Positions 1-64,000 of a stretch of DNA of 64,000 nt are shown here, piece after piece. The notes below the pieces were generated by a model. The model was not told where the DNA came from. It saw only the letters and a program-made list of their open reading frames with translations, and made no database searches. Positions within the stretch are counted from its first letter, which is position 1. Each line of letters opens with the position of its first letter. The stretch comes from an uncultured Chloroflexia bacterium. Lineage in GTDB: Bacteria; Chloroflexota; Limnocylindria; Limnocylindrales; CSP1-4. The position numbers and the translations under genes are program-made. The DNA lies in contig CAWEYL010000005.1 in NCBI GenBank assembly GCA_963813335.1, forward strand, positions 43,201 to 107,200, in the 5' to 3' direction.

Positions 1-575
1 GGTCGGGGGAACAGCAGCGGGCTAGCCCGCCAGAGCGCCACGACCGGGACGACGGAATGGCCGAGATCGTCGAGGAGGCGCGGCTGGTCCTGCATGTCGC
101 CGAGCAGGACGATCGCATCGCAGTGGCGGGTCTCGAGGACCGCGGGCAGTGACCACGCTTCGTCGAGCCGGCCATGGCCGAGCACCACGTTGTAACCGCG
201 CCGCGCGGACTCGACGGCGAGCGCCTCGATCGCGCCGGCGAAGAACGGGTCGCCGAAGTCACGGACCACCGCTCCCAGCAGCATGGTCGGCGCGCCGCGC
301 AGGCCGCGGGCCAGGGGGTTCGGCCGGTAGCCGAGCGTCCGGGCGGCAAGGATCACCCGCTCGCGGGTCGCCTCGGTGATGGGGACGCTGGTCGAGACGT
401 CGTTGAGGACCCGGGATACCGTGCTCTGCGAGACGCCCGCCGCGAGGGCGATGTCGCGCATGGTCGGGACGTAGCCGCGGGACCTGGGCGGCGGGGCCGC
501 GGGGCGGCCGTCAGTGCTCGAGTCGGGGTCGCGAACGCCGCCCGACCGATCGAGCGTGGCGTCGTCCGGTCCCAT
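1..575 (-). CDS. LacI-family transcriptional regulator (3' end cut by window edge; alternative start at 461)
   Basis: My reverse-strand translation gives the HTH MRDIALAAGVSQSTVSRVLN, followed by a sugar-binding-fold region (RGLRGAPTMLLGAVVRDFGDPFFAGAIEALAVESARRGYNVVLGH...). It is absent from the ORF track because it has no stop inside the window. Confidence 0.8.
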   Translation of the reverse strand, partial: MGPDDATLDRSGGVRDPDSSTDGRPAAPPPRSRGYVPTMRDIALAAGVSQSTVSRVLNDVSTSVPITEATRERVILAARTLGYRPNPLARGLRGAPTMLLGAVVRDFGDPFFAGAIEALAVESARRGYNVVLGHGRLDEAWSLPAVLETRHCDAIVLLGDMQDQPRLLDDLGHSVVPVVALWRASPLLFPR

Positions 576-603
576 CGTGCAAGCGTAGCACCGAAGATGC
601 GGT

Positions 604-613
604 CATACGTATG
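604..613. promoter_or_regulatory. 10-bp perfect palindrome CATACGTATG with central CG; candidate LacI-type operator upstream of the LacI gene
   Basis: Seen directly about 30 nt upstream of the 575 start. LacI/GalR operators are palindromes with a central CG. The palindrome is short, so this could be chance. Confidence 0.3.
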
Positions 614-722
614 CAATCTTGGGCTGGAGCACGCAAGGATGGACTCCGGGGCCACTTTCGGCGGGCGCGTGGGCGACGCCAGACCCCGGGCGCGACCCGA
701 ACGATCCGGCTGGCGCCTCGCC

Positions 723-1568
723 CTAGTGGACGATCTCGTCGATCTCGGACTGGGTCACCTGCTCGGGCGGCTTCCCGAGGATGATCATGCCGAGGACCTC
801 GTCCTTGGTGACCTTGTGCTTGTCGACCGTCCCGACGAGCTTCCCGGTGGCCATCACGCTGATCCGGTCGGCCAGGTCGAAGACGTCGTGGATGTCGTGG
901 CTGATGAGGAAGATGCCGATCCCCTCCTCCTTCAGCTGCGCCACGAGGTCGCGGACCTGCGCGGTCTCGGCCGGGCCGAGGGCCGCGGTGGGCTCGTCCA
1001 TGATCAGGATCTTCGCGTTGAAGTGGATGGCCCGCGCGATGGCGACCGACTGCCGCTGGCCGCCGGAGAGCGACTTCACGGGGACCTTGAAGTTCTTGAA
1101 GCGCGGATTGAGCCGGCCCATGACGTTGCGGGTGGCCGACTCCATGGCAGAGTCGTCCAGCGAGCCGGTCCGCGTCAGGAGCTCGCGTCCGAGGAACATG
1201 TTCCCTGCGGCGTCGATGTTGTCGGCGAGCGCCAGGGTCTGGTAGATGGTCTCGATCCCGTAGCCCTTGGCCTCGCGGGGGTTGCGGATCGTGACCGGCT
1301 CGCCCCGGATCAGGATCTCGCCCGAGTCGGCTGCCTGGGCCCCCGAGAGGACCCGGATGAGGGTCGACTTGCCGGCGCCGTTGCCGCCGACGAGGCCGAC
1401 CACCTCGCCGACGTGCAGGTCGACGCTGACGTCGTCGACGGCGTGCACGCCGCCGAACGAGACGCTGACGTGGCGCATCTCCACGAGCGGCACGTCGGTC
1501 GCCGCGGCGGCCGCGGCCGGCGCGCCCGCGGGGACGACCGTGGTCCCTGGATCCTGGGGGATGGTCAT
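723..1568 (-). CDS. Sugar ABC transporter ATP-binding protein (single-NBD, CUT2/xylG-like)
   Basis: Walker [10 protein letters not shown], signature [14 protein letters not shown] and Walker [13 protein letters not shown]. Last gene of the SBP-permease-ATPase operon. Confidence 0.9.
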
Positions 1569-1590
1569 GGTCGTGAGCCTCCCATCATCA

Positions 1591-2916
1591 TCACGTGGAC
1601 CGGCGCCGCAGCCACGAGTCGAAGGCGACCGCCGCGATGAGGACGATGCCGACGACGACGTCCTGGGTCGGCGAGTCGACCAGCAGCAGCACCATCCCCG
1701 AGCGCAGCGATTGCATGATCACCGCGCCGATGACCGCCCCCGCGATCGTCCCGATCCCGCCCGCGAACGACGTCCCGCCGATGACCGCCGCCGAGATCAC
1801 GTCGAGCTCGTTCTGGATGCCGAGGTTCGTGACCGCGGCGTTCAGGCGGGCCGTCTGGACGGCCGCGCTGATGGTGGTCAGGATCCCCATCAGGACGAAG
1901 GTCAGCATGAGCGTCCGGCGGACGTTGATGCCACCGAGCTCGGCCGCGTCGGGGTTGCCGCCGATCGCGTAGACGTAGCGGCCGAACTTCCGCCGGTTGG
2001 CGATGTAGGTCATCACCAGCGCGACCCCGACCATGATGATGACGGGGATCGGGATGCCGGTCGGGATGATCAGCCCGCCGGGCGGCTCGGTGATGCCGTG
2101 GTCGATGGCGTACTGCGTCGCCAGCGCCGGCGGCCATGGGTAGCTGTTCATGATCTGGACGGCGCCGAGCACGAGGACGCAGCCGATGGCGCCGACCGTG
2201 ACCTCCGCCCACATCGGGCGGACCGGGAACCCGTAGCGGCGGCGGCGGCGGCGCCCGAAGTAGAGCGTCGCGATGATCGCGATGCAGGCGAGGATGCCGA
2301 CCGCCCAGCTGAGCGTCTCGCCCAGCGACCCGCCCGGGCCGCCGCCGAGGAGCTGGAAGGTCTTGTCGAGGGGCGCGAGCGTCTGCCCCTGGGCATAGCG
2401 GAAGATGAGTCCGCGCCAGATGAGGAAGCCGCCGAGGGTGACGATGAAGGCCGGGACGCGGCCGTAGGCGATGATGAAGCCCTGGAGGGCGCCGATGAGC
2501 GCACCGAGAAGCGCACCGGCGGCGAGCACGACGATCCAGGTGAACGGCTGGTCGTAGCCGAGGCCGAGCGTCTCGGGGATCCAGGTGATCTGCATCATCG
2601 CCATCGTGTAGCCCAGGAAGCCGAGCAGCGAACCGACCGACAGGTCGATGTTGCGCGACACGATGATGAGGACCATGCCGGTCGCCATGATCGCGATCGA
2701 GGCGCTCTGGACCGACAGGTTCGAGAGGTTCCGCGGCGTGATGAAGTTGCCGCCGGACAGGAGGTCGAAGCCCAGCCAGATCACGCCGAGGCCGACGAGC
2801 ATCCCCAGCAGTCGCGTGTCGATCTCGGTGACCCGCAGGAACGCCGTGACGGCCCCACCGATCGAGCGGCGGGGTGGCGTCGGTGCCGTGGCGGGTGCGC
2901 TCGTAGCCTCAGTCAT
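1591..2916 (-). CDS. Sugar ABC transporter permease (CUT2 family, xylH/rbsC-like)
   Basis: 441-aa polytopic hydrophobic protein with the C-terminal [22 protein letters not shown] motif typical of RbsC/XylH permeases. Sits between the SBP and ATPase genes. Confidence 0.88.
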
Positions 2917-2964
2917 CGAGGACCCCTTCTCGGGAGGGACACGACGGACTAGGAGAACGTGAGG

Positions 2965-3001
2965 CGCCCTGCCCGGCCGGCGGAGCCGGCGGGGCAGGGC
3001 G
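2965..3001 (-). terminator. Strong intercistronic hairpin (17-bp stem, one mismatch, 3-nt loop) after the SBP gene
   Basis: CGCCCTGCCCGGCCGGC-gga-GCCGGCGGGGCAGGGCG, in the 112-nt gap between the SBP stop and the permease start. Confidence 0.5.
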
Positions 3002-3028
3002 ATCGCTATCGAGGGTCAGTTCGAGCGG

Positions 3029-4108
3029 CTAGCAGCCGCCGACGGAACCCGCCGTGACGTCCTTGCAGAGGTCGGCCTTGGTGATCCAGCCAGCGTCGAG
3101 GACCGCGTTGAGGTTGTCCTTCGTGATCGGGTTCGGCTGGAGCTGGATGCCGCTGACGTTGTTCCCACCGGGGGTGGTGAACGGCGAGGCGCCAGCGATC
3201 TTGTCGACCGCGGTGCCACCGCACAGGGAGATGGCTGCGGCACCGGCGGCCGCGCCCAGGAGGCGCGCGTCCTTCCAGACGGAGACCGTCTGGGAGCCGA
3301 GGGCGACGCGGTTGAGGGCGGCCTTGTCGCCGTCCTGGCCCGAAAGCGGGACCTTGAGGCCCTGTGCCTTGAGCGCAGCGTAGGCGCCCGTGGCCATGCC
3401 GTCGTTCTCGGAGAGGACCGCATCGACCTTGTTGTCGTTGGCGGTCAGGATCTGCTCCATGTTGGTCTGGGCCTTGGCGCCATCCCAGTTGTCGGTGTAG
3501 ACCTCGCCGACGATCTTGATGGTATCGCTCGACTTGCCCACGTCGGGGATGCCGGCCTCGGTCATGCCCGCGCGGAGGAAGTCGGCGTTGGCGTCAGCCT
3601 TGTTGCCCTTGATGATCGCGAAGTTGCCCTTCGAGACGACCTTCAGGATCTCCTGCGCCATCATCTTGCCGACGAGCTTGTTGTCGAAGGTGAGGTAGAG
3701 GACGGCCGGGTCCTCGATCAGGCGGTCATACGCGATGACCGGGATCTTGGCTGCGGTCGCCGCCGCGACGGACGACTTGATGGCCGTGCCGTCCTGGGCG
3801 AGGATGATCAGGACCTTGGCGCCCTGCGAGATCAGGTTCTGGACGTTGGACGTCTGGGTCTCGGCGGACGACTTGGCGTCGTTCGAGATGTACTTGGCGC
3901 CGGCGGCGTCGAGGGCCTTCTTGATGGCCGGCTCGTCCCACTTGGCCCAGCGCTCTTCGTTGTAGTTGTTCCACGACACGCCGACGGTGCATCCGGCGGC
4001 CGAACCGCCGCCCCCGGACGCTGCCGGGCTGCTGCCCGAATTGGAACACGCGGCGAGCGCGATCATCGTGACCGCCCCCATGACCGCGAACCTGCTCTTG
4101 AACTTCAC
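3029..4108 (-). CDS. Sugar (xylose-type) ABC substrate-binding lipoprotein
   Basis: The periplasmic-binding-protein type I sequence (VGVSWNNYNEERWAKWDEPAIKKALDAAGAKYISNDAKSSAETQ...) resembles XylF. I chose the GTG start at 4108 because a GAGGAGGA RBS lies 8 nt upstream and it yields the lipobox signal VKFKSRFAVMGAVTMIALAAC. Confidence 0.85.
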   Translation of the reverse strand: MKFKSRFAVMGAVTMIALAACSNSGSSPAASGGGGSAAGCTVGVSWNNYNEERWAKWDEPAIKKALDAAGAKYISNDAKSSAETQTSNVQNLISQGAKVLIILAQDGTAIKSSVAAATAAKIPVIAYDRLIEDPAVLYLTFDNKLVGKMMAQEILKVVSKGNFAIIKGNKADANADFLRAGMTEAGIPDVGKSSDTIKIVGEVYTDNWDGAKAQTNMEQILTANDNKVDAVLSENDGMATGAYAALKAQGLKVPLSGQDGDKAALNRVALGSQTVSVWKDARLLGAAAGAAAISLCGGTAVDKIAGASPFTTPGGNNVSGIQLQPNPITKDNLNAVLDAGWITKADLCKDVTAGSVGGC

Positions 4109-4195
4109 TTGGTTGCTCCTCCTCTGTACACATACCGCGACAGAACGCGAGATGGTCGACGCTAGGCTACCACCCTCCTTGTCCGGATTCCGCAC

Positions 4196-5443
4196 TCATG
4201 CGCTGGCTCGGGCGGTCAGGGCGCCACGGCGCAACCACAGCGCCGGATCGCCGAGCAGCGGTTCGAAGGCGAGTTCAGCGGCACCGAGCAGCGGGGCATC
4301 GGCACCGAGGGCCGCCGGGACGACGCGGACCAGGCGTCGCGGGGCCTGCAGCGCGAGCCGGTCGAGTTCGCGCTCGACGACCGCCTGGGTGTACGGATGG
4401 ATGCGCCCCAGCAGGCCGCCGAGGACGATCAGCCGCGGGTCGAAGATGTTCACCAGGCCGGCCAGCCCGCGACCCAGCCATGCCCCCGTCTCCTCGAGCG
4501 CCGCGAGGGCCCGCGGGTTCCCGGCCTCGGCCTCGCGCAGGACCGCGTCCACCTCGAGCGCCCCCCGGCCGGCATGGCGGCCCGCGCGCCGCAGCAGCGC
4601 GCCTTCGCCGACCTCGGTCTCCCAGCAGCCGATGGACCCGCAGCGGCAGGTGACGCCGTTCGGGTTCATGGGCATATGCCCGACCTCGCCGGCGTAGCCG
4701 GCCACGCCGGTGAGCGGCACGCCGTCCACGATCAGGCCGCCGCCGACCCCCACCTCGCCCTGCAGGAACAGCACGTGGTCCGCACCGATGGCGGCGCCAC
4801 GGCGCAACTCGGCGACAGCGCCCAGGTCGGCGTCGTTGGCGATCGAGATCGGGATCGCCCGTCCCAGGGCGGCAGCGAGCCGCTCACCCAGCGGGACGTC
4901 GACCCAGCCGAGGTTGGGGGCCATCGAGACCAGGCCGTCCTGGCGGCGGACCACGCCGACGACGGCGACCCCGATCCCGAGCTCGGGATGGGCGCCTGGG
5001 CGCCGCGAGCGGACGTGCGCCACGAGCCGCGCGAGGTCGGCGACGATCTCCTCGACGGTCGTGTGCCCGGGCGTGCGCTCGATCCGGATGAGGTCGATGA
5101 CCTCGCCGCCGAGGCCCACCCGCGCGACGGCGAGCGAATCGACCGCGATCTCGAGGGCCAGCACGACCGCGCCATGCGGGTCGAGCGAGACCCGCGGCGA
5201 CGGGCGGCCCGGCAGGCCGCGCGCGGATCCCGGCTTCTCGACCGCCAGGCCGCCGGCGACCAGCTCGCCGACGAGCGTCCGGATGGCGCCGCGGGTCAAC
5301 CCGGTGCGGGCTACGAGCGTCGAGCGCGACTGGGGGCCGCGGAGGTGCAGCTCCTGGACGATCGCCCGCAGATTCGCGCGGCGGACCGTCTCGCTTCGCT
5401 GTCCGATCTCGACGACCAACGGTTTTGTGTTCCTCTTGCTCAA
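4196..5443 (-). CDS. ROK-family transcriptional repressor (XylR/Rok7B7-like)
   Basis: N-terminal wHTH (RRANLRAIVQELHLRGPQSRSTLVARTGLTRGAI), a ROK sugar-kinase-like fold and the zinc motif CRCGSIGCWE. Located directly upstream of the sugar ABC operon. Confidence 0.88.
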   Translation of the reverse strand: MSKRNTKPLVVEIGQRSETVRRANLRAIVQELHLRGPQSRSTLVARTGLTRGAIRTLVGELVAGGLAVEKPGSARGLPGRPSPRVSLDPHGAVVLALEIAVDSLAVARVGLGGEVIDLIRIERTPGHTTVEEIVADLARLVAHVRSRRPGAHPELGIGVAVVGVVRRQDGLVSMAPNLGWVDVPLGERLAAALGRAIPISIANDADLGAVAELRRGAAIGADHVLFLQGEVGVGGGLIVDGVPLTGVAGYAGEVGHMPMNPNGVTCRCGSIGCWETEVGEGALLRRAGRHAGRGALEVDAVLREAEAGNPRALAALEETGAWLGRGLAGLVNIFDPRLIVLGGLLGRIHPYTQAVVERELDRLALQAPRRLVRVVPAALGADAPLLGAAELAFEPLLGDPALWLRRGALTARASA

Positions 5444-5522
5444 ATGACTGCGGTAGGCTCTACCCCGGCCGCCGCCATGTCAAGGGCCATTCCGCGCGAA
5501 GGAGATCGTCAGGGGTGAACGG

Positions 5523-7175
5523 ATGAGCCGGGGCCGGGCGGCCGCCGCGCTGGCCGGCGTCGGCGTCCTCGTCGTCGTCGCCATCGGCGCGCTCGTGGCG
5601 ACCGGGGCGATCGCCGGGAACCGGGCGCTCGAGGCGCCGCACTACGTCGAGGAGACGGCGAGCGCCGGCATCGACCAGGTCTTCGGCAGCGACTTCGTCT
5701 ACTCCGTCGGCGGCGGGGTGGCCGTCTTCGACTGCGACGGCGACGGCAAGCCCGATGTCTACCTCCCCGGCGGGAACGGGCCGGCCACGCTCTACCGGGA
5801 CGTGAGCCCGGTGGGCGGCGCCCTGCGGTTCAGCGCGATCCACGACGCCGCGACCGACCTCGATGCGGTGAACGGCGCCTATCCCCTTGACATCGACGGC
5901 GACGGGATCATCGACCTGGCCGTCCTCCGGGTCGGCGAGAGCGTGCTGCTCCACGGACTCGGGGGCTGCCGCTTCGAGCGGGCGAACGAGGCGTGGGGCT
6001 TCGACGGCGGCCACGCGCAGACCACCGCGTTCAGCGCGACCTGGGAAGGCTCCGCGGCGATGCCGACCCTGGCGATCGGGCGCTACCTGGGCCTCGACGC
6101 CAGCGGCGCGCAGACCAGCACGTGCGACGGGAACGAGCTCGTCCGGCCGGCCGCCGGCGGGTCCGGCTACGGCCCGGCGACGGCCCTCGCCCCGGGTTAC
6201 TGCACGCTCTCGATGCTGTTCAGCGACTGGGACCGGTCCGGCCGCCGCGACCTGCGGGTGAGCAACGACCGCCATTACGACGTCAACGCCCAGGAGCAGC
6301 TCTGGCGGGTGGCGGCCGGCGCGGCGCCGCGTCTCTATACGGAGGCGGATGGCTGGGTGACGATGCGGATCTGGGGGATGGGGATCGCCAGCTACGACGT
6401 GACCGGGGACCCGTACCCGGAGGTCTACCTCACGAGCCAGGGCGACAACAAGCTCCAGACGCTCGCCGCCGGGCCGACCGCGCCGACCTACCGCGATATC
6501 GCCCTCGACCACGGGGTGACCGCCGCCCAGCCGTTCGCGGGCGGCGACGCCCTGCCCTCGACGGCGTGGCACCCCGAGTTCGACGACGTCAACAACGACG
6601 GCTTCATGGACCTCTTCGTGTCCAAGGGCAACGTGAGCGACCAGCCCGACTTCGCCCAGCGCGACCCGAGCAACCTGCTGCTGGGACAGCCCGACGGCGT
6701 CTTCGTCGAAGGGGCGGAGGCGGCCGGCGTGCTGAGCTTCGACCGCGGGCGCGGGGCAGCTCTCGCCGACTTCAACCTCGACGGCCTCCTCGACCTGGTC
6801 GAGGTGGACTACGGCGGCCCGACGCGGATCTGGCGCAACGTCGGCGGCGGCGACGCGTCGAGCCCGGAGCCGATGGGCCACTGGCTCGCCCTGCGGATCG
6901 AGCAGCCGGCCCCGAACCCCGATGCGATCGGCGGCTGGCTCGAGACGCGCGTGGGTGGCGTGACCACCCAGCGAGAGCTGACGGTCGGCGGCGGCCACGT
7001 GGGCGGCCAGCTGGGCTGGGTTCACGTCGGGCTGGGGGCGGCGACCGCGGCCGACGTCCGAGTCCTCTGGCCGGACGGCAGCGCCGGCCCGTGGATCACG
7101 CTGGCGGCCGACCGATTCGCCATCATCACCAAGGGCGCGACGGACGCGACGGCGTGGACGCCGCCGGCCGACTGA
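5523..7175 (+). CDS. CRTAC1-family FG-GAP/VCBS repeat protein with C-terminal ASPIC/UnbV domain, membrane-anchored
   Basis: N-terminal TM segment. Repeated Ca-binding DxDGDG motifs (DCDGDGKPDVY, DIDGDGIIDL, DVNNDGFMDLF, DFNLDGLLDLV). UnbV-like C-terminus (GGGHVGGQLGWVHVGLG...VRVLWPDGS). Confidence 0.8.
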   Translation: MSRGRAAAALAGVGVLVVVAIGALVATGAIAGNRALEAPHYVEETASAGIDQVFGSDFVYSVGGGVAVFDCDGDGKPDVYLPGGNGPATLYRDVSPVGGALRFSAIHDAATDLDAVNGAYPLDIDGDGIIDLAVLRVGESVLLHGLGGCRFERANEAWGFDGGHAQTTAFSATWEGSAAMPTLAIGRYLGLDASGAQTSTCDGNELVRPAAGGSGYGPATALAPGYCTLSMLFSDWDRSGRRDLRVSNDRHYDVNAQEQLWRVAAGAAPRLYTEADGWVTMRIWGMGIASYDVTGDPYPEVYLTSQGDNKLQTLAAGPTAPTYRDIALDHGVTAAQPFAGGDALPSTAWHPEFDDVNNDGFMDLFVSKGNVSDQPDFAQRDPSNLLLGQPDGVFVEGAEAAGVLSFDRGRGAALADFNLDGLLDLVEVDYGGPTRIWRNVGGGDASSPEPMGHWLALRIEQPAPNPDAIGGWLETRVGGVTTQRELTVGGGHVGGQLGWVHVGLGAATAADVRVLWPDGSAGPWITLAADRFAIITKGATDATAWTPPAD

Positions 7176-7198
7176 CCGAGCGACGAGGAGGACGATCG

Positions 7199-8572
7199 AT
7201 GGCGACGGCTCGACTGGCCGAAGTCCGGCTGCCCGAGTTCGGCGTGTCCGAGTTCGCCCCGGAGGTCCCGGCCGCGACCTACGCCGCCCGGCTCGAGGCC
7301 CTGCGCGAACGCGCCGAGCGGGCGGGCTACGACCGCCTCGTCGTGTACGCCGATCGCGAGCACAGCGCCAACCTCGCGTTCCTGAGCGGCTTCGACCCGC
7401 GGTTCGAGGAGGCGATCCTGGTCGTCGGGCCGGTCGGCGACCCGGCCATCCTGCTGGGCAACGAGTGCTACGCCATGGCCGGGGCCGCGCCGCTCCCGAT
7501 GCGCCGGGTCCGCTTCCAGGACCTGAGCCTGCCGAGCCAGCCCCGGGATCGCTCGCAGCCGCTGGCCACGATCCTCGCGGACGAGGGGATCGGCGCCGGG
7601 AGCCGGGTCGGCGTGCTGGGCTGGAAGCCCTACGCCGACCGACGCTGGATCGACATCCCGGCGTTCATCGTGGACGAGCTGCGCGGGCTCGTCGGCGCCT
7701 CGGGGACGGTCGAGAACGCCAACGAGCTGCTGGTCGATCCGGCCGACGGCCTGCGGATCATCAACGACGTCGACCAGCTGGCCGTCTTCGAGCACGCGTC
7801 GTCGCGCACCTCGCAGGGGGTCCGCGACCTGCTCGCCGGCCTGGCGCCGGGGATGCGCGAGCGCGAGGCCGTCCGCCTCCTCGGCTGGGACGGCACGCCG
7901 CTCTCGTGCCACGTGATGCTGACCGCCGGGCCGCGGGCCACGTTCGGGCTGCTGAGCCCGGGCGACCGGCGCATCGAGCGCGGCGACCGGTTCACGACCG
8001 CCTTCGGGATCTGGGGCGCCCTCACCTGCCGGGCGGGCTTCGTCGTCGAGGACGCGGCCGAGCTGCCCGACGGGATCCGCGACTACGTCGAGCGACTCGT
8101 GGGACCGTACTTCGCGGCCGTCGCCGAGTGGTACGGCGCGCTGCACATCGGCCAGACCGGCGGGACGCTGCAGGCCATCATCGACCGGCACCTCGGCGAC
8201 CCGTTCTTCGGGATCTTCCTCAACCCCGGCCACCAGCTGCACCTCGACGAATGGGTGAACTCGCCGATCTGGCCGGGCTCCACGGTCGAGCTGCGCTCCG
8301 GGATGGCGATGCAGGTCGACATCATCCCGGCCACGGGCACCCCCTACTTCACGACCAACATCGAGGACGGCATCGCGCTCGCCGACGAGACCCTGCGCGG
8401 GTCGTTCGCGGCCGCCTACCCCGAGGCGTGGGCGCGCATCGAGGCGCGGCGACGGTTCATGGCCGACACGCTCGGCATCGACCTCCACCCGGACGTGCTG
8501 CCGCTCTCCAACCTGGCGGCCGCCCTGCCGCCGTTCCTCCTGCGCCCCGACCGGGTCATGACCGTCGGCTGA
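7199..8572 (+). CDS. M24-family metallopeptidase-like protein (Xaa-Pro aminopeptidase/creatinase fold)
   Basis: ATG at 7199 follows a GAGGAGGA RBS. The N-terminal domain is creatinase/prolidase-like (ARLEALRERAERAGYDRLVVYADREHSANLAFLSGFDP) and the C-terminal region looks like a pita-bread fold. The family call comes from my reading of motifs only. Confidence 0.55.
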   Translation: MATARLAEVRLPEFGVSEFAPEVPAATYAARLEALRERAERAGYDRLVVYADREHSANLAFLSGFDPRFEEAILVVGPVGDPAILLGNECYAMAGAAPLPMRRVRFQDLSLPSQPRDRSQPLATILADEGIGAGSRVGVLGWKPYADRRWIDIPAFIVDELRGLVGASGTVENANELLVDPADGLRIINDVDQLAVFEHASSRTSQGVRDLLAGLAPGMREREAVRLLGWDGTPLSCHVMLTAGPRATFGLLSPGDRRIERGDRFTTAFGIWGALTCRAGFVVEDAAELPDGIRDYVERLVGPYFAAVAEWYGALHIGQTGGTLQAIIDRHLGDPFFGIFLNPGHQLHLDEWVNSPIWPGSTVELRSGMAMQVDIIPATGTPYFTTNIEDGIALADETLRGSFAAAYPEAWARIEARRRFMADTLGIDLHPDVLPLSNLAAALPPFLLRPDRVMTVG

Positions 8573-8586
8573 GGCGCCAGCCGGAC

Positions 8587-9349
8587 TCAGGTCCTGGCGG
8601 TCCCCGGCTCGAGGCGCGCCCGGAGCAGCGCGCTGCCGGCGGCGTCGAGCAGCCGGAACGACCAGCCGCCGGCGTCGGCCCAGACCGCGGCCTCGAGCGT
8701 GGCGCCGGGCTCGGCCGCCGAGGCGTACTCGAGCCGCATCGCCCGCGGCACGGCGCCGACGGCGCGGGGATCCCCGGCGGCGATGACCGCCTCGTCGACC
8801 CAGTCGGCGTAGACGGCGTTGTTGACGTGGGCCATCGGGTCGAGCTCCTGCGGGCGGACGGTGAAGGCGTGCCGATGCGCGTCCGCAGGCGGGTCATCGA
8901 GGGCGACGCGGCCGAGGGCGAGCGCCCCGGCGGGGACCTGGAAGGTGGCCTCGAAGATCGCCGGGATCCGGATCGGGACGCCGCGGTCGTCCACGAGCAC
9001 CCAGTCGATGTCGACGCGTGGCCACGAGCGCTCCCGCCGCGTCGTGGATGTCCGAGTGGCGGCGCGACCAGACCCGCCGGAAGCCGACGACGTGGGTCGT
9101 CGCGGTCAGGTTCGAACCGACCGGGATCTCGCCGAGGATCGCGAGGCTTGCCGCCCGGACCAGCCAGGTCAGGCGCTGCTCGCCGTACCACGCCCGGTCG
9201 AAGCCGAGCGCCGCCGAGTGGATCCAGGCGAGGTCCTGCGCGTAGCGCAGCAGGGACGACGTCCGCAGGCGGCCATCCGGCGCGGCCTCGTCGAAGCGCA
9301 CGCGGAACGGGGCGCTGAAGCCGGGGCCGGCACCCTCGCCGGTGCTCAT
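8587..9349 (-). pseudogene. Acyl-ACP/acyl-CoA thioesterase (two hot-dog domains), disrupted by a 1-nt frameshift near 9016
   Basis: The N-terminal half (MSTGEGAGPGFSAPFRVRFDEAAPDGRLRTSSLLRYAQDLAWIH...) lies in the frame of ORF 8894..10270. The C-terminal half (VDIDWVLVDDRGVPIRIP...HVNNAVYADWVDEAV) lies in the frame of ORF 8587..9000. The junction reads GCC ACG c GTC GAC ATC GAC TGG. Confidence 0.75.
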
Positions 9350-10020
9350 CGGGGCAGGCCGGCGAGCTCGTCGAGCGTCTCGATCGAGATCAGCCGCGTC
9401 CCCTCGGTCGGGGCGGTCTGGCGATCGAGCCGGACGGCGCACGAGCGCGCGGCATCGAAGACGACCAGGGCGACCGCGAGCCGCTCGTCCTCGTCCGCCG
9501 CGTGGGTCCGCGCGTCGTCGAGCTGGTGGAGGACGTCCGCGTTGATGCCCCGCGCGCCCCACTTGCAGTCGTAGGCCTCGGCCGCGCCCGGGCGCTCGAC
9601 GGTCACGTCGTAGGGGTGGATCTCGGCGGCGACCCCGTCGAACAGGATCCGGCGCTCGCGGCGGACCGCTGGCTCGCCGACCCGTCGCGCCAGCAGGGTC
9701 GCGGTCAGCGACTCGACGATCGCGCCGCGTACCTGACTGCGCACCTGTTCCCCGCGATCGGCCACGGCCAGCGAGGCCGCGAGGACCGCTTCGGAGCGGG
9801 CGCGGTCCGGCGGGTCCGCACCGTCGCCGAACAGCCCGGGGAACGTCGCCCGCCACCCGTCGGGGTCCGTCGTCTCGCCGTTCATCACGGCCCGGGCCAG
9901 GACCCGCTGGGCCGGCGTCGCGTCGGCGAGGAGTGCCGCGGTCGCGGCCACCGCCGGCTCGGCCTGGATCCCCGCGTAGACGACCGCGCGGGCGTCGCGG
10001 GCCGCGTCCTGGAACCTCAC
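9346..10020 (-). CDS. Hypothetical protein with a possible PD-(D/E)xK nuclease-like C-terminal motif
   Basis: 224-aa ORF with a GTG start. Its start overlaps the upstream gene's stop (10017-10020), and its stop overlaps the thioesterase start in an ATGA overlap. Motif ...HPYDVTVERPGAAEAYDCKWG (D-x12-D-x-K). Confidence 0.55.
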   Translation of the reverse strand: MRFQDAARDARAVVYAGIQAEPAVAATAALLADATPAQRVLARAVMNGETTDPDGWRATFPGLFGDGADPPDRARSEAVLAASLAVADRGEQVRSQVRGAIVESLTATLLARRVGEPAVRRERRILFDGVAAEIHPYDVTVERPGAAEAYDCKWGARGINADVLHQLDDARTHAADEDERLAVALVVFDAARSCAVRLDRQTAPTEGTRLISIETLDELAGLPR

Positions 10021-10319
10021 GGGCGCTCGCCGATCGCGAGCAGCACCACCTGGGGATAGGTCGACAGCCAGTCGATGGCGCGATGCGGGTCGCGGATGCG
10101 CCCGATCTCGTCGATCGCGCGCGCGACCGCCGCTTCCACGGCCGGTGACGCGACCTCGTCGCCGCGTGCGGCGATGGCCGCCTCGATGCGCTCGCGCCAG
10201 GCGGCTTCAAGGTCGGTGACGTAGGTCCACTCGTCCTCGACCTCCTCGCCGAGCGCCTCCAGCTCCCCATAGGCCTCGAGGGCGTCGGCCAGCAGGGCCG
10301 CGATCGTCGGGTCGGACAT
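10017..10319 (-). CDS. Small acidic hypothetical protein
   Basis: 100-aa ORF, translationally coupled to 9346..10020 by a 4-nt overlap. Its composition is protein-like rather than the R/P/G-rich antisense noise seen elsewhere. Confidence 0.5.
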   Translation of the reverse strand: MSDPTIAALLADALEAYGELEALGEEVEDEWTYVTDLEAAWRERIEAAIAARGDEVASPAVEAAVARAIDEIGRIRDPHRAIDWLSTYPQVVLLAIGERP

Positions 10320-10345
10320 GGGCCAAGCCTACGGCCTGGCGCGGA

Positions 10346-10618
10346 TCAGGAGGTGGCGGGTCTCCCGGAGGGGAGCGCGCGGCCGGGGACCGATCCCTCG
10401 GTGCCGGCCTCGCCGGAGGGCGGTCGGGCGGCTCGCCGCAGCAGGTCCTCGAGGCCGCGCCGCGCCCGCGGGTCCCAGGCACGGGAGTAGATCCGTGTCG
10501 CGGCGGCGCGCACGCGTCCCGCCTCCGCTCGGGAACCGTCCCGCTCGAGTTCGGCGACCCGATCGAGGATGGCGCGATAGAGGGCAGGCAGCTCTTCGGC
10601 GGGAGAGTTCTGCTCCAT
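10346..10618 (-). CDS. Hypothetical protein
   Basis: 90-aa ORF with an ATG start. The N-terminal half looks plausible (MEQNSPAEELPALYRAILDRVAELERDG); the tail is low-complexity. Confidence 0.4.
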   Translation of the reverse strand: MEQNSPAEELPALYRAILDRVAELERDGSRAEAGRVRAAATRIYSRAWDPRARRGLEDLLRRAARPPSGEAGTEGSVPGRALPSGRPATS

Positions 10619-10699
10619 CGTCCGTCACGTTGCGCTCATCGGCCAGCGGAGGGGAATAGCCCAGCGGTCCCGTCGGGGCTCGGCGATGGTCGGAGGCGC

Positions 10700-11002
10700 T
10701 CAGTCGCCCAGGTGGGACCCGCTGCGCACGGCGAACGGCCCCAGGTCGCCGCCCGGCGGGCCCCAACGCTCGCTGACGTCGGTCACCAGGGCTGCCGGCG
10801 GGCCGGCGCGAAGGATGGCCAGGAACGCCTCCAGGCGGTCGCGCGGACCCTGGGCCACGCACCGCACCGAGCCGTCCGGCTCGTTGGCGACCCAGCCCGC
10901 GAGGTCGAGCGCCATCGCCTCGCGCCACGCGAAGTAGCGGTAGCCGACGCCCTGGACGCTGCCGCGGACGATGGCCTCGAGGCGGGCCGGCTCGGTGGTC
11001 AC
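10700..11002 (-). CDS. acyP: Acylphosphatase
   Basis: 100 aa. Signature VRGSVQGVGYRYFAWREA and the conserved GWVANEPDGSV. Confidence 0.9.
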   Translation of the reverse strand: MTTEPARLEAIVRGSVQGVGYRYFAWREAMALDLAGWVANEPDGSVRCVAQGPRDRLEAFLAILRAGPPAALVTDVSERWGPPGGDLGPFAVRSGSHLGD

Positions 11003-12246
11003 GCCGCCCGGCGGCGATGCGGCCAGTCGAGGACGAGGACGTCGAGGACCAGCTCCGGCGAGCCGTTGGCCGCGAGGAGGGTCGCCGCGCGTTCCGTCGC
11101 CGCGAGCGCCAGCGCGGCCGCGCCATCCGGCAGGTCCGCCGCGGCGGCGGTCAGCTCCTCGAGCAGGTCGGGGTCGCGGACCGCGCGGACGCCGCCGGCA
11201 CTGACCAGGGCGAGATCGCGCGCGACGTCGATCCAGACCGAGACGAGGATCTCGGCCGCGCGGCGCCGCAGCGGGGCCGGGATCGCGCGGCCGACGGCCG
11301 GCTCGGGCGGCTCATCGACGGTCACGTCCGCGGCCGGATCGTCGTCGGTCGCGGCCGGGGCAGGCGGCGGGCCGGTGCCGGCCGCCCCCTTCGCGGGACG
11401 TCGGCCCGAGCGCCCGGCGGTCTTCTCGCCGGCGCCATCCGCCACGGGGAGCGGGGCCATCGCGGCCTCCAGCGCGGTCGACATCGCGATGGCGATCGGC
11501 AGCGCCTCGCGCATGGCGACCAGTCGGCGCGCCGGTCGCGCGGCGAGGAGGTCCAGCAGGGTGCGCGCCAGCTCGGCGCGGGCACGGACCGCGTCGGGGG
11601 CGCGGGCGTAGGCGATGGCGACGCCGGGCCGGCCGGCCGCCAGCCGGGCCAGCCGGGAGGCGAGCGGGGCGTCGGCCACGCCGTGCTCGGCCAGGATCGC
11701 TTCGATGTCGCGCGGGCCGACCGGACCCAGCCGGATCCGCGCGCAGCGCGACCGGATCGTCGGCAGCAGCCGATCGACATCGTCGGCGCACAGGATGATC
11801 GTGACCCCGTCCGGGGTCTCCTCGAGCGTCTTGAGGAGCGCGCCCTGGGCGGCCTCGTTCATCCGGTGGGCCGATTCGATCACGGCGACGCGAGCGCCCC
11901 CCTCGAGCGGCATGAGCAGCAGGTCGCCGATGAGGTCGCGGACGCCGCGCAGCTTCTCGTCACGCCCGCCGATGACGACCTGGCCGCCCGGCCCCTCCGG
12001 CGCCACCACGTGGAGGTCCGGGTGATCGCCGTGCTCGACCAGGCGGCAGCCCCGACAGGTCCGGCACGGGCGCGCCGCGACGTCCGGGTGGACGCACAGC
12101 AGCCCCGCCGCGAGGTCCATCGCGAGCGTCGTCTTGCCGACCCCACCCGGGCCGCTGAGCAGGAGCGCGTGGGGCGCCCCGCCGCGGATCATCCCCTCGA
12201 CGGCGGCCAGCGCCGTGGCCTGGCCGCGCGTCCGGGCGCCGTCCAT
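10999..12246 (-). CDS. holB: DNA polymerase III subunit delta prime
   Basis: AAA+ P-loop LLLSGPGGVGKTTLA, zinc module CRTCRGCRLVEHGDHPD and SRC-like TIRSRC. 4-nt overlap with acyP. Confidence 0.9.
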   Translation of the reverse strand: MDGARTRGQATALAAVEGMIRGGAPHALLLSGPGGVGKTTLAMDLAAGLLCVHPDVAARPCRTCRGCRLVEHGDHPDLHVVAPEGPGGQVVIGGRDEKLRGVRDLIGDLLLMPLEGGARVAVIESAHRMNEAAQGALLKTLEETPDGVTIILCADDVDRLLPTIRSRCARIRLGPVGPRDIEAILAEHGVADAPLASRLARLAAGRPGVAIAYARAPDAVRARAELARTLLDLLAARPARRLVAMREALPIAIAMSTALEAAMAPLPVADGAGEKTAGRSGRRPAKGAAGTGPPPAPAATDDDPAADVTVDEPPEPAVGRAIPAPLRRRAAEILVSVWIDVARDLALVSAGGVRAVRDPDLLEELTAAAADLPDGAAALALAATERAATLLAANGSPELVLDVLVLDWPHRRRAA

Positions 12247-12261
12247 TCGCGTGGAGACGGC

Positions 12262-14076
12262 CTAGGCGGTCGGCGCCTTGCGCGGGGCGCGCGGCTTCTT
12301 CGCCGGTGCCTCGCCCGCATCGGTCCCTGCGACCGCGGCTGCCTTGGATGCGGCCGGCTTGCGGGTCGCCTTCGGCTTCGGGGCGGCGGCGTCGTCGGTC
12401 GCGGCGGCCGTGGCCGCCTTGGATGCGGCCGGCTTGCGGGTCGCCTTCGGCTTCGGGGCGGGGGCGTCGTCGGTCGCGGCGGCCGTGGCCGCCTTGGATG
12501 CGGCCGGCTTGCGGGTCGCCTTCGGCTTCGGGGCGGCGGCGTCGATCGGGGACTCGGGCACGGCTTCCGCGCGCGCCTCGGCCGGCCGCGAGGCGACCGG
12601 CTTGCTGGCGAGCTGGGCCATCAGCTGGGCCTCGAGCTCCGGCGGGACCTCGCTCCATTCGTCGCTGCCACGGCGCGGGGCCGGTGCAGCCCCACCGCCG
12701 CCACCGCTCGATGGACGGGGTCCGCGGTCGTACGACCGGTCCTGCCGCTGACCGGCGGCCGGGGTCCGTCCGCTCACGTCCGGATACCGGTTGATCCCCC
12801 CGCCGCCGCCGCGGCCATAGCGCTCGCGCGCCATCGCCGACTGGTAGGCCGCGCGACCGCCGCGGGCACCGCCGCCACCGCCCCCGCGACCCGCGTTACC
12901 GCGCCGCTGCTCGGCGATCAGGTATTCGGGGATCTCGGGCTCGTCGAAGTCTTCGTCGTCGCTGAGCGGCTTGAACGTCCCGGACGAGGCCGCCGGGGCG
13001 GCCGTCCCGAGCTGCGAATCCCAGACCGAGCCGAACGGCGTCGCCTTGGGGTTGCGCGGCGGGGCGACGATGTCCTCGAGCTCCTCGTGGTCCTCGTCGT
13101 CCTCCGGTTCGACCGCGTGGGTCCGCGCGCCGTTGGACGGTGCCTCGGTCCCGGCCGGTTCGCCCTCGCCACGGCCGCGTCCGCGTCCGCGTCCGCGGCC
13201 ACCGCGGCGGCGCCGGCGGCGGGTGCCGTCGCCGTCCTCGCCATTCGCGGCTCCGGGCAGCTCGACGACCTCGCCGTCGTCATCGAGGGTGAACACCTCG
13301 GCGGCGGCCAGGTCGGCCTCGGTGAGCGACCCCGGCAGGCGCGAGAGCCGCTCGCCGGGCAGCGCTACGAGGCCACCATCGACCGCAGCCGTCGCGGCGA
13401 CGGCTGCGGCGGCGACCGGGCGGGCCCGACCGCGTCCGCGCCCCGAGGCGGCCACCGGCTCCGGCTCGCCGGCACGGCCACGGCCTCGACCACGACCACG
13501 GCCACGGCCGGCACCGGTCCCCTCGGTCTGCTTGTCGGGGACCTCGGTCATCGAGAGGTCCTCGCCGTCGTCGCTGACGCGTCGACCGGAGCGCGAACCC
13601 TTCTCGACGCGCGCGAGCTGGATGATGTCGGTGAAGAGGTCGGCGACCTCGATCAGGTCGGAGCTGGTGTTGCCCCGGAAGCTGATGACCTCGCAGCGGA
13701 CGCCCATCTCCTGGACCGCCCGGATGGCCGGCGCGAAGTCGCCGTCACCGGAGACCACGATGGCGATATCGAGGTTCCGAGCGGTCTTCATCATGTCGAC
13801 CACGAGCTCGATGTCGAGGTTGGCCTTGACCTTGCCGTCCCCGTACTTGCGGATGTCCTTGCTGACGACCTTGTAGTTGCTCCGGCGCAGGAAGTCGTGG
13901 AAGTTGCGCTGGTTCTCGTTGTCCGGATCGAGACCTGTGTACGCGTACGCGCGCACGAGGTCCCGGCCGGCCGTGGCCGACTTGAGCAACGTGACGTAGT
14001 CGATGTCCACGCCGGCGGCCTTGGCCGCATAGAAGATGTTCGCCACGTCAACGAAGACGGCGACGTTCTTGCCCAC
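12262..14076 (-). CDS. NYN (LabA/DUF88, PIN-like RNase fold) domain protein with a ~440-aa disordered RGG-rich and AKP-repeat C-terminal tail
   Basis: The N-terminal 160 aa (MGKNVAVFVDVANIFYAAK...AIVVSGDGDFAPAIRAVQEMG) matches the NYN fold. The tail carries RG/RGG runs and three 25-aa repeats, PKPKATRKPAASKAATAAATDDAxA. Confidence 0.85.
   Translation of the reverse strand: MGKNVAVFVDVANIFYAAKAAGVDIDYVTLLKSATAGRDLVRAYAYTGLDPDNENQRNFHDFLRRSNYKVVSKDIRKYGDGKVKANLDIELVVDMMKTARNLDIAIVVSGDGDFAPAIRAVQEMGVRCEVISFRGNTSSDLIEVADLFTDIIQLARVEKGSRSGRRVSDDGEDLSMTEVPDKQTEGTGAGRGRGRGRGRGRAGEPEPVAASGRGRGRARPVAAAAVAATAAVDGGLVALPGERLSRLPGSLTEADLAAAEVFTLDDDGEVVELPGAANGEDGDGTRRRRRRGGRGRGRGRGRGEGEPAGTEAPSNGARTHAVEPEDDEDHEELEDIVAPPRNPKATPFGSVWDSQLGTAAPAASSGTFKPLSDDEDFDEPEIPEYLIAEQRRGNAGRGGGGGGARGGRAAYQSAMARERYGRGGGGGINRYPDVSGRTPAAGQRQDRSYDRGPRPSSGGGGGAAPAPRRGSDEWSEVPPELEAQLMAQLASKPVASRPAEARAEAVPESPIDAAAPKPKATRKPAASKAATAAATDDAPAPKPKATRKPAASKAATAAATDDAAAPKPKATRKPAASKAAAVAGTDAGEAPAKKPRAPRKAPTA
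12341..12547 (-). repeat. In-frame 75-nt tandem repeat, about 2.75 copies, inside the NYN-protein gene
   Basis: Units at 12341-12415 and 12416-12490 differ at 1 nt. A third partial unit starts at 12491. The repeat encodes the 25-aa K/A/P/T-rich unit. Confidence 0.9.
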
Positions 14077-14137
14077 TCTGACTCCTTGAGTTAGGGATCC
14101 ACCCGGCCGGCGCGAGCACGCTGCACGGCGGGCAGGT

Positions 14138-14605
14138 TCATGAGGAGTGACGCCCGGCAGCTCCAGCCGCCGTCACGATGCGTTGCAGTCGAGGTCCAGC
14201 CACGTCGAAGCCCATCCCTTCCAGGCGGGCCCGGGCGACAGGGTCATCCGGCCGAACGGTCTCGACGACCGTGCAGCCCTTGTTGCTGGCCGATCGCAGG
14301 AGTTCGTCGACGAGCGCCTCCGTGATCCGTTCCGCATCGTGGTCCGGGTCGACGACCAGCAGGTCGATCGTGCCCACGTACCCGCCGGAATGGACCGACG
14401 GACGAAGCGCGAGGACGGCCCCGCCCACGATGAGACGCCGCGATTCCGCGACGACGATGCTGGCCTGCGGCAGGTAGACGAGCTGGCGCATGAGATCCGC
14501 GGCGGCGAGCGGTCCGCCGGCAGCGGTCATCGACAGGGCGCCGTCGCTCAAGGCGACGAGACGGTCGATGTCCGTGACACGGGCGGCTCGGACCAGGTAT
14601 TCCAC
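14138..14605 (-). CDS. GNAT-family N-acetyltransferase
   Basis: Only the last 155 codons of ORF 14138..16138 look coding (VEYLVRAARVTDIDRLVALS...GYVGTIDLLVVDPDHDAERITEALVDELLRSASNKGCTVVE). GTG start at 14605. Confidence 0.75.
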   Translation of the reverse strand: MEYLVRAARVTDIDRLVALSDGALSMTAAGGPLAAADLMRQLVYLPQASIVVAESRRLIVGGAVLALRPSVHSGGYVGTIDLLVVDPDHDAERITEALVDELLRSASNKGCTVVETVRPDDPVARARLEGMGFDVAGPRLQRIVTAAGAAGRHSS

Positions 14606-14745
14606 GCGGGCGGGGTACCTCGCAGGGCCGGCGATCCGTCGCCCCCGACCGGAGCTCGAGCAGGGGTCGTACCGATCTCGCGCTCCCCTCGTCGGCGGCG
14701 AGCGAAAGCGCTCGCGACAGGCTGACGGGGCGCGGCCGACCGGTA

Positions 14746-14773
14746 TTGCAATCGGAACGCCGATGCCTATGAT
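14746..14773 (+). promoter_or_regulatory. Candidate sigma-70-type promoter for the liv operon (TTGCAA-16 nt-TATGAT)
   Basis: Hexamers seen at 14746-14751 and 14768-14773. The -10 sits in the loop of a 7-bp hairpin (CGATGCC/GGCATCG). This would give a ~200-nt leader. Confidence 0.35.
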
Positions 14774-14977
14774 ACGGCATCGCTTCGGCGGCCACCTGCG
14801 CGCCGCTCGGACGCGGGCTCGTAGCCACCACCCGTCACGCACCAGTGCCCGGCATGCGCGGCCCTCCGAGGGGGGCGGCCAGCGCCACCGGGCTCCGGGC
14901 GCCGGGGGTTCGGCTCCGATCCGCGTCGCGGGTCGCCTGCACGGGTGGATTCGACCGGTGATTTGGAGGAGTACTGG

Positions 14978-16273
14978 ATGAAACTGCACAGGATCGGTGC
15001 GCTCGCGGCCGTCAGCGTCTTGGCGTTCGCAGCGTGCAACAGCAGCGGCTCGAGCGCCGCACCGAGCACGGCGGCCAGCGGTGGCGCGGTCGCGACGCCC
15101 GGCGACACCAGCAAGGGCACGGTGAACATCGCGATCGAGCTCCCGCAGCAGGGCAGCGAGCTCGCGGCGTCCCAGCCGATCATCAACGGCATCCTGCTTG
15201 CCGTGAAGGAAGCCGGCGGCGCCGCCGGCGGGTACAAGATCGAGATCCCCAAGGAAGTCATCTTCGATGACGCCAAGGACGGCGTGCACGACCCGCAGAC
15301 GGGTGCCCAGAACATGGGCAACATCGTCGGCCTCGACAAGGTCGTCGCCGTCATCGGCCCGCTCAACTCGAGCGTCGCCAAGGTCCAGATCCCGATCAGC
15401 AACGAGGCTGGCCTGTTCCAGTGCAGCCCGGCCAACACCAACGAAGGCCTGACCAAGCCGGAGTTCGGCGCCCTCGACATCCGCAAGGCGAACCCCACGA
15501 AGATCAACTACGTGCGGGTCGTCACCACGGACGACAACCAGGGCCCGGCGGCTGCCAAGTACATCCTCGAGGTCCTTGGCAAGAAGAACGTCTACATCAT
15601 CGATAGCACCGACACGTTCGGGAAGGGCATCGCCGACAACTTCCAGAAGTACCTGGAAGCCAACGGCGGGAAGACCGTCGCCCGCGACGGCGCCCCGAAG
15701 GGCACCTCGGACTACAGCGCGCTCATGACCGCCGCGGCGGCCGCCAAGCCGGAGGCGATCTACTTCGGTGGCGTCACGGCCGACGGTGGTGCGCGCATCC
15801 TCAAGGCCGCGGTCGCGGCCGGCATGGCCGACATCCCGTTCATCGGGCCGGACGGCATCTATGACGGCAGCGCGGCGACCAAGGACTCGTTCCTGAACCT
15901 GGCCGGCGACGACGCCAAGAACTCCTACGCGACGGCCGCCGCGGTCGGGGACTTCCCCGGTCGTGAGGACTTCGCCAAGCGGTTCAAGGCTGAGTACAGC
16001 TCGGATCCGACCGGCTACAGCGCGACTGGCTACGCCTGCGCGCAGGTCGTCATCGACGCCCTCAACCGGGCGGCGGCATCGGCCGACATGAAGGCGCTCC
16101 GTGAGGCCGTCCGTGTCGCCGGTGTCGACACGACCCACAAGTACACGTCGGTGATCGGCGAGTTCACGTTCGACGCGAACGGCGACACGAGCCAGAAGAT
16201 CATCTCGTTCTACGGCTTCGACGCGGCGACCAAGGACTGGGCCTTCAAGTCCCAGCTCGACTTCGCCAAGTAA
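14978..16273 (+). CDS. livJ: Branched-chain/hydrophobic amino acid ABC transporter substrate-binding lipoprotein (LivJ/K family)
   Basis: ATG at 14978 follows a GGAGGA RBS and gives the lipobox signal MKLHRIGALAAVSVLAFAAC. Type I PBP fold, followed by livHMGF-type genes. Confidence 0.88.
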   Translation: MKLHRIGALAAVSVLAFAACNSSGSSAAPSTAASGGAVATPGDTSKGTVNIAIELPQQGSELAASQPIINGILLAVKEAGGAAGGYKIEIPKEVIFDDAKDGVHDPQTGAQNMGNIVGLDKVVAVIGPLNSSVAKVQIPISNEAGLFQCSPANTNEGLTKPEFGALDIRKANPTKINYVRVVTTDDNQGPAAAKYILEVLGKKNVYIIDSTDTFGKGIADNFQKYLEANGGKTVARDGAPKGTSDYSALMTAAAAAKPEAIYFGGVTADGGARILKAAVAAGMADIPFIGPDGIYDGSAATKDSFLNLAGDDAKNSYATAAAVGDFPGREDFAKRFKAEYSSDPTGYSATGYACAQVVIDALNRAAASADMKALREAVRVAGVDTTHKYTSVIGEFTFDANGDTSQKIISFYGFDAATKDWAFKSQLDFAK

Positions 16274-16287
16274 GACCGCAGTGACGG

Positions 16288-16316
16288 GGGCCGGGGATCC
16301 AGCGGATCCCCGGCCC
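16288..16316 (+). terminator. Perfect 13-bp GC hairpin (GGGCCGGGGATCC-agc-GGATCCCCGGCCC) with a TCTCTCT tail after livJ
   Basis: Seen directly 15 nt after the livJ stop, inside the operon. Likely an attenuator or partial terminator that sets the SBP:permease ratio. Confidence 0.6.
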
Positions 16317-16362
16317 TCTCTCTACTCCCACTTGATCGTCCTGCGATAGCCAGAGGTCGACC

Positions 16363-17436
16363 GTGACGGCTGCGTCTAGCTCCGGGAGCCCCGCCGATCG
16401 CGGTCGCATCGACCCGCGGCTCCGACTGCTCGGCACCTGCCTGCTCGGGATCGTCATCTACTACCTGGTCCTGAGCGTCATGGTGGAGGGCGGCTCGGCC
16501 GTCGCGGCCCAGCAGGTCGGCAACGCCCTCACGCTGGGCGCCATCTACTCGCTCGTGGCCCTCGGCTACACGATGGTCTACGGCATCATCGAGCTCATCA
16601 ACTTCGCCCACGGCGACGTGTTCATGGTCGGCACGTTCATGTCGTTGTTCTTCCTGTCGAGCCCGCCGGCGCCGCTCGACTTCCTCGGCCTGCATCTCCA
16701 CGGACCCATCGCCGAGCCGATCACGCTGGCGCTCGTCATGTTCGCGGCCTTCGTCTTCGGGATGACGGTGATGGGCCTCATCAACGTGACCATCGAGCGC
16801 TTCGCCTACCGACCGCTGCGCCATGCCCCGCGGGTCGCCCCGCTGATCACCGCGATCGGCGTCTCGCTGATCCTGCAGAACATCATGCAGATCATCGTCG
16901 GGACCGGCGACCGCCTCGTGCCGCAGGTCTTCCCCAACACCAAGATCTCGATCATGGGCGCCAGCATCGGCGTCCTGAACATCTTCATCCTCGCGGTGTC
17001 GCTGTCCCTGATGTACGTCCTGGTGCTGTTCGTCGGGCGCACCCGGCTCGGCCGCGCGATGCGCGCCACCGCCCAGGACCAGCAGGCCGCCCAGCTGATG
17101 GGCGTCGACCTCAACCAGACGATCGCGATCACGTTCCTCATCGGTGGCGCCCTCGCCGGCGCCGCGGGCGTCTTCCAGGGCCAGTACTTCGGGTTCGTGC
17201 GCTTCGATCTCGGGTTCAACGCCGGCCTGAAGGCCTTCACGGCCGCCGTCCTCGGCGGCATCGGCAACCTGGCCGGCGCGGTGCTCGGCGGATTCATGAT
17301 CGCGTTCATCGAGGTCTTCGCCGCGGCGAACGGACAGCAGCGCTGGTCCCAGGCCATCCTGTTCATGGTCCTGATCCTCGTGCTGGTCTTCCGTCCGAGC
17401 GGCATCCTCGGCCAGCAGATCGGGGAGCGGGCATGA
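16363..17436 (+). CDS. livH: Branched-chain amino acid ABC transporter permease (LivH family)
   Basis: Polytopic membrane protein with LGYTMVYGIIELINFAHGDVFMVG, typical of LivH. Confidence 0.9.
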   Translation: MTAASSSGSPADRGRIDPRLRLLGTCLLGIVIYYLVLSVMVEGGSAVAAQQVGNALTLGAIYSLVALGYTMVYGIIELINFAHGDVFMVGTFMSLFFLSSPPAPLDFLGLHLHGPIAEPITLALVMFAAFVFGMTVMGLINVTIERFAYRPLRHAPRVAPLITAIGVSLILQNIMQIIVGTGDRLVPQVFPNTKISIMGASIGVLNIFILAVSLSLMYVLVLFVGRTRLGRAMRATAQDQQAAQLMGVDLNQTIAITFLIGGALAGAAGVFQGQYFGFVRFDLGFNAGLKAFTAAVLGGIGNLAGAVLGGFMIAFIEVFAAANGQQRWSQAILFMVLILVLVFRPSGILGQQIGERA

Positions 17437-18611
17437 CCGCCGGGACGGCCGGGGCGGCGCGGACCGCGCCATCGAAGCCGGCGTCGACCCGCGACCGGCT
17501 GACCGACTACCTCCAGATCCACCGCTCGACGACGATCATCCTGGTGATGACCGCGGTGACGCTGGGCCTGCCGCTGCTGGCCATCGTCCCGCCGTTCAGC
17601 TTCTTCCAGAAGCAGGACGTCTGGCTGTCCGGGTTCTCGAACGCCGGGGTCTTCGTGCTCCTCGCGCTGGGGCTCAACATCGTCGTCGGCCTGGCCGGCC
17701 TGCTCGACCTGGGCTACGCCGCCTTCTTCGCCATCGGCGCGTACGTCTATGCCTATGGCGCCTCGCCGTACTCCGGCCTGCACTTGCCGTTCCTGGTCAT
17801 GCTGGCGATCGCACCGCTCGTGGCCGCCACCTTCGGGGTGCTACTCGGCGCGCCGACCCTCCGTCTGCGCGGCGACTACCTGGCGATCGTCACCCTCGGC
17901 TTCGGCGAGATCGTCCCGATCGTCTTCCTGAACGCGGAGAAGTTCACCGAGGGCACCAACGGCATCGGCGGCATCTACAAGCCGGAGCTGCCGTTCGTGG
18001 AGTTCACGCTCCTGAACCCGTGGCCGTTCTACGTGCTCATGGCGGTGATGCTCACGATCACCATGATCCTGATCTACCGGTTACAGGATTCCCGGATCGG
18101 CAGATCCTGGATGGCCATCCGCGAGGATGAGCTGGCGGCCGCCGCCAGCGGCCTGAACACGGTCACGACCAAGCTGCTCGCGTTCGCCCTGGGCGCCTCC
18201 ACCGCCGGCCTCGCCGGGGTGTTCAACGCCTCCAAGCTCACGCTCGTCAGCCCGGACCAGTTCCTCTCGACGGTGTCGTTCTCCATCCTGGCGATGATCG
18301 TCCTCGGCGGCATGGGCAACATCTGGGGCGTCGCGCTCGGCGCGTTCGTCGTCTACACCATCCAGGTCGTCTTCCTCAAGCAGCTGAACACGTTCTTCGC
18401 CGCGTTGCAGGTGCCGATCCTCAAGGACCTCAACTTCGTGCAGTACCAGCTCCTGCTCTACGGCCTGGCCCTGGTGCTGATGATGTTGTTCCGCCCCGAG
18501 GGCCTGTTCCCCTCCAGACGTCGCAAGCGGGAGCTCCATGCCGCCGATGACCTCGGCGACATGGCCCTGGTCGGCGAGCAGGAGATCGGCGTGAGCGAGC
18601 TCGATCGATGA
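17433..18611 (+). CDS. livM: Branched-chain amino acid ABC transporter permease (LivM family)
   Basis: Polytopic. GLNIVVGLAGLLDLGYAAFFAIGAY and LRGDYLAIVTLGFGEI motifs. 4-nt overlaps with both neighbours. Confidence 0.9.
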   Translation: MTAGTAGAARTAPSKPASTRDRLTDYLQIHRSTTIILVMTAVTLGLPLLAIVPPFSFFQKQDVWLSGFSNAGVFVLLALGLNIVVGLAGLLDLGYAAFFAIGAYVYAYGASPYSGLHLPFLVMLAIAPLVAATFGVLLGAPTLRLRGDYLAIVTLGFGEIVPIVFLNAEKFTEGTNGIGGIYKPELPFVEFTLLNPWPFYVLMAVMLTITMILIYRLQDSRIGRSWMAIREDELAAAASGLNTVTTKLLAFALGASTAGLAGVFNASKLTLVSPDQFLSTVSFSILAMIVLGGMGNIWGVALGAFVVYTIQVVFLKQLNTFFAALQVPILKDLNFVQYQLLLYGLALVLMMLFRPEGLFPSRRRKRELHAADDLGDMALVGEQEIGVSELDR

Positions 18612-19618
18612 CGGCCTCGTTACCGGACGACGGCACGGTGCTCGCCGCCGACCACATCACGAAGCGCTTCGGCGGCCTGCTCGCGATCAACGACATCAGC
18701 TTCGACATCCCGCGCGGCGCGATCGTCAGCCTGATCGGGCCGAACGGCGCGGGCAAGACCACGTTCTTCAACATCATCGCGGGCATCTACGACCCGACCA
18801 AGGGGTCGGTCGCCGTCGAGGGCCGCCGCCTGATCGCCCACTCCGTGCGCGGCTACCTCGAGCCGTTCGTGTGGACCGTCCCGGCCGTCGTCGTCGCGAT
18901 CCTGACGGCGATCGCCACGGTGGCATCGGGCTCGGAGACCACCGGGATCATCGGTCTCGCGCTGACGCTGGGGACGCTGACCACGATGCTGATCTCGGCC
19001 GTCGCCCGGCCGGCGTGGTACACCCGGCTGCTCAACCGGCTCGGGATCTTCCGGAGCGCCCGGCCGAACGACATGGTCGAGGCCGGCCTCGGCCGGACCT
19101 TCCAGAACATCCGCCTGTTCCAGAACATGACCGCGACCGAGAACGTCCTCGTCGGGATGCATATCAAGCTCCGGGCGAACATCGTCGACGCGATGCTCTC
19201 GACGCCGAAGAACCGCCGTGAGGAGGTTTCCTCCCGGCAGCGGGCCAACGAGCTCCTGAACCTCGTCGGGCTGCGCAATCGCGGCGAGGACCTGGCCAAG
19301 AGCCTGCCGTACGGCGACCAGCGGCGACTGGAGGTGGCGCGTGCGCTCGCGAGCGATCCGAAGCTCCTCCTGCTCGACGAGCCGACGGCCGGGATGAACC
19401 CGAACGAGACGGCCCAGATGATGGCCCTGATCAACAAGCTCCGGACAGAGCTGGGGCTGACCGTCCTCCTCATCGAGCACGACATGAAGGTGGTCATGGG
19501 CATCAGCGACCGGGTCACCGTGCTGGACCACGGCGAGAAGATCGCCGAGGGGACGCCGGAGGATGTCCGGAAGGACCCCAAGGTCATCGAGGCCTACCTC
19601 GGAGCCCCGGCTGTATGA
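18608..19618 (+). CDS. livG: Branched-chain amino acid ABC transporter ATP-binding protein (LivG family) with a ~70-aa hydrophobic insertion
   Basis: Walker A GPNGAGKTT, Q-loop RTFQNIRLF, signature YGDQRRLEVARA and Walker B LLLLDEPTAGMN. There is an extra segment between the Walker A region and the Q-loop. Confidence 0.9.
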   Translation: MTASLPDDGTVLAADHITKRFGGLLAINDISFDIPRGAIVSLIGPNGAGKTTFFNIIAGIYDPTKGSVAVEGRRLIAHSVRGYLEPFVWTVPAVVVAILTAIATVASGSETTGIIGLALTLGTLTTMLISAVARPAWYTRLLNRLGIFRSARPNDMVEAGLGRTFQNIRLFQNMTATENVLVGMHIKLRANIVDAMLSTPKNRREEVSSRQRANELLNLVGLRNRGEDLAKSLPYGDQRRLEVARALASDPKLLLLDEPTAGMNPNETAQMMALINKLRTELGLTVLLIEHDMKVVMGISDRVTVLDHGEKIAEGTPEDVRKDPKVIEAYLGAPAV

Positions 19619-20376
19619 CGACCGCGACCGTGGCCGCCACCGACACGCCGCGCGGGGAGCCGGGCGAGACCCTCCTCCACCTCGACGGCGTCCACACCTA
19701 CTACGGCCATATCCACGCCCTGCAGGGCGTCTCGCTCGATGTCCGGCGCGGCGAGATCGTGACCTTGATCGGCGCGAACGGAGCCGGCAAGACGACGACC
19801 CTCAAGACGATCTCCGGGCTGCTCCATCCGAGATCCGGGACCATCACCTTCGAAGGCAAGGACATCTCGAAGGCGAACGCGCACGACCTGGTCCGCGCCG
19901 GCATCAGCCAGGCGCCCGAGGCCCGCCGGATCTTCTCGCGCATGACCGTCCTGGAGAACCTCCAGATGGGCGGCTTCACGCGGCCGACGAAGGAGCTCGC
20001 CCAGGACACCGAGCGGGTCATGACGCTGTTCCCGCGCCTGCGCGAGCGCACCCACCAGCAGGGTGGGACGCTGTCGGGCGGCGAGCAGCAGATGCTCGCG
20101 ATCGGACGGGCCCTGATGGCCCGGCCGCGGGTCCTGCTGCTCGACGAGCCATCGCTGGGGCTCGCCCCCATCCTCGTCCAGCAGATCTTCGCGATCATCC
20201 GCGAGATCAACGACGCCGGGACGACGATCCTGCTCGTCGAGCAGAACGCGCTCCAGGCGCTCACCGTGGCGCATCGCGGCTACGTCCTCCAGACCGGGAC
20301 GGTCCTCCTGTCCGGCCCGGCGTCGGAGCTGATCACCAACGACATGGTGCGAAAGGCCTACCTCGGCGAGGTCTGA
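19615..20376 (+). CDS. livF: Branched-chain amino acid ABC transporter ATP-binding protein (LivF family)
   Basis: GANGAGKTTTLKTISG, LSGGEQQMLAIGRAL and LLLDEPSLGLAP. Confidence 0.92.
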   Translation: MTTATVAATDTPRGEPGETLLHLDGVHTYYGHIHALQGVSLDVRRGEIVTLIGANGAGKTTTLKTISGLLHPRSGTITFEGKDISKANAHDLVRAGISQAPEARRIFSRMTVLENLQMGGFTRPTKELAQDTERVMTLFPRLRERTHQQGGTLSGGEQQMLAIGRALMARPRVLLLDEPSLGLAPILVQQIFAIIREINDAGTTILLVEQNALQALTVAHRGYVLQTGTVLLSGPASELITNDMVRKAYLGEV

Positions 20377-20423
20377 CCCCGGATGATCCCGACCCCGACC
20401 GCCACGGACCGGGGCGGCCGGCG

Positions 20424-21125
20424 ATGAGCCCGCCGCTCGAGCGGGTCGGCGGACGGGGACCGAGCGAGAGGACGCTGCTCCGGGTCGTCGTGCTGGTCCT
20501 GTTCGCGGCCCTGCTGGCCGTGGTCAAGCCGTGGAGCGGCGGCGAGACGGGCGGGGTCGCGCCCGGGCCGTCGCGGGGAACGGCGGCGGCGGCGAGCGCG
20601 ACGCCCGCCGGACCGACGCCGAGTCCGACACCCGTCGATCCCGCGTCGGCCTTCTGCATCACGCCGAGCGACTGGCGCCTGACCTCGCTCGAGATCTTCG
20701 ACCACCAGACCATCCGGGTCTGGCAGACGATCAGCCCGATCCACGCGACGGGACCGACCGACCCGGACCTGCCGGAGGGCCTGGTCGTGTCGACGTCGGT
20801 CCGCGCGGTCGGCTGGTGCGCCCCGACGGCCGTGGACATCCGCCCGGCCGGGCCCGTGACCACGCGGATCTGGCGGGTCCCGACCGATGGCGAGCCGGTC
20901 GCGCTGGACCTCCGGCCGCGCCTCGGTCCGAGCGACCTGGGCGAGGACTACGCGGCACCCGACCTCGGCGCGGGAGCCAGCGACTGGACGCCGGGGCGCT
21001 ACGTCTTCGAGATCGCGGAGCCGAAACCGGGCCGCTCGTGGTGGTTCGCCGTGACGGTCCGCCGGTTCGTGCCCGACGGGCCGGCCGTCGCCCCCACGGA
21101 GTCACCCGCCTCGCCGGTACCATGA
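20424..21125 (+). CDS. Hypothetical membrane-anchored or secreted protein
   Basis: ATG at 20424. N-terminal TM segment (LLRVVVLVLFAALLAVV), an S/P/T-rich linker, then a globular region (FCITPSDWRLTSLEIFDHQTIRVWQ...RYVFEIAEPKPGRSWWFAVTV). Confidence 0.55.
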   Translation: MSPPLERVGGRGPSERTLLRVVVLVLFAALLAVVKPWSGGETGGVAPGPSRGTAAAASATPAGPTPSPTPVDPASAFCITPSDWRLTSLEIFDHQTIRVWQTISPIHATGPTDPDLPEGLVVSTSVRAVGWCAPTAVDIRPAGPVTTRIWRVPTDGEPVALDLRPRLGPSDLGEDYAAPDLGAGASDWTPGRYVFEIAEPKPGRSWWFAVTVRRFVPDGPAVAPTESPASPVP

Positions 21126-21132
21126 GCCGGGT

Positions 21133-21900
21133 ATGGACCTGGGGCTGACCGGACATCGAGCGCTCGTTGGCGGGGGGAGTGGCGGGCTCGGCGGCGCCAT
21201 CGCCGCCGTCCTGCGCGCCGAGGGCGTGGCGGTGGCGCTCGTCGCCCGGGAGAGCCCGCGGCTGGCGGCGGCCGCCTCGCGGCTGGACGCCGTGGCCGTG
21301 CCCGCCGACCTCTCGACACCGGACGGCCCGGCCGCCGCGGTGACCGGTACGGTGGCCGCCCTGGGCGGCCTGGACCTCCTGGTCGTCAACTCCGGCGGCC
21401 CGCCCATCGGGCGGTTCGTGGACCTCGACGAGGCGGCCTGGGCCAGGGCCATCGACGGCACGCTGTGGAGCACGATCCGGTTGGTGCGCGCGGCCCTGCC
21501 GGCCCTGCGCGACGGCCGCGACCCGGCGATCCTGGTGATCCTCTCGAGCTCGGTCCGCGAGCCCATCCCCGGGCTCGCGACGTCGAATGCGCTCCGGCCG
21601 GGACTCGCCGGACTGGTCAAGAGCCTCGTCGAGGAGATCGCCCCCATCCGCATCAACGCCCTCGCGCCGGGACGGCTGGCGACGGACCGCATCGCCGAGA
21701 TGGACGGGGCCCGGGCGGCGGGCAGTGGGGTCGCCGTCGAGGAGATCCGCCAGGCGCACGTCGCGCGCATCCCGCTCGGCCGCTACGGCGACCCGGCGGA
21801 GCTGGGCCGGGTGGGGGCGTTCCTCCTGTCGCCGGCCGCGTCCTATGTCACGGGCGCGATCGTCCCGGTGGACGGGGGGATGGTCAAGGCCCTCCCGTAG
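21133..21900 (+). CDS. SDR-family oxidoreductase
   Basis: Glycine-rich Rossmann motif GGGSGGLGGAIA, NSGG, and a C-terminal GRYGDPAELGRVGAFLLSPAASYVTGAIVPVDGG typical of classical SDRs. Confidence 0.85.
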   Translation: MDLGLTGHRALVGGGSGGLGGAIAAVLRAEGVAVALVARESPRLAAAASRLDAVAVPADLSTPDGPAAAVTGTVAALGGLDLLVVNSGGPPIGRFVDLDEAAWARAIDGTLWSTIRLVRAALPALRDGRDPAILVILSSSVREPIPGLATSNALRPGLAGLVKSLVEEIAPIRINALAPGRLATDRIAEMDGARAAGSGVAVEEIRQAHVARIPLGRYGDPAELGRVGAFLLSPAASYVTGAIVPVDGGMVKALP

Positions 21901-21915
21901 CGCTCGAGACCCGCG

Positions 21916-22358
21916 TCAGCGGCGCGACGGCTCGCGGGCCATGTCGTAGGTCGCCCGCGACAGCACGATGAGCCCAAGCGCCGAGAGCCACAGGCCGGGA
22001 CCGTTGGTGATGACCTGGGCGGGCTCGCTGAAGACGAACGCGCCGCGCGACAGCAGCTGGATGAAGCTGATCCCGAGCCCGACCCAGCCGGCGACGGTCA
22101 GGATCAGGTACGAGATCCAGCGGTCGACGCCGAGCGGCCGGTCGCCCGCGGCGTAGGGCAGCGCGACGAGCGCCAGCACCAGGATGCCGACAAGGAAGAC
22201 GACGATCCCCGCACCCTCGAAGCCGTTGCCGCTCAATGGGGTGATGCCGGTCTCACCGCCTCCGACCATCCACCACGGCAGGACGCAACCGATCACGAGC
22301 AGCACCCCGGCGACCGCGGCCAGCGTCCGCCCGCGGCCCAGCGGCCGCCGATGCATCG

Positions 22359-22362
<4 letters not shown>
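21916..22362 (-). CDS. Hypothetical integral membrane protein
   Basis: 148 aa with four hydrophobic helices. 4-nt overlap with the hpt stop, so it is the distal gene of the hpt operon. Confidence 0.6.
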
Positions 22363-22927
<565 letters not shown>

Positions 22928-22931
<4 letters not shown>

Positions 22932-23416
22932 CGCCCGCCCTCGGAGGCAGCCGGGGCCGCCAGTGGCCGCTGGCGGGTGCGGCGGGCCGCGCGCTCGGCG
23001 GCCGTGGGGACGGCGGCGGCCTCGCGGGCCACGGTCGCCGCCGCGCTCCCGCGCGGCGGGGTCGTCTGCCCGGAGCTGCCGGACAGCGCGTCGACGAGCG
23101 CGAGCTTGCCGTACTTGAGCATCAGCGCCCGGAAGTCGCGGGCGTAGAACAGCTTGATGGTGACGGCCGGATAGAGCTCGCGCAGGCGGCGCAGCTTGCG
23201 GTTCTTCTTGCGGACGAGCTTCTGGCGCAGCGTGGTCATCTCAAGGTAGCAGTCGAGGTCGGGCAGCCAGAAGTCCGGCGAGAAGCTCTCGACCACCTCG
23301 CCCTCGAGGTTCCACAGGATCGGGAAGGTGTGCGGCTCGTAGACCCAGCGGACGTCGTAGAAGTCGAGGATGCGGGCCATCTCGGCCTCGCTGGCGTGGG
23401 CGAACGAGGCGGTCAC
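22928..23416 (-). CDS. Hypothetical protein, possibly restriction-endonuclease-like fold
   Basis: GTG at 23416. Conserved-looking core ARILDFYDVRWVYEPHTFPI...FSPDFWLPDLDCYLEMTT, then a basic tail. 4-nt overlap with hpt. The fold assignment is inferred from the motif shape only. Confidence 0.5.
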
Positions 23417-23601
23417 CGGGCGCTGGGCAGGCGGCGCAGGTCGCCCCGTCGGGCCAGGATCCTGCGCCGGTCGGCGGGGACGCCGGCGCCGCAGGCGGTG
23501 CAGGCGACATCTTCGGGCGTCGGGCGGAGGCCGTCGCGAGGATCCATCGGCCCACAGTCTAGCCGAAGCGCCGGGGAGCACGGCGGGCGTCGCATCCGCC
23601 G

Positions 23602-23618
23602 ATACCCCCTGGGGGTAT
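23602..23618. promoter_or_regulatory. CsoR-type operator: perfect palindrome ATACCCCC-T-GGGGGTAT
   Basis: Seen directly 46 nt upstream of csoR, in the divergent intergenic region. It matches the GC-tract inverted repeat (TACCC...GGGTA) known for CsoR operators. It is followed by TAGGAT, a possible -10. Confidence 0.7.
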
Positions 23619-23663
23619 GGTAGGATCGTCTCCGTCCCGACGGGCGTCCCGTCGATCGCAGCG

Positions 23664-24035
23664 ATGAGGTCGTGTCTGATGCCAGCGAGCCCGGGCCGTC
23701 GGCCGGCGCCGAAGCCGGACCCGAGCCACTTCCGCCACAGCTACTCGAAGGACAAGACCCTGCTCGTGCGCCGCCTGTCGCGCATGGAGGGCCAGGTCCG
23801 CGGCATCGCCCGGATGATCGAGCGCGAGGAGTACTGCGTCGACATCCTCCAGCAGACCGCGGCGCTGCGCGCCGCGGTGGACGCCCTCTCGATCCTGGTC
23901 CTCGAGGACCACGTCCAGGGCTGCGTCCGCACCGCCGCGGAGGCCGGCCAGGCCGACGGCTACGTCGAGGAGGTCATCGACGTCGTCCGGCGCACCCTCG
24001 GACGGCCGGTCCGCGGTGGGGCCCGCACGAGCTAG
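23664..24035 (+). CDS. csoR: CsoR/RcnR-family metal-sensing transcriptional repressor (C-H-C copper-type fingerprint)
   Basis: RRLSRMEGQVRGIARMIEREEYCVDILQQTAALRAAVDALSILVLEDHVQGC, with Cys, His and Cys in the CsoR ligand positions. An alternative ATG lies at 23679. Confidence 0.88.
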   Translation: MRSCLMPASPGRRPAPKPDPSHFRHSYSKDKTLLVRRLSRMEGQVRGIARMIEREEYCVDILQQTAALRAAVDALSILVLEDHVQGCVRTAAEAGQADGYVEEVIDVVRRTLGRPVRGGARTS

Positions 24036-24069
24036 GACGAGGCGTCCCGACCACCGTCGCGGGCCCGAC

Positions 24070-24110
24070 TTATCCACGAATCCCGGGGTCCGTCGACACT
24101 TGGTGGATAA
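24070..24110. promoter_or_regulatory. Two perfect DnaA-box 8-mers (TTATCCAC) in inverted orientation, 25 bp apart
   Basis: TTATCCACg at 24070-24078 (+) and the reverse complement of TTATCCACc at 24102-24110. AT-rich 8-mers are rare in this GC-rich DNA. Confidence 0.6.
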
Positions 24111-24115
24111 CCTCG

Positions 24116-24144
24116 TTGACGCGTCGCGTCACGGCGCGTAGCGT
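24116..24144 (+). promoter_or_regulatory. Candidate promoter TTGACG-17 nt-TAGCGT upstream of rsmG
   Basis: Hexamers at 24116-24121 and 24139-24144 with a 17-nt spacer, immediately downstream of the DnaA boxes. Confidence 0.5.
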
Positions 24145-24259
24145 CCGTCATCCGCACTGGGGCGACCCGGGTACGGAGGTCCGCGAGGGGCTCGGGGAGA
24201 CCCGACCACGAACCGGACGGACGGCCGAAGCACCGGACCCACGCTCGTGGTGCGAAACG

Positions 24260-25111
24260 ATGACGCCGGGAGTGGCACGGCGCGGGACGATCGGCACGTA
24301 CAACAGGAGGCGTGCCCTGCAGCCCGCGCGTGAGCCGCTCCCGACGCGCGTCGAGGGCCTTCCACCGTTGCCGTCGGCCTATGCCGACGCCCTCGACGAT
24401 GGCCTGTCCCGCCTCGACCTCCACCTCGGCGCGGCCCAGCGCGCCGCCATCGACGGCCACGTGCGCCTGCTGCTGGCCTGGACGACGGCGATCAACCTCA
24501 CGGCCATCCGCGATCCGCGCGAGGTCGCCGTCGCGCACGTCCTCGACAGCCTCAGCGCGATCCCGCTGCTGCGCCGGCTGGGCATCGATGCCCTCGTGGA
24601 CCTCGGATCCGGCGGCGGCTTCCCCGGCCTGCCGCTCGCGGTCGCGCTGCCGGCGCGGCGGGCCGTGCTCGTCGAGTCGACCGCCAAGAAGGCACGCTTC
24701 CTGCAGACCGCGATCGCCGCCATCGAGGCGCACCCCGGCGACGGAGAGGCGGCCGCGCCGATCGCGGTGGCCGCGGTCCGCGCCGAGGCCCTCGCCCGCG
24801 ACCCGGCCCAGCGCGCCGCCTGGCCGTGCGTGACGGCGCGAGCCGTGGGTGCGCTTCCCGACCTGGTCGAGCTGTCCGTCCCACTGCTCCGGCCGGGCGG
24901 CGTCCTCGTCGCCTGGAAGCGCGGCGACCTCGCTGGCGAGCTCGCGGCCGGGCGGCGCGCACTCGACGCCCTCGGCGGCGGACGGCTCGAGACGACCGCC
25001 GTCGACCTGCCCGGCCTGGCCGATCACGTGCTGGTCGTGGTGACGGCCGCGGGCGCGGCGGACGCGGCGTATCCGCGCGATCCCGCCGTGCGCGCGAGGC
25101 GACCGTGGTGA
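24260..25111 (+). CDS. rsmG: 16S rRNA (guanine527-N7)-methyltransferase RsmG (GidB)
   Basis: LLLAWTTAINLTAIRDPREVAVAHVLDSL and SAM motif VDLGSGGGFPGLPLAV. The start is uncertain; ATG 24260 is the first in-frame ATG. Confidence 0.88.
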   Translation: MTPGVARRGTIGTYNRRRALQPAREPLPTRVEGLPPLPSAYADALDDGLSRLDLHLGAAQRAAIDGHVRLLLAWTTAINLTAIRDPREVAVAHVLDSLSAIPLLRRLGIDALVDLGSGGGFPGLPLAVALPARRAVLVESTAKKARFLQTAIAAIEAHPGDGEAAAPIAVAAVRAEALARDPAQRAAWPCVTARAVGALPDLVELSVPLLRPGGVLVAWKRGDLAGELAAGRRALDALGGGRLETTAVDLPGLADHVLVVVTAAGAADAAYPRDPAVRARRPW

Positions 25112-25137
25112 GCGACCCGCTGCTACGCTGACCGGCC

Positions 25138-25860
25138 ATGCGGATCGCGGTCCTGTCCGACATCCACAGCAACCTCGTCGCGCTCGATGCGGTCCTCGCC
25201 CACATGGGGACCGTCGACGCCGTCTGGCATCTCGGCGACGTCGTCGGGTACGGCCCGGAACCGGACGCCGTGGTCGATCGACTCGCTGGCCTCCGCGCGG
25301 TCGGCGTCCGCGGCAACCATGACGCGGCGGCCGCCGGCGGGCCCGAGATCGAGTACTTCAACCCGGACGCACGCAAGGCGATGGAGTGGACGATCGCGCG
25401 GATCTCCCCGGCGACCCGCACCCATCTCGCGGGGCTGCCGGAACGGCTGACCATCGAGGACGTCTCGCTCGTCCACGGCAGCCTGCGCGACCCGACCTGG
25501 GAGTACGTGACCACGCTGGCGATCGCCCGGGCATCGCTCGACCTGCTGGCCACACCGGTCGGGCTGCACGGCCACACCCACGTCCCGGTGGCCTTCATCG
25601 CCGAAGAGGAACGCACTGACGTGGTCGCGGTCGGCGACGCCACGCGCCTCCAGCTCCCGGACCGTCCGGTCCTGCTGAACCCGGGCAGTGTCGGCCAGCC
25701 ACGCGACGGCGATCCCCGGGCCGCCTACCTCGTCCTCGACACCGAGGCCAGGGTCGTGACCTGGCACCGCGTCGAGTACGACATCGCCGCCGTGATGGCC
25801 GCGATGCACGCGGCCGAGTTGCCGGTCCGCCTCGCCGAGCGGCTCCGCCATGGACTCTGA
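25138..25860 (+). CDS. Metallophosphoesterase (YfcE/MJ0936-like)
   Basis: Motifs MRIAVLSDIHSN, GDVVGYGPEP, GNHD and GHTHVP. Confidence 0.88.
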   Translation: MRIAVLSDIHSNLVALDAVLAHMGTVDAVWHLGDVVGYGPEPDAVVDRLAGLRAVGVRGNHDAAAAGGPEIEYFNPDARKAMEWTIARISPATRTHLAGLPERLTIEDVSLVHGSLRDPTWEYVTTLAIARASLDLLATPVGLHGHTHVPVAFIAEEERTDVVAVGDATRLQLPDRPVLLNPGSVGQPRDGDPRAAYLVLDTEARVVTWHRVEYDIAAVMAAMHAAELPVRLAERLRHGL

Positions 25861-26025
25861 TCGAGCGGCCGCGTGTGGCATCGCCTGGACCGATTGCTGT
25901 ATAACCAAGTCGCCAAGCGGCGCAGGGCCGAACCTGTCGGGCGCGAACCCACGGTCATCGCCGACGTCCGGTTCCGACGCGGCGACTGATCCCCGGGCCG
26001 CGTCCCGCCCACGACTGGAGTCCCG

Positions 26026-28086
26026 TTGATCGGAGGCCGGCGGCCCCTGCAGGGCCGCAAACCGGCGGACAAGCGCGTCCGGATCGAGCGCCCGCACGCC
26101 CCCTTCTTCCGCTACGTCGGGCCCGGCCAGCTGGTCGCCAAGCCGGGCGCCAACATCGCCCAGACGCCGACCGGGCGCTTCCTCGCGCGCACCCGCGCCA
26201 TCGTCTTCGGCCGCCCGCTGTCGAACGAGGAGGAGATCGGCGAGCGCCTCTCGAAGACCAAGGCCCTGGCGATCTTCAGCTCCGACGCGATCAGCTCGTC
26301 CGCCTATGCGACCGAGGAGATCCTGCGGGTCCTGCTGCTCGCCGGCGCCAGCGCCCTCTTCCTGTCGATCCAGGTCGCGATCGCGATCACGGTCCTGCTG
26401 GCCGTGGTGTCGGTGTCGTACCGCCAGGTCTGCCGCGCCTATCCGAACGGCGGCGGTGCCTACGTCGTGGCGCGGACCAACCTGGCCCCGATCTTCGGGC
26501 TCATCGCGGCCGCGGCCCTCCTGATCGACTACGTGATGACGGTCGCGGTCTCGACGGCGGCGGCGATCACCCAGATCCAGTCGGTCATCCCGGCCGCCTA
26601 CGACGTCCGGATCGAGATCGCCTTCATCTCGATCTCGCTGATCACCATCGCCAACCTGCGCGGCCTGCGCGAGTCGGGGAACATCTTCGCGGTGCCGACG
26701 TACCTTTTCGTGGGGCTGGCCCTCTCGATCGTGGCCATCGGGCTCGTCAACATCGTCGGCGGGACGGTCGTCCAGCCGCCGCCGACCGACGCGGTCCCAT
26801 TCCCGCCGGCGAACGCGCTCGAGCCGATCGGGATCCTGCTGCTGCTGAAGGCCTTCGCCGGCGGCTCGGTCGCACTGACCGGCGTCGAGGCGATCGCCAA
26901 CGGTGTGCCGGCGTTCAAGCCGCCCGAATCGAAGAACGCCGCGAACACCATGACCGCGATGGCGGTCCTGCTGGGCATCCTGTTCGTCGGGCTCACCCTC
27001 GTCGCGGTCGCCTACGGGCTCCGTCCCACCAATCCCGGCGGCGCGTCGATCGTCGCCCTCGCCGCGGAGGCGACCTTCGGCGAGGGCTCCGTGTTCTTCA
27101 TCGCGTTCGCGGCGTCGACCGCGCTGATCCTGTTCCTGGCCGCGAACACGAGCTTCAATGCCTTCCCGCGCCTCGCCGCGATCCTGGCCGAGGACGGCTA
27201 CATGCCCCGCCAGTTCTCGTTCCGCGGCGATCGCCTCGCCTACTCCTGGGGGATCGTCCTGCTGGCGGCGGTCGCGTTCGGCCTGCTCTGGTTCTTCGGC
27301 GGCGACACCCACGCGCTGATCCCGCTCTACTCGGTGGGCGTGTTCGTCTGCTTCACCCTCAGCCAGATCGGCATGGTCCGCCACTGGCTCACGGTCCGCG
27401 AGTCCGGCTGGCACTGGCGCATGGCGGTCAATGGGCTCGGGGCCGTGCTGACCGCGGTCGTGCTCGCGGTCGTCGTCTCCGAGAAGTTCGAGGCCGGTGC
27501 CTACCTCGTGGTGATCCTCGTCCCGACCCTCGTCGCGATGATGCTGTTCATCAGCCACCAGTACAGCCGCTCGAAGCGCGAGCTGGCGGTCCGTCCGGAC
27601 CTGGTCGTCCAGGCGCTGCACCGCGAGGAGCGGGCCGTCGTCCCGATCCCGGGTCTCAACCGCGCCGTCGTCCAGGCCATCAACGTCGCCCGCTCGATCA
27701 GCGACGACATCCGCGCGGTCTATATCAGCGACGACCCGGAATCCGCGGCGCGCCTGCGCACCGATTTCGAGCGGCAGATCCCCGGGGTGCCGCTGGTGGT
27801 CGTCGAATCGCCGTACCGGGCCCTGGCCGGACCGCTGCTCGCCTACCTCGACGTGCTGGACGCCGCGTGGCCCCCGGGCAAGCACGAGCCGATCACCTTC
27901 GTGGTGATCCCCGAGTACGTGGCCCGCTCGTGGTGGGAGCGCATCCTCTACAACCAGGCGGCCAAGCGGCTGCGGACGGTGCTCCTGGGGCGCCCCCACA
28001 CCGTGGTCGTGAACGTCCCATACCGGCGCGAGGACCGCGACCAGTTCGAGGGCGCGCATGCCGCCGACGAGGCGAAGCTGGAGTAG
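26026..28086 (+). CDS. APC-superfamily permease with a large C-terminal cytoplasmic domain
   Basis: TTG start. ALAIFSSDAISSSAYATEEILRVL and about 12 TM helices, then a ~200-aa soluble C-terminus. Followed by USP and two TrkA genes. Confidence 0.82.
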   Translation: MIGGRRPLQGRKPADKRVRIERPHAPFFRYVGPGQLVAKPGANIAQTPTGRFLARTRAIVFGRPLSNEEEIGERLSKTKALAIFSSDAISSSAYATEEILRVLLLAGASALFLSIQVAIAITVLLAVVSVSYRQVCRAYPNGGGAYVVARTNLAPIFGLIAAAALLIDYVMTVAVSTAAAITQIQSVIPAAYDVRIEIAFISISLITIANLRGLRESGNIFAVPTYLFVGLALSIVAIGLVNIVGGTVVQPPPTDAVPFPPANALEPIGILLLLKAFAGGSVALTGVEAIANGVPAFKPPESKNAANTMTAMAVLLGILFVGLTLVAVAYGLRPTNPGGASIVALAAEATFGEGSVFFIAFAASTALILFLAANTSFNAFPRLAAILAEDGYMPRQFSFRGDRLAYSWGIVLLAAVAFGLLWFFGGDTHALIPLYSVGVFVCFTLSQIGMVRHWLTVRESGWHWRMAVNGLGAVLTAVVLAVVVSEKFEAGAYLVVILVPTLVAMMLFISHQYSRSKRELAVRPDLVVQALHREERAVVPIPGLNRAVVQAINVARSISDDIRAVYISDDPESAARLRTDFERQIPGVPLVVVESPYRALAGPLLAYLDVLDAAWPPGKHEPITFVVIPEYVARSWWERILYNQAAKRLRTVLLGRPHTVVVNVPYRREDRDQFEGAHAADEAKLE

Positions 28087-28120
28087 TCGGGCGGCACCGG
28101 TGGTATCGTGACCGCCGCCC

Positions 28121-28579
28121 ATGTCAGAGACCCACGCCCCCGCCTTCAAGCGAGCGGTCATCGCGCTCAACGGCAGCCCGAGCGACGCCCGCGTCGTCCG
28201 ACTCGTCGCCGAGCAGGCCCGCCTCGCCAAGGCCGAGCTCATCGCCGTCCATGTCGTCGAGATCGACTGGACGCTGCCGCTCGACGCCGACATCGCCAGC
28301 CGGTCCGAGAGCGTCCAGCAGGTGCTCGACTCAGCCGAGGCGGTCGCCGAGGAATCGAAGCAGACCCTCGAGCCGGTCCTGCTCCAGGCCCGCGACGTCG
28401 GGGCGGCCATCGTCGACGAGGCGGCCGAGCGCGGCGCGGACCTGATCGTCCTGGGCGTCCCGTTCCGGACCCGGTTCGGCGGCGAGTTCGCCATCGGCCG
28501 GACCATCCCCTACGTCCTGCAGAGTGCGCCGTGCGCCGTCTGGGTGGTGCGCGAGCCGATGTCCGAGGAGCCGTCGTGA
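28121..28579 (+). CDS. Universal stress protein (UspA family)
   Basis: 152 aa. ...ADLIVLGVPFRTRFGGEFAIGRTIPYVLQSAPCAVWVV matches the USP ATP-binding C-terminus. Confidence 0.85.
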   Translation: MSETHAPAFKRAVIALNGSPSDARVVRLVAEQARLAKAELIAVHVVEIDWTLPLDADIASRSESVQQVLDSAEAVAEESKQTLEPVLLQARDVGAAIVDEAAERGADLIVLGVPFRTRFGGEFAIGRTIPYVLQSAPCAVWVVREPMSEEPS

Positions 28580-29088
28580 AGATCGTGATCGTGGGCTGCG
28601 GCCGCGTGGGCGCCGCCATCGCCGACGCGTATGACGTGGCCGGTCACCAGGTGCTGATCCTCGACCTGCACACCGACGCCTTCGACCGCCTGCCGTCGAC
28701 GTTCCGCGGGCGCGCCGTCCGCGGCGACGGGACCGACGAGGACGTCCTGATCAGGGCCGGTGCCGGCGACGCGGACGTCTTCCTGGCGATGACCGAGGGC
28801 GACAACCGCAACGTCATGGCCGCGCAGCTCGCGACCGAGGCCTTCCGCATCGCGAAGGTCGTCGCCAAGATCAACGACCCGGTCCGGGCCGAGGCGTACG
28901 CCGAGCTCGGGATCGCCACGCTGTGCCGGACCGGGCTGATGCTCGATGCGGTCAACGGCTACCTCGGGTTCCCCAAGTCCGGCCTGGCCGGGCTCCTCGC
29001 GCCGTCCGGGAGCCATCCCGGCGGCGAGCACCACGTCCACGGCACGGCCGCTGGCGTCGCGTCCGACACGTCGTCGGGCGCCCGATAG
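28576..29088 (+). CDS. TrkA-N (RCK N-terminal NAD-binding) K+ transport regulator
   Basis: GTG at 28576 overlaps the USP stop. Rossmann motif KIVIVGCGRVGAAIA, then DGTDEDVLIRAGAGDADVFLAMTEGDNRNV. Confidence 0.85.
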   Translation: MKIVIVGCGRVGAAIADAYDVAGHQVLILDLHTDAFDRLPSTFRGRAVRGDGTDEDVLIRAGAGDADVFLAMTEGDNRNVMAAQLATEAFRIAKVVAKINDPVRAEAYAELGIATLCRTGLMLDAVNGYLGFPKSGLAGLLAPSGSHPGGEHHVHGTAAGVASDTSSGAR

Positions 29089-29100
29089 GAGGTCTGGATC

Positions 29101-29784
29101 GTGTTCGTCCTCGTCGTCGGTGGCGGGAAGGTCGGCTACTACCTCACCAAGGAACTGATCGATGCGGGCCACGAGGTGGCCCTGATGGAGAAGGACCCGT
29201 CGCGCGCGGTCCAGATCGCCGACGAGATCGGCTCGATCGTGATCGCCCATGACGGTTGCGAGGGCAAGTACCTCGGCGAGGCCGGCTGCAACCGGGCCGA
29301 CGTCGTCGCGGCCGTGACCGGCGACGACGAGGACAACCTCGTCATCTGCCAGATGGCCAAGCACCACTTCGATGTCCCGCGGACGATCGCCCGCGTCAAC
29401 AACCCCAAGAACGAGGCGCTCTTCCGCCACCTCGGCGTGGACGAGCTGATCAGCCCCACCCGGATGATCCTGGGCTCGATCGAGCAGGACATCCCGGTCC
29501 ACGAGCTCCTCCACCTCGCCGCCCTCGGCGAGAGCGACCTCGAGCTCATCGAGGCGCATCTGCAGGCCGGCTCGCCGGCCATCGGGCGGGCGCCGAAGGA
29601 CCTCTCGATCCCCGAGGGCTGCTCGCTCTTCGCGGTCATCCGCGAGGGCGTCGCCACGCCGCTGCGCCCCGATACCGTCATGCTCGAGGGCGACAAGGTC
29701 ATCGCCATCGGCCGGCAGGACTGCCAGGAACTGCTGCACGACCAGCTCATCGGCGACGCGGAGGTCGTCGGCGCCGACGCCTGA
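29101..29784 (+). CDS. trkA: TrkA-family K+ transport regulator (RCK_N + RCK_C)
   Basis: VLVVGGGKVGYYLTKELIDAGHEVALME, plus a C-terminal RCK_C (LIEAHLQAGSPAIGRAPKDLSIPEGCSLFAVIREG). Confidence 0.88.
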   Translation: MFVLVVGGGKVGYYLTKELIDAGHEVALMEKDPSRAVQIADEIGSIVIAHDGCEGKYLGEAGCNRADVVAAVTGDDEDNLVICQMAKHHFDVPRTIARVNNPKNEALFRHLGVDELISPTRMILGSIEQDIPVHELLHLAALGESDLELIEAHLQAGSPAIGRAPKDLSIPEGCSLFAVIREGVATPLRPDTVMLEGDKVIAIGRQDCQELLHDQLIGDAEVVGADA

Positions 29785-30186
29785 CCCGCGGACCGGGCCG
29801 GGGCGGCGCAGGGCGCAGCCCGGGCGGGGCCACCGGCGCCGACCGGTCCAGGAAGCCACGATACGTGCGTCGCTGACGACGTCGACTCGATCTTCAATCG
29901 GCCACGCACGCGTTGTGGCCCGTGACGCCGGTCTTCCTGCCGCGATCCTTGACCCCGAGCCCGCGCCGGCCTGCGACGCAGCGTTCGTGGCCTGACGGAC
30001 CCACGGACGATCGGCGGTGGGCGACACACTCCAGGCTCGAGGCCCGTCGACCCACTGTGTTCGGCCGCCAGCTCCAGCGGCCGGTTTCGACCGCCACGAG
30101 GGTCATGACGAGCCACCGTCGAGGCCGACTGAGACCTCGACCGGTGCGCCGGCGCAAGACATTGGCAAATCGAAACCGCAGAACTC

Positions 30187-30216
30187 TTGACAACGATATT
30201 GTCAACGTTCTAGCAT
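30187..30216 (+). promoter_or_regulatory. HAIR-like HspR operator (TTGACA-N7-TGTCAA) overlapping promoter TTGACA-18 nt-TAGCAT; predicts a leaderless hspR mRNA
   Basis: Inverted repeat at 30187-30205 with the 6-N7-6 architecture of the HspR-associated inverted repeat (CTTGAGT-N7-ACTCAAG). The -10 TAGCAT at 30211-30216 ends 7 nt before the ATG at 30224. Confidence 0.65.
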
Positions 30217-30223
30217 CCCCGGC

Positions 30224-30601
30224 ATGACCACCGGCCAACCAGATCGTGACCCGACGCGACCCGTCTACGTGATCAGCGTGGCGGCGACGCTCGTCAGCGT
30301 CCATCCGCGGACCCTGCGGATCTACGAGGACGAGGGCCTGATCTGCCCGGCCCGGACCCCGACCAATATCCGCCTGTACAGCGAGAACGACATCCGGCGA
30401 GTCCTCTGGATCCGCCACCTCACGCGGGACCGCGGCGTCAACCTCGCGGGCATCCGGATCCTCTTCGAACTCGAGGAGCGCCTCGGCGCCCGGATCCTCG
30501 AAGCCCTCTACGCCGAAGGCACGGCCGCCATCGAGGCATCCGCAGCCGCCACCCGTGACGAATCCACCGTCGACCCCGACCCAGCCGCCAAGTCTGCCTA
30601 G
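30224..30601 (+). CDS. hspR: MerR-family heat-shock repressor HspR
   Basis: VYVISVAATLVSVHPRTLRIYEDEGLICPARTPTNIRLYSENDIRRVLWIRHLT. First gene of a chaperone/protease operon. Confidence 0.88.
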   Translation: MTTGQPDRDPTRPVYVISVAATLVSVHPRTLRIYEDEGLICPARTPTNIRLYSENDIRRVLWIRHLTRDRGVNLAGIRILFELEERLGARILEALYAEGTAAIEASAAATRDESTVDPDPAAKSA

Positions 30602-30632
30602 ACCACGGCACCAGCACCCCTAGGAGAACCCG

Positions 30633-33125
<2,493 letters not shown>

Positions 33126-33137
33126 CGGAGGGTCGCG

Positions 33138-34211
33138 ATGGCCGGCGGCGGGCCTGGAGCAGGCCTGGAGTACAAGGACTACTACGCGGTCCTCGGCGTG
33201 CCGAGGACCGCGTCGAAGGCCGAGATCAAGAAGGCGTTCCGCAAGGCCGCTCGCGAGAGCCATCCCGACGCCAAGCCCGGTGACAAGGCGGCCGAGCAGC
33301 GCTTCAAGGACATCAACGAGGCCAACGAGGTCCTCTCGGACCCCGACAAGCGCAAGCGCTACGACACGCTCGGCGCGGCCTGGGACCAGTACGGCCAGGG
33401 CGGTCCCGGCGCGGCCGACCCGTTCGGTCCGGGCGGACCGTTCGCCGGGTTCGCCCGCGGCGGTGCCTCGACCGGCCCGGGCGGCGTCCGCTACGAATTC
33501 CACACGACCGCCGACACCGGCGACTTCAGCGATTTCTTCCGGATGTTCTTCGGCGGCGACACCGGCGGCGGGCAGCCCGGCGGCCCCGGTCCCGGACGCG
33601 GCCGCCGTCCCAGCGGCGGCGAGTCCTTCGAATCGATCCTGGCCGGGATGGGCCTCGACGGCACGACCTCGACCGGCACGCGGACCCGTCCCGCGCCGAA
33701 GCCGTCAGCCGAGGCCATCGCCGAGATCAGCCTCGAGGAGGCCTACCACGGGACGACCCGCCGGGTCGACGTCGAAGGCAAGCACCTCGAGGTCACGATC
33801 CCCAGGGGCGCCGACACCGGGACCCGCGTCCGACTGTCGGGCAAGGCCCCGGGCGGCGGCGACCTGTTCGTCGTCGTCAAGCTGGAGCCGCACCCCACGT
33901 TCAAGCGCCGCGGCGCGGACCTCGAGCGCGAGATCGCCCTGACCCTCGGGGAGGCGCTGCTCGGCGGCGAGGTCCCCGTCCGCACGCTCAAGGGCAAGGT
34001 CCTGCTGACCGTGCCCGCGGGCACGCAGCCCGGCCGGACGTTCCGGCTGGCCGGCCAGGGGATGCCGCGGCTCGGCGCGACCGGGCACGGCGACCTGTAC
34101 GCCCGCGCCAGGGTGGTGCTCCCGACCGGCCTGTCCGACACGGCCCGCGAGGCGGCGACCACCGCCATCACGCTCATCGACCAACCAGACCCCCGCTCCC
34201 GAGAGACCTGA
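33138..34211 (+). CDS. J-domain co-chaperone without zinc finger (class B DnaJ / CbpA-like)
   Basis: J domain [31 protein letters not shown], a G/F-rich region and C-terminal substrate-binding domains. No CxxCxGxG repeats. Confidence 0.9.
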
Positions 34212-34212
34212 C

Positions 34213-36951
<2,739 letters not shown>

Positions 36952-36967
36952 CCGGCAGCCGCACGGC

Positions 36968-37606
36968 GTGCGCTTCGCGGACGTCCTGGAACGGCTCGCG
37001 GCACTCCCTGATCCCCTGCCGCCGCCCGCCGAGGTGCTCATGCCGGTCGTGGTCGGCTCGGACGAGCCACGGCCACGCGGCGGGCTGCCGCCGGGACGGA
37101 CCGGCCGGCCCGCGGCGGTCCTCGCGCTGCTCTACCCCGATGACGCCGGGATGGCCCGGGTCGTGCTGATCGAGCGCTCCGCCGGCGGCCACCACTCCGG
37201 CGAGGTGAGCCTTCCCGGCGGCAAGGCCGAGCCGGACGATGCGGACACGACGGCGACCGCCCTGCGCGAGACCGTCGAGGAGGTCGGCCTCGACGTCCTG
37301 GCGGCCGGGGTCCGGGTCATCGGGGCGCTCGACCTGCACTGGATCCCGGTGAGCGACTTCGCCGTCACCCCGATCGTAGCCGTCGCCGAGCGGCGGCCGG
37401 TGCTGACCCCCGCGCCGTCCGAGGTCGCGCGCATCCTCGAGCCGCCGATGGCCGCGTTCCTGCCCGGCGCGCCGATCGAGATCGTCGAGCGGACGGTCGG
37501 GACCTGGCCGCTGCGCTACGGCACATACACAGTGGACGGCCTCTCCGTGTGGGGCGCGACCGCCCGGATCCTGAGCCAGCTCGGGGCGATCCTGGCCGAG
37601 GGCTGA
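36968..37606 (+). CDS. NUDIX hydrolase, CoA pyrophosphatase-like
   Basis: GTG at 36968. Nudix box GGKAEPDDADTTATALRETVEEVGL. The upstream context (AAVLALLYPD...VVLIERS) is typical of the NudL/CoAse subfamily. Confidence 0.8.
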   Translation: MRFADVLERLAALPDPLPPPAEVLMPVVVGSDEPRPRGGLPPGRTGRPAAVLALLYPDDAGMARVVLIERSAGGHHSGEVSLPGGKAEPDDADTTATALRETVEEVGLDVLAAGVRVIGALDLHWIPVSDFAVTPIVAVAERRPVLTPAPSEVARILEPPMAAFLPGAPIEIVERTVGTWPLRYGTYTVDGLSVWGATARILSQLGAILAEG

Positions 37607-37607
37607 G

Positions 37608-38081
37608 TCAGGCCGGTTCGCCGTCCCGCGGCTCGTCGCGTGGCGTGTCCGGTCGCAGCGGCACGGCGATCCCCTCGACCGGCGGCAGCCCGGCGACGTC
37701 GCCGTCCTCGCGGACGAGTCCGTCGAGGAGGCCGCGCACGGCCGAGTCATCGGCCCCGGCGAACTCGACGACCAGGGCGCGCATCTCCGAATGCTCGGTC
37801 CACGCCGCATGCAGGACGTCGGCCGGCCAGAGGACCGCCTCGCCCGGCGCCACCCGCGTCCGCTCCCCGGCGACCGCGACCCAGCCGCCGCCCTCGATGA
37901 CGACCATCCAGGTCGTGTTCGGGCTCGTGTGGGGCTCGACGCGCGCGTCCCGGGCGAACGCGACCTCGGTGATGAGCCCGCGCCCGTCCGAGTGGATCAC
38001 CTGGCTCCTGACGCCGACCGTGCCGGGCGGCCCGTCCGGCCGTCGATGGCCGACCCCGAACCGGCGGATCTCGATCGGCAT
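37608..38081 (-). CDS. Cupin-domain protein
   Basis: 157 aa. Cupin-like core HTSPNTTWMVVIEGGGWVAVAGERTRVAPGEAVLWPADVLHAAW. Confidence 0.7.
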   Translation of the reverse strand: MPIEIRRFGVGHRRPDGPPGTVGVRSQVIHSDGRGLITEVAFARDARVEPHTSPNTTWMVVIEGGGWVAVAGERTRVAPGEAVLWPADVLHAAWTEHSEMRALVVEFAGADDSAVRGLLDGLVREDGDVAGLPPVEGIAVPLRPDTPRDEPRDGEPA

Positions 38082-38087
38082 CGTCGA

Positions 38088-38534
38088 CTAGCGGCGGCGC
38101 TTCTGGCTGCGCGCTGCCCGACGTGCGCCGCGCTTCTTGATCGTCGACTCCGGGTCCGCGAACTTCTGCTTCGTGTAGTAGCGCTCGCGGGCGAGCCGCG
38201 CCTCGTGCGCCGCGAGGATCGGCGGGAAGCGCCGGAAGCGGATCCAGACCAGCGTCCCGATGCCGATGACCTGGGTCACCAGCACGATGAAGAAGTCGAA
38301 GACGAACAGCGCCTCGATCACGATCATGCTGAACGTGATCAGCCCGGTCCACCACAGCCATTCCCACATCTCGAGGAACGGCGGGTGGCGGTGGAGCGCC
38401 CGCGTCCGGACGTTGTAGAGGATCAGCAGGACCGCCAGGAGGACGGCGGCCGCGATCCACGTCGGATGGAAGAGGTCCGGGAAGTTCTTGTGGTTGAACG
38501 ACAGGAAGAGGTAGTCCCAGGGGGCGAGCGTCAC
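38088..38534 (-). CDS. Hypothetical integral membrane protein with a basic C-terminal tail
   Basis: 148 aa with three hydrophobic helices (aromatic-rich, e.g. WEWLWWTGLITFSMIVIEALFVFDFFIVLV). Clearly non-random composition. Confidence 0.65.
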   Translation of the reverse strand: MTLAPWDYLFLSFNHKNFPDLFHPTWIAAAVLLAVLLILYNVRTRALHRHPPFLEMWEWLWWTGLITFSMIVIEALFVFDFFIVLVTQVIGIGTLVWIRFRRFPPILAAHEARLARERYYTKQKFADPESTIKKRGARRAARSQKRRR

Positions 38535-38686
38535 GCACCGACCTCGATGTTCTGACCGTGGATGGGCCCCCGGAGTATGCCACGCTGGGCGCTATACTCG
38601 GCCGAGCGGTGCGGCGCCAGAGGACCGGCCGGGGGCGCCACCCGCCGGGACCCCGAGCGCGCCGCCGGAACCCTTGCGATGGGAGG

Positions 38687-40243
38687 ATGGCCCGGGTGCG
38701 AGCGCTGCTGTCAGTCGCGAACCGCGATGGGATCGCGGCTCTTGCGCGCGACCTCCTCGCCCTCGACATCGAGATCTTCGCGACGGACGGCACCCGCGAG
38801 TTCCTCGCCGGCGAGGGCGTCGACGTGGCGTCGGTCGCGGACCTGACCCAAGGGGAGTCGACGGTCGGCGGCCAGGTCAAGACCTTCCACCACGCGGTCT
38901 ATGCGGGCATCCTCGCCCGCCGCGACGTCCCGGCCCAGCTGGCCGAGCTCGAAGCCCAGGGCATCGTCCCGATCGACCTCGTGATCGTGAACGTCAAGCC
39001 GTTCGCCCCGGCGATCGGGGCCAAGCTCATCGGGCTGGACGAGGCGATCGAGATGATCGACGTGGCCGGAGCGGCCCTGCTCGGCGCAGCGGCCCGGAAC
39101 TCGGCCGGGGTGGCCGCCGCATCCGACCCGTCGCAGTACGGCCGGATCGTCGGCGAGCTGCGCGAGCACGGCCTGGTGACGCCCGAGACGCGGGCCGCGC
39201 TGGCGGCCGAGGCGTTCAGCATGGTGGCGGCTTATCACGCCGAGATCGCGGCCTACCTCAACCAGATCTCGGGCAACACGTTCCCGCACCGCCTGGCCAT
39301 CGTCCTCGAGAAGGTCGACGACCTGCGCTACGGCGAGAACCCGCACCAGCGCGCGGCGTTCTACCGCGAGACCACCCACCGCAGCGGCACGCTCGCGGAC
39401 GCGACCCAGATCGCCGGCGACCGCCCGTCCTTCAACAACCTGATGGACCTCGACGCGGCCTACCGGATCGCCCGCGACTACACCGGTCCCACGGTCGCCA
39501 TCGTGAAGCACACCGACCCGGTCGGCATCGCCTCGCACGACGAGCTGGTCGAGGCCTATCGGCACGCGCTCGAGACGGACCCGGTCGCCTCGTTCGGCGG
39601 CATCGTCGGGGTCAACCGCGAGCTCGACGGCGCGACCGCGCGCGAGATCGCGGCGAACTCCTACGAGGCGGTCGTGGCCCCCGGCTTCAGCCAGTCGGCG
39701 CTCGGCATCCTGCGCGCCAAGAGCGGGCTGGAGCTGCTGGCCGTCCCCGCCGACCCGATCGAGGGGATGCGCGACTACGGCATCGCGAACCTCGACTTCA
39801 AGCGGGTCGCCGGCGGGCTCCTCGTGGAATCGCTGGACGACCTCGGGCTGGACCGCGGCCGGCTCCAGGTCGTCACCGAGCGCCGGCCGACGCTCGAGGA
39901 GCTGACCGACCTGCTCTTCGGCTGGCGGGCGGTCCGCCACGTCCGCTCGAATGCCATCGTGCTGGCCAGGCACGGCGCGACGGTCGGGATCGGGGCGGCC
40001 CAGGCGTCGCGCCAGGTGTCGGTCGAGATCGCGCTGCGCCGCGCCGGCGACCGCGCCAAGCTCGCGGTGATGGCCTCGGACGCCTACTTCCCCTTCCCGG
40101 ACGGCATCCAGGCGGCGGCCGGCGCGGGGGTCACCGCGATCATCCAGCCAGGCGGCTCGATCCGCGACGAGATGGCCATCGAGGTCGCCGACCGCCACCA
40201 CCTCGCCATGGTCTTTACCGGCCGCCGGCACTTCCGGCACTAG
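38687..40243 (+). CDS. purH: Bifunctional AICAR transformylase / IMP cyclohydrolase PurH
   Basis: ATG at 38687 follows a GGGAGG RBS. MGS-like N-domain ([19 protein letters not shown]...[16 protein letters not shown]) and C-terminal AICARFT (...[34 protein letters not shown]). Confidence 0.95.
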
Positions 40244-40245
40244 CC

Positions 40246-41227
<982 letters not shown>

Positions 41228-41238
41228 CGGTCTCGCCT

Positions 41239-41940
41239 GTGCCCCTGGAGAACGACTTGATCCACGACTCGCTCTCCGCCATCGAACCGGGCGAGACGCT
41301 CGAGACCGCGATGCTCAGCCCATGCGTGGGTGGACTCGTGCGCACGTGGACCGATCACGGCTCGCGGTTGTGGGGCGTGGCCGACCCATCGACGCTCGCG
41401 TCGTCGATGGGGCGGGGCGTCATCGCCCGGACGCTCCGCGAAGAGGGGCGATTCCGCGAAGTCGCCCTGCTCCACCAGCGGACGGGCACCCTGCTCCTCC
41501 AGTCCCGGTGGCCGACGCAGACGTCTGAGGGAGCCATCGAGTCCACGGCTCCCGTCGTGCAGTTGACTGCCCCACGGCCCGCGGCGACCTCGCCATGGGC
41601 GGACCTCCAGGCCGTGCTTGGCCAGGCCGTACGTCATACGCTCGAGGTCGACGGGCTGCTGGTGGTCGAGCAGGGCGGATGGGATGCCCCGATCGAGCCC
41701 TATTGCCTGTTCCTCGTGGTCCACGATCACGGCGACGTGAGCCTCGTGGAATGCGCGCCGGCGCCGACCGGCGCCACGCTCTGGCAACAGGACCTGCGAG
41801 CTGGCGCGGCCGGCGCGACCATGTCGGCCCCGGCGACCGACGCGACCCTCGGCGTCGTTCCGGCGCTCATCGTCGACGCCTGCGCCACCTGGGGGCTCGA
41901 GCCGTGGGATCTCGCCATCACGTACGGCGATCGGTCCTGA
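41239..41940 (+). CDS. Hypothetical protein
   Basis: 233-aa ORF with a GTG start. Protein-like composition; no motif I recognise. The local GC looks lower than the surroundings. Confidence 0.5.
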   Translation: MPLENDLIHDSLSAIEPGETLETAMLSPCVGGLVRTWTDHGSRLWGVADPSTLASSMGRGVIARTLREEGRFREVALLHQRTGTLLLQSRWPTQTSEGAIESTAPVVQLTAPRPAATSPWADLQAVLGQAVRHTLEVDGLLVVEQGGWDAPIEPYCLFLVVHDHGDVSLVECAPAPTGATLWQQDLRAGAAGATMSAPATDATLGVVPALIVDACATWGLEPWDLAITYGDRS

Positions 41941-42066
41941 CCGTCGAGGGGCAGGCGCGTGCCGCAAGATCTCGATCGAGGTCCCGGCTTGGGCGCAACT
42001 TCTGATGAAGGCTTCGCGATGCGCTTGCCCACGTCACCGAGCGAGGACCACGACCGTCGTGTGGGC

Positions 42067-42549
42067 ATGCGGTGGGCGGGTGTCGGCATGGTGGTCCTGA
42101 CCCTGGTCGGCTGCGCCGTCGGGACGGCCATGCCTGACAACATCCGGCCCACAGTGGCGGCGATCGAGACGCTCGGCTACCGCTGCGGTGACGGCGTCAA
42201 GGACAACGTGCCCAGCGGCCTCTTCCAGTGGTCCTGCAACGGCCGGATCGACGGCGTGCCATCGACCATCCTGGTCGATGGGAATGCGGAGGGCGTCGCA
42301 GGCGTCACCCTCGTCGTCGAGGATCCACGGGACCCCGGAGGCACGGCCAGTCAGTTCGCGCGACTCGTGGACGAGGTGCCCCCGCTCAACACGGCACCCG
42401 TGCTGAAGGACACGGTCGCTGGCTGGGCCGGCGCTGAACAGGCATGGACGGTCGGGGGAATCCGCATCTCCGCACAGTGCGATGCGACCCAGTGCCTCTT
42501 CATCGTCATGCCAGCCGAAGATGCCCTCCGCCCGCTGCCGTTGCCGTAG
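42067..42549 (+). CDS. Hypothetical lipoprotein
   Basis: The internal ATG at 42067 gives the lipobox signal MRWAGVGMVVLTLVGC. The mature part has 4 further Cys. Confidence 0.55.
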   Translation: MRWAGVGMVVLTLVGCAVGTAMPDNIRPTVAAIETLGYRCGDGVKDNVPSGLFQWSCNGRIDGVPSTILVDGNAEGVAGVTLVVEDPRDPGGTASQFARLVDEVPPLNTAPVLKDTVAGWAGAEQAWTVGGIRISAQCDATQCLFIVMPAEDALRPLPLP

Positions 42550-42645
42550 ATCACAGATCCAAACCGGGGCTCGCGGGCGGACGATCAACCGAGACGCGCC
42601 TGGGCGTCGCGCCGTGTGCCTGCTTGTCCGCGCTTCCTGCCGGTC

Positions 42646-43632
42646 TCAGCCCAGCTTGAGCTGCGGCAGGACCTCCTTGCCGAACACCTCGATGAACTCG
42701 GCCTGGTTGCGGCCGACGTTGTGCAGGTGGATCTCGTCGAAGCCCATGTCCACGTAGTGCTGGATGTACGCCGCGTGGGCGGCGAGGTCGCTGGTCATCA
42801 GCACCCGGTTCTTGAAGTCCTCGGGCCGGACCAGCTTCGCCATCGCGGCGAAGTCCTCGGGGTTCTTGATGTCCTGCTTGGGGAACGGCATCCCGCCGTT
42901 GGGCCATTCGATCATCGCGTTCTGCACGGCTTCCTCGTCGGTCCGCGCCCAGGACACGTGGATCTGGAGGAGCTTCGGGGTCCCGACCGGCTTGCCGGCC
43001 TCCAGGCAGCCCTCCTCGCACTTCTCCCAGAGCATCCGGATCTTCTCGTCGGCGGCGCCGACCGTGATCATGCCGTCGGCGAACTTGCCGGCCTTCTTCG
43101 CGTTGACCGGCCCGGCGGTCGCGACGTAGACCTTCACGGGCTCGTCCGGGATCGTGTACAGCCGGGCGCTCTCGAGCGTGAAGAACTCGCCCTTGTGCTT
43201 GACGACCTTGCCGGAGAACAGCTTGTTGATGATCTCGATCGACTCGAACAGCATCGAGCTGCGGATGCCGACCTCCGGCCAGATGCCGCCGATGATGTGC
43301 TCGTTGAGCGCCTCGCCCGCCCCGAGGCCCAGGTAGAACCGGCCTGGGTACATGGCGCCGAGGGTCGCCGCGGCGTGGGCGATGACCGCGGGGTGGTAGC
43401 GGAACCCCGGGCAGGTCACCGCCGTCCCGAAGGGGAGGCTCGTCCGCTGGCCGAGCGCGCCCATGAACGACCAGGCGAAGGCGCTCTGGCCCTGCTGCGG
43501 GGTCCAGGGGTGGAAGTGCTCGCTGACCATGAAGCCGGCCTCGAAACCGGCCCCTTCCGCAGCCGCGCACCAGTCGAGGAGGTCGGTCGGATGGAACTGC
43601 TCGAGCATCGCGGCGTAGCCGATCGTCGTCAT
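42646..43632 (-). CDS. fgd: F420-dependent LLM-class oxidoreductase, glucose-6-phosphate dehydrogenase (Fgd)-like
   Basis: By my reading the 328-aa protein aligns along its length to mycobacterial Fgd1 (SEHFHPW, FRYHPAVIAHAAATLG, LGLGAGEALNE, RLYT.PDEPVKVYVATAGP). Confidence 0.8.
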   Translation of the reverse strand: MTTIGYAAMLEQFHPTDLLDWCAAAEGAGFEAGFMVSEHFHPWTPQQGQSAFAWSFMGALGQRTSLPFGTAVTCPGFRYHPAVIAHAAATLGAMYPGRFYLGLGAGEALNEHIIGGIWPEVGIRSSMLFESIEIINKLFSGKVVKHKGEFFTLESARLYTIPDEPVKVYVATAGPVNAKKAGKFADGMITVGAADEKIRMLWEKCEEGCLEAGKPVGTPKLLQIHVSWARTDEEAVQNAMIEWPNGGMPFPKQDIKNPEDFAAMAKLVRPEDFKNRVLMTSDLAAHAAYIQHYVDMGFDEIHLHNVGRNQAEFIEVFGKEVLPQLKLG

Positions 43633-43654
43633 GGTCGGAGGGTAGCATCAGCCG

Positions 43655-44599
43655 ATGCCTGACCTTCGAAGGCCATCCGGACGGACCGCGCTGGCCATCC
43701 TGACCACCCTGATCGTCGCCGGCTGCAGCGCCGCGGCGCCGGCGGCGTCGACCTCGCCGTCGAGTGCCGCGATCCCGAGCCCAGCGCCGCCGACCGTCGC
43801 GCCGTCGCTCGGCCAGACCCGCACCGACCCCGCCGGCGTCCGACAGGTCTACGTACCCGCCGGCACATTCCGGATGGGCACCGATCAGGCCGACATCGAC
43901 ACGCTGCTGGCCGCCGGACTACCGGACTGGGTGGCGGTCGCGCTCCCGAGCGAGGTGCCCGCCCACGACGTGACGCTCACGCAGGGCTACTGGATCGACC
44001 AGACCGAGGTCACCAACACCGACTTCCAGGCGTTCAAGGACGCGGGGGGCTACACGACGCAGACGTACTGGTCGGCCGCGGGCTGGGCCTGGCTCAGCCA
44101 CAGGGTCGCCTCCGGCCTGCCGAAGCGCTGCGAGGGCGACGCCCCGGACGTTCCCCGCCGATGCATCACCTGGTTCGAGGCGGAGGCGTACGCGGCATGG
44201 CGCGGCGGCCGCCTTCCGACGGAGGCCGAGTGGGAGTACGCCGCCCGCGGCCCGAAGGCCTCGGTCTACCCTTGGGGCGACGAGTGGGACCCGGCGAAGG
44301 CGAACGTCGTCGACAGCACGGGACCCGCCGCGGTCGGCAGCCACCCGGAGGGCGCGAGTTGGGTGGGCGCGCAGGACATGTCCGGCAATGCCATGGAGTG
44401 GGTGAGCGACTGGCTCGCACCGCATTCGGGCGATCCAGCCGCCGACCCGACCGGTCCGTCCGAGGGCACGATCAAGGTCGAGAAGGGCGGCTGGTGGGGC
44501 AGCAACCCGTTCGTCGCCCGGTCCGCGTACAGGCACTATGAGGACCCACCGACCTACGGCGACGAGCACATCGGCGTCCGCGTGGTCTCCGAGTACTAG
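43655..44599 (+). CDS. Formylglycine-generating-enzyme (SUMF1/FGE-sulfatase) domain lipoprotein
   Basis: Lipobox LIVAGC. GTFRMGTD, HDVTLTQGYWIDQTEVTN, RLPTEAEWEYAARG, MSGNAMEWVSDW and KGGWWGS. Confidence 0.85.
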   Translation: MPDLRRPSGRTALAILTTLIVAGCSAAAPAASTSPSSAAIPSPAPPTVAPSLGQTRTDPAGVRQVYVPAGTFRMGTDQADIDTLLAAGLPDWVAVALPSEVPAHDVTLTQGYWIDQTEVTNTDFQAFKDAGGYTTQTYWSAAGWAWLSHRVASGLPKRCEGDAPDVPRRCITWFEAEAYAAWRGGRLPTEAEWEYAARGPKASVYPWGDEWDPAKANVVDSTGPAAVGSHPEGASWVGAQDMSGNAMEWVSDWLAPHSGDPAADPTGPSEGTIKVEKGGWWGSNPFVARSAYRHYEDPPTYGDEHIGVRVVSEY

Positions 44600-45231
44600 G
44601 CGGGTCGGCGACCCCGCACCGGGCGCCACTGACGGGCCGACGGGTCCCACGTCCCGGCCACCCGAACGGCGTCGGGACCCTCCGCCCCGGTCTGCCGTCG
44701 CCGCGCGGTCGCCACGGTCTCGCCCCAGCCGGGCGGCACGAGCCCGGGCGCGAGATCGGCGAGGGGCGCGAGGACGAACAGCCGCCGCGCGGCGTCGCGA
44801 TGCGGGACTTCCAGCAGCCGGGCCGCCCGAGCCGGATCGCCGTCCGCATCGACGGAACGCGCCTCCGGTGGCCGCTCGACGGCCAGCCGGGCGCGGCCGA
44901 AGACGAGCAGGTCGAGGTCGAGCTCGCGCGGGCCCCAGCGCCGGCGCCGGCGCCGACCGAAGTCGCGTTCGAGGTCCTTGAGCCGGGTCAGCAGGTCGAG
45001 CGCGCCGGTCGCCGGGTCCGGGCCAGCAGGCACGTCCACAGCCACGACGGCGTTGCGGAAGTCTGGCTGGTCGGGATCGCCCCACGGCGCGGTCGCATAG
45101 AGCCTCGAGACGCCCCGGAGCCGAGTGCCGGGCAGGCCCGCCAGCGCGGTGACGGCCTCCGCCAGGGTCGTCTCGGCCTCCCCGACGTTGGCGCCAAGAC
45201 CGATGTACGCGCGGACCCGTCTTGCGGCCAC
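44596..45231 (-). CDS. folK: 2-amino-4-hydroxy-6-hydroxymethyldihydropteridine diphosphokinase (HPPK)
   Basis: GTG at 45231. AYIGLGANVG, SRLYATAPWG and RWGPRELDLDLLVFG. The upstream part of ORF 44596..45831 is non-coding-like. Confidence 0.85.
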   Translation of the reverse strand: MAARRVRAYIGLGANVGEAETTLAEAVTALAGLPGTRLRGVSRLYATAPWGDPDQPDFRNAVVAVDVPAGPDPATGALDLLTRLKDLERDFGRRRRRRWGPRELDLDLLVFGRARLAVERPPEARSVDADGDPARAARLLEVPHRDAARRLFVLAPLADLAPGLVPPGWGETVATARRRQTGAEGPDAVRVAGTWDPSARQWRPVRGRRPA

Positions 45232-45261
45232 GGACGCCTCCCTGGTGACGGCTAGACTCGG

Positions 45262-46320
45262 ATGATGCGACCGGTCGCCGTCCGCATCCTCCACCCGGTG
45301 CCCGGCGCGACCGCCGGGCCGATCGAGTGCTGGGTCGGCGAGGCCCGGCGACGCCTCGCCGAACGGCACCGCCGAGGATTCGCGGCCGCGGGCGCGAGCG
45401 ATGTCCGGGTCGTCAGCTGGCCGCCCGACGATACACCGTTCGGCCGGCGCCTCCGCGAGCTGGTCAGCACCGAGCGGCCCGACGGGCTGGTGGTCCTCGG
45501 CTCGGGCTCGATCCCGCTGGCGACCCTCGCCGACCGCCGCGACCTCGTCCGGGCAGCAGGCTCCGGGGACCGGCGGGCGCTCGCCAACGACCGCTATTCG
45601 GCCGACGTGGTCGCGGTCGCGTCCGCGGCGGATGCCCTCGCGGACCTGCCCGACGACCTCGGCGACAACGCGCTGCCGCGCTGGCTGTCGGAGGTCCGCG
45701 GCTGGGCCGTGGACGACCTCCGGCGGCGGTGGCGGCTCACGGTCGACATCGACGGCCCGCTCGACCTGGTCCTCGCCGGCGATGCCGGCGAGCTCGCCAC
45801 GGAGGAGGCGCGGCGCATCGACACCGGCCACGTCCGCGGCCGCCTCGACGCCATCCGTGCGCTCGCGTCCGACCCGGGCGCCGAGCTGCTGATCGCCGGG
45901 CGGACCTCATCGGCGACACTCGCCTGGTACGAGCGGCACACCGCGTCCCGGACACGGGCGCTGGTCGAGGAGCGCGGGCTGCGCACGCGACGCGCCGGCC
46001 AGCGCGCGCCTGCCTCGGTCCTCGGCGCGTTGCTGGACCACGATGGGGCCGGTTCGCTCGGCACGCACCTCGCGCGCCTCGCCGATGGCGCCCTCATCGA
46101 CACCCGGGTCCTCCTCGCCCACCGGCTCGGGGCGGACGAGCGGGCGTGGCCGCCGGCGGAGGACCGGTTCGCGTCGGACCTGCTGCTCCACGGGGCCATC
46201 CGCGACCCGTGGCTCCGCGACCTCACCCGCGCCGCGGCGGACGCACCCATCCCGGTCCTGCTCGGCGGGCACACGCTGGTCGGCCCGGGCGCGCGCCTCG
46301 TGCTCCGCGGGCAACGCTGA
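45262..46320 (+). CDS. Hypothetical protein (function unknown)
   Basis: 352-aa ORF in the gap between folK and the methyltransferase. Plausible composition (e.g. LVVLGSGSIPLATLADRRDLV...NDRYSADVVAV). I cannot place the family. Confidence 0.55.
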   Translation: MMRPVAVRILHPVPGATAGPIECWVGEARRRLAERHRRGFAAAGASDVRVVSWPPDDTPFGRRLRELVSTERPDGLVVLGSGSIPLATLADRRDLVRAAGSGDRRALANDRYSADVVAVASAADALADLPDDLGDNALPRWLSEVRGWAVDDLRRRWRLTVDIDGPLDLVLAGDAGELATEEARRIDTGHVRGRLDAIRALASDPGAELLIAGRTSSATLAWYERHTASRTRALVEERGLRTRRAGQRAPASVLGALLDHDGAGSLGTHLARLADGALIDTRVLLAHRLGADERAWPPAEDRFASDLLLHGAIRDPWLRDLTRAAADAPIPVLLGGHTLVGPGARLVLRGQR

Positions 46321-46330
46321 GGCCCGCGCG

Positions 46331-47554
46331 GTGGACCCCGTCTTCGGCCTGCGACGCGACGCGGCGCCCGACCTCGACGCGGTGGGCGAGGACGAGGCGC
46401 TCGCGGCCCGGATCCGCGCGGAGATCGAGCGCGACGGCCCGATGACCTTCGCGCGGTTCATGGACCTGGCCCTGTACGACCCCGACGGCGGCTACTACCG
46501 GGCGACCGATGCGCGGCCGGGTCGGGCGGGCGACTTCCTGACCGCGCCGGAGATCCATCCGGTCTTCGGCTGGGCGCTGGCGGGCCTGCTCGACGAGGCC
46601 TGGCGGCGGCTCGGCCGGCCGCGCCCGTTCGTGCTCCGCGAGCACGGCGCGGGGACCGGGACGCTCGCACTCGCCATCCTCGAGCGGCTCGGGCGGACCG
46701 GGTCGGGGTTGCGCGACGTCATCGCCTACGACCCGATCGAGGTCGAACCGGGACGCCTCGAGACCATCGCCGACCGGCTGGCCGCGGCCGGCGCCGCCGA
46801 CCGCCTGCTCGCCCCGGACCGGCGCGACGGTCCGGTCGTGGGGGTCGTGCTCGCCAACGAGGTCCTGGACGCGCTCCCGGTCCATCGCGTCCGCCAGCGC
46901 GGGACCCGCCTCGTCGAGATCGCGGTGGGGCTCGACGAGGGCGCGTTCGTCGATGTCGAGATCGAGCCGTCGAGCCTGGCGCTCGCGGCCCGGCTCGCCG
47001 CCGAGGGCATCGAGCTCGCCGACGGCCAGGCCGCCGAGATCTGCCTCGCCCTCGACCGCTGGGTCGCCGGGACGGCCGCCGGCCTCGAGCGCGGCCTGCT
47101 CCTGCTGATCGACTACGGCGCCCCCGCGGCGGAGCTGTACGACCCGGTCCGGCGTCGCGATGGCACGCTCATGGCCTACCTGCGCCATCGCGCGTCGCAC
47201 GAGCCCTATGCCCACATCGGGCGCCAGGACCTGACCGCCCACGTCGATGTCACCGCCGTCGAGCGGGCCGCGGCCGCGGCCGGTCTCAGTCACCTGGCGA
47301 CCACGACGCAGGCCGAGCTCCTCGTCGGGCTGGGCACCGAGGGTCTGCTGCGCGAGGTCCAGGAGGACCCGGCAACGAGCCTCGAGTCCTACCTCGAGCT
47401 GCGCTCGGCCCTGATGCGCCTGCTCGACCCGTCGGCGATGGGACGGTTCCGGGTGATGGCATTCGGGCGCGACTGGCCGGACGGTCCGCCGCTCGAGGGC
47501 CTCGCCTTCCGCATGCCCCGCCGGCCGTCCGCCGAACGGATGCCGTCCGACTAG
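46331..47554 (+). CDS. Class I SAM-dependent methyltransferase, MidA/NDUFAF7 (DUF185) family
   Basis: GTG at 46331. MTFARFMDLALYDPDGGYY, DFLTAPEIHPVFG, EHGAGTGTLA, ANEVLDALPVH, LLLIDYG and GRQDLTAHVD. Confidence 0.82.
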   Translation: MDPVFGLRRDAAPDLDAVGEDEALAARIRAEIERDGPMTFARFMDLALYDPDGGYYRATDARPGRAGDFLTAPEIHPVFGWALAGLLDEAWRRLGRPRPFVLREHGAGTGTLALAILERLGRTGSGLRDVIAYDPIEVEPGRLETIADRLAAAGAADRLLAPDRRDGPVVGVVLANEVLDALPVHRVRQRGTRLVEIAVGLDEGAFVDVEIEPSSLALAARLAAEGIELADGQAAEICLALDRWVAGTAAGLERGLLLLIDYGAPAAELYDPVRRRDGTLMAYLRHRASHEPYAHIGRQDLTAHVDVTAVERAAAAAGLSHLATTTQAELLVGLGTEGLLREVQEDPATSLESYLELRSALMRLLDPSAMGRFRVMAFGRDWPDGPPLEGLAFRMPRRPSAERMPSD

Positions 47555-47622
47555 GGCGATGTACCTATTGCCGCGCGGATGCGGCGGCATGCACGCTTCT
47601 CAACGGTCGGGCACGACCTGAC

Positions 47623-47671
47623 GGGGAGCGGCGCGCGAACCTGCACGCGCGCTCGGCGCACGCCGCTCCCC
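47623..47671 (+). other. Long GC hairpin (11-bp perfect outer stem GGGGAGCGGCG/CGCCGCTCCCC) downstream of the methyltransferase gene
   Basis: Seen directly. No U-tract. Confidence 0.5.
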
Positions 47672-47730
47672 GACGCCCCCGACCAGCCCCGTCGCCCCAG
47701 CGCCGGGTATCCGGCCGCCCGCTATCTCCC

Positions 47731-47762
47731 CCGACCGGGCTCCGTCCCCGAAGCCCGGTCGG
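47731..47762 (+). other. Second hairpin (10-bp perfect stem CCGACCGGGC/GCCCGGTCGG, 12-nt loop)
   Basis: Seen directly in the 357-nt gap before nuoA. Confidence 0.5.
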
Positions 47763-47796
47763 GGTCCTCCACCGGCCGGGCGGGCCCCGCTCCCAC

Positions 47797-47805
47797 TGCT
47801 AGAAT
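47797..47805 (+). promoter_or_regulatory. Candidate extended -10 element (TGcTAGAAT) for the nuo operon
   Basis: The only good TANNNT hexamer with an upstream TG in the nuoA upstream region. No clear -35. Confidence 0.35.
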
Positions 47806-47911
47806 TGGCCCCGGGCGCCGATGCGTCCCGTGTGGGTATGCCTGCCCGCTCGCTCAGGGGCCTCCAGCCAGTGACGCCTGCCCCAGGCGCGTCGCTCGAA
47901 GGGAAATCCGG

Positions 47912-48270
47912 TTGACCGGCATCTGGTACATCGTGGGCTTCGCCTTCGCCGGCGTCTCGTTCGTGTTCCTGACGATCGGCGCCGCGTGGCTCATCTCGCA
48001 CCGCAACCAGGGCGACGAGCACAAGGGCCTGCCCTACGAATCCGGGATCGACACCTACGGTGACACCCACGGCCGGTTCGGCCTGTCGTTCTACATCTAC
48101 GCCCTGCTCTTCGTCGCCTTCGACATCGAGGTCGTCTTCATCTACCTCTGGGCGATCATCTTCCGCTCGATCGGCTCGTGGGCGGCCTCGTGAGCATGTT
48201 CATCTTCGTGGCCATCCTGCTGCTCGGGCTCGCCTACGCCTGGCGCAAGGGCGTGCTCACGTGGCGCTGA
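47912..48270 (+). CDS. nuoA: NADH-quinone oxidoreductase subunit A (as sequenced: 1-nt deletion near 48187-48190)
   Basis: TTG start. ...[43 protein letters not shown] lies in one frame. The canonical C-terminus [26 protein letters not shown] lies in the -1 frame, after GCG GCC TCG TGA. Confidence 0.85.
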
Positions 48271-48974
48271 CCCCGCCGCGCGATCCGGCGGCGCCCCGCA
48301 GCGACCTGCCCGCCACCGCGGGCTCGAGCGAGCTGATCGTGCCGCTCGTCGTCCCGAACACGCTCTGGCAGGCGGACGATCCCGAGGCATACGACGGCGG
48401 CCGCGAGAGCGACATCACCCACCTGCGCGAGTACGAGGCGAGCGGCGCTGGGTCGCCGCGACGACGCGCGCTGGAGCGGCGTCCTCGAGGTCATCCCGAC
48501 CAAGGCGGACTACGTCCTGGACCTGATCCGGCGAACAGCCTGTGGCCGCTGCTGTCCGGCCTCGCCTGCTGCGCGATCGAGATGATGTCCGCGGCCACCT
48601 CGAAGAACGACATGGACCGCTGGGGCATGTTCCCGTTCCGGGCCAGCCCGCGCCAGGCGGACGTGCTGATCGTCGCCGGCACGCTGACCACCAAGATGGC
48701 CGGCCCGCTGGTCCGCCTCTGGGAGCAGATGCCGGAGCCCAAGTGGTGCGTGGCGCTGGGCGACTGCACCTGCTCGGGCGGCCGCTACAAGCGGAGCTAC
48801 TCCACGGTCGAGGGGATCGACCGGGTGATGCCGGTCGACGTCTACATCCCGGGCTGCCCGCCCCGCCCCGAGGGCCTCATCTACGGGATGATGAAGCTCC
48901 AGCAGCTGGTCAAGGAGCGCCGCGGCCACTGGCCCGATCGCGCCATCGGCCCCACCGTGCCGGAGGGCGTCTGA
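48261..48974 (+). CDS. nuoB: NADH-quinone oxidoreductase subunit B (ORF open, but a ~50-90-nt stretch is read out of frame)
   Basis: [35 protein letters not shown] and GCPPRPE. The conserved [19 protein letters not shown] that should precede NSLWP is only found in another frame. Confidence 0.88.
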
Positions 48975-48976
48975 GC

Positions 48977-49545
48977 GTGGATCGACGGCTTCAAGGCACG
49001 CCTCGAGGCGCGCTTCGCCGACCAGCTGACGGGACCCGTCCGCCAGCGCCATGACGAGACCGAGATCCGCATCGCGGCGGGCGACGTCGTGCCGGTCCTG
49101 ACGCGCCCTCCATGACGAGCCGGCGTTCCACTTCGAGTTCCTGGCGGACCTCGCGGGCGTCGACACCGGCCAGGTCATGCAGGTCGTCTACCACCTGTGG
49201 AGCGAGACCACGCCGGACTGGCTGCGCGTCATCGCCGACGGCCTGTCCCGCGAGGACCCGCGCGTCCCGTCCGCGACGTTCCTCTGGAAGGGCGCCGAGT
49301 GGATGGAGCGCGAGGCCTACGACATGTTCGGCATCACGTTCGAGGGCAACCGCGACCTGCGCCGGATCTACATGCCGCCCGACTACACGAGCTTCCCGCT
49401 CCGCAAGGACTTCTACCTGGCCGACGACGCCGCGCGCTCGCCCGGCGGCGGGCGTCCGGCCGATGGAGCGCACCCACGCCCCGACGGCGGCGCCGGCCTC
49501 GGCGCTCGTCCGCCGGTCGCCGGCGTGACCGAGGACCGCCCGTGA
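48977..49545 (+). CDS. nuoC: NADH-quinone oxidoreductase subunit C (as sequenced: start-region frame problem and 1-nt insertion near 49106-49108)
   Basis: IDGFKARLEARFADQLTGPVRQRHDETEIRIAAGDVVPVLTR, then (frame +1) LHDEPAFHFEFLADLAGVD...VYHLWS...WKGAEWMEREAYDMFGITFEGNRDLRRIYMPPDY. The only start codon (GTG 48977) is out of frame by 1 with the following codons. Confidence 0.8.
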
Positions 49546-50763
49546 CGACGACCACCCGACGCCCGTCCCTCGACGACCCGCGCGTCCCGCTCGACCGCGA
49601 GCTGGGCGTCTTCGAGCCGATCCCGCCGTACCCGCCGCGGACCGAGCGCGAGGCCGAGTTCTACACGCTCGGCGACGGCGAGATGCTGATCAACATCGGC
49701 CCGCAGCACCCGTCGACCCACGGCGTGCTCCGCGTCGTGCTCAAGCTCGACGGCGAGAAGGTCGTCGACCTCGACCCGGTCCTCGGCTACCTCCATCGCG
49801 GCGTCGAGAAGCTGTGCGAGAACGCCGACTACCACCAGGCGATCTGCTACATCGACCCGCTCGAGTACGTCAGCTCGCTCTTCTGCGAGTGGCCCGGCGT
49901 CATGGCCTTCGAGAAGCTCCTCGACGTCCAGGTCCCGCGCCGCGCGGAGTACATCCGCGTCCTCGCTACCGAGCTCAACCGGATCGCCAGCCACGCGCTG
50001 TTCCTCGGCTGGATGGCCCTGGACCTCGGCGGCCTCACGCCGATCCTCTGGTCGTTCATCGAGCGCGACGAGATCGTCGAGATGCTGGCGTCGCTCACCG
50101 GCCAGCGGATGCTCTTCAACTACATGCGCATCGGCGGCGTCAACGGCGACCTGAACCACGAGTTCATGAGCCGCCTCGGCGACTGGATGTCGCACGCGAC
50201 CGAGCAGATCGAGGCCGGCAACGCGCTGCTCAACGAGAACGAGATCTTCGTCCGCCGGATGCGCGGCCTCGGCGTCATCGACTCGAAGACGGCCCTGCGG
50301 ATGGCGATGACCGGCCCGAACCTGCGCGCGACCGGCCTGCCGTTCGACGTCCGCCGGGCGCACCCGTACTGCGTCTACCCGGAGCTCGAGTTCGACATCC
50401 CGACGCGCGCCGAGGGCGACTGCCTGGCCCGCTACCTGCTCCGCATGGACGAGATCAAGCAGAGCCTGCGGATCATCGACCAGTGCCTCCACCAGATGCC
50501 CGACGGCCCGGTCATGGCCAAGCTCCCGCGCCTGCTCCGGCCGCGGCCCGGCCAGCGCGTACGCCGCGATCGAGGGCCCGCGCGGCCAGTACGCGGCCTA
50601 CGCCATCAGCGACGGCACCGACCAGCCGTTCCGGATGCGCATCCACGACCCCTCGTTCGTCCACCTCCAGTCGGTCGGCCTGATGATGCCCGGCCACCTC
50701 GTCGCCGACACGATGGCGGTCATGGCCTCCCTCGACCCGATCATGGGCGGCGTCGACAAGTGA
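49542..50763 (+). CDS. nuoD: NADH-quinone oxidoreductase subunit D (as sequenced: 1-nt insertion near 50556-50559)
   Basis: INIGPQHPSTHGVLRVVLKLDGE, GYLHRGVEKL. The C-terminus YAAIEGPRGQYAAYAISDGTDQPFRMRIHDPSFVHLQ...DPIMGGVDK lies in the +1 frame. Confidence 0.9.
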
Positions 50764-50797
50764 CGGTCGATCGGTCGGTCCGTGGTCGCGCCTGACC

Positions 50798-52104
50798 TTG
50801 CCGGGCAAGGTCATCTTCACCGTGGTGCCGGTGCTGCTGGCGTCGCTGATCGCGCTCGTCGCGGTCGTCGCGATCCTCGGGCCGACCATCGTCGACTTCC
50901 TCGCGAACAACCTGCCGATCGTCCGCTTCGTCGTCGCGGTGACGGTCGTCCTGCTGATGACCGTGCCGACGGCCTTCCTGATCATCTACATGGAGATGAA
51001 GGTCATCGCGCTGATGAACCTGCGGATCGGCCCGGACCGGGTGGGCCCGTTCGGGTCGCTCGCTGTCGGTGGTCCACGGGCTCAAGGTCCTCATGAAGGA
51101 GGACTTCACGCCGACCGGCGCCGACCCGATCGTCTTCACGTGGGCGCCGGTCGTCGTCTACCTCGCCAGCGTCATGAGCCTGCTGGTCATCCCGTTCGCT
51201 CCCGGGCTCTTCGGGCAGGACCTCAACCTCGGGCTGCTCTACTTCTTCGCGATCGGCGGCCTGTCGGTCGTCGGCCTGCTGATGGCCGGCTGGTCGAGCT
51301 TCAACAAGTACTCGCTGCTGGGCGGGCTGCGCTCCGCGGCCCAGGTCGTCAGCTACGAGATCCCGCTCACCCTGTCGGTCGTCGGGATCATCCTGCTGGC
51401 CGGCACGATGAGCCTCAACCAGATCGTCCTGGACCAGGGCGGCTGGTTCATCGACTGGTACATCTTCCGCCAGCCGCTCGGCTTCCTGATCTTCTTCATC
51501 GCCGCGACCGCGGAGGCGAACCGGACCCCGTTCGACCTGACCGAGGCGGACTCCGAGATCGTCGCCGGCTTCGCCACCGAGTACTCGGGCATGCGCTTCG
51601 GGTTCTTCTTCTTCGCCGAGTACGTGAACGTGTTCATCATCTCGGCCCTGACCGTGACCCTGTTCTTCGGCGGCTGGAACGCGCCGTTCCCCTGGCCGTG
51701 GCCGGTCACCGTCAACCTCGACCCGGGCGAGCCTCGGGATCGTGCTGCTGCTCCTCGTCGCGATCGTCCCGCTGGTCGTGACGCTGGTCTTCGCGGCCCC
51801 GTTCTGGCTCGCGTCGTCGCGGATCAAGGGCTGGCAGGCGCTCATCGTCGGCTTCGTGCTCGCGAACATCTTCATCGTCGCCGTCATCGGCGCCTGGGCG
51901 TACATCGGGCTCGACTGGGTCGCCGGCCTCGTCTGGTTCCTGGGCAAGACCTACGTCTTCGTGTTCACGTTCGTGTGGATGCGCGGCACGCTGCCCCGCG
52001 TGCGCATCGACCAGCTCATGGACTTCGCCTGGAAGTGGCTGCTGCCCGCCGCGCTGCTCAACCTGTTCGTGACCGCGACGGCGATCGTGGTGGTGGGCAA
52101 GTGA
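50798..52104 (+). CDS. nuoH: NADH-quinone oxidoreductase subunit H (as sequenced: 1-nt insertions near 51062 and 51726-51730)
   Basis: Three frame segments. The first ends ...[15 protein letters not shown]. The second is [17 protein letters not shown]...[37 protein letters not shown]. The third is SLGIVLLLL...[26 protein letters not shown]. Confidence 0.9.
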
Positions 52105-52779
52105 TCAACGAGCTGATCCCGGGCCTCGGCATCGTCAAGGGCATGGCGCTGACCCTGCGCCGCTTCTTCGAGCCGAAGGTCACGGTCATGTACCCGGAGG
52201 TGCCGGTCGACGTCTCGCCCAAGTTCCGCGGCCGGCTCCAGCTCCTGTACGACGAGTACGGCACGCTCAAGTGCGAGACGTGCTTCCAGTGCGCCCAGGC
52301 CTGCCCGATCGAGTGCATCGACATGGGCGGCATGGACACCCGCGGCCGGTTCCACGTCCACTGGGGCGCGCCGGAGACCTACGGCGAGCGTCGCGAGGAA
52401 TCCGCGCTGCGGCGCTCCGGCCGCCCGGTCCCCGACCCGGCCTACCGGCCGTTCGCAGGCGGTCGACCTCGCGACGGTCGACGCGATCCTCGAGACCTAC
52501 GACCACGACCCGGCGCACCTGCTCGCGATCCTCGAGGAGACACAGGCCGCCTACGGATACCTGCCGGTCGCCGCGCTCAAGCGGATCAGCCAGCTCACCG
52601 GCACCTGGTACGCGATGATCTACGGCACCGCGTCGTACTACTCGCACCTGCGCTTCGAGCCCGCCGAGGCGGCCGACCAGGCGGCCGCGATGGCCGCCCA
52701 CCGACCGGCCGAGACCGCCTACCTCGCGGCCCTCGGGACGGCCCTCGGTGGCGGCACGGCCCAGCGGGCGGACGCGTGA
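52101..52779 (+). CDS. Fusion of the NuoI N-terminal half (one 4Fe-4S motif) with a NuoE-like N-terminal helical domain lacking the 2Fe-2S domain (1-nt indel near 52455-52460)
   Basis: GTG overlaps the nuoH stop. [49 protein letters not shown]...[13 protein letters not shown] is NuoI-like. From 52459, frame +1 reads [62 protein letters not shown], which is NuoE-like. No stop occurs in any forward frame between 52271 and 52618. Confidence 0.7.
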
Positions 52780-52781
52780 CC

Positions 52782-54107
52782 ATGGCGACCCTGCTGAAGA
52801 CCCCCAACGGCTGGCCGAAGATCCTGCCCGCGCGGTCGACGCTGACCGACCCGCTCGACCTCGACGCCGCCGTGACCGTCGGCGCGTTCGCCGGCCTGCA
52901 CGCGGCGGTCCGCGACCTCGGGCCGACCGCGACCATCGCCGCGATCGCCGCCTCGGGGCTGCGCGGGCGAGGCGGCGCCGGCTTCCCGGCGGGTGACAAG
53001 TGGCGGACCGCGGCGACGACCGAGGCGCCGCGGCGCTACGTCGTGGCCAACGGCTACGGCGCGGACCCGGCGTCGGGCACGGACCGCTACCTGATGGAGC
53101 ACGACCCGTACGGCGTCATCGAGGGGGTCGCCATCGCGGCCTTCGCCATCGGCGCGGAGGAGGCCTTCATCGCGGTCCGTGCCGAGGACAGCGAGGCCGT
53201 CCGCCGCCTCGAGGCCGCGATCGGCGCCGCCACCGACGCCGGGTTCATCGGCGAGGACGCCTTCGGCCCGCGTCGCGACCTGTCCGTCGTCGTCCGACCC
53301 GTCCAGGGCGCGTACATGCTCGGCGAGGAGACCGTGCTGCTGAAGGCCCTCGAGGGCAAGCGCGGCCAGCCCGAGCAGCGGCCGCCGCATCCCGCGGAGC
53401 GCGGCCTGTGGGGCATGCCGACGGTCGTCCAGAACGTGCAGACCCTCGGCGCGCTCGGCTGGATCCTTCGTAACGGTCCGGCCGCCTACGTCGCCACCGG
53501 GTCCAAGGCCAGCCCGGGCACCGTCCTCGTCCAGGTGCGCACCCCGTCCGGCGACGGGATCGCCGAGGTGCCGCTCGGGACGCCGCTGCGCAAGGTCGTC
53601 GCGCTCGGCGGCGCGCTCCCCGACGGCCGGTCGATCAAGGCCGTGCTCGTCGGCGGCCCGTCCGGCGGCCTGCTGCCGCCCGAGGCGCTCGACACGCCCT
53701 ACGACTTCGGGCCGCTCCGCGCGGCCGGCGCGCACATCGGCTCGGGCTCGGTGGTCGTCGCCGACGACCGGGCCTGCATCGTGGACCTCGCCCGCCTGCT
53801 GACCCGGTTCTGCGCCGGCGAGGCGTGCGGCAAGACCATCCCGTGCCGGATCGGCACGCGCCGCCTGGTCGAGATCGCCGACCGGGTCGTGGACGGCCGT
53901 CCGCGCCCCACCGACATGGACCTCCTGACCGACCTCTCGGCCGATATCGCGGCCTCCGCGCTGTGCGACCACGAGCGCCTGACGACCCTCCCGCTCACGA
54001 GCGGGATGCGATACTTCCGCTCCGAACTGGACGAGCACATCCTCAACGCTGCATGCCCGGCCGGCGTCTGTCACCCGATCGCGGTGGCCGCCGGAGCGGC
54101 CCGATAA
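52782..54107 (+). CDS. Divergent NuoF-like (51-kDa family) subunit
   Basis: GLRGRGGAGFPAGDKW, GAYMLGEETVLLKALEGKRGQPEQRPPHPAERGLWGMPTVVQNVQT and EACGKTIPCRIGT. Several canonical FMN/NADH/N3 positions are substituted. Confidence 0.85.
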   Translation: MATLLKTPNGWPKILPARSTLTDPLDLDAAVTVGAFAGLHAAVRDLGPTATIAAIAASGLRGRGGAGFPAGDKWRTAATTEAPRRYVVANGYGADPASGTDRYLMEHDPYGVIEGVAIAAFAIGAEEAFIAVRAEDSEAVRRLEAAIGAATDAGFIGEDAFGPRRDLSVVVRPVQGAYMLGEETVLLKALEGKRGQPEQRPPHPAERGLWGMPTVVQNVQTLGALGWILRNGPAAYVATGSKASPGTVLVQVRTPSGDGIAEVPLGTPLRKVVALGGALPDGRSIKAVLVGGPSGGLLPPEALDTPYDFGPLRAAGAHIGSGSVVVADDRACIVDLARLLTRFCAGEACGKTIPCRIGTRRLVEIADRVVDGRPRPTDMDLLTDLSADIAASALCDHERLTTLPLTSGMRYFRSELDEHILNAACPAGVCHPIAVAAGAAR

Positions 54108-54115
54108 GGCGACCC

Positions 54116-56753
54116 ATGGCCGACCTCCTCACCCGCCCCGACAGCCGCCCGGAGACGGACCCCGTTCCCGAGCCCGAGTCGCTCGCCGACCGGCTCCTGG
54201 CGACCCGCTCGCCGCAGCGGCCGCAGTCGTCGGCGCGCATCCGCATCGAGGTCGACGGCCGGGTCGTCGAGGGCTTCGAGGGCCAGACGATCCTCGAGGT
54301 CTGCCGCGACAACGGCATCGAGATCCCGACGCTCTGCTACGAGCCGAAGCTGCCCGGCTTCGGGGCGTGCCGGATGTGCGTGGTCGAGGTGGAGGGCGAG
54401 GAGCACCCGCCGATCTCCTGCTCGCGGACGTGCGAGCCCGACATGAAGGTCCAGACCCAGACCGAGGAGGTCCGCCGCCTGCGCCGGACGAACCTCGAGC
54501 TGATCTTCAGCGACCACAACGCCTACTGCCTGCCGCCCTGCCAGAACAAGTGCCCGAGCCACATCGACATCCCGGGCTTCCTCAAGGCCAACGCCGAGGC
54601 CAACTGGCGCGAGAGCACGCGGATCTTCAAGCGGACGATCCCGTTCCCCTCGGTCCTCGGGCGGGTCTGCCCGGCCCCGTGCGAGGAGCACTGCCGGCGC
54701 GACGAGGTCGACGAGGCGATCGCCATCCGCGACAGCCACCGCTACGCCGGCGACCAGGTCCTCAAGGCGATGCTCGACGAGGACGTCGATCCGCCGCTGC
54801 CGTTCGAGGTCCAGGCACCGTCCGGTCGGCGGGCCGCGGTCATCGGCTCCGGCCCGGCCGGGATGGCGGCCGCGTTCTACCTCCTGCTGGCCGGCCACGA
54901 GGTCACCATCTACGAGCGCGACCCGGCGCCGGGCGGGATGCTCCGCTACGGGATCCCGCAGTACCGCCTGCCCAAGGTCGAGGTCCTCGAGGCCGAGTAC
55001 GAGTCGGTCACCCGGCTCGGCGGCAAGATGGTCTGCAACATGGGCCTCGGGCGCGACTTCACGCTCGACGACCTGACCAACCAGGGCTTCGACGCGGTCG
55101 TGGTCGCCATCGGCTGCTACGACACCAACAAGCTGGGCATCCCCGGCGAGGACGCCGCCGAGGTCCTCGACGGCCTCGAGTACCTGCGCACCGCGACGCT
55201 CGGCCTGCCGTACCCCGAGCACGCCGGCAAGCGCGTCGTCGTCATCGGCGGCGGGTTCACCTCGATGGACTGCTCGCGGACGTCGGTCCGCCAGGGCGCC
55301 AGCGAGGTCACGCTCGTCTACCGCCGCGACATGAAGGACATGCCGGCGTCCAACGAGGTCCACGAGGCCATCGAGGAAGGCGTCACCGCCATCTTCCAGG
55401 CCGGCCCGACGCGGGTCGTCCTCGACGACAAGGGCAACGTCACCGGCGTCGAGTTCATCCGCATGGCGCTCGGCGAGCCCGACGCGTCCGGCCGCCGCCG
55501 CCCGGAGCCGGCGCCCGGCACCGAGTTCATCGTCCCGTGCGACCGCGTGCTGCTCGCCATCGGCCAGGGCCCGGACCTCACCTGGATCGGCCCGGGCTCC
55601 GAGGGCCCGGAGGCCACCAAGCAGCGCCGCCTCAAGGCCGACGCGGTCACGTTCGAGACCGGCCGGCCCGGGCGTCTTCGGCACCGGCGACGTGCGCATC
55701 GGCGCCGCGACCGTGGTCCAGGCCATCGCCGAGGGCCGCCGCTCCGCGTACGCCGTCGACGCGTTCCTCAAGGGCCTCGACCTCTCGTCGATCCGGGCCC
55801 GCCAGACGCTCGCCGAGCCGCAGCCCGAGTTCCTCTCGATCGTCCCGTTCACCGGCGAGATCAAGGAGCCGCGCTACCGGATGGCGGCCATGGAGGCCGA
55901 GGAGCGCAACCACAACTACATCGAGTACGAGCTGCCCTACACCCGCGAGGCCGCGGTCGCCGAGTCCACCCGCTGCCTGCAGTGCACCTGCGAGGCGATC
56001 GGCTTCTGCGACCTGCGCCGCCTCGGCATCGAGTACGGCACCACGCTCAAGACGCTCGAGCCGCAGTACCACCAGGGCGCCGGCTACCGGAGCGTGACCG
56101 AGAACCGCTTCACCGGGGTCAACCACGACTACGTCCGTGACGACTCGCACGCGTTCATCCTCCGCGAGCCGTCGCGCTGCATCGACTGCGGGCGCTGCGC
56201 CCAGGTCTGCTCGGAGGTGGTCGGCGCGGCCTGCTACGACTTCATGCGGATCGGCTTCGACACGCTGGTGACGACGCCGCTCGACATGAGCCTCAACGAC
56301 ACCCCGTGCGTGTCCTGCGGCCGCTGCGCCGAGACGTGCCCGACGGGCGCCCTCATGCCGAAGCCACGGATCCTGCAGAAGTACGACGTCGACGAGAGCC
56401 GCTGCATCCTGTGCGGCATCTGCGTCGACGCGTGCCCCTACGACGCGCTCCGCGACGGCGGCGACATCGAGCTCGCCCATACGAGCCGGTCCGAGCCGAT
56501 GATCGACCTGATGGCGATCGCCGCCATCGACCGCGAGACCGAGATCACCTACATCCGGCGCGAGCGCGGCTGGGCGGATGCCGCCGCCGCCGAGGGCCGC
56601 GTGCTCGACCCCGCCCGGATGCTCCCGATGCTGCCCGCCACGATCGCGGGGCTCCCGTCCGGCAACGGCAACGGGCATGGGCACGGCGACGGGCACGACC
56701 ACTCGAATGGCCACGGCGCCGGGACGGCGCTGCTCGGCAGCGGGCACGAGTAG
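54116..56753 (+). CDS. ~878-aa fusion: NuoG-type 2Fe-2S domain + GltD-like FAD/NAD(P)H oxidoreductase + NuoG/HydA-type 4Fe-4S domain + NuoI C-terminal half + His-rich tail (1-nt insertion near 55668-55673)
   Basis: [30 protein letters not shown] is 2Fe-2[20 protein letters not shown]...[12 protein letters not shown] plus [14 protein letters not shown] and [13 protein letters not shown] are GltD-like. After the frameshift come [36 protein letters not shown] and [16 protein letters not shown]. Then comes [28 protein letters not shown], which is the NuoI second motif. Confidence 0.75.
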
Positions 56754-56759
56754 GCGGCC

Positions 56760-57356
56760 GTGCTCAGGAAGCTCGTCCCGATCGTCCTCGCCCTGATGGT
56801 CCTCGGCGCCGTCGCGACCATCGCCGCGGTGATGGTGGTCGTCCTCGGCCAGGACTGGGACGACGCGCTCCTGTGGATCCTCGCCTCGATCATGATCGGC
56901 GCCGGGCTCCTCGTCGTGACGATGCGCGACATCATCCGCTGCGGCCTGGCGATGATCGTCTGCTTCGGCGCCCTCGCCGGGATCTACGTCCTGATGGGGG
57001 CGCCGCTGATCGGCGCGGCCCAGGTCATCGTCTACATCGGCGCGATCAGCGTCCTGATCCTGTTCGCGATCATGCTGACCCAGACCAAGGACGCGCCGTC
57101 CCGCCTCGTCTTCCAGACGCAGGCCGGTCCCGCGGCCATCGCCGCGATCGTGATCGCGCTCGTGATCGCCCTCTCGGTCGCGGCCACCGACTGGCCCGGC
57201 GTCGTGGCCGAGCGGATCCGCTACGCGACCGACGCGATGGCCAGGTTCATGTTCGACAGCTTCGTCCTGCCGTTCGAGGTCATCAGCGTGGTCCTGCTGG
57301 CCGCGGTCATCGGCGGCGTCTACCTCGCCAAGCGCGAGCCGGGCGGCCCGTCGTGA
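56760..57356 (+). CDS. nuoJ: NADH-quinone oxidoreductase subunit J
   Basis: 198-aa membrane protein. [27 protein letters not shown] and [16 protein letters not shown]. Confidence 0.9.
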
Positions 57357-57664
57357 GCGACTCGCTCGACGCGTATCTCGTCCTGTCGGGGATCCTGTTC
57401 GCGATCGGCTCGTTCGGGTTCCTGGCCCGCCGCAACGCCATCAGCATGCTGATGTCGATCGAGCTGATGCTCAACGCGGTCAACCTCTCGATCGTCGCAT
57501 TCGGGGCCTTCAACCCCGTGCTCGGGGTGCAGGGCCAGATCATCGCGCTGTTCGTGATGGCCATCGCCGCCGGTGAGGCCACCGTGGGCCTGGCCATCGT
57601 CATCGCCATCTACCGCAACAAGAAGACGCCGCTCGTCGACGAGTACGACGACATGCGCCGATGA
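57353..57664 (+). CDS. nuoK: NADH-quinone oxidoreductase subunit K
   Basis: GTG overlaps the nuoJ stop. [38 protein letters not shown]...[17 protein letters not shown]. Confidence 0.92.
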
Positions 57665-59624
57665 GCCCCGAGTCGCTCATCCCCCTGCTCGTCATCCTGC
57701 CGCTCAGCGGCTTCGCCATCACGGCGCTGATCGGCCGGCGGCTCGGCAAGCAGGCCCACTGGATCCCTGTCCTGGCCGTCTTCGCGGCGTGGCTCATCGC
57801 GATGAGCGTGTCGTACGCGGCGCTGACCGGCGCGGCGCCGTTCGGCGAGCACGGCTACGGCGCGACCCTCTTCGACTGGATCCCGGCCGGCGCGTTCCAC
57901 GTCGAGGCCGGGTTCTTCGTCGACCAGCTGACCGCCTGCCTGCTGATCGTGGTCACGACCATCGGCCTGCTGGTCCACGTCTACTCGATCGGCTACATGA
58001 GCCACGACCCGGGCTACTGGCGGTTCTTCGCCTACCTGAACCTGTTCATGTTCAGCATGCTCACGCTGGTCCTCGCGGACTCGTGGCTGGTGGTGTTCGT
58101 GGCGTGGGAGCTGGTCGGCCTGTCCAGCTACCTGCTCATCGGCTTCTGGTTCCGCAAGCGCTCCGCGGCCCTCGCCGCCAAGAAGGCGTTCATCGTCAAC
58201 CGCGTCGGCGACATCGGGTTCGCGCTCGGGATCATGGCCATCTTCGTGAACACCGGGACGCTGAACATCCGCGAATCGCTCGACGTGCTCACCAGCGCGA
58301 CCCTCGTCGCCTTCCCGATCCCGATCGCGATCGTCGCGCTGCTGGTGTTCGCCGGGGCGATGGGCAAGTCCGCCCAGTTCCCGCTCCACGTCTGGCTGCC
58401 GGACGCGATGGAGGGCCCCACCCCGGTCTCCGCCCTCATCCACGCGGCGACGATGGTCAACGCCGGCGTCTACCTGGTCGCCCGGGCGAACCCGCTGTTC
58501 GCGGCCTCGCCGTCCTCGCTGGTCGTGGTCGCGGCGATCGGCATCTTCACGGCCATCCTCGCCGCCTCCATCGCGATGACCCAGACCGACATCAAGCGGG
58601 TCCTCGCCTATTCGACGCTGTCGCAGCTGGGCTACATGTTCGCGGCGCTCGGGGTCGGCGCGTTCACCGCGGCGATCTTCCACCTCATGACCCATGGCTT
58701 CTTCAAGGGCCTGCTCTTCCTCGGCTCGGGCTCGGTCATCCACGCCGTCCACGAAGAGCAGGACATGCGCAGGATGGGCGGCCTCTCGAAGAAGATCCCG
58801 ATCACCTACGCGACGATGCTCATCGGCTCGCTCGCGATCGCCGGGATCCCGCCGCTGGCCGGCTTCTTCTCCAAGGACGAGATCCTCGGCGAATCCTTCA
58901 AGCAGGGCTTCCTGTGGGTGTGGGCGATCGGCTTCGTGGTCGCCGGCCTGACCGCGTTCTACATGTTCCGGCTCATGGGCCTCACCTTCTGGGGCGCGTT
59001 CCGCGGCCCGAAGGCCGTCTGGGACCGGATCCACGAGTCGGCGCCGGTCATGACCATCCCGCTGATCCTGCTGGCCATCGCGTCGGTCTTCCTCGGCATG
59101 CTCCTCGGGCTGCCGTTCGGGGCCAGCACGATCTCGGGCTGGCTCGCCCCGGTCTTCGAGGAGTCGGTCCAGGCCCTCGGCCACGAGGAGGCCGCCTTCG
59201 CCCTGTTCGGCATCGACGGCGTGCTCATCCTCGCGAGCGTGACCGTGGCGGTGGTCGGCATCGCGATCGCCTGGCGGCTGTTCGGCGTCGAGCTCCTCGG
59301 GCTGAAGCTGACCGCGCGCCCCGAGCGCGTCCGCGAGCTGAGCGCCAGGGTCCCGTTCCTCTACCGCGCCTCGCTCAACAAGTGGTGGTTCGACGAGCTC
59401 AACCACCTGCTGTTCATCGTCATCGGCGGCAAGGTCGCGAACGCCCTGTGGTGGTTCGACCGCGAGGTCGTCGACGGCACCGTGAACCTGGTCGGGCGCT
59501 CGACCGTCGCCTCGGGCCGCGGGCTCCGCCGCGTCCAGACCGGCCACGTCCAGAACTACGCGCTAGGCATCGCGGTCGGGCTCATCGTCATGGCCGGCTC
59601 GTACCTCCTGCTGGTGGGACGCTG

Positions 59625-59625
<1 letters not shown>
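57661..59625 (+). CDS. nuoL: NADH-quinone oxidoreductase subunit L
   Basis: 654 aa, Mrp-antiporter-like. [48 protein letters not shown]. Confidence 0.95.
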
Positions 59626-61279
<1,654 letters not shown>

Positions 61280-61283
<4 letters not shown>

Positions 61284-62770
61284 GCCACGACCTCTTCGTC
61301 CTCAGCCCCCTGATCGCGGCAGTCCTCACGGCGGCCGCGGTCCTCATCGTCGACCTGATCCGGCCCGGCAAGGCCATGGTCGCCGTGGCCACCGCGCTGA
61401 TCGGCCTGGCGATCACGACCGCGGTCACCCTGGCGGTCGGCCTGACCTCGAGCGGCGGCTTCGCCCAGATGACCGCGTTCGGCGGCGTCTACACGGTCGA
61501 CGCGCTGACGACCTTCCTCGACATCCTGTTCATCGCGATCATCGCGCTGACGATCTCGTTCGCACCGGACTACCTGCTCGCGCGCGGGCTGCCGGTCGCG
61601 GAATTCATCATCGTGCTGCTGTTCGCGATGACCGGCGCGATGCTGCTGTCGGCCTCGACCGACCTGCTGCTGCTCTTCCTCGGCCTCGAGCTGATGGTGC
61701 TCCCCGGCTACCTGCTGGCGGCCTACCACAAGACCGACTCGTACTCGACCGAGGGCGCGATCAAGTACTTCCTGCTCGGCTCGTTCAGCTCGGCGATCTT
61801 CCTGTTCGGCCTTGCCTTCATCTGGGGCATGACGGGCACGACCAGCGTCGACGGCGTCTACGCGGCCCTGAGCGCGATCGTCGCCGGGACGGCGCCGCTG
61901 GCGCCCGGCCTCGCGATGGGGTTGGCGTTCCTGACCACCGGTGTCGCCTTCAAGATCGCGGCGGTCCCGTTCCACTACTGGACGCCGGACGCGTACCAGG
62001 GCTCGCCCACGCCCATCACCGGCTACCTGTCGGTCGGGCCGAAGGTCGGCGCGTTCGCCCTGATCCTGCGCCTCTTCGGCGAGGCGATCTGGCCGCTCCA
62101 CGACTGGTGGCTGCCGGTCGTCATCGTGCTGGCGACGCTGACCATGACCCTCGGCAACCTCGTCGCGCTGACCCAGGACAACGTCAAGCGGATGCTGGCC
62201 TACAGCTCGATCGCGCACACCGGCTACATGCTGGTCGGCCTCGCGGCCTACGCCTCGGGCCAGATCCAGGGCCTCGAGGGGCTCCTCTACTACAGCGCCG
62301 CCTACGCGGCCATGAACCTGGGCGCGTTCGCGGTCATCGCCGCGCTCCAGAAGCGGCCGGGGGTCACCTCGCAGCTCGACACGTTCGCGGGGCTCGGGCG
62401 CAAGGAGCCGATCCTGGCGATCCTGCTGACCCTCTTCCTGCTGTCACTGACCGGCATCCCGCCGACCGCCGGGTTCTTCGCCAAGGCGTACGTGATCCTG
62501 GCCGCCGTGCAGGCCGGCGGGCCGATGACCGTGCTCGCCGTCATCGCGGTGCTCAATGCCGCGGCCGCCGCGTTCTACTACCTGCGCGTCGTCGTCTACA
62601 TGTTCATGCGCGATCCGGCCAGCGACCTCCCGGCGCTCCGCCACGGCCGGCTGGTCTGGAGCGGACTGGCGGTCGCGACGACCTTCACCATCATCCTCGG
62701 GCTGTTCCCGGAGCCGCTGCTGCAGGTGGTCGGCGAGGCCGCCGCCGCCATCTCGAAGATCGGGCTCTAG
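61280..62770 (+). CDS. nuoN: NADH-quinone oxidoreductase subunit N
   Basis: TTG overlaps the nuoM stop. LFLGLELMVLPGYLLAAY, FKIAAVPFHYWTPDAYQGSPTPITGYLS. Confidence 0.93.
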
Positions 62771-63586
62771 CCAGGCCCTGCCTCGCGCTCGAGCCGCCGC
62801 GCGATCGCGGCGAGCATCCGGCCGACGTCCCGCGCCGACGCCACCACGAGATCCGCGCGATCCAGGATCTCGGGCGGCGTGCTGAGCCGGCCGTGGACCG
62901 CCACGATGACGCCCTCCTCGAGCCGGCCGTCCGTCCGTGCCGCGCTGAGGGCGTCGAAGGCGTCGGTGTCGCTCAGGTCGTCACCGAACGAGATGGCCGC
63001 GCCGGGCCGGGTCGCCGCGATGAGCCGGTCGGCCGCCTCGCCCTTGCCGCCGGCCTCGCGCGGTCGCAGGTCCACGACGGAGCGGCCGCGGTACGGCTCG
63101 AGGCCGTGGTCGCCGAGGCCGGCGCGCTCCTCGACCGCTGTTATCGCGGCGAGGACCGCGGCCCGCGCTGCCGGGATGTCGTCGGCCTGGCGGACGTGGA
63201 ACGCGACGGACGGGCCCTTGCGCTCGACGAACAGCCACGGCGGCGCGCCGAGCTCCGCGGCGACCCCCGTGGCGAGCGCCTCGGCGAATGGGGCGTAGCC
63301 CTCGAAGCCGGCCTCCGGCGTGACCGCGATGGGGCCGCGGCCGCCGCGCGGGAGCCGGCCGTGCTGCAGGCCGTGGTCGCCCAGGTAGTCGATGCCGCCC
63401 ACACGCGCGCGTCCGGCCACATCCGCGACGGTGCGGCCGGTCAGGACGACGACGTGGAGCCGGTCCGGCCGGGCCGCGGCGATCGCCGCGAGCCGGCGCA
63501 GGGCCCGTCGCGCGCCAGGCTCGATCCGCGCGGCGCCGGGGTCGCGCGATGCCCGGCGAAAGCGTCCCGTCGAAGTCGGCGAGCAC
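62767..63586 (-). pseudogene. otsB: Trehalose-phosphate phosphatase (HAD-IIB), with a 1-nt deletion near 63541-63547; start uncertain
   Basis: HAD motif I LADFDGTLSP lies in the frame of ORF 62981..63586. The continuation IARDPGAARIEPGARRALRRLAA...HVVVLTGR...GIDYLGDHGLQ...GKGEA...FGDDLSDTDAF lies in the frame of ORF 62767..63420. Confidence 0.78.
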
Positions 63587-63690
63587 CAGCAGCGGCGGGC
63601 GTGCCGCGACCAGTCGGTCCAGGGCGACGCCGATGGCCGCCGACGGCGAGACGGCGTCGACCGCCGCTGCTGCGCCGTGCGCCTCCGGCG

Positions 63691-64000
63691 CTATGGCGTG
63701 ACCTCGACGCCCGGGAGGATGGTCGCGAGACCGCCCGCCATCACGTCCAGCCCGATCCCGCCCGACGGCCGTGGCTGATGACCCCGTCCGCGTCGATCCA
63801 GTGACGGACCGGCAGCGCGAGGGAGCGTGCGGCCGCCGAGGACGCCGCGGGCGACGGCGAGGGACTCGCGCTCGCGCCCGGCGACTTGGACGGCGACACC
63901 GAGGTCGACGGCGCCGCGCTCGGCGACGGCGCCACGCTCGGCGACGGCGAGGGGCTCGCGCTCGGACTCGGTGCGACGCTCGGCGATGGCGAGGGGCTCG
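63691..64000 (-). CDS. 3' end of a gene for an S/P-rich (probably secreted) protein; partial, with a probable frameshift near 63750-63760
   Basis: The reverse strand gives SPSPS/APSPSA-rich low complexity, then ...LPVRHWIDADGVISHGR in one frame and GGIGLDVMAGGLATILPGVEVTP-stop (stop at 63691-63693) in another. Function unknown. Confidence 0.35.
   Translation of the reverse strand, partial: EPLAIAERRTESEREPLAVAERGAVAERGAVDLGVAVQVAGRERESLAVARGVLGGRTLPRAAGPSLDRRGRGHQPRPSGGIGLDVMAGGLATILPGVEVTP

Follow-up and report, generated by a model that had tools for sequence, protein, structure and literature searches.

Exchange of the electron-input device on a conserved Q/P core is an established principle among complex I-like enzymes (PMC3144371), exemplified by FpoF in Fpo and by the ferredoxin-binding subunits of NDH-1, all of them separate subunits that dock on an intact NuoI, FpoI or NdhI, with none stitched into NuoI. 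A "Nuo-Bfu" complex I, in which a Bfu-type module takes the place of NuoEFG in the middle of the nuo cluster, has been predicted in Geobacter, Deferribacteres, Planctomycetes and Nitrospirae (Schut et al. 2022, PMC9304861); as described, it has 14 subunits (A-N) and a complete BfuBC core, with predicted confurcation of NADH and ferredoxin, and there is no mention of a split NuoI or a GltD domain. In the Mbx-like operons of Thermotoga and proteobacteria, a GltD-related NAD(P)H flavoprotein accompanies a complex I-like module and occupies the position of NuoI, which is said to be substituted (Degli Esposti 2015, PMC4758237); that system is of the Mrp/Mbx type, without NuoF-like or NuoE-like parts. 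The NADPH-dependent transhydrogenases NfnABC and StnABC of the Bfu family (PDB 9bov, 8oh5, 9n5u; PMC11829005, PMC10482914, PMC12018979), which are the best solved relatives of the genes discussed below, are soluble tetramers, NfnA being described as the NADPH-oxidising chain (PMC10482914, PMC11829005).

The stretch of DNA analysed here (the window, 64 kb) comes from a bacterium of the Limnocylindria (Chloroflexota) and carries its complex I operon, in the order nuoA-B-C-D-H-[g1]-[g2]-[g3]-J-K-L-M-N, where g1, g2 and g3 denote the three genes between nuoH and nuoJ (Table 1). As in the canonical 14-subunit enzyme (NuoA-N; Nqo1-15 of T. thermophilus, Nuo of E. coli), the operon encodes every membrane and Q-module subunit in the usual order, together with a NuoF-like flavoprotein and NuoG-type 2Fe-2S and 4Fe-4S motifs, and the halves of NuoI, when joined, can be recognised as NuoI from end to end. 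In contrast to that enzyme, however, NuoI lies on two polypeptides, the E/F/G-like genes are found within nuoI rather than after nuoD, and their products resemble the subunits of Bfu enzymes more closely than those of complex I. No nuoE, nuoF or nuoG follows nuoD, and no further nuoE/F/G/I-like sequence was found anywhere in the 64 kb window; the original prediction had named both the absence after nuoD and the order of genes around the separated NuoI halves, and its coordinates for the two half-motifs (52272-52307 in g1, 56364-56450 in g3) proved exact by translation. The locus resembles Nuo-Bfu in the placement of its input module and the Mbx-like operons in its GltD-type flavoprotein, but NuoI is here kept in split form, within an 11-subunit nuo operon. 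Our literature search found no description of a split-NuoI complex I with a transhydrogenase-derived module between the halves. Judged from sequence, an operon architecture with a two-chain NuoI is highly probable.

Table 1. Genes and domains of the operon, in coordinates of the window
Feature	Position	Strand	Basis or remark
nuoA, nuoB, nuoC, nuoD, nuoH	47912..52104	+	tblastn with intact L002 proteins; Pfam families of L001/L002 orthologues
nuoA	~47912-48264	+	
nuoB	~48261-48974	+	
nuoC	~48990-49545	+	
nuoD	~49548-50763	+	
nuoH	~50792-52104	+	
g1, NuoI N-half fused to NuoE-type helical domain	52101..52780	+	225 aa after correction; homologues
NuoI N-half: amphipathic N-terminal helix and first ferredoxin motif	52128..52349	+	NF004536, TIGR01971
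NuoE/BfuC-type N-terminal helical domain, thioredoxin-like 2Fe-2S domain absent	52480..52665	+	PF01257
g2, NuoF/BfuB-like core, 441 aa	52782..54107	+	PF01512, PF10589
g3, StnC/NfnA-like fusion with NuoI C-half at its end	54116..56753	+	NF009454, 9bov_A, 8oh5_C
NuoG/HydA-type 2Fe-2S domain (Fer2_4)	54233..54463	+	PF13510, residues 40-116, E = 2e-20
GltD/NfnB-type module: two-cluster Fer4_20, FAD and NAD(P)H Rossmann domains	54527..55736	+	PF14691, residues 138-217; PF07992, residues 240-540
NuoG/HydA-type ferredoxin-like domain, two Cys motifs	56157..56354	+	PF22117 (Fer4_Nqo3), residues 681-746
NuoI C-half: strand, second ferredoxin motif, NuoI-type DxELA tail	56364..56564	+	TIGR01971
nuoJ, nuoK, nuoL, nuoM, nuoN	56760..62770	+	tblastn with intact L002 proteins; Pfam families of L001/L002 orthologues
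nuoJ	~56760-57356	+	
nuoK	~57353-57664	+	
nuoL	~57661-59625	+	
nuoM	~59622-61283	+	
nuoN	~61280-62770	+	

The GTG start of g1 overlaps the stop codon of nuoH (GTGA), and the best 120 matches of its product are all filled by intact homologues of 217-234 aa. Residues 10-83, matched by NF004536 (E = 8e-16), are covered by the N-terminal half only of NuoI models (TIGR01971 positions 1-63 of 121) and carry the first CxxCxxCxxxCP motif of NuoI, whose four cysteines are invariant (79/79 homologues). Fused to this half is the NuoE-like domain that had been anticipated, without its 2Fe-2S domain: residues 127-188 match PF01257 (NuoE) at positions 2-63 of 145 only (E = 1e-9), with 9bov_C residues 19-90 as the best PDB match. 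No cysteine occurs beyond residue 70 of g1, which therefore has neither a 2Fe-2S site nor a BfuC cluster; the N1a cluster of canonical complex I is likewise missing. In NuoE and BfuC this helical domain grips the flavoprotein. AF2 confidence (pLDDT) is 88-98 across the NuoE-type domain and below 50 across the NuoI N-half.

The divergent NuoF-like character originally proposed for g2 is confirmed by PF01512 (133.9 bits) and PF10589 (73 bits); TIGR01959 scores 337.6 bits, under its cut-off of 558.65, and BfuB-type chains give the best PDB matches, with 329-341 bits as opposed to 220-262 for NuoF of complex I. Alignment to BfuB is confined to residues ~104-526 of the latter, and g2 has neither the N-terminal 2Fe-2S domain nor the C-terminal 2x[4Fe-4S] domain. 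Its sequence predicts a site of the FMN/NAD(H) type together with a 4Fe-4S cluster of the N3 type whose ligand spacing is altered, the middle N3 cysteine being gone and C-x4-C-x5-C left. The canonical NuoF stretch NADE.EPG.F.DR is replaced by NGYGADPASGTDR, and NN by QN. Identity is 65-86%, lower than for any other protein of the operon; GLRGRGGAG, DKW, GEET, NVQT and four N3 cysteines are the best-conserved stretches of an otherwise variable sequence (69 species). The FMN/NADH site of g2 may be altered or lost.

Corrected by removal of one base (see below), g3 encodes 878 aa and unites, as had been proposed, NuoG-type 2Fe-2S, GltD-type FAD/NAD(P)H, 4Fe-4S and NuoI C-half segments, each with its own profile match (Table 1). 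It aligns with NF009454 at positions 4-631 of 657 (E = 3e-160), with 9bov_A over residues 4-700 (E = 2e-160) and with 8oh5_C over residues 3-701 (E = 1e-138); the domain order of StnC/NfnA (2Fe-2S, GltD insertion, ferredoxin domain) is common to g3 up to residue ~700. The GltD/NfnB-type module is inserted within the His-ligated cluster motif, and the NuoG-N/NuoI-C protein of a related variant, L083, aligns to 54236-54529 and 55989-56495, leaving the GltD block over as an insertion. The Rossmann motifs (GSGPAG and GGGFTSMD...YRR) align with those of NfnA, and the FAD/NAD(P)H motifs, YRR included, are invariant; so, in 59/59 homologues, are the cysteines of the 2Fe-2S domain (four), the ferredoxin-like domain (eight) and the NuoI C-half (four). 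Identity within the family is 82-91%, equal to the conservation of NuoD. In g3 the NuoI C-half stands where StnC, NfnA and NuoG have their formate-dehydrogenase-like domain, and the BfuC-like helical domain is joined to the NuoI N-half. In the alignment the C-half occupies the point where StnC runs into a branch that has been described as a vestige without function (PMC10482914). Residues 751-796 of g3 match TIGR01971 positions 71-116 of 121, with the second ferredoxin motif at 56403-56438, and PDB matches of the C-terminus reach past the Cys motif solely in NuoI/TYKY chains. The AF2 model of g3 (pLDDT 31.8) was useless.

The two halves divide TIGR01971 between them without overlap, the N-half taking positions 1-65 (52.5 bits) and the C-half 71-116 (44.5 bits, against 25.5 for a generic ferredoxin family); when joined in silico they match positions 1-116 as a single stretch with 103 bits, short of the cut-off of 113. 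Residues 9-146 of the joined sequence also align as a single stretch to residues 23-158 of TYKY (7ar7_I, E = 7e-23), as well as with NuoI of E. coli and T. thermophilus, and all eight cysteines fall at canonical ligand positions, with only a 4-residue gap at the junction. All E-values reported here are far beyond chance. This complementary profile coverage and end-to-end alignment support the split NuoI of the original prediction, and suggest that the two halves pair. The g1 and g3 halves would then assemble into one 2x[4Fe-4S] NuoI fold, in which N6a and N6b would each take cysteines from both chains, given the 3+1 ligation rule of such ferredoxins.

The C-terminal part of g1, g2 and g3 all find their best PDB matches among chains of the same entries, 8oh5 (StnABC) and 9bov/9bp5 (NfnABC), the latter presumably the Caldicellulosiruptor saccharolyticus NfnABC of PMC11829005. 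The input module was most likely derived from a transhydrogenase of this NfnABC/StnABC type (Bfu family), in keeping with the likeness to the Sporomusa-type Nfn pointed out at the outset. With some reserve, we favour an NAD(P)H input module that has two flavins and does not bifurcate, and that the two-chain NuoI clasps onto the Q-module; NuoI would hold g3 by a covalent link and g2 by way of the NuoE-like domain in g1. The clasp would compensate for the missing C-terminal domain of NuoG, which normally forms the interface. The entry point for electrons would be the NADH-type FMN site of g2, the FAD site of g3 (of NADPH type, by its YRR motif), or both; from there they would converge on the NuoG-like clusters and pass along N6a/N6b to N2 and on to quinone, which would drive the pumping of protons. 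The YRR motif by itself suggests that g3 is specific for NADPH, and the prospects of a dual NADH/NADPH input seem evenly balanced. If the two nucleotide sites were electrically connected, uncoupled transhydrogenation would be possible, and would need explanation.

Several other readings of the locus were weighed, one being that it is an artefact confined to this contig, whether through faulty assembly or as a cluster of decaying pseudogenes. Against a 91%-identical relative (L001), whose genes are mostly intact, the window shows ten +1 insertions, one in g1 (52455), one in g3 (55670) and eight further single bases between 48989 and 51731 (nuoB-nuoC boundary, nuoC, nuoD, nuoH), with nuoC, nuoD and nuoH each read in more than one frame; as a correction to the first reading, two of the three module genes are frameshifted in the window. 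With one base out, however, g1 matches the database proteins P0001 and P0002 from end to end at 96-97% identity, so that its fusion junction is genuine and not made by base correction, and no intact two-motif nuoI emerged from the corrected sequence. The window's proteins, single bases removed, are 80-97% identical to intact homologues and show no other decay, and the identical order recurs with intact frames in dozens of MAGs obtained independently, by different projects and with different assemblers, which also disposes of a chimeric mis-join of the 52.4-56.4 kb segment. An artefact is thus extremely improbable for this contig and already refuted at the family level; the frameshifts themselves are most likely assembly errors. 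A different possibility is that the half-motifs do not pair, each binding a cluster otherwise (g1 via Cys70, or the last motif of g3 on its own ferredoxin domain), with a different cluster chain as the result. This would accommodate the fifth invariant cysteine of g1 (Cys70, in CPIEC, 79/79) and the want of a confident AF2 fold for the N-half, but is quite unlikely in view of the non-overlapping NuoI coverage and end-to-end alignment; moreover, Cys70 is not kept in distant variants, the other motifs of g3 already form a complete pair, and in no variant does the split change partners, L083 included, which carries the C-half on a 265-aa NuoG-N protein.

With regard to substrate, a true bifurcating or confurcating complex I of the Nuo-Bfu type, also using ferredoxin, is suggested by the bifurcating nature of the closest solved relatives, NfnABC and StnABC, and by the complexes predicted by Schut et al. 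(PMC9304861). Six BfuBC clusters define Bfu enzymes, however, and non-bifurcating homologues are without B2-B5 (PMC9304861, PMC11829005); in HydABC, deletion of B3/B4 abolishes bifurcation (PMC11829005). In contrast to NfnABC/StnABC, the module described here has no BfuB clusters B2-B5 and no BfuC cluster, the 441 aa of g2 spanning only the central part of BfuB; with the needed clusters gone it should not be bifurcating, which makes this reading very unlikely and speaks against the ferredoxin coupling proposed originally. Alternatively, the enzyme could be NADPH-only, with the GltD-type FAD site as the true entry and the NuoF-like subunit structural or vestigial, contributing only a cluster or scaffolding. 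The non-canonical flavin/nucleotide loop of g2 (NGYGAD), its QN for NN and PPHP for PPFP, its rebuilt N3 ligands, its low conservation beside that of g3, among the highest in the operon, and the cluster lost from its NuoE-like partner are all in line with this; yet the preferential conservation of the glycine-rich loop, DKW, GEET, NVQT and four N3 cysteines argues for a selected ligand-binding site, and an aerobic heterotroph would require another NADH dehydrogenase, so that we regard it as rather unlikely. Conversely, NADH might be the respiratory donor, the GltD domain working in the opposite direction to reduce NADP+, either as an internal transhydrogenase or with electrons from quinol in pmf-driven reverse flow, or else serving another acceptor. 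In NfnABC/Stn the two sites communicate through shared clusters and catalysis can run either way (PMC10482914, PMC11829005), and a related five-gene cluster of NuoB, NuoD and the same module, without membrane subunits, shows that the module can do soluble redox work; nothing in the sequence indicates the direction, however, and uphill NADP+ reduction by NADH in Nfn/Stn requires a ferredoxin branch that is missing here, leaving this an unlikely account.

The split-NuoI complex I is encoded by a whole class of common soil bacteria, the Limnocylindria (Chloroflexota). Apart from L070, all related loci of sufficient length (~45 full operons) show the order A-B-C-D-H-g1-g2-g3-J-K-L-M, mostly in a single reading frame, and almost all source labels are Chloroflexota or Ca. 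Limnocylindria. Distant variants, with identities down to 27-30%, retain the arrangement H-[NuoI-N/NuoE]-F...[NuoG-N/NuoI-C]-J.

The nuo operon runs along the + strand from ~47.9 to 62.8 kb, in a host genome of ~70% G+C, and tblastn and Pfam families identify NuoA, B, C, D, H, J, K, L, M and N as products of a single cluster, both in this window and in relatives with intact copies. Between nuoH and nuoJ, translation of 52.0-56.9 kb in three frames revealed three genes, here termed g1, g2 and g3 (table). The original prediction held that this interval is a nuoI gene split around an embedded electron-input module, and translation recovered both of its NuoI-type motifs exactly, one in g1 and the other near the end of g3. 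In every solved complex I structure known to us, NuoI is a single chain holding both N6a and N6b. Here no single gene passes the NuoI model TIGR01971 (two CxxCxxCxxxCP motifs on one polypeptide, cut-off 113.05 bits): residues 10-83 of g1 match only the N-terminal half of NuoI models (NF004536, E = 8e-16; TIGR01971 positions 1-63 of 121), and residues 751-796 of g3 match TIGR01971 positions 71-116 of 121, the g1 half alone scoring 52.5 bits (positions 1-65) and the g3 tail 44.5 bits (positions 71-116). When residues 1-85 of g1 were joined in silico to residues 746-816 of g3, the product matched TIGR01971 in one stretch across positions 1-116 with 103 bits, a score below the cut-off of 113.05 bits. 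The same product aligned in one stretch with Arabidopsis TYKY (7ar7_I, residues 23-158, E = 7e-23), and also with E. coli NuoI (residues 8-131) and T. thermophilus Nqo9 (residues 7-123); against these solved chains all eight Cys fall on canonical ligand positions, with a gap of four residues at the junction.

The identity of the C-terminal half was assessed separately. Scanned on their own against family models, the last 135 residues of g3 found TIGR01971 as their top match (44.5 bits, E = 1e-11), nine of the ten top families being NuoI or NdhI and a generic ferredoxin family reaching 25.5 bits, which bears out the assignment of this motif to NuoI. Among solved structures, polyferredoxins gave higher total scores only because their many repeats each match the 25-residue motif; NuoI/TYKY chains alone gave matches (query residues 7-57 or 7-64) that include the DxELA tail as well. 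Each cluster of a 2x[4Fe-4S] ferredoxin is held by three Cys of one motif plus a fourth supplied by the other, a rule which, applied to a NuoI of two chains, would have N6a and N6b both ligated across a subunit boundary. From these alignments we infer that the halves pair in this way. An AF2 model of g1 (database protein P0067; shallow alignment of 34 sequences) had pLDDT 88-98 in the NuoE-like domain and <50 in the NuoI N-half, values compatible with, and faintly suggestive of, a half-domain needing a partner; the model of g3 (P0271; 20 close homologues) had a mean pLDDT of 31.8, too low to be informative.

The best solved relatives of the three inserted proteins are chains of the same entries, namely 8oh5/8oh9 (StnABC of Sporomusa ovata), 9n5u (an archaeal Nfn-Bfu) and 9bov/9bp5, which we take to be the NfnABC of Caldicellulosiruptor saccharolyticus described in PMC11829005. 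The proposed likeness to Sporomusa-type Nfn is thus upheld, since all three best match NfnABC/StnABC chains. In g3 the domains Fer2_4 (40-116), GltD-type Fer4_20 (138-217), Pyr_redox_2 (240-540) and Fer4_Nqo3 (681-746) make up the 2Fe-2S, inserted GltD FAD/NADPH and NuoG-type 4Fe-4S domains of the StnC/NfnA type, and residues 38-771 align with 9bov_A 4-700 (E = 2e-160) and 8oh5_C 3-701 (E = 1e-138). In StnC a 2Fe-2S domain (1-101) is followed by the GltD FAD/NADPH insertion (102-565), then by NuoG-type clusters and last by an Fdh-like domain (683-1172) that is inactive and bears a cluster branch described as a non-functional remnant (PMC10482914). The domain order of g3 is the same up to this last, tetramer-forming domain, which is absent: alignment to StnC/NfnA stops at residue ~700, and g3 continues instead into the NuoI C-half and then into a His/Gly-rich tail, a low-complexity segment kept across the family with a possible metal-binding role. 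Compared with other families, g3 as a whole matches positions 4-631 of 657 of NF009454 (PRK12814, putative NADPH-dependent glutamate synthase small subunit; E = 3e-160) and falls outside that family at 534.8 vs 916 bits, as it falls outside NuoG (TIGR01973; 95.7 bits against a cut-off of 470), to which only its N-terminal parts correspond. The 265-residue NuoG-N/NuoI-C protein of the distant relative L083 aligns with g3 in two separate blocks (table), and the GltD block therefore lies inside the His-ligated cluster motif, as H-x3-C...[GltD]...C-x5-C. In g3 the FAD motif (GSGPAG) and the NAD(P)H motif (GGGFTSMD...VYRR) do not vary among 20 homologues, and they align with those of NfnA, a type of chain that binds and oxidises NADPH (PMC11829005, PMC10482914); the nucleotide specificity suggested for g3 is read from these motifs.

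Feature coordinates in the window and in related loci (prefixed L)
Feature	Position	Strand	Remarks
PF02636 Methyltransf_28 gene	46331-47554	+	E = 4e-47
nuoB	48261-48974; L002:6118-6831		
nuoH	50792-52104; L002:8641-9999		
g1	52101-52780	+	GTG start overlapping nuoH stop; one frame to ~52454, +1 frame from 52456 to stop
First NuoI-type motif (g1)	52272-52307		
g2	52782-54107	+	single frame throughout
N3 region of g2	53811-53960		
g3	54116-56753	+	frame change ~55670-55673
g3 blocks aligned with L083 265-aa protein	54236-54529; 55989-56495		
Second NuoI-type motif (g3)	56364-56450		
His/Gly-rich tail of g3	56649-56753		
Single-base insertions vs L001	48989, 49103, 49453, 50556, 50769, 50782, 51061, 51731, 52455, 55670		
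Operon ending after g2	L070:10011-16642		
Operon with complete NuoE	L083:359-11571		
Operon without adjacent nuoJ-N	L084:6481-14281		
Membrane-less cluster	L086:8197-14532; L087:8230-14361		
NuoB of L086/L087			193-196 aa; complex I-type CC motif
NuoD of L086/L087			358 aa; starts at GPQHPSTHG; no NiFe cysteines
NuoI-N/NuoE-like protein of L086/L087			239 aa
NuoF-like protein of L086/L087			canonical CxxCxxC N3 motif
g3-like protein of L086/L087			802-804 aa; NuoI C-half at end
PF02636 gene of L086/L087	L086:14637-15704; L087:14358-15458		directly downstream of membrane-less cluster

The NuoE-like and NuoF-like parts are reduced versions of their counterparts. Residues 127-188 of g1 match PF01257 (NuoE) at positions 2-63 of 145 only, and because no Cys occurs after residue 70 the protein is without an N1a-type 2Fe-2S site; it lies outside NuoE as defined by TIGR01958/PF01257, with a thioredoxin-like domain and four Cys for N1a. 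Two distant variants (database proteins P0250 and P0231) retain the thioredoxin-like 2Fe-2S domain. The NuoE-like domain of g1 scores 51.6 bits on 9bov_C vs ~20 on complex I NuoE. Similarly, g2 clears the Pfam thresholds of the 51-kDa FMN domain (133.9 bits) and of the NuoF 4Fe-4S region (73 bits), remains below the cut-off of the NuoF equivalog TIGR01959 (337.6 vs 558.65 bits), and scores 329-341 bits on BfuB-type chains vs 220-262 on complex I NuoF. Its alignment is confined to the BfuB core (residues ~104-526 of 9bov_B), which includes one cluster site; the N-terminal 2Fe-2S domain and the C-terminal 2x[4Fe-4S] domain are both missing. At this N3 site the ligands are spaced C344-x4-C349-x5-C355...C395 in 68-71 of 71 homologues (numbering of g2 from locus L002), as against the canonical CxxCxxC...C, with the canonical middle Cys replaced (GKT) and a new upstream Cys in 68 of the 71; the canonical CxxCxxC is kept in the distant clades L084, L086 and L087. 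Further changes are NGYGADPASGTDR at the place of the canonical NuoF loop NADE.EPG.F.DR, the loop now being NGYGADPAS, and PPHP at that of PPFP. Together with GLRGRGGAG, DKW, GEET and NVQT, these altered motifs are the best-conserved stretches of g2, itself the most variable operon protein (65-86% identity), and we read its flavin/nucleotide site, from sequence, as retained but modified.

The definition of a Bfu enzyme calls for a BfuBC core that holds FMN and six clusters (PMC9304861), and non-bifurcating homologues without B2-B5 are also described (PMC9304861, PMC11829005). Under the Schut 2022 definition (PMC9304861) the present proteins stand outside the family, g2 being the BfuB core only and g1 having no BfuC cluster. 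Because g2 lacks both terminal cluster domains and g1 the BfuC cluster, bifurcation with ferredoxin is unlikely, and the ferredoxin coupling entertained in the original prediction becomes improbable with it.

An arrangement of these parts can be proposed. g1 and g3 would together rebuild NuoI on the Q-module; the NuoE/BfuC-type helical domain of g1, a domain that holds the flavoprotein in known enzymes (PMC11829005), would tie g2 to NuoI, and g3 would be tied on directly via its own NuoI C-half. g3 lacks the large C-terminal domain through which NuoG normally forms its interface, and this double clasp could take over that role. In Nfn/Stn enzymes electrons pass from FAD through two GltD clusters and the NuoG-type clusters to B1 and FMN (PMC10482914, PMC11829005). 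Here the flavins of g2 and g3 may both feed the same NuoG-type clusters, and the branch that is dead-ended in StnC would become the exit, leading through N6a/N6b to N2 and quinone.

The function most likely for such an assembly, judging from its domains, is that of a proton-pumping quinone reductase with dual NADH/NADPH input, or at least one driven by NAD(P)H. A less probable rival reading is an NADPH-only enzyme with a relic NuoF, to be set beside the modified flavin site and overall variability of g2 on the one hand, and the strong conservation of its altered motifs on the other. Another, also less probable, is an NADH-respiring enzyme whose GltD site reduces NADP+. Returning to the dual quinone reductase, we advance the full proposal tentatively and with somewhat less than even confidence: that Limnocylindria respire through a complex I in which N6a and N6b are each ligated by Cys of two polypeptides, and whose input module derives from a bifurcating NfnABC minus its bifurcation clusters; that NADPH and NADH feed this proton-pumping quinone reductase, which in reverse would yield NADPH from quinol and pmf; and that the same clasped module also occurs detached from the membrane arm, with only NuoB and NuoD.

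The distribution of this arrangement was surveyed by pattern and tblastn scans of one genome per GTDB species. At least 589 stretches encode a relative, a count that may include ordinary NuoI N-halves and so is not a family size. The best 80 of these at least 589 loci are nearly all labelled Chloroflexota, Chloroflexia, Ca. Limnocylindria or Limnocylindrales; two loci of 78-80% identity labelled Patescibacteria and Polarisedimenticolia are probably binning errors. Every sufficiently long locus among the matches listed, bar one, has the order A-B-C-D-H-g1-g2-g3-J-K-L-M, and the expected synteny of split nuoI in related genomes and MAGs was borne out by ~45 full-order loci among those matches. 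Across these, identity is 82-91% for g3, comparable with 79-95% for NuoD. The Cys that serve as cluster ligands in g1 and g3 show no substitutions. The exception (L070, a Limnocylindrales MAG) ends after g2, where thyX-like and 2-oxoglutarate dehydrogenase E1 ORFs were read by eye on the opposite strand, and reflects either a rearrangement or a chimeric contig.

More distant relatives, with g1 identity down to 27-30%, keep the same logic. L088 and L089 have D-H-[NuoI-N + full-length NuoE]-F-[G/GltD/I-C], followed by J in L088, the contig of L089 ending inside the last gene. L083 (Logan SRR22388304, 49% G+C) has H-[NuoI-N + complete NuoE with intact 2Fe-2S motif], a 1048-aa protein of 2Fe-2S, NuoF and GltD parts, a 265-aa protein joining NuoG-N (canonical H-x3-C-x2-C-x5-C motif) to NuoI-C, and J-K-L-M-N. 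The NAD(P)H Rossmann motif of the 1048-aa protein is apparently degenerate (VIGPVALAAD, no YRR). In L084 (GCA_016190715.1, labelled Chloroflexi bacterium), nuoA-B-C-D-H and the split-NuoI module occur without adjacent nuoJ-N; flavin reductase, GYD protein, ferredoxin and pyruvate:ferredoxin oxidoreductase-type genes lie downstream. A second Limnocylindria clade (L086, L087) encodes the module together with NuoB and a short NuoD; NuoA, C, H and J-N are absent, and by its gene content the cluster is apparently a soluble peripheral arm. Assignment of its NuoB and NuoD to hydrogenases was rejected on their motifs (table). What remains constant across variants is the split itself, NuoI-N joined to a NuoE-like part and a NuoG-N-like part joined to NuoI-C; the location of the GltD domain differs, as does the presence or absence of a NuoE cluster.

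Alignment of the whole operon with L001 (91% identical) exposed ten single-base insertions in the window, which break nuoC, nuoD, nuoH, g1 and g3. Each adds a G or a C outside any long homopolymer. Removal of one base restores g1 to 225 aa, with 96-97% identity to the database proteins P0001 and P0002 from end to end, junction included, and the best 120 g1 relatives are each 217-234 aa, covering 89-100% of g1; the break in g3 falls between FETGRPG and VFGTGDV, a typical GltD motif. We treated the insertions as assembly errors, probably systematic, because most homologous loci can be read in one frame; long-read MAGs from one survey (isolate names MFD...) supply many of the related contigs. Programmed frameshifting was ruled out for both g1 and g3, as intact homologues read through in one frame. 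Were the insertions real, they would denote a very recent pseudogene cluster in this one genome, with family-level conclusions unaffected. One database entry (P0293, 1075 aa) has g3 fused to NuoJ (PF00499), most likely through a stop codon lost in error-prone assembly. The module is slightly richer in G+C than the adjoining membrane-subunit genes, a difference normal between soluble and hydrophobic proteins, and no conclusion on horizontal transfer is therefore drawn.

Complex I is among the most studied enzymes of bioenergetics, and its NADH module is treated as a separable unit, docked non-covalently. The present case is a natural and strongly conserved complex I in which NuoI is split, its halves being joined to separate parts of a foreign two-flavin module; to our knowledge it would be the first in which a core subunit is rebuilt from two chains. 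In the full-text literature searched, most subscription journals lying outside its coverage, neither a split nuoI nor a nuo operon with a GltD domain was found described, and the system would thus appear to be a variant of complex I not previously described in that literature. The nearest items are the predicted Nuo-Bfu (PMC9304861), a 14-subunit enzyme that has the whole BfuBC core and for which a split is not mentioned, and the Mbx-like operons of Thermotoga (PMC4758237), where a GltD-related flavoprotein substitutes for NuoI. Public annotation names g1 'ferredoxin' or 'hypothetical protein' and g3 'FAD-dependent oxidoreductase'; the JGI name of g3, 'NADPH-dependent glutamate synthase beta subunit-like oxidoreductase/formate hydrogenlyase subunit...', reflects a NuoI-type COG without interpreting it. 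Limnocylindria, formerly Ellin6529, are abundant in soils and waters, and the relatives found come from soil, groundwater and other metagenomes, no cultured representative being seen among them; in quantitative terms the split-NuoI enzyme is therefore likely to be an important entry point to respiration, hidden under generic labels. It makes testable the recruitment of input modules onto an 11-subunit core, a possible exchange of parts between Nfn/Stn and complex I lineages, and a possible use of NADPH by a proton-pumping complex I.

Several features of adjoining genes were also observed. NuoH, at 446-452 aa in the window and L002, has ~95 residues inserted relative to the Pfam model, resembling extra hydrophobic helices ahead of the last conserved segment; in L083 and L084 it is of ordinary length (321-355 aa). 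NuoB carries a ~100-residue N-terminal extension preceding its Pfam domain. A PF02636 gene, of the MidA/NDUFAF7 family, lies directly 5' of nuoA in the window, is found upstream of nuoA also in L001 and L002, and adjoins the membrane-less NuoB-NuoD-module cluster of the second Limnocylindria clade (table). The mitochondrial member of MidA/NDUFAF7 methylates NDUFS2, the NuoD homologue, and the recurrent placement suggests a conserved link between this methyltransferase and the peripheral arm.

Follow-up and report, generated by a model that had tools for sequence, protein, structure and literature searches.

A complex I operon from Limnocylindria carries a gene joining the first half of NuoI to the N-terminal docking domain of a NuoE/BfuC-type subunit

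The closest described counterparts of the locus analyzed here are flavoprotein modules of the Bfu family and complex I-like enzymes with exchanged input subunits. In the NfnABC structure, the N-terminal domain of NfnC anchors that subunit against the Rossmann fold of NfnB, and the bifurcation site is made up of FMN, B1 and C1 (PMC11829005). Deleting the 2Fe-2S cluster of StnA abolishes bifurcation while NADPH oxidation is kept (PMC10482914). Schut et al. 2022 (PMC9304861) predicted a complex I, named Nuo-Bfu, whose input module is BfuABC. In the available text of that paper, it is reported from Deferribacteres, Proteobacteria, Planctomycetes and Nitrospirae, and a full bifurcating BfuB is its defining feature. 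This text does not use the term "NuoI", and its Nuo-Bfu passages contain no split NuoI, NuoI fusions or NfnA-type NADPH domain. In Mbx-like clusters, a GltD-related flavoprotein replaces NuoI, and rubrerythrin has been noted (Degli Esposti 2015, PMC4758237). We found no description of a split NuoI or of a NuoI–NuoE fusion in the searchable literature, the coverage of which is incomplete.

The window, meaning the whole 64,000-nucleotide stretch of DNA that was analyzed, contains a nuo operon in which one gene joins the first half of NuoI to the N-terminal docking domain of a NuoE/BfuC-type subunit. The gene order given here was also taken from a close relative (L001). A tRNA scan of the window returned no tRNAs. 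The features of the operon are as follows.

47912..50795, forward strand: nuoA, nuoB, nuoC and nuoD, upstream; the frames of nuoA, nuoC and nuoD are broken by insertions
50798..52104, forward strand: nuoH, with a stop codon that overlaps the fusion gene's start; 1-bp insertions at 51061 and 51731 break its frame
52101..52779, forward strand: fusion gene, 225 codons after removal of the extra G at 52455
52272..52316, forward strand: sole 4Fe-4S motif of the fusion protein, equivalent to the first CxxCxxCxxxCP motif of NuoI
52329..52454, forward strand: connector, the start of which corresponds to the inter-motif loop of NuoI
52455, forward strand: extra G causing the frame change (ttc-G-cag), not present in the relatives L002, L003, L016 and L019
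52462..52662, forward strand: NuoE/BfuC-type N-terminal helical domain, with no thioredoxin-like 2Fe-2S domain after it
52782..54107, forward strand: NuoF/BfuB-like FMN subunit, 441 aa, core only (PF01512 and PF10589)
54116..56753, forward strand: NfnA/StnC-like subunit of about 880 aa, broken by an extra base at 55672 and matched by tblastn in two frames
56367..56519, forward strand: C-terminal half of NuoI, with the second CxxCxxCxxxCP motif at 56403-56438
56769..62755, forward strand: nuoJ, nuoK, nuoL, nuoM and nuoN, downstream

The GTG start of the fusion gene at 52101 overlaps the nuoH stop codon (GTGA). From this start, frame mod3=0 reads VINELIPG...DPAYRPF, with a third-position GC of 0.93-1.0 up to about 52420. 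The signal then moves to frame mod3=1 (again 0.93-1.0), which ends in ...RADA* with its stop at 52777-52779. The initial annotation had noted this move of the coding signal to the +1 frame, and DNA alignment of the window with four relatives (L002, L003, L016 and L019) places the responsible base, the extra G at 52455, inside the interval of 52455-52460 that it had proposed for an indel. In the window no stop codon lies between the two parts, as it had also claimed, and removing the extra G leaves the 225 codons in one frame, with no stop and restart to separate them. Its view that the two parts form a single fusion is borne out by the relatives: none of 81 fetched loci, many of them from short-read assemblies, has the extra G, and all 81 encode one uninterrupted ORF of about 225 aa.

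The extra G is one of ten 1-bp insertions specific to the window, which blastn against L002 placed at 48989, 49103, 49453, 50556, 50769, 50782, 51061, 51731, 52455 and 55672. All ten are G or C, and they are accompanied by neither deletions nor stop codons. The frames broken in the operon, as identified by tblastn, are those of nuoA (with a 2-bp insertion at 48176), nuoC, nuoD, nuoH, the fusion gene and the gene for the 880-aa protein; the intact NuoH of L016, for example, gives three HSPs in three frames of the window. We conclude from these comparisons that the frame break at 52455 is almost certainly an assembly or sequencing error rather than biology, because the extra G is private to the window assembly and belongs to this series of insertions.

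Ten frame-breaking insertions inside 7 kb could also mark a decaying pseudogene cluster, in which the frameshift is genuine and, instead of the fusion protein, the cell makes just a shortened NuoI N-half followed by a tail read out of frame. This reading is highly improbable in view of the uniform character of the insertions. Moreover, a protein identity of 68-91% to relatives is kept in the tblastn HSPs on both sides of every break, and nuoJ to nuoN, in the same operon, have no frame breaks. The closest relative, L002, a long-read assembly judging by its contig naming, likewise has scattered 1-bp indels and split genes of its own. Programmed ribosomal frameshifting at 52455 would join two parts that stand in different frames with no stop between them, but the shift is not conserved: the 81 related loci and thousands of database homologues are in frame. 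Nine more insertions in neighboring genes would need the same explanation, and we give this mechanism practically no credence. Both readings were rejected on comparative grounds, the extra G being confined to the window and all 81 loci being in frame.

The corrected fusion protein consists of the NuoI N-half, a conserved connector, the NuoE/BfuC-type N-terminal domain and a short Ala-rich tail, in that order. NuoI models match it over the first half only. TIGR01971 aligns over positions 1-64 of 121 (E 1.2e-14), as the initial annotation of an N-terminal NuoI half with a single 4Fe-4S motif had implied, and NF004536 aligns over positions 12-87 of 180. The half by itself scores 54 bits, below the curated NuoI cutoff of 113 bits for TIGR01971. 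Its 4Fe-4S motif aligns to the first motif of TYKY/Nqo9, and all five Cys of the segment are invariant among the 36 sequences compared. The two CxxCxxCxxxCP motifs of NuoI do not occur together in one polypeptide here, since the second lies in a separate ORF.

The stretch that follows had been described as a linker. It does connect the two domains, but it is no passive spacer, as judged from its conservation: in Limnocylindria it is the most conserved region of the fusion protein (mean 0.95), with 30 of 43 positions invariant. AlphaFold confidence is low in this connector.

The second part matches PF01257 over positions 2-64 of 145 with 40.3 bits, above the gathering score of 24.8, and the NuoE-type N-terminal domain of the initial annotation therefore stands. 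Its affinity to complex I NuoE has to be revised. The best sequence matches are NfnC (E 2e-15) and StnA (E 5.5e-14), whereas complex I NuoE reaches 4.5e-4 at best. AlphaFold2 modeled the fusion protein with confidence in this domain only (pLDDT 75-94 at residues 121-170). In Foldseek searches the model matches the N-domains of NfnC, StnA, FdsG, HydC and NuoE, with an rmsd of 1.6-2.3 Å over 63-68 residues. The top matches are the BfuC N-domains of NfnC and StnA, with an rmsd of about 1.8 Å and 38-40% identity. By sequence comparison, then, the BfuC subunits NfnC and StnA are nearer to this domain than complex I NuoE is.

The thioredoxin-like domain of NuoE, with its four Cys for the 2Fe-2S cluster N1a, is missing from the fusion protein, just as the initial annotation had reported. 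There is no Cys past residue 72, and the protein ends 38 residues beyond the NuoE-type domain. Nor does the window supply a separate 2Fe-2S domain of this kind: tblastn with NuoE C-terminal and BfuB N-terminal domains gave nothing better than E 0.4.

NuoI has not lost its second half, which is fused to the C-terminus of the 880-aa protein, encoded two genes downstream of the fusion gene. The tail of the L016 orthologue matches TIGR01971 positions 71-115 of 121 (E 3.7e-11), and its motif, RC[IM]FCG.CVEVCP...FE[LF], is kept in distantly related loci of Thermoleophilia, Ktedonobacterales and another Chloroflexota lineage. When joined, the halves cover TIGR01971 positions 1-114 with 94.7 bits (E 2.8e-27), which is still below the curated cutoff. 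Joined in silico, the halves from the window align without interruption, from end to end, to residues 23-158 of TYKY (7ar7_I; E 1.3e-22) and to residues 7-128 of Nqo9 (E 2.8e-19). Together they occupy the position of nuoI in the operon: the N-half starts at the nuoH stop, the gene carrying the C-half ends 16 nt before nuoJ, and no other nuoI lies between nuoH and nuoJ. Neither this C-half nor the Nfn/Stn-like identity of the genes in between had been noticed in the initial annotation.

We infer solely from collinearity that the two halves pair in one fold, because AlphaFold2 confidence is low for the NuoI half of the fusion protein (pLDDT about 35) and the model of the 880-aa subunit is unusable (mean pLDDT 37, from a 28-sequence alignment at 84-90% identity). 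That neither half could be modeled leaves room for an arrangement in which the N-half stays unpaired, the third 4Fe-4S motif pairs inside the 880-aa chain, and the fusion protein, with a single cluster or no cluster at all, does no more than anchor the flavoprotein to the membrane arm. Some NuoI models do take motifs 2 and 3 of the 880-aa protein as one unit; NF004541 aligns weakly over motif 2 of its own 2x[4Fe-4S] domain and the tail (query 59-125). However, the 2x[4Fe-4S] domain of NfnA, StnC, HydA and HoxU is matched by motifs 1 and 2 of this protein taken together, and motif 3 is thereby left an orphan. Placed on the NuoI models and on TYKY, the orphan N- and C-terminal motifs and their flanks complement one another exactly, and no variation occurs at any of the four Cys of the N-half motif. 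As is established for 2x[4Fe-4S] ferredoxins, a lone CxxCxxCxxxCP motif cannot by itself ligate a cluster in this fold. We therefore regard the unpaired arrangement as unlikely.

The three genes between the NuoI halves do not resemble a canonical nuoEFG set; judged by sequence, they are most similar to the NADPH/NADH transhydrogenases NfnABC and StnABC of the Bfu family. The best PDB matches of the FMN subunit are HydB, StnB and NfnB (about 1e-103), compared with 3.5e-76 for the best complex I NuoF. It aligns only to the core residues of StnB/NfnB, about 112-527, and the extra domains of BfuB are absent. Its sequence includes GLRGRGGAGFPAGDKW and GEET...PTVVQNVQT, which we take, from NuoF, to be FMN/NADH motifs. 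The motif of the FMN-adjacent cluster, FCAGEACGKTIPCRIG at 53808-53855, has Thr in place of the second Cys, and Thr or Ser occupies this position in 72 of 72 Limnocylindria loci. Because this Cys is lost, the FMN branch may be altered or impaired.

The 880-aa protein is encoded in relatives by a single ORF of about that length. Besides the NuoI C-half, it comprises a 2Fe-2S domain, a GltD/NfnL-like domain for FAD and NADPH, a cluster motif of the form CxxCxC...C and a 2x[4Fe-4S] domain. The Pfam domains of its L016 orthologue are Fer2_4, Fer4_20 and Pyr_redox_2. An FAD motif is present, as is GGGFTSMD...VYRR, presumably the NADPH motif by its likeness to GltD. Collinearity extends to both NfnA (9bov_A; E 5e-170, query residues 43-775 on target residues 4-699) and StnC (8oh5_C; E 7.5e-147). 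The protein lacks the C-terminal Fdh/NuoG-like domain through which NfnA/StnC tetramers form, and it ends about 100 aa past the alignment, in the NuoI C-half.

The fusion itself is real, and it is conserved among Chloroflexota of soil and freshwater. With the conceptual fusion protein as query, a search matched 2967 proteins, the best 120 of which are 217-234 aa long with 89-100% query coverage, and a genome scan located relatives at at least 562 loci. Two intact homologues, P0001 and P0002, share 97% and 95% identity with it, and both have 225 aa. In 80 of the 81 fetched loci, which are all those with enough downstream flank, nuoF is the next gene. The fusion is conserved across Ca. Limnocylindria, with more remote versions in Ktedonobacterales, other Chloroflexota and Thermoleophilia. 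Some of these keep the full 2Fe-2S domain, the NuoI N-half being fused to a complete NuoE with CxxxxC...CxxxC cysteines; the C1 domain is present in P0351, P0365 and L082. Judged against these relatives, the window form looks like a truncated derivative. A further relative, L084, ends with a rubrerythrin, as has been noted for Mbx-like clusters (PMC4758237).

The best explanation, to which we assign a probability of roughly three in four, is that the product of the ORF serves a non-canonical complex I as an adaptor subunit made of two parts. Canonical NuoI binds clusters N6a and N6b and links NuoG to NuoB. The NuoI halves would reassemble into the 2x[4Fe-4S] ferredoxin fold (N6a/N6b) on NuoH, NuoB and NuoD. 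In this fold three Cys of each cluster come from one motif and the fourth from the other, so N6a and N6b would both span two polypeptides and fasten the NADPH-flavoprotein to the quinone module. The NuoE-type domain would hold the FMN subunit, replacing the scaffold that usually comes from the Fdh-like C-terminal domain of NuoG/NfnA, absent here. The initial annotation had suggested a tethering role, and the anchoring of the homologous domain to the flavoprotein in NfnABC (PMC11829005) supports it by analogy. Electrons would enter at FMN from NADH and at FAD from NADPH and would exit by way of the split NuoI toward cluster N2 and quinone. The sequences thus point to a likely complex I with two flavin inputs.

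Such an enzyme would not bifurcate electrons, because the 2Fe-2S domain for C1/N1a and the extra Fe-S domains of the B subunit are missing. A bifurcating or confurcating Nuo-Bfu enzyme, as predicted by Schut et al. 2022, would agree with the Bfu origin of the module, and in L082, a relative from Thermoleophilia, the 2Fe-2S domain of BfuC is complete and BfuB, at 643 aa, has Fe-S domains at both its N- and its C-terminus. Yet the C1 domain and the BfuB extra domains are missing in the window and in all Limnocylindria. Deletion of the StnA cluster alone ends bifurcation in StnABC (PMC10482914), and the B2-B5 sites are characteristically missing from non-bifurcating homologues (PMC11829005). We consider it very doubtful that the window enzyme bifurcates or confurcates and retain the non-bifurcating adaptor model.

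The simplest origin of the adaptor would be the in-frame insertion of a stnABC-like three-gene cassette into nuoI of an 11-subunit ancestor, a single event that would have created both fusions. A wider proposal is more tentative, and we think it somewhat improbable as a whole: Limnocylindria, related Chloroflexota and Thermoleophilia may possess a proton-pumping complex I whose input module was gained independently of NuoEFG, through an NfnABC/StnABC-like cassette in nuoI. It would hold N6a/N6b across two chains and oxidize NADH at FMN and NADPH at FAD. The Thermoleophilia form, in which the bifurcating core is complete, could link the redox chemistry of NADH, NADPH and quinone to the proton gradient.

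The origin of the NADH-input module of complex I is a long-standing question. If the proposal is true, these operons offer a natural, independent case of a soluble flavoprotein module grafted onto an 11-subunit core, with the graft site still visible as a gene split within nuoI. For protein design it would mean that a conserved 2x[4Fe-4S] connector subunit tolerates being made of two chains. Physiologically, the locus points to direct entry of NADPH into the respiratory chain of abundant, largely uncultured soil and freshwater bacteria. Forms with and without the NuoE 2Fe-2S domain are natural "deletion mutants" that bear on the debated role of N1a/C1. Current annotation labels these proteins "ferredoxin", "subunit E" or "FAD-dependent oxidoreductase", and in metabolic reconstructions nuoI, nuoE and nuoG would mistakenly count as absent.

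Compared with known systems, the fusion protein shares with NuoI/TYKY/Nqo9 the N-terminal region, the first CxxCxxCxxxCP motif and the gene position after nuoH, and together with the tail of the 880-aa protein it is collinear with NuoI. In contrast to NuoI, the two halves lie in separate polypeptides and are each joined to a further subunit; about 4 kb of genes separates them, and neither half reaches the curated family score. With NuoE/NDUFV2/Nqo2 (PF01257) it has in common the N-terminal helical domain and a place directly upstream of a NuoF-like gene. It differs in being without the thioredoxin-like domain and the four N1a Cys, in its weak similarity (E 4.5e-4 or worse) and in its fusion to NuoI.

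The best sequence and structural matches of the domain are the BfuC subunits NfnC (9BOV, 9BP5, 9N5U) and StnA (8OH5), and the neighboring genes match NfnB/StnB and NfnA/StnC. In contrast to NfnC/StnA, there is no C-terminal 2Fe-2S domain and hence no C1 for a flavobicluster with FMN and B1. The B partner lacks the N- and C-terminal Fe-S domains, and the A partner has a NuoI half instead of the Fdh-like domain. Unlike NfnABC/StnABC, the module sits inside a membrane complex I operon.

As in Nuo-Bfu (PMC9304861), to the extent of the available text of that paper, a Bfu-type module replaces canonical NuoEFG within a nuo operon. By the same text, the window module differs in its location between nuoH and nuoJ and in being stripped of bifurcation hardware. 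Its FMN subunit is not the full BfuB that defines Nuo-Bfu there, whereas the 643-aa subunit of L082 is. Like Mbx-like clusters (PMC4758237), the locus has an NAD(P)H flavoprotein of the GltD type attached where NuoI sits in a complex I-like enzyme. Unlike them, it keeps NuoI in split form and also has a NuoF-like FMN subunit and a NuoE-type anchor.

The gene at window 52101-52779 joins the N-terminal half of NuoI to a NuoE/BfuC-type N-terminal domain. Its GTG start at 52101 overlaps the nuoH stop as GTGA. In the window, which has a G+C content of 71.6%, third-position GC remains at 0.93-1.0 in the mod3=0 frame until ~52420 and then falls, with that frame ending in ...DPAYRPF. Beyond ~52420 it climbs to 0.93-1.0 in the mod3=1 frame, which closes with a stop at 52777-52779. 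The initial annotation had seen this change of frame and interpreted the gene as a NuoI-NuoE fusion without a 2Fe-2S domain, an interpretation that our domain searches support. The first part matches only the first half of NuoI (TIGR01971 positions 1-64 of 121, E 1.2e-14; the NuoI model NF004536, 12-87 of 180), and the second matches the NuoE model PF01257 over positions 2-64 of 145 (40.3 bits against a gathering score of 24.8). The last cysteine of the conceptual protein lies at residue 72 or earlier, leaving none of the 2Fe-2S cysteines.

AlphaFold2 folds residues 121-170 into a helical bundle (pLDDT 75-94), which Foldseek superposes, with an rmsd of 1.6-2.3 Å over 63-68 residues, on the N-terminal domains of NfnC, StnA, FdsG, HydC and NuoE. 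By sequence, the NuoE-like part matches NfnC (E 2e-15) and StnA (E 5.5e-14), compared with 4.5e-4 at best for complex I NuoE. Residues 76-118, previously described as a linker, form the most conserved region of the protein in Limnocylindria (30 of 43 positions are invariant) and probably serve as an interface, not a spacer.

Relatives carry both parts uninterrupted in one protein, in agreement with the earlier claim that a fusion is the only reading. Used as a query, the conceptual fusion retrieved 2967 proteins, and the top 120 are 217-234 aa long with 89-100% query coverage. Two relatives of 225 aa, P0001 (97% identical) and P0002 (95%), run straight through the junction: ...DPAYRPFQAVDL... 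A scan of species-representative genomes gave at least 562 loci. We kept 80, whose labels are nearly always Candidatus Limnocylindria/Limnocylindrales or generic Chloroflexota. The fusion protein is encoded in a single frame at 81/81 loci, many of which, to go by their contig names (k141, NODE), come from short-read assemblies made with MEGAHIT or SPAdes.

Against the DNA of four relatives, the window shows a single surplus G, at 52455. Calling insertions against intact orthologues and the closest relative, L002, revealed ten single-base G/C insertions (48989, 49103, 49453, 50556, 50769, 50782, 51061, 51731, 52455 and 55672) and a 2-bp insertion at 48176. They disrupt nuoA, nuoC, nuoD, nuoH, the fusion gene and the 880-aa gene; nuoB, the nuoF-like gene and nuoJ to nuoN keep intact frames. 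Protein identity in the tblastn HSPs is 68-91%, with zero stop codons. Because such insertions abound, the relatives are in frame, and L002, a long-read assembly by its contig naming, has scattered 1-bp indels of its own, the frameshift at 52455 is almost certainly an assembly artefact. A conserved recoding signal at this position is ruled out, as the extra G is private to the window and all 81 loci use one frame. The insertions cluster within ~7 kb (48176-55672), for which local low coverage or polishing failure are possible causes. At L001, a locus of a close relative, a 40-codon ORF called between nuoJ and nuoK (15131-15253) may be real or may stem from a frameshift in its long-read assembly.

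In relatives with clean frames, the operon runs nuoA-nuoB-nuoC-nuoD-nuoH, fusion (~225 aa), nuoF-like (441 aa), ~880-aa gene, nuoJ-nuoK-nuoL-nuoM-nuoN, and it contains no separate nuoI. The second half of NuoI turns up in the tail of the 880-aa protein, which aligns with TIGR01971 over positions 71-115 of 121 (E 3.7e-11). When the N-terminal half and this tail are joined in silico, they give a continuous match over positions 1-114 (94.7 bits, E 2.8e-27). Joining the window's own halves, from 52101 onward and 56367-56519, gave a sequence that aligns over its full length with TYKY of plants (residues 23-158 of 7AR7_I, E 1.3e-22) and with Nqo9 of Thermus (residues 7-128, E 2.8e-19), with the junction in the loop between both cluster motifs. 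This continuity on TIGR01971, TYKY and Nqo9 indicates, at the sequence level, that NuoI is split, with three gene products encoded between its halves.

Domains and elements of the 880-aa large subunit
1: NuoG-type 2Fe-2S domain
2: GltD/NfnL-type module, Fer4_20 + Pyr_redox_2 (FAD/NADPH)
3: CxxCxCxxxxxC motif
4: 2x[4Fe-4S] domain
5: third, orphan CxxCxxCxxxCP motif, in the NuoI-C-half tail

Residues 43-775 are collinear with the large subunit of electron-bifurcating transhydrogenases: Caldicellulosiruptor NfnA (9BOV_A, E 5e-170), Thermococcus sibiricus NfnA (9N5U_A, E 2e-147) and Sporomusa ovata StnC (8OH5_C, E 7.5e-147). Unlike NfnA/StnC, the 880-aa protein has no C-terminal Fdh-like domain. 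It ends in a Gly/Asn/His-rich tail (window 56658-56717), which varies in length among relatives, has a 6-bp indel relative to L002 at 56678, and may be metal-binding or low-complexity.

In a 2x[4Fe-4S] ferredoxin fold, three of a cluster's cysteines belong to one motif and the remaining cysteine to the second motif. If the two NuoI halves co-fold in this way, both clusters would be ligated across two polypeptides. Less probably, the third 4Fe-4S motif of the large subunit could pair within its own chain; the AlphaFold model of this subunit is unusable for judging motif pairing. Cross-ligated clusters would fasten the NADPH-flavoprotein to the quinone module.

The NuoF-like subunit matches HydB, StnB and NfnB at ~1e-103 versus 3.5e-76 for the best complex I NuoF, and aligns only to their core, residues ~112-527. 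Its FMN-adjacent cluster motif is altered.

Window 53808-53855: FMN-adjacent 4Fe-4S motif of the NuoF-like subunit, reading FCAGEACGKTIPCRIG

All 72 Limnocylindria loci have CGK[T/S]IPC in place of CGKCxPC, with Thr/Ser as the second cluster residue, and 71 of the 72 have an extra cysteine five residues upstream. Relatives in Thermoleophilia, Ktedonobacterales and another Chloroflexota lineage retain the canonical motif ESCGKCVPCRLG. The Limnocylindria motif may reflect a ligand swap or an altered cluster, and the lost and gained cysteines suggest that the FMN branch may be rewired.

Searched without filters, 1.84 billion cluster representatives yielded 175 clusters at E <= 1e-10. Among distant members (30-40% identity), a complete NuoE, CxxxxC...CxxxC cysteines included, follows the NuoI N-half in P0351, P0352 and P0365; P0372 shares this layout but lacks the fourth cysteine, and P0335 and P0370 are truncated as in the window. 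Three distant loci give the genomic context.

L082, Thermoleophilia MAG JBKQWK010000285, 6205-20756: nuoABCDH, NuoI N-half + full NuoE (251 aa), 643-aa BfuB, 831-aa NfnA-like, nuoJKLMN
L083, Ktedonobacterales contig, 9467-14454: nuoB, fusion, F-like gene and large subunit only; membrane-subunit genes absent nearby
L084, another Chloroflexota MAG, 6220-14901 and 20036-20606: truncated fusion form; rubrerythrin at the cluster end, not nuoJ to nuoN

At L084, a second nuoA-nuoB pair begins 5 kb downstream. The L082 fusion has all four 2Fe-2S cysteines, and its BfuB-type subunit has both extra Fe-S domains (N-terminal 2Fe-2S, C-terminal 2x[4Fe-4S]). With full NuoE and full BfuB inside a split-NuoI operon, its gene content points to a full bifurcating core joined to the complex I membrane arm. 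The large subunits of all three loci end in the NuoI C-half, RC[IM]FCG.CVEVCP...FE[LF]. Because distant loci hold full-NuoE fusions and the NuoI C-half, the fusion and split are older than the 2Fe-2S domain loss, and the window form is a reduced derivative.

Two further loci depart from the operon. L070 (Chloroflexota MAG JANOTJ010000375, 7049-11984) holds a second fusion and nuoF-like copy in the same MAG as L039; nuoH is not upstream, and the upstream neighbour is a paralogous GltD-like protein (34% identity) ending in two 4Fe-4S motifs. This copy could be a soluble form of the module, or it could result from mixed binning. On the Limnocylindrales contig of L023 (10007-20660), the operon stops after nuoH, fusion and nuoF-like, and unrelated genes follow, by eye presumably a ThyX-type thymidylate synthase and a 2-oxoglutarate dehydrogenase E1-like protein; the 880-aa gene and nuoJ were not found within 8.6 kb.

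The E-like, F-like, large-subunit order is the one expected if a three-gene cassette entered nuoI in frame in one event, assuming from the gene names that such cassettes run stnA, stnB, stnC. The module contains FMN/NADH, FAD and NADPH sequence motifs, which, as in NuoF and GltD, are probably functional sites. [quoted passage not shown] With the Fdh-like domain gone, an anchor domain linked covalently to NuoI could plausibly keep the FMN subunit attached, much as the initial annotation imagined in proposing a tether.

The minimal bifurcation site comprises FMN, cluster B1 and cluster C1 (PMC11829005), and an enzyme with the StnA cluster deleted no longer bifurcates yet still oxidises NADPH (PMC10482914). 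Because the C1 and B2-B5 sites are absent from the window, the predicted enzyme is most likely an NAD(P)H:quinone oxidoreductase that does not bifurcate and that takes in electrons at two flavins. Alongside the observed domain identities, NuoI split, gene order and conservation, the sequences so far suggest a complex I whose split NuoI embraces a reduced Nfn/Stn-type input module.

Such a complex I should be of considerable specialist interest. We found no description of this architecture in the searchable literature, and databases name the family's proteins 'ferredoxin', 'NAD(P)H-dependent oxidoreductase subunit E', 'FAD-dependent oxidoreductase' and 'formate dehydrogenase major subunit'. Mbx-like clusters with a GltD-related flavoprotein in place of NuoI have been described (Degli Esposti 2015, PMC4758237). 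Schut et al. 2022 predicted 'Nuo-Bfu' complexes with BfuABC in place of NuoEFG in Deferribacteres, Proteobacteria, Planctomycetes and Nitrospirae (PMC9304861). The term NuoI is absent from that text, and its Nuo-Bfu passages contain no split NuoI, NuoI fusion or Nfn-type large subunit.

Follow-up and report, generated by a model that had tools for sequence, protein, structure and literature searches.

The closest described relatives of the flavoprotein module discussed here are StnABC of Sporomusa ovata (PDB 8oh5 and 8oh9) and Nfn-ABC, with structures from Caldicellulosiruptor saccharolyticus (9bov, 9bp5) and Thermococcus sibiricus (9n5u). Their large subunits, StnC and NfnA, share one domain order: a 2Fe-2S domain of the HydA/NuoG type, an inserted GltD-type FAD/NADPH domain with FeS motifs, a Cys motif and a ferredoxin-like 2x[4Fe-4S] domain, and they are accompanied by partner subunits of the NuoF and NuoE type. 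StnC continues into an FdhF-like domain (residues ~683-1172, clusters C1 and C2), which is needed for tetramer formation and is itself an inactive relic. In Stn, which has been described without any membrane subunits, electrons pass from FAD via C7, C6, C5, C4, and C3 to the FMN of StnB (PMC10482914), and removal of cluster A1 alone abolishes bifurcation. Membrane complexes with related modules, Nuo-Bfu and Mbh-Bfu, have been predicted (Schut et al., 2022; PMC9304861). In Nuo-Bfu, BfuABC replaces NuoEFG in a 14-subunit A-N cluster, and the available part of that survey, which defines BfuB by a ferredoxin domain, describes neither a split nuoI nor a GltD domain for it. Finally, Mbx-like operons of Thermotoga and proteobacteria, the membrane part of which is of the Mrp/Mbx type, reportedly have a GltD-related flavoprotein in place of NuoI (Degli Esposti, 2015; PMC4758237).

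On the side of complex I, the 11-subunit "ancestral-type" enzyme (nuoABCDHIJKLMN) has no nuoEFG between nuoD and nuoH; Ca. Actinomarina, Bacillus cereus and cyanobacterial NDH-1 are given as examples (Moparthi and Hagerhall, 2011, cited through a preprint). The 64-kb stretch of DNA analyzed here (the window) contains a nuo operon of the same gene order, and in both cases an NDUFAF7-like gene (PF02636) adjoins the operon. In the window, however, nuoI is cut in two by a flavoprotein module of 4.1 kb, and the operon therefore has an input module for NAD(P)H, unlike 11-subunit complex I. Sequence comparison shows the layout nuoABCDH-[I'E']-[F']-[C'I'']-JKLMN (Table 1), which corresponds to a stnABC-like operon inside the nuoI gene of an 11-subunit-type operon. 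In the literature searched, the coverage of which ended at subscription journals, no earlier account of a split nuoI was found, nor one of Stn inside this gene; within this literature, the layout with a flavoprotein module inside nuoI is undescribed.

Table 1. Features of the split-nuoI operon, with positions in the window.
Feature	Position	Strand	Supporting data
nuoA, nuoB, nuoC, nuoD, nuoH, same operon, several +1 frameshifts	47900..52104	+	tblastn with L001 proteins; L001 operon layout
NuoI N-half fused to Cys-free NuoE N-terminal helical domain, ~225 aa	52101..52779	+	TIGR01971 positions 1-64; PF01257 positions 2-64 of 145
NuoF-like FMN/NADH subunit, 441 aa; HydB/StnB-type core	52782..54107	+	Pfam Complex1_51K, E 5e-39; NADH_4Fe-4S
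StnC-like/NuoI-C fusion gene	54116..56753	+	878 aa, single ORF after removing one G at 55670-55672
2Fe-2S NuoG/HydA-type N-domain, residues 40-116; Cys74, 85, 88, 102	54233..54463	+	Pfam Fer2_4, E 2e-20; Cys 100% conserved
His/Cys junction and GltD N-terminal FeS region; H134, C138, C142, C146 ... C185, C189, C193	54515..54766	+	Pfam Fer4_20 (residues 138-217), E 7e-17; aligns with StnC, NfnA; 100% conserved
GltD-type FAD and NAD(P)H Rossmann folds, residues 240-540, including VYRR motif	54833..55736	+	Pfam Pyr_redox_2, E 1e-29; aligns with StnC NADPH-binding domain
GGG run with one extra G (+1 insertion), splits ORF in assembly	55670..55672	+	GG in both relatives
Cys motif after GltD domain; C620, C623, C625, C631	55974..56009	+	100% conserved; also kept in StnC-like proteins
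2x[4Fe-4S] ferredoxin-like domain; C688/691/694/698 and C731/734/737/741	56157..56354	+	Pfam Fer4_Nqo3, Fer4_7; 100% conserved
NuoI C-terminal half: second CxxCxxCxxxCP motif, C763/766/769/773, and C-terminal segment	56367..56543	+	TIGR01971 positions 71-116 of 121; aligns with plant TYKY 99-158
Variable tail, last ~40 residues Gly/His-rich	56544..56750	+	histidines 854-877 poorly conserved, ~20%
nuoJ, nuoK, nuoL, nuoM, nuoN	56760..62746	+	L001 layout, tblastn with L001 proteins

The locus resembles the Mbx-like operons in that a GltD-type NAD(P)H flavoprotein occurs at the position of NuoI in association with a membrane module related to complex I. While NuoI is replaced in those operons, the window keeps both NuoI halves, each fused to the module, together with a true nuo set. 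With the canonical NuoEFG N-module it shares the FMN/NADH site, an N3-type motif, an N1b-type 2Fe-2S cluster and a NuoG-like ferredoxin domain. It differs from the N-module by the absence of the N1a cluster and of the molybdopterin-like NuoG domain, by the added GltD FAD/NADPH domain, by the covalent links to NuoI and by a NuoF-like subunit that is nearer to HydB/StnB than to complex I NuoF.

First, we focus on the fusion protein encoded downstream of this NuoF-like subunit. A first-pass annotation of the DNA had proposed a GltD-type domain inside a NuoG/HydA-like FeS protein that ends in the C-half of NuoI. After correction of the reading frame, hmmscan of the joined protein of 878 aa recovers this order (2Fe-2S NuoG/HydA-type domain, GltD-type FAD/NADPH domain, Cys cluster motif, 2x[4Fe-4S] ferredoxin, NuoI C-half), and matches to solved structures and intact orthologues agree with it. 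All motifs quoted in the annotation are present; the motif Cys residues are 100% conserved among 61 orthologues, and each position of the Rossmann-fold motifs is the same in at least 60 of the 61. In the ferredoxin region, the Fer4_Nqo3-like match spans residues 681-746 and the Fer4/Fer4_7 match residues 731-779, followed by the NCBIfam NuoI model TIGR01971, of which only the second half is matched, at residues 751-796. A molybdopterin or FdhF domain was found neither with Pfam nor with NCBIfam, in agreement with the earlier statement that the molybdopterin-like NuoG C-domain is missing.

Residues 42-773 match chain A of 9bov, the Nfn-ABC entry of C. saccharolyticus according to the Foldseek table description, from end to end (E 9e-159), and the match to StnC (8oh5_C) has an E-value of 9e-140. 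Over residues ~40-775, the fusion has the same domain order as StnC and NfnA. The architecture was thus read correctly, but as it has already been described for both proteins, it is not the novelty of the locus. At the level of sequence, the fusion is the large subunit of a Stn/Nfn-ABC (Bfu-type) flavoprotein module in which half of NuoI stands in place of the FdhF-like C-domain. Single-family models are matched less completely: the NuoG model TIGR01973 only at positions 1-98 (95.7 bits, cut-off 470) and PRK12814 (NF009454) below its cut-off (535 vs. 916 bits). The GltD models TIGR01317 and TIGR01318 likewise stay below theirs (234-311 bits, cut-offs 448-483) and the neighbors are nuo genes rather than gltB, which rules out a true GOGAT small subunit. 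An AlphaFold2 model of an 877-aa orthologue, based on an alignment of 43 sequences of 84-89% identity, has a mean pLDDT of 34.

The break in NuoI falls precisely in the loop that connects the two Cys motifs, and the N-half is encoded 4 kb upstream of the C-half. Neither half carries two CxxCxxCxxxCP motifs in one polypeptide; the motifs reside in different proteins. Across both halves, all eight motif Cys ligands are present and 100% conserved, and the joined halves align with residues 23-87 and 99-158 of TYKY, leaving out just a loop of 11 residues. The TIGR01971 score increases from 54 bits (N-half) and 47.5 bits (C-half) to 91.9 bits for the artificially rejoined sequence, the cut-off being 113. 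No further nuoI was found in the window. The first-pass annotation had placed N6a/N6b and a flavin in one polypeptide. Indeed, the fusion has the second NuoI Cys motif, but the first one belongs to the upstream protein, which the annotation had not connected with the fusion, and the fusion therefore supplies part of the ligands of the two clusters.

This upstream I'E' gene is interrupted in the window by a +1 insertion at 52455 and is a single ORF of 223 aa in the relative L001, which has a clean sequence. A threshold of E<=1e-5 gives 2,950 clusters of related proteins, and the 120 best-scoring ones are all single ORFs of 217-240 aa. The E' part is free of Cys and has lost the 2Fe-2S domain of a NuoE/StnA-like protein. 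In a Foldseek search with the helical part only of the AlphaFold2 model, NfnC and StnA are structurally closest. Confidence in this model exceeds a pLDDT of 90 only for residues 121-150, the NuoE-like helices, and is below 50 in the NuoI half. The low values of the N-half alone would weakly fit a half-fold in need of a partner.

The middle gene encodes a NuoF-like subunit without the N-terminal 2Fe-2S domain and without the C-terminal ferredoxin domain, the latter being the domain that defines BfuB in the Bfu survey. It aligns only with the core of HydB/StnB, and among solved structures HydB, StnB and NfnB score highest (~348 bits vs. 242-260 bits for complex I NuoF). Compared with Stn, the partner subunits are trimmed and lack clusters A1, B2, B3, and B4. 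In all 72 sequences, Thr or Ser takes the place of the second Cys of the canonical N3-type motif, and Cys344 nearby is found in 71 of them; Cys344 may stand in for the missing ligand. All or almost all orthologues retain the FMN loop, GGGFTSMD and VYRR. While the FAD domain in the fusion agrees with the single flavin entry site originally envisaged, the NuoF-like FMN subunit also belongs to the module, which gives two flavin entry sites instead of one.

The genes around the module are those of complex I (nuoA, B, C, D, H, J, K, L, M, and N). In L001, NuoB (CCAIEM...GDCTCSGG...GCPP) and NuoD (GPQHPSTHG) have the motifs of complex I and not those of hydrogenases. The NuoI-N/E' gene is carried by at least 449 species-level genomes. 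Carriers are Limnocylindrales-type Chloroflexota, uncultured bacteria of soil and freshwater; no cultured representative was identified among the homologue matches. In the loci examined, no nuo cluster other than this operon is seen. A sister form occurs in Thermoleophilia, where the same fusion lies beside a complete bifurcation-type core. In an NJ tree, the fused proteins of both types, Limnocylindrales and Thermoleophilia, form one clade in 285 of 300 bootstraps, which supports a single origin of the split-nuoI fusion.

We consider it probable, and the best explanation of the locus, that a Stn/Nfn-type module was placed inside nuoI, that it docks onto a complex I fed by NADH and NADPH, and that the break of the reading frame at 55670 is an error. 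The two NuoI halves would come together as one 2x[4Fe-4S] ferredoxin fold with N6a and N6b and would thereby attach the module to NuoB, NuoC, and NuoD. NADH would be oxidized at the FMN of the NuoF-like subunit and NADPH at the FAD of the GltD domain. From both flavins, electrons would flow through the NuoG-like cluster chain to N6a/N6b, to N2 in NuoB and on to quinone, and this flow would drive proton pumping by NuoH and NuoJ-N. Hence, the likely function deduced from the genes is that of a proton-pumping quinone reductase with two nucleotide substrates. FAD and FMN would share one wire, as in Stn, and by this analogy NADPH:NAD+ transhydrogenation is a possible side activity. If its NuoI fold does consist of two polypeptides, each covalently tied to a part of the Stn/Nfn-derived module, and if NADH is used at FMN and NADPH at FAD, the enzyme might be the first NADPH-linked respiratory complex I, a suggestion we make tentatively and hold to be possible rather than probable.

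Other functions have to be weighed against this arrangement. The enzyme could be an ordinary NADH:quinone oxidoreductase that does not use NADPH and whose GltD domain is left over as a structural relic or serves only as an FeS scaffold. Relic domains do occur in this family, as the FdhF-like domain of Stn illustrates, and several relatives in Thermoleophilia have a changed second Rossmann fold (GDGFAA) and have lost the YRR motif, which suggests that the NADPH site is dispensable in part of the family. In the Limnocylindrales-type family, however, the nucleotide and flavin motifs, including TGD, are invariant or nearly so; this is difficult to account for without nucleotide and flavin binding and makes a relic unlikely. 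Alternatively, the main role might be reverse or sideways, with quinol and proton-motive force reducing NADP+ or NAD+, or with a membrane-anchored NADPH:NAD+ transhydrogenase. In principle, complex I can run in both directions, the module has its ancestry among reversible transhydrogenases, and one cluster chain is common to FAD and FMN. Nevertheless, housekeeping genes and no lithotrophy genes adjoin the operon, no second nuo cluster accompanies it in the loci, and the full pumping module is present, as expected for a forward respiratory enzyme, so that we regard such a role, too, as rather improbable.

An electron-bifurcating or -confurcating complex of the Nuo-Bfu type, which would also use ferredoxin, appears far less plausible still. 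Membrane-bound Bfu complexes have been predicted (PMC9304861), and the Thermoleophilia relatives keep a full BfuBC-type core beside the same fusion, with a NuoE-like 2Fe-2S protein and a NuoF-like subunit that has an N-terminal 2Fe-2S domain, a C-terminal 2x[4Fe-4S] domain and the canonical ESCGKCVPC. In the window these core features are absent: here and in more than 70 orthologues, the NuoE-like part is devoid of Cys and the NuoF-like subunit of both extra domains, and the loss of cluster A1 alone is sufficient to end bifurcation in Stn. Finally, the frameshifts might be real and the operon a decaying pseudogene cluster, the protein of which is not made in this organism. About 11 +1 insertions, none of them compensated, lie between 48447 and 55672 and break nuoA, nuoC, nuoD, nuoH, and nuoI'-nuoE' as well as the fusion gene. 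Yet all 11 changes are insertions with no deletion among them, GC3 is near 1.0 in each segment, amino acid identity to relatives is still 90-97% and nuoJ to nuoN are free of frameshifts. Moreover, L008, L033, L056, and L065, long-contig MAGs of the same clade, have frameshifts of their own at other positions, indicating assembly error. A pseudogene cluster is therefore an improbable reading.

The same evidence bears on the single break inside the fusion gene, for which the first-pass annotation had suggested a 1-nt insertion at ~55670. Here, the coding frame (GC3 ~1.0) passes from that of 54116 to that of 55692 without an arrangement of stop and start codons, and deletion of one G of the GGG run joins both parts of the ORF. 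The relatives L001 and L033 have exactly one base fewer at this site, and intact homologues with lengths of 870-890 aa and 84-91% identity number more than 100, which bears out the insertion. In 60 of 75 loci the fusion gene is a single-frame match, and most of the others are truncated by contig ends. As one of about 11 single-base insertions within 48.4-55.7 kb, the frameshift is not special to this gene and most likely represents a sequence error. Programmed frameshifting is ruled out because the orthologues are read in one frame. Likewise, a misassembly of unrelated genes is rejected, as the same junction recurs in more than 60 independent contigs and in a second phylum.

In the tentative reading of an NADPH-linked complex I, the Thermoleophilia form could link NADH, NADPH, ferredoxin, and quinone within a single membrane-bound machine. 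If true, it would be a living intermediate in which a soluble flavoprotein module is docked onto the 11-subunit ancestral complex I. Together, the form with the full Bfu-type core and the form with the trimmed core provide a natural series for the long-standing question of how complex I gained electron-input modules. Mechanistically, a 2x[4Fe-4S] ferredoxin fold divided over two proteins would serve as the docking joint of an input module, provided that the halves pair, and with an active GltD site, electrons from NADPH could enter the respiratory chain directly and be coupled to proton pumping. In the source annotations these genes are named "FAD-dependent oxidoreductase," "formate dehydrogenase major subunit" and "ferredoxin," and pathway reconstructions would therefore score a complex I without NuoI, NuoE, and NuoG. 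This annotation gap concerns Limnocylindrales-type Chloroflexota and Thermoleophilia, both of which recur often among the MAG and metagenome matches.

In the window, nuoEFG are absent between nuoD and nuoH, and an intact nuoI was not found anywhere. Three module genes lie between nuoH and nuoJ (see table), and the outer two each carry one half of NuoI. The first product, NuoI-N/E', starts with positions 1-64 of the NuoI model TIGR01971, including the first CxxCxxCxxxCP motif, and then runs on as the helical N-terminal portion of a NuoE-type protein (PF01257 positions 2-64 of 145), in which the cysteines for the 2Fe-2S cluster are absent. The third product, the fusion protein, matches TIGR01971 positions 71-116 of 121 with its residues 751-796 (NCBIfam). 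Joined artificially, the NuoI pieces align to residues 23-87 and 99-158 of plant TYKY, and all that is missing is the 11-residue loop that separates the two Cys motifs. Thus, nuoI is cut in this loop by 4.1 kb of flavoprotein-module DNA, and both cut ends are joined in frame to module proteins.

Features of the nuo operon region, in window positions (L001 and L033 are related loci in other genomes)
Feature	Coordinates	Strand	Remarks
PF02636 (Methyltransf_28) gene	46343-47524	+	directly upstream of nuoA, also in L001
nuoA	47900-48264
nuoB	to 48965
nuoC	to 49473
nuoD	to about 50750
nuoH	50825-52104
Three module genes	52101-56753
NuoI-N/E' (first module gene)	52101-52779		single 223-aa ORF in L001
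NuoF' (second module gene)	52782-54107		441 aa, NuoF-like
Fusion gene (third module gene)	54116-56753		878-aa ORF after deletion of one G
nuoJ	56760-57356
nuoK, nuoL, nuoM, nuoN	to 62746
+1 insertion sites, approximate	48447, 48989, 49103, 49453, 50556, 50769, 50782, 51061, 51731, 52455, 55672		relative to L001 and L033

The fusion gene is not continuous as sequenced. The first-pass annotation had proposed a single-base insertion at ~55670, and this is borne out by frame composition, the restored ORF and the related loci. The window has a G+C content of 71.6% with a third-codon-position G+C of ~1.0 in coding frames, so that the reading frames show up in the composition itself. The frame of 54116 is kept to ~55670 and then gives way to the frame of 55692, one base off, without a stop/start pair. 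Deletion of one G at the switch (CGGCCC-GGG-CGTCTTC) opens the full ORF and restores the peptide [29 protein letters not shown], with which a GltD-type FAD fold canonically ends. Both L001 (82% nt identity) and L033 (90% nt identity), whose fusion protein is 97% identical to that of the window, have one base fewer at 55670-55672. Compared with these loci, the window shows ~11 extra single bases between 48447 and 55672 that are not compensated; they cluster in 7.3 kb and disrupt nuoA, nuoC, nuoD, nuoH and the NuoI-N/E' gene. No insertion of the same kind occurs at 56-62.7 kb, and nuoJ to nuoN are free of frameshifts. Every change is a +1 insertion, the protein sequence is otherwise conserved, and other long-contig MAGs of the clade have their own, differently placed frameshifts. 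Hence, we read the break at 55670 as a probable sequence error, and the clustering suggests a locally poor assembly stretch at 48447-55672. A homologous product on one ENA contig (P0005, 1,075 aa) continues from the fusion protein into NuoJ (PF00499), probably because the stop codon has been lost or the assembly is wrong there.

In the joined fusion protein, Pfam places Fer2_4 at residues 40-116, Fer4_20 at 138-217, Pyr_redox_2 at 240-540 and Fer4 motifs at 731-779, with a weak Fer4_Nqo3 match at 681-746 and no molybdopterin domain. Together with the NCBIfam match, this confirms the order initially read from the DNA, namely a GltD-type domain within a NuoG/HydA-like protein without a molybdopterin domain and with the NuoI C-half last. 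E-values of 1e-17 to 1e-30 for Pfam domains above threshold and of 1e-159 against solved structures exclude chance matches. Proteins that span the whole joined protein in a single frame make up more than 100 clusters (870-890 aa, 84-91% identity), and their named members are Chloroflexota or 'Candidatus Limnocylindrales' MAGs. Only 21 residues separate C741, the last Cys of the ferredoxin domain, from C763, the first of the NuoI motif, and the clusters of the two must therefore be close. The last ~40 residues (window 56630-56750; [19 protein letters not shown]) form a Gly/His-rich, low-complexity tail that is poorly conserved in orthologues and possibly serves as a metal-binding segment or a simple linker.

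Residues 42-773 of the fusion protein align end to end with 9bov chain A (E 9e-159) and with StnC of the Sporomusa ovata StnABC transhydrogenase (8oh5_C; E 9e-140). The Foldseek table describes 9bov and 9bp5 as electron-bifurcating Nfn-ABC of Caldicellulosiruptor saccharolyticus. In StnC, the GltD domain (residues 102-565) is inserted in a NuoG-like protein, with an N-terminal 2Fe-2S domain before it and an inactive FdhF-like domain (683-1172) after it, and electrons pass along FAD-C7-C6-C5-C4-C3 to the FMN of StnB (PMC10482914). The design of a GltD domain within NuoG is thus already known. The fusion protein has the large-subunit core in common with StnC/NfnA, but where StnC ends in the FdhF-like domain it carries half of NuoI.

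NuoF' contains the FMN loop (GLRGRGGAGFP), the NADH-site motif and the 4Fe-4S region, and scores 347-349 bits against HydB, StnB and NfnB versus 242-260 bits against complex I NuoF. It aligns only to the core of HydB/StnB/NfnB, without the N-terminal 2Fe-2S and C-terminal 2x[4Fe-4S] domains. In its N3-type motif (residues 344-355, FC-AGEA-C-GKT-IP-C), Thr or Ser takes the place of the canonical second Cys in all 72 sequences, and Cys344, five residues before the first motif Cys, is kept in 71 of them. The 4Fe-4S cluster beside FMN may accordingly have an altered ligation. For the helical E' domain, modelled by AlphaFold2 with partial confidence, the closest structures in Foldseek are NfnC (42% identity, rmsd 1.1 A) and StnA. 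By these similarities of the fusion protein, NuoF' and E', the three genes are a trimmed StnABC/Nfn-ABC-type module, with the NuoE-like gene first, the NuoF-like gene second and the large subunit third. The linker that joins the first NuoI motif to the NuoE-like domain (residues 80-117, window 52340-52455; [32 protein letters not shown]) hardly varies among 42 orthologues, and AlphaFold2 places a low-confidence helix there.

The split-NuoI system is conserved, abundant in metagenome/MAG hits, mis-annotated and mechanistically unusual. NuoI-N/E' has relatives in 2,950 protein clusters at E<=1e-5, the best 120 of which are all single ORFs of 217-240 aa. In a scan with one genome per species, at least 449 genomes carry a relative, and the best 80 of these are nearly all Chloroflexota or Limnocylindrales-labelled MAGs. 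Among the loci of these best matches, NuoI-N/E' is single-frame in 78 of 81, NuoF' in 71 of 80 and the fusion gene in 60 of 75, where contig ends cut most of the rest. The cluster-ligand cysteines of the fusion protein and NuoI-N are 100% conserved; GGGFTSMD and VYRR of the NADPH-type second Rossmann fold vary little or not at all, and the FMN loop is almost constant. At one related locus (L071 10686-16000, on the 86-kb Limnocylindrales contig SLM_LV1_BS-K20), the operon ends after NuoF'; the locus has no fusion-gene match, and the ORFs listed over the next ~4 kb seem to have nothing to do with nuo, reflecting either a rearrangement or a chimeric contig.

Outside the tight fusion family, the nearest proteins in a cluster-representative search are StnC-like, 1,000-1,260 aa long and 36-46% identical. 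The single exception is P0258 (816 aa), which has the NuoI C-half at its end and whose named homologues are labelled Thermoleophilia or Actinobacteria MAGs. The operon layout is the same in P0258 contigs and in a 1.8-Mb contig of GCA_040769125.1. In these sister operons, the NuoI-N partner is a complete NuoE-like protein with 2Fe-2S cysteines, and the NuoF-like subunit is of the complete HydB/StnB type (636-638 aa), with an N-terminal 2Fe-2S domain, a canonical ESCGKCVPC motif and a C-terminal 2x[4Fe-4S] domain. The junction CPTG...Y-D/E-L/V-D-E-S-R-C-I-x-C-G is alignable between the Limnocylindrales and Thermoleophilia forms, and the fused proteins of both fall into one clade in 285 of 300 bootstraps when a neighbour-joining tree is built from the StnC-like core without the NuoI part. 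The NuoI-StnC fusion therefore has a single origin. Most simply, the window form would be a reduced derivative that has lost clusters needed in Stn for bifurcation; deletion of cluster A1 alone abolishes bifurcation in Stn. In the Thermoleophilia-type sister operons at L082 7330-12451 and L084 7311-12475, nuoI is split in the same way, but both the NuoE-like 2Fe-2S protein and the HydB/StnB-type subunit are complete. The YRR NADPH motif has been lost from some of the large subunits of this type (GDGFAA...LSP).

From the cofactor motifs, the complementary NuoI halves and the conserved operon, all observed, we infer the function of the split-NuoI complex. In two-cluster ferredoxin folds, each cluster is bound by three Cys of one motif and one of the other. 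Pairing of the NuoI halves would rebuild such a fold and lock the module onto NuoB/C/D, and NuoF' would be held by the E' helices. NADH would be oxidised at FMN and NADPH at the GltD FAD, and both inputs would run through the NuoG-like chain to N6a/N6b, N2 and quinone, with the membrane subunits pumping protons. The shared wire could also permit NADPH/NAD+ transhydrogenation. The window form is unlikely to carry out ferredoxin-linked bifurcation because it lacks the domains required for this.

Related ideas have been put forward. Nuo-Bfu and Mbh-Bfu complexes have been predicted (PMC9304861), and in Mbx-like operons a GltD-like protein is said to replace NuoI (PMC4758237). Unlike the window operon, none of these, nor StnC/NfnA or the 11-subunit complex I operons, is described with a NuoI that is split and joined at both cut ends to a Stn-type module. 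Searches of the literature outside subscription journals found no description of this arrangement, an absence that is not proof.

Window positions 1-45000 hold ordinary chromosomal genes without a link to the nuo operon, including two ABC-transport gene sets (substrate-binding proteins, BPD_transp_2-type permeases, ATPases), a ROK-family protein, Lon, ClpB, PurH, a GlpX-type FBPase, a luciferase-like monooxygenase and an FGE-sulfatase-domain protein. An NDUFAF7-like gene adjoins 11-subunit complex I operons, e.g., in Actinomarina, and the PF02636 gene is likewise a neighbour of the window operon. NuoH is ~440 aa long in L001 and L071 compared with 371-375 aa in Thermoleophilia-type operons, and at 51433 the window nuoH lacks 36 nt of an internal segment relative to L001.
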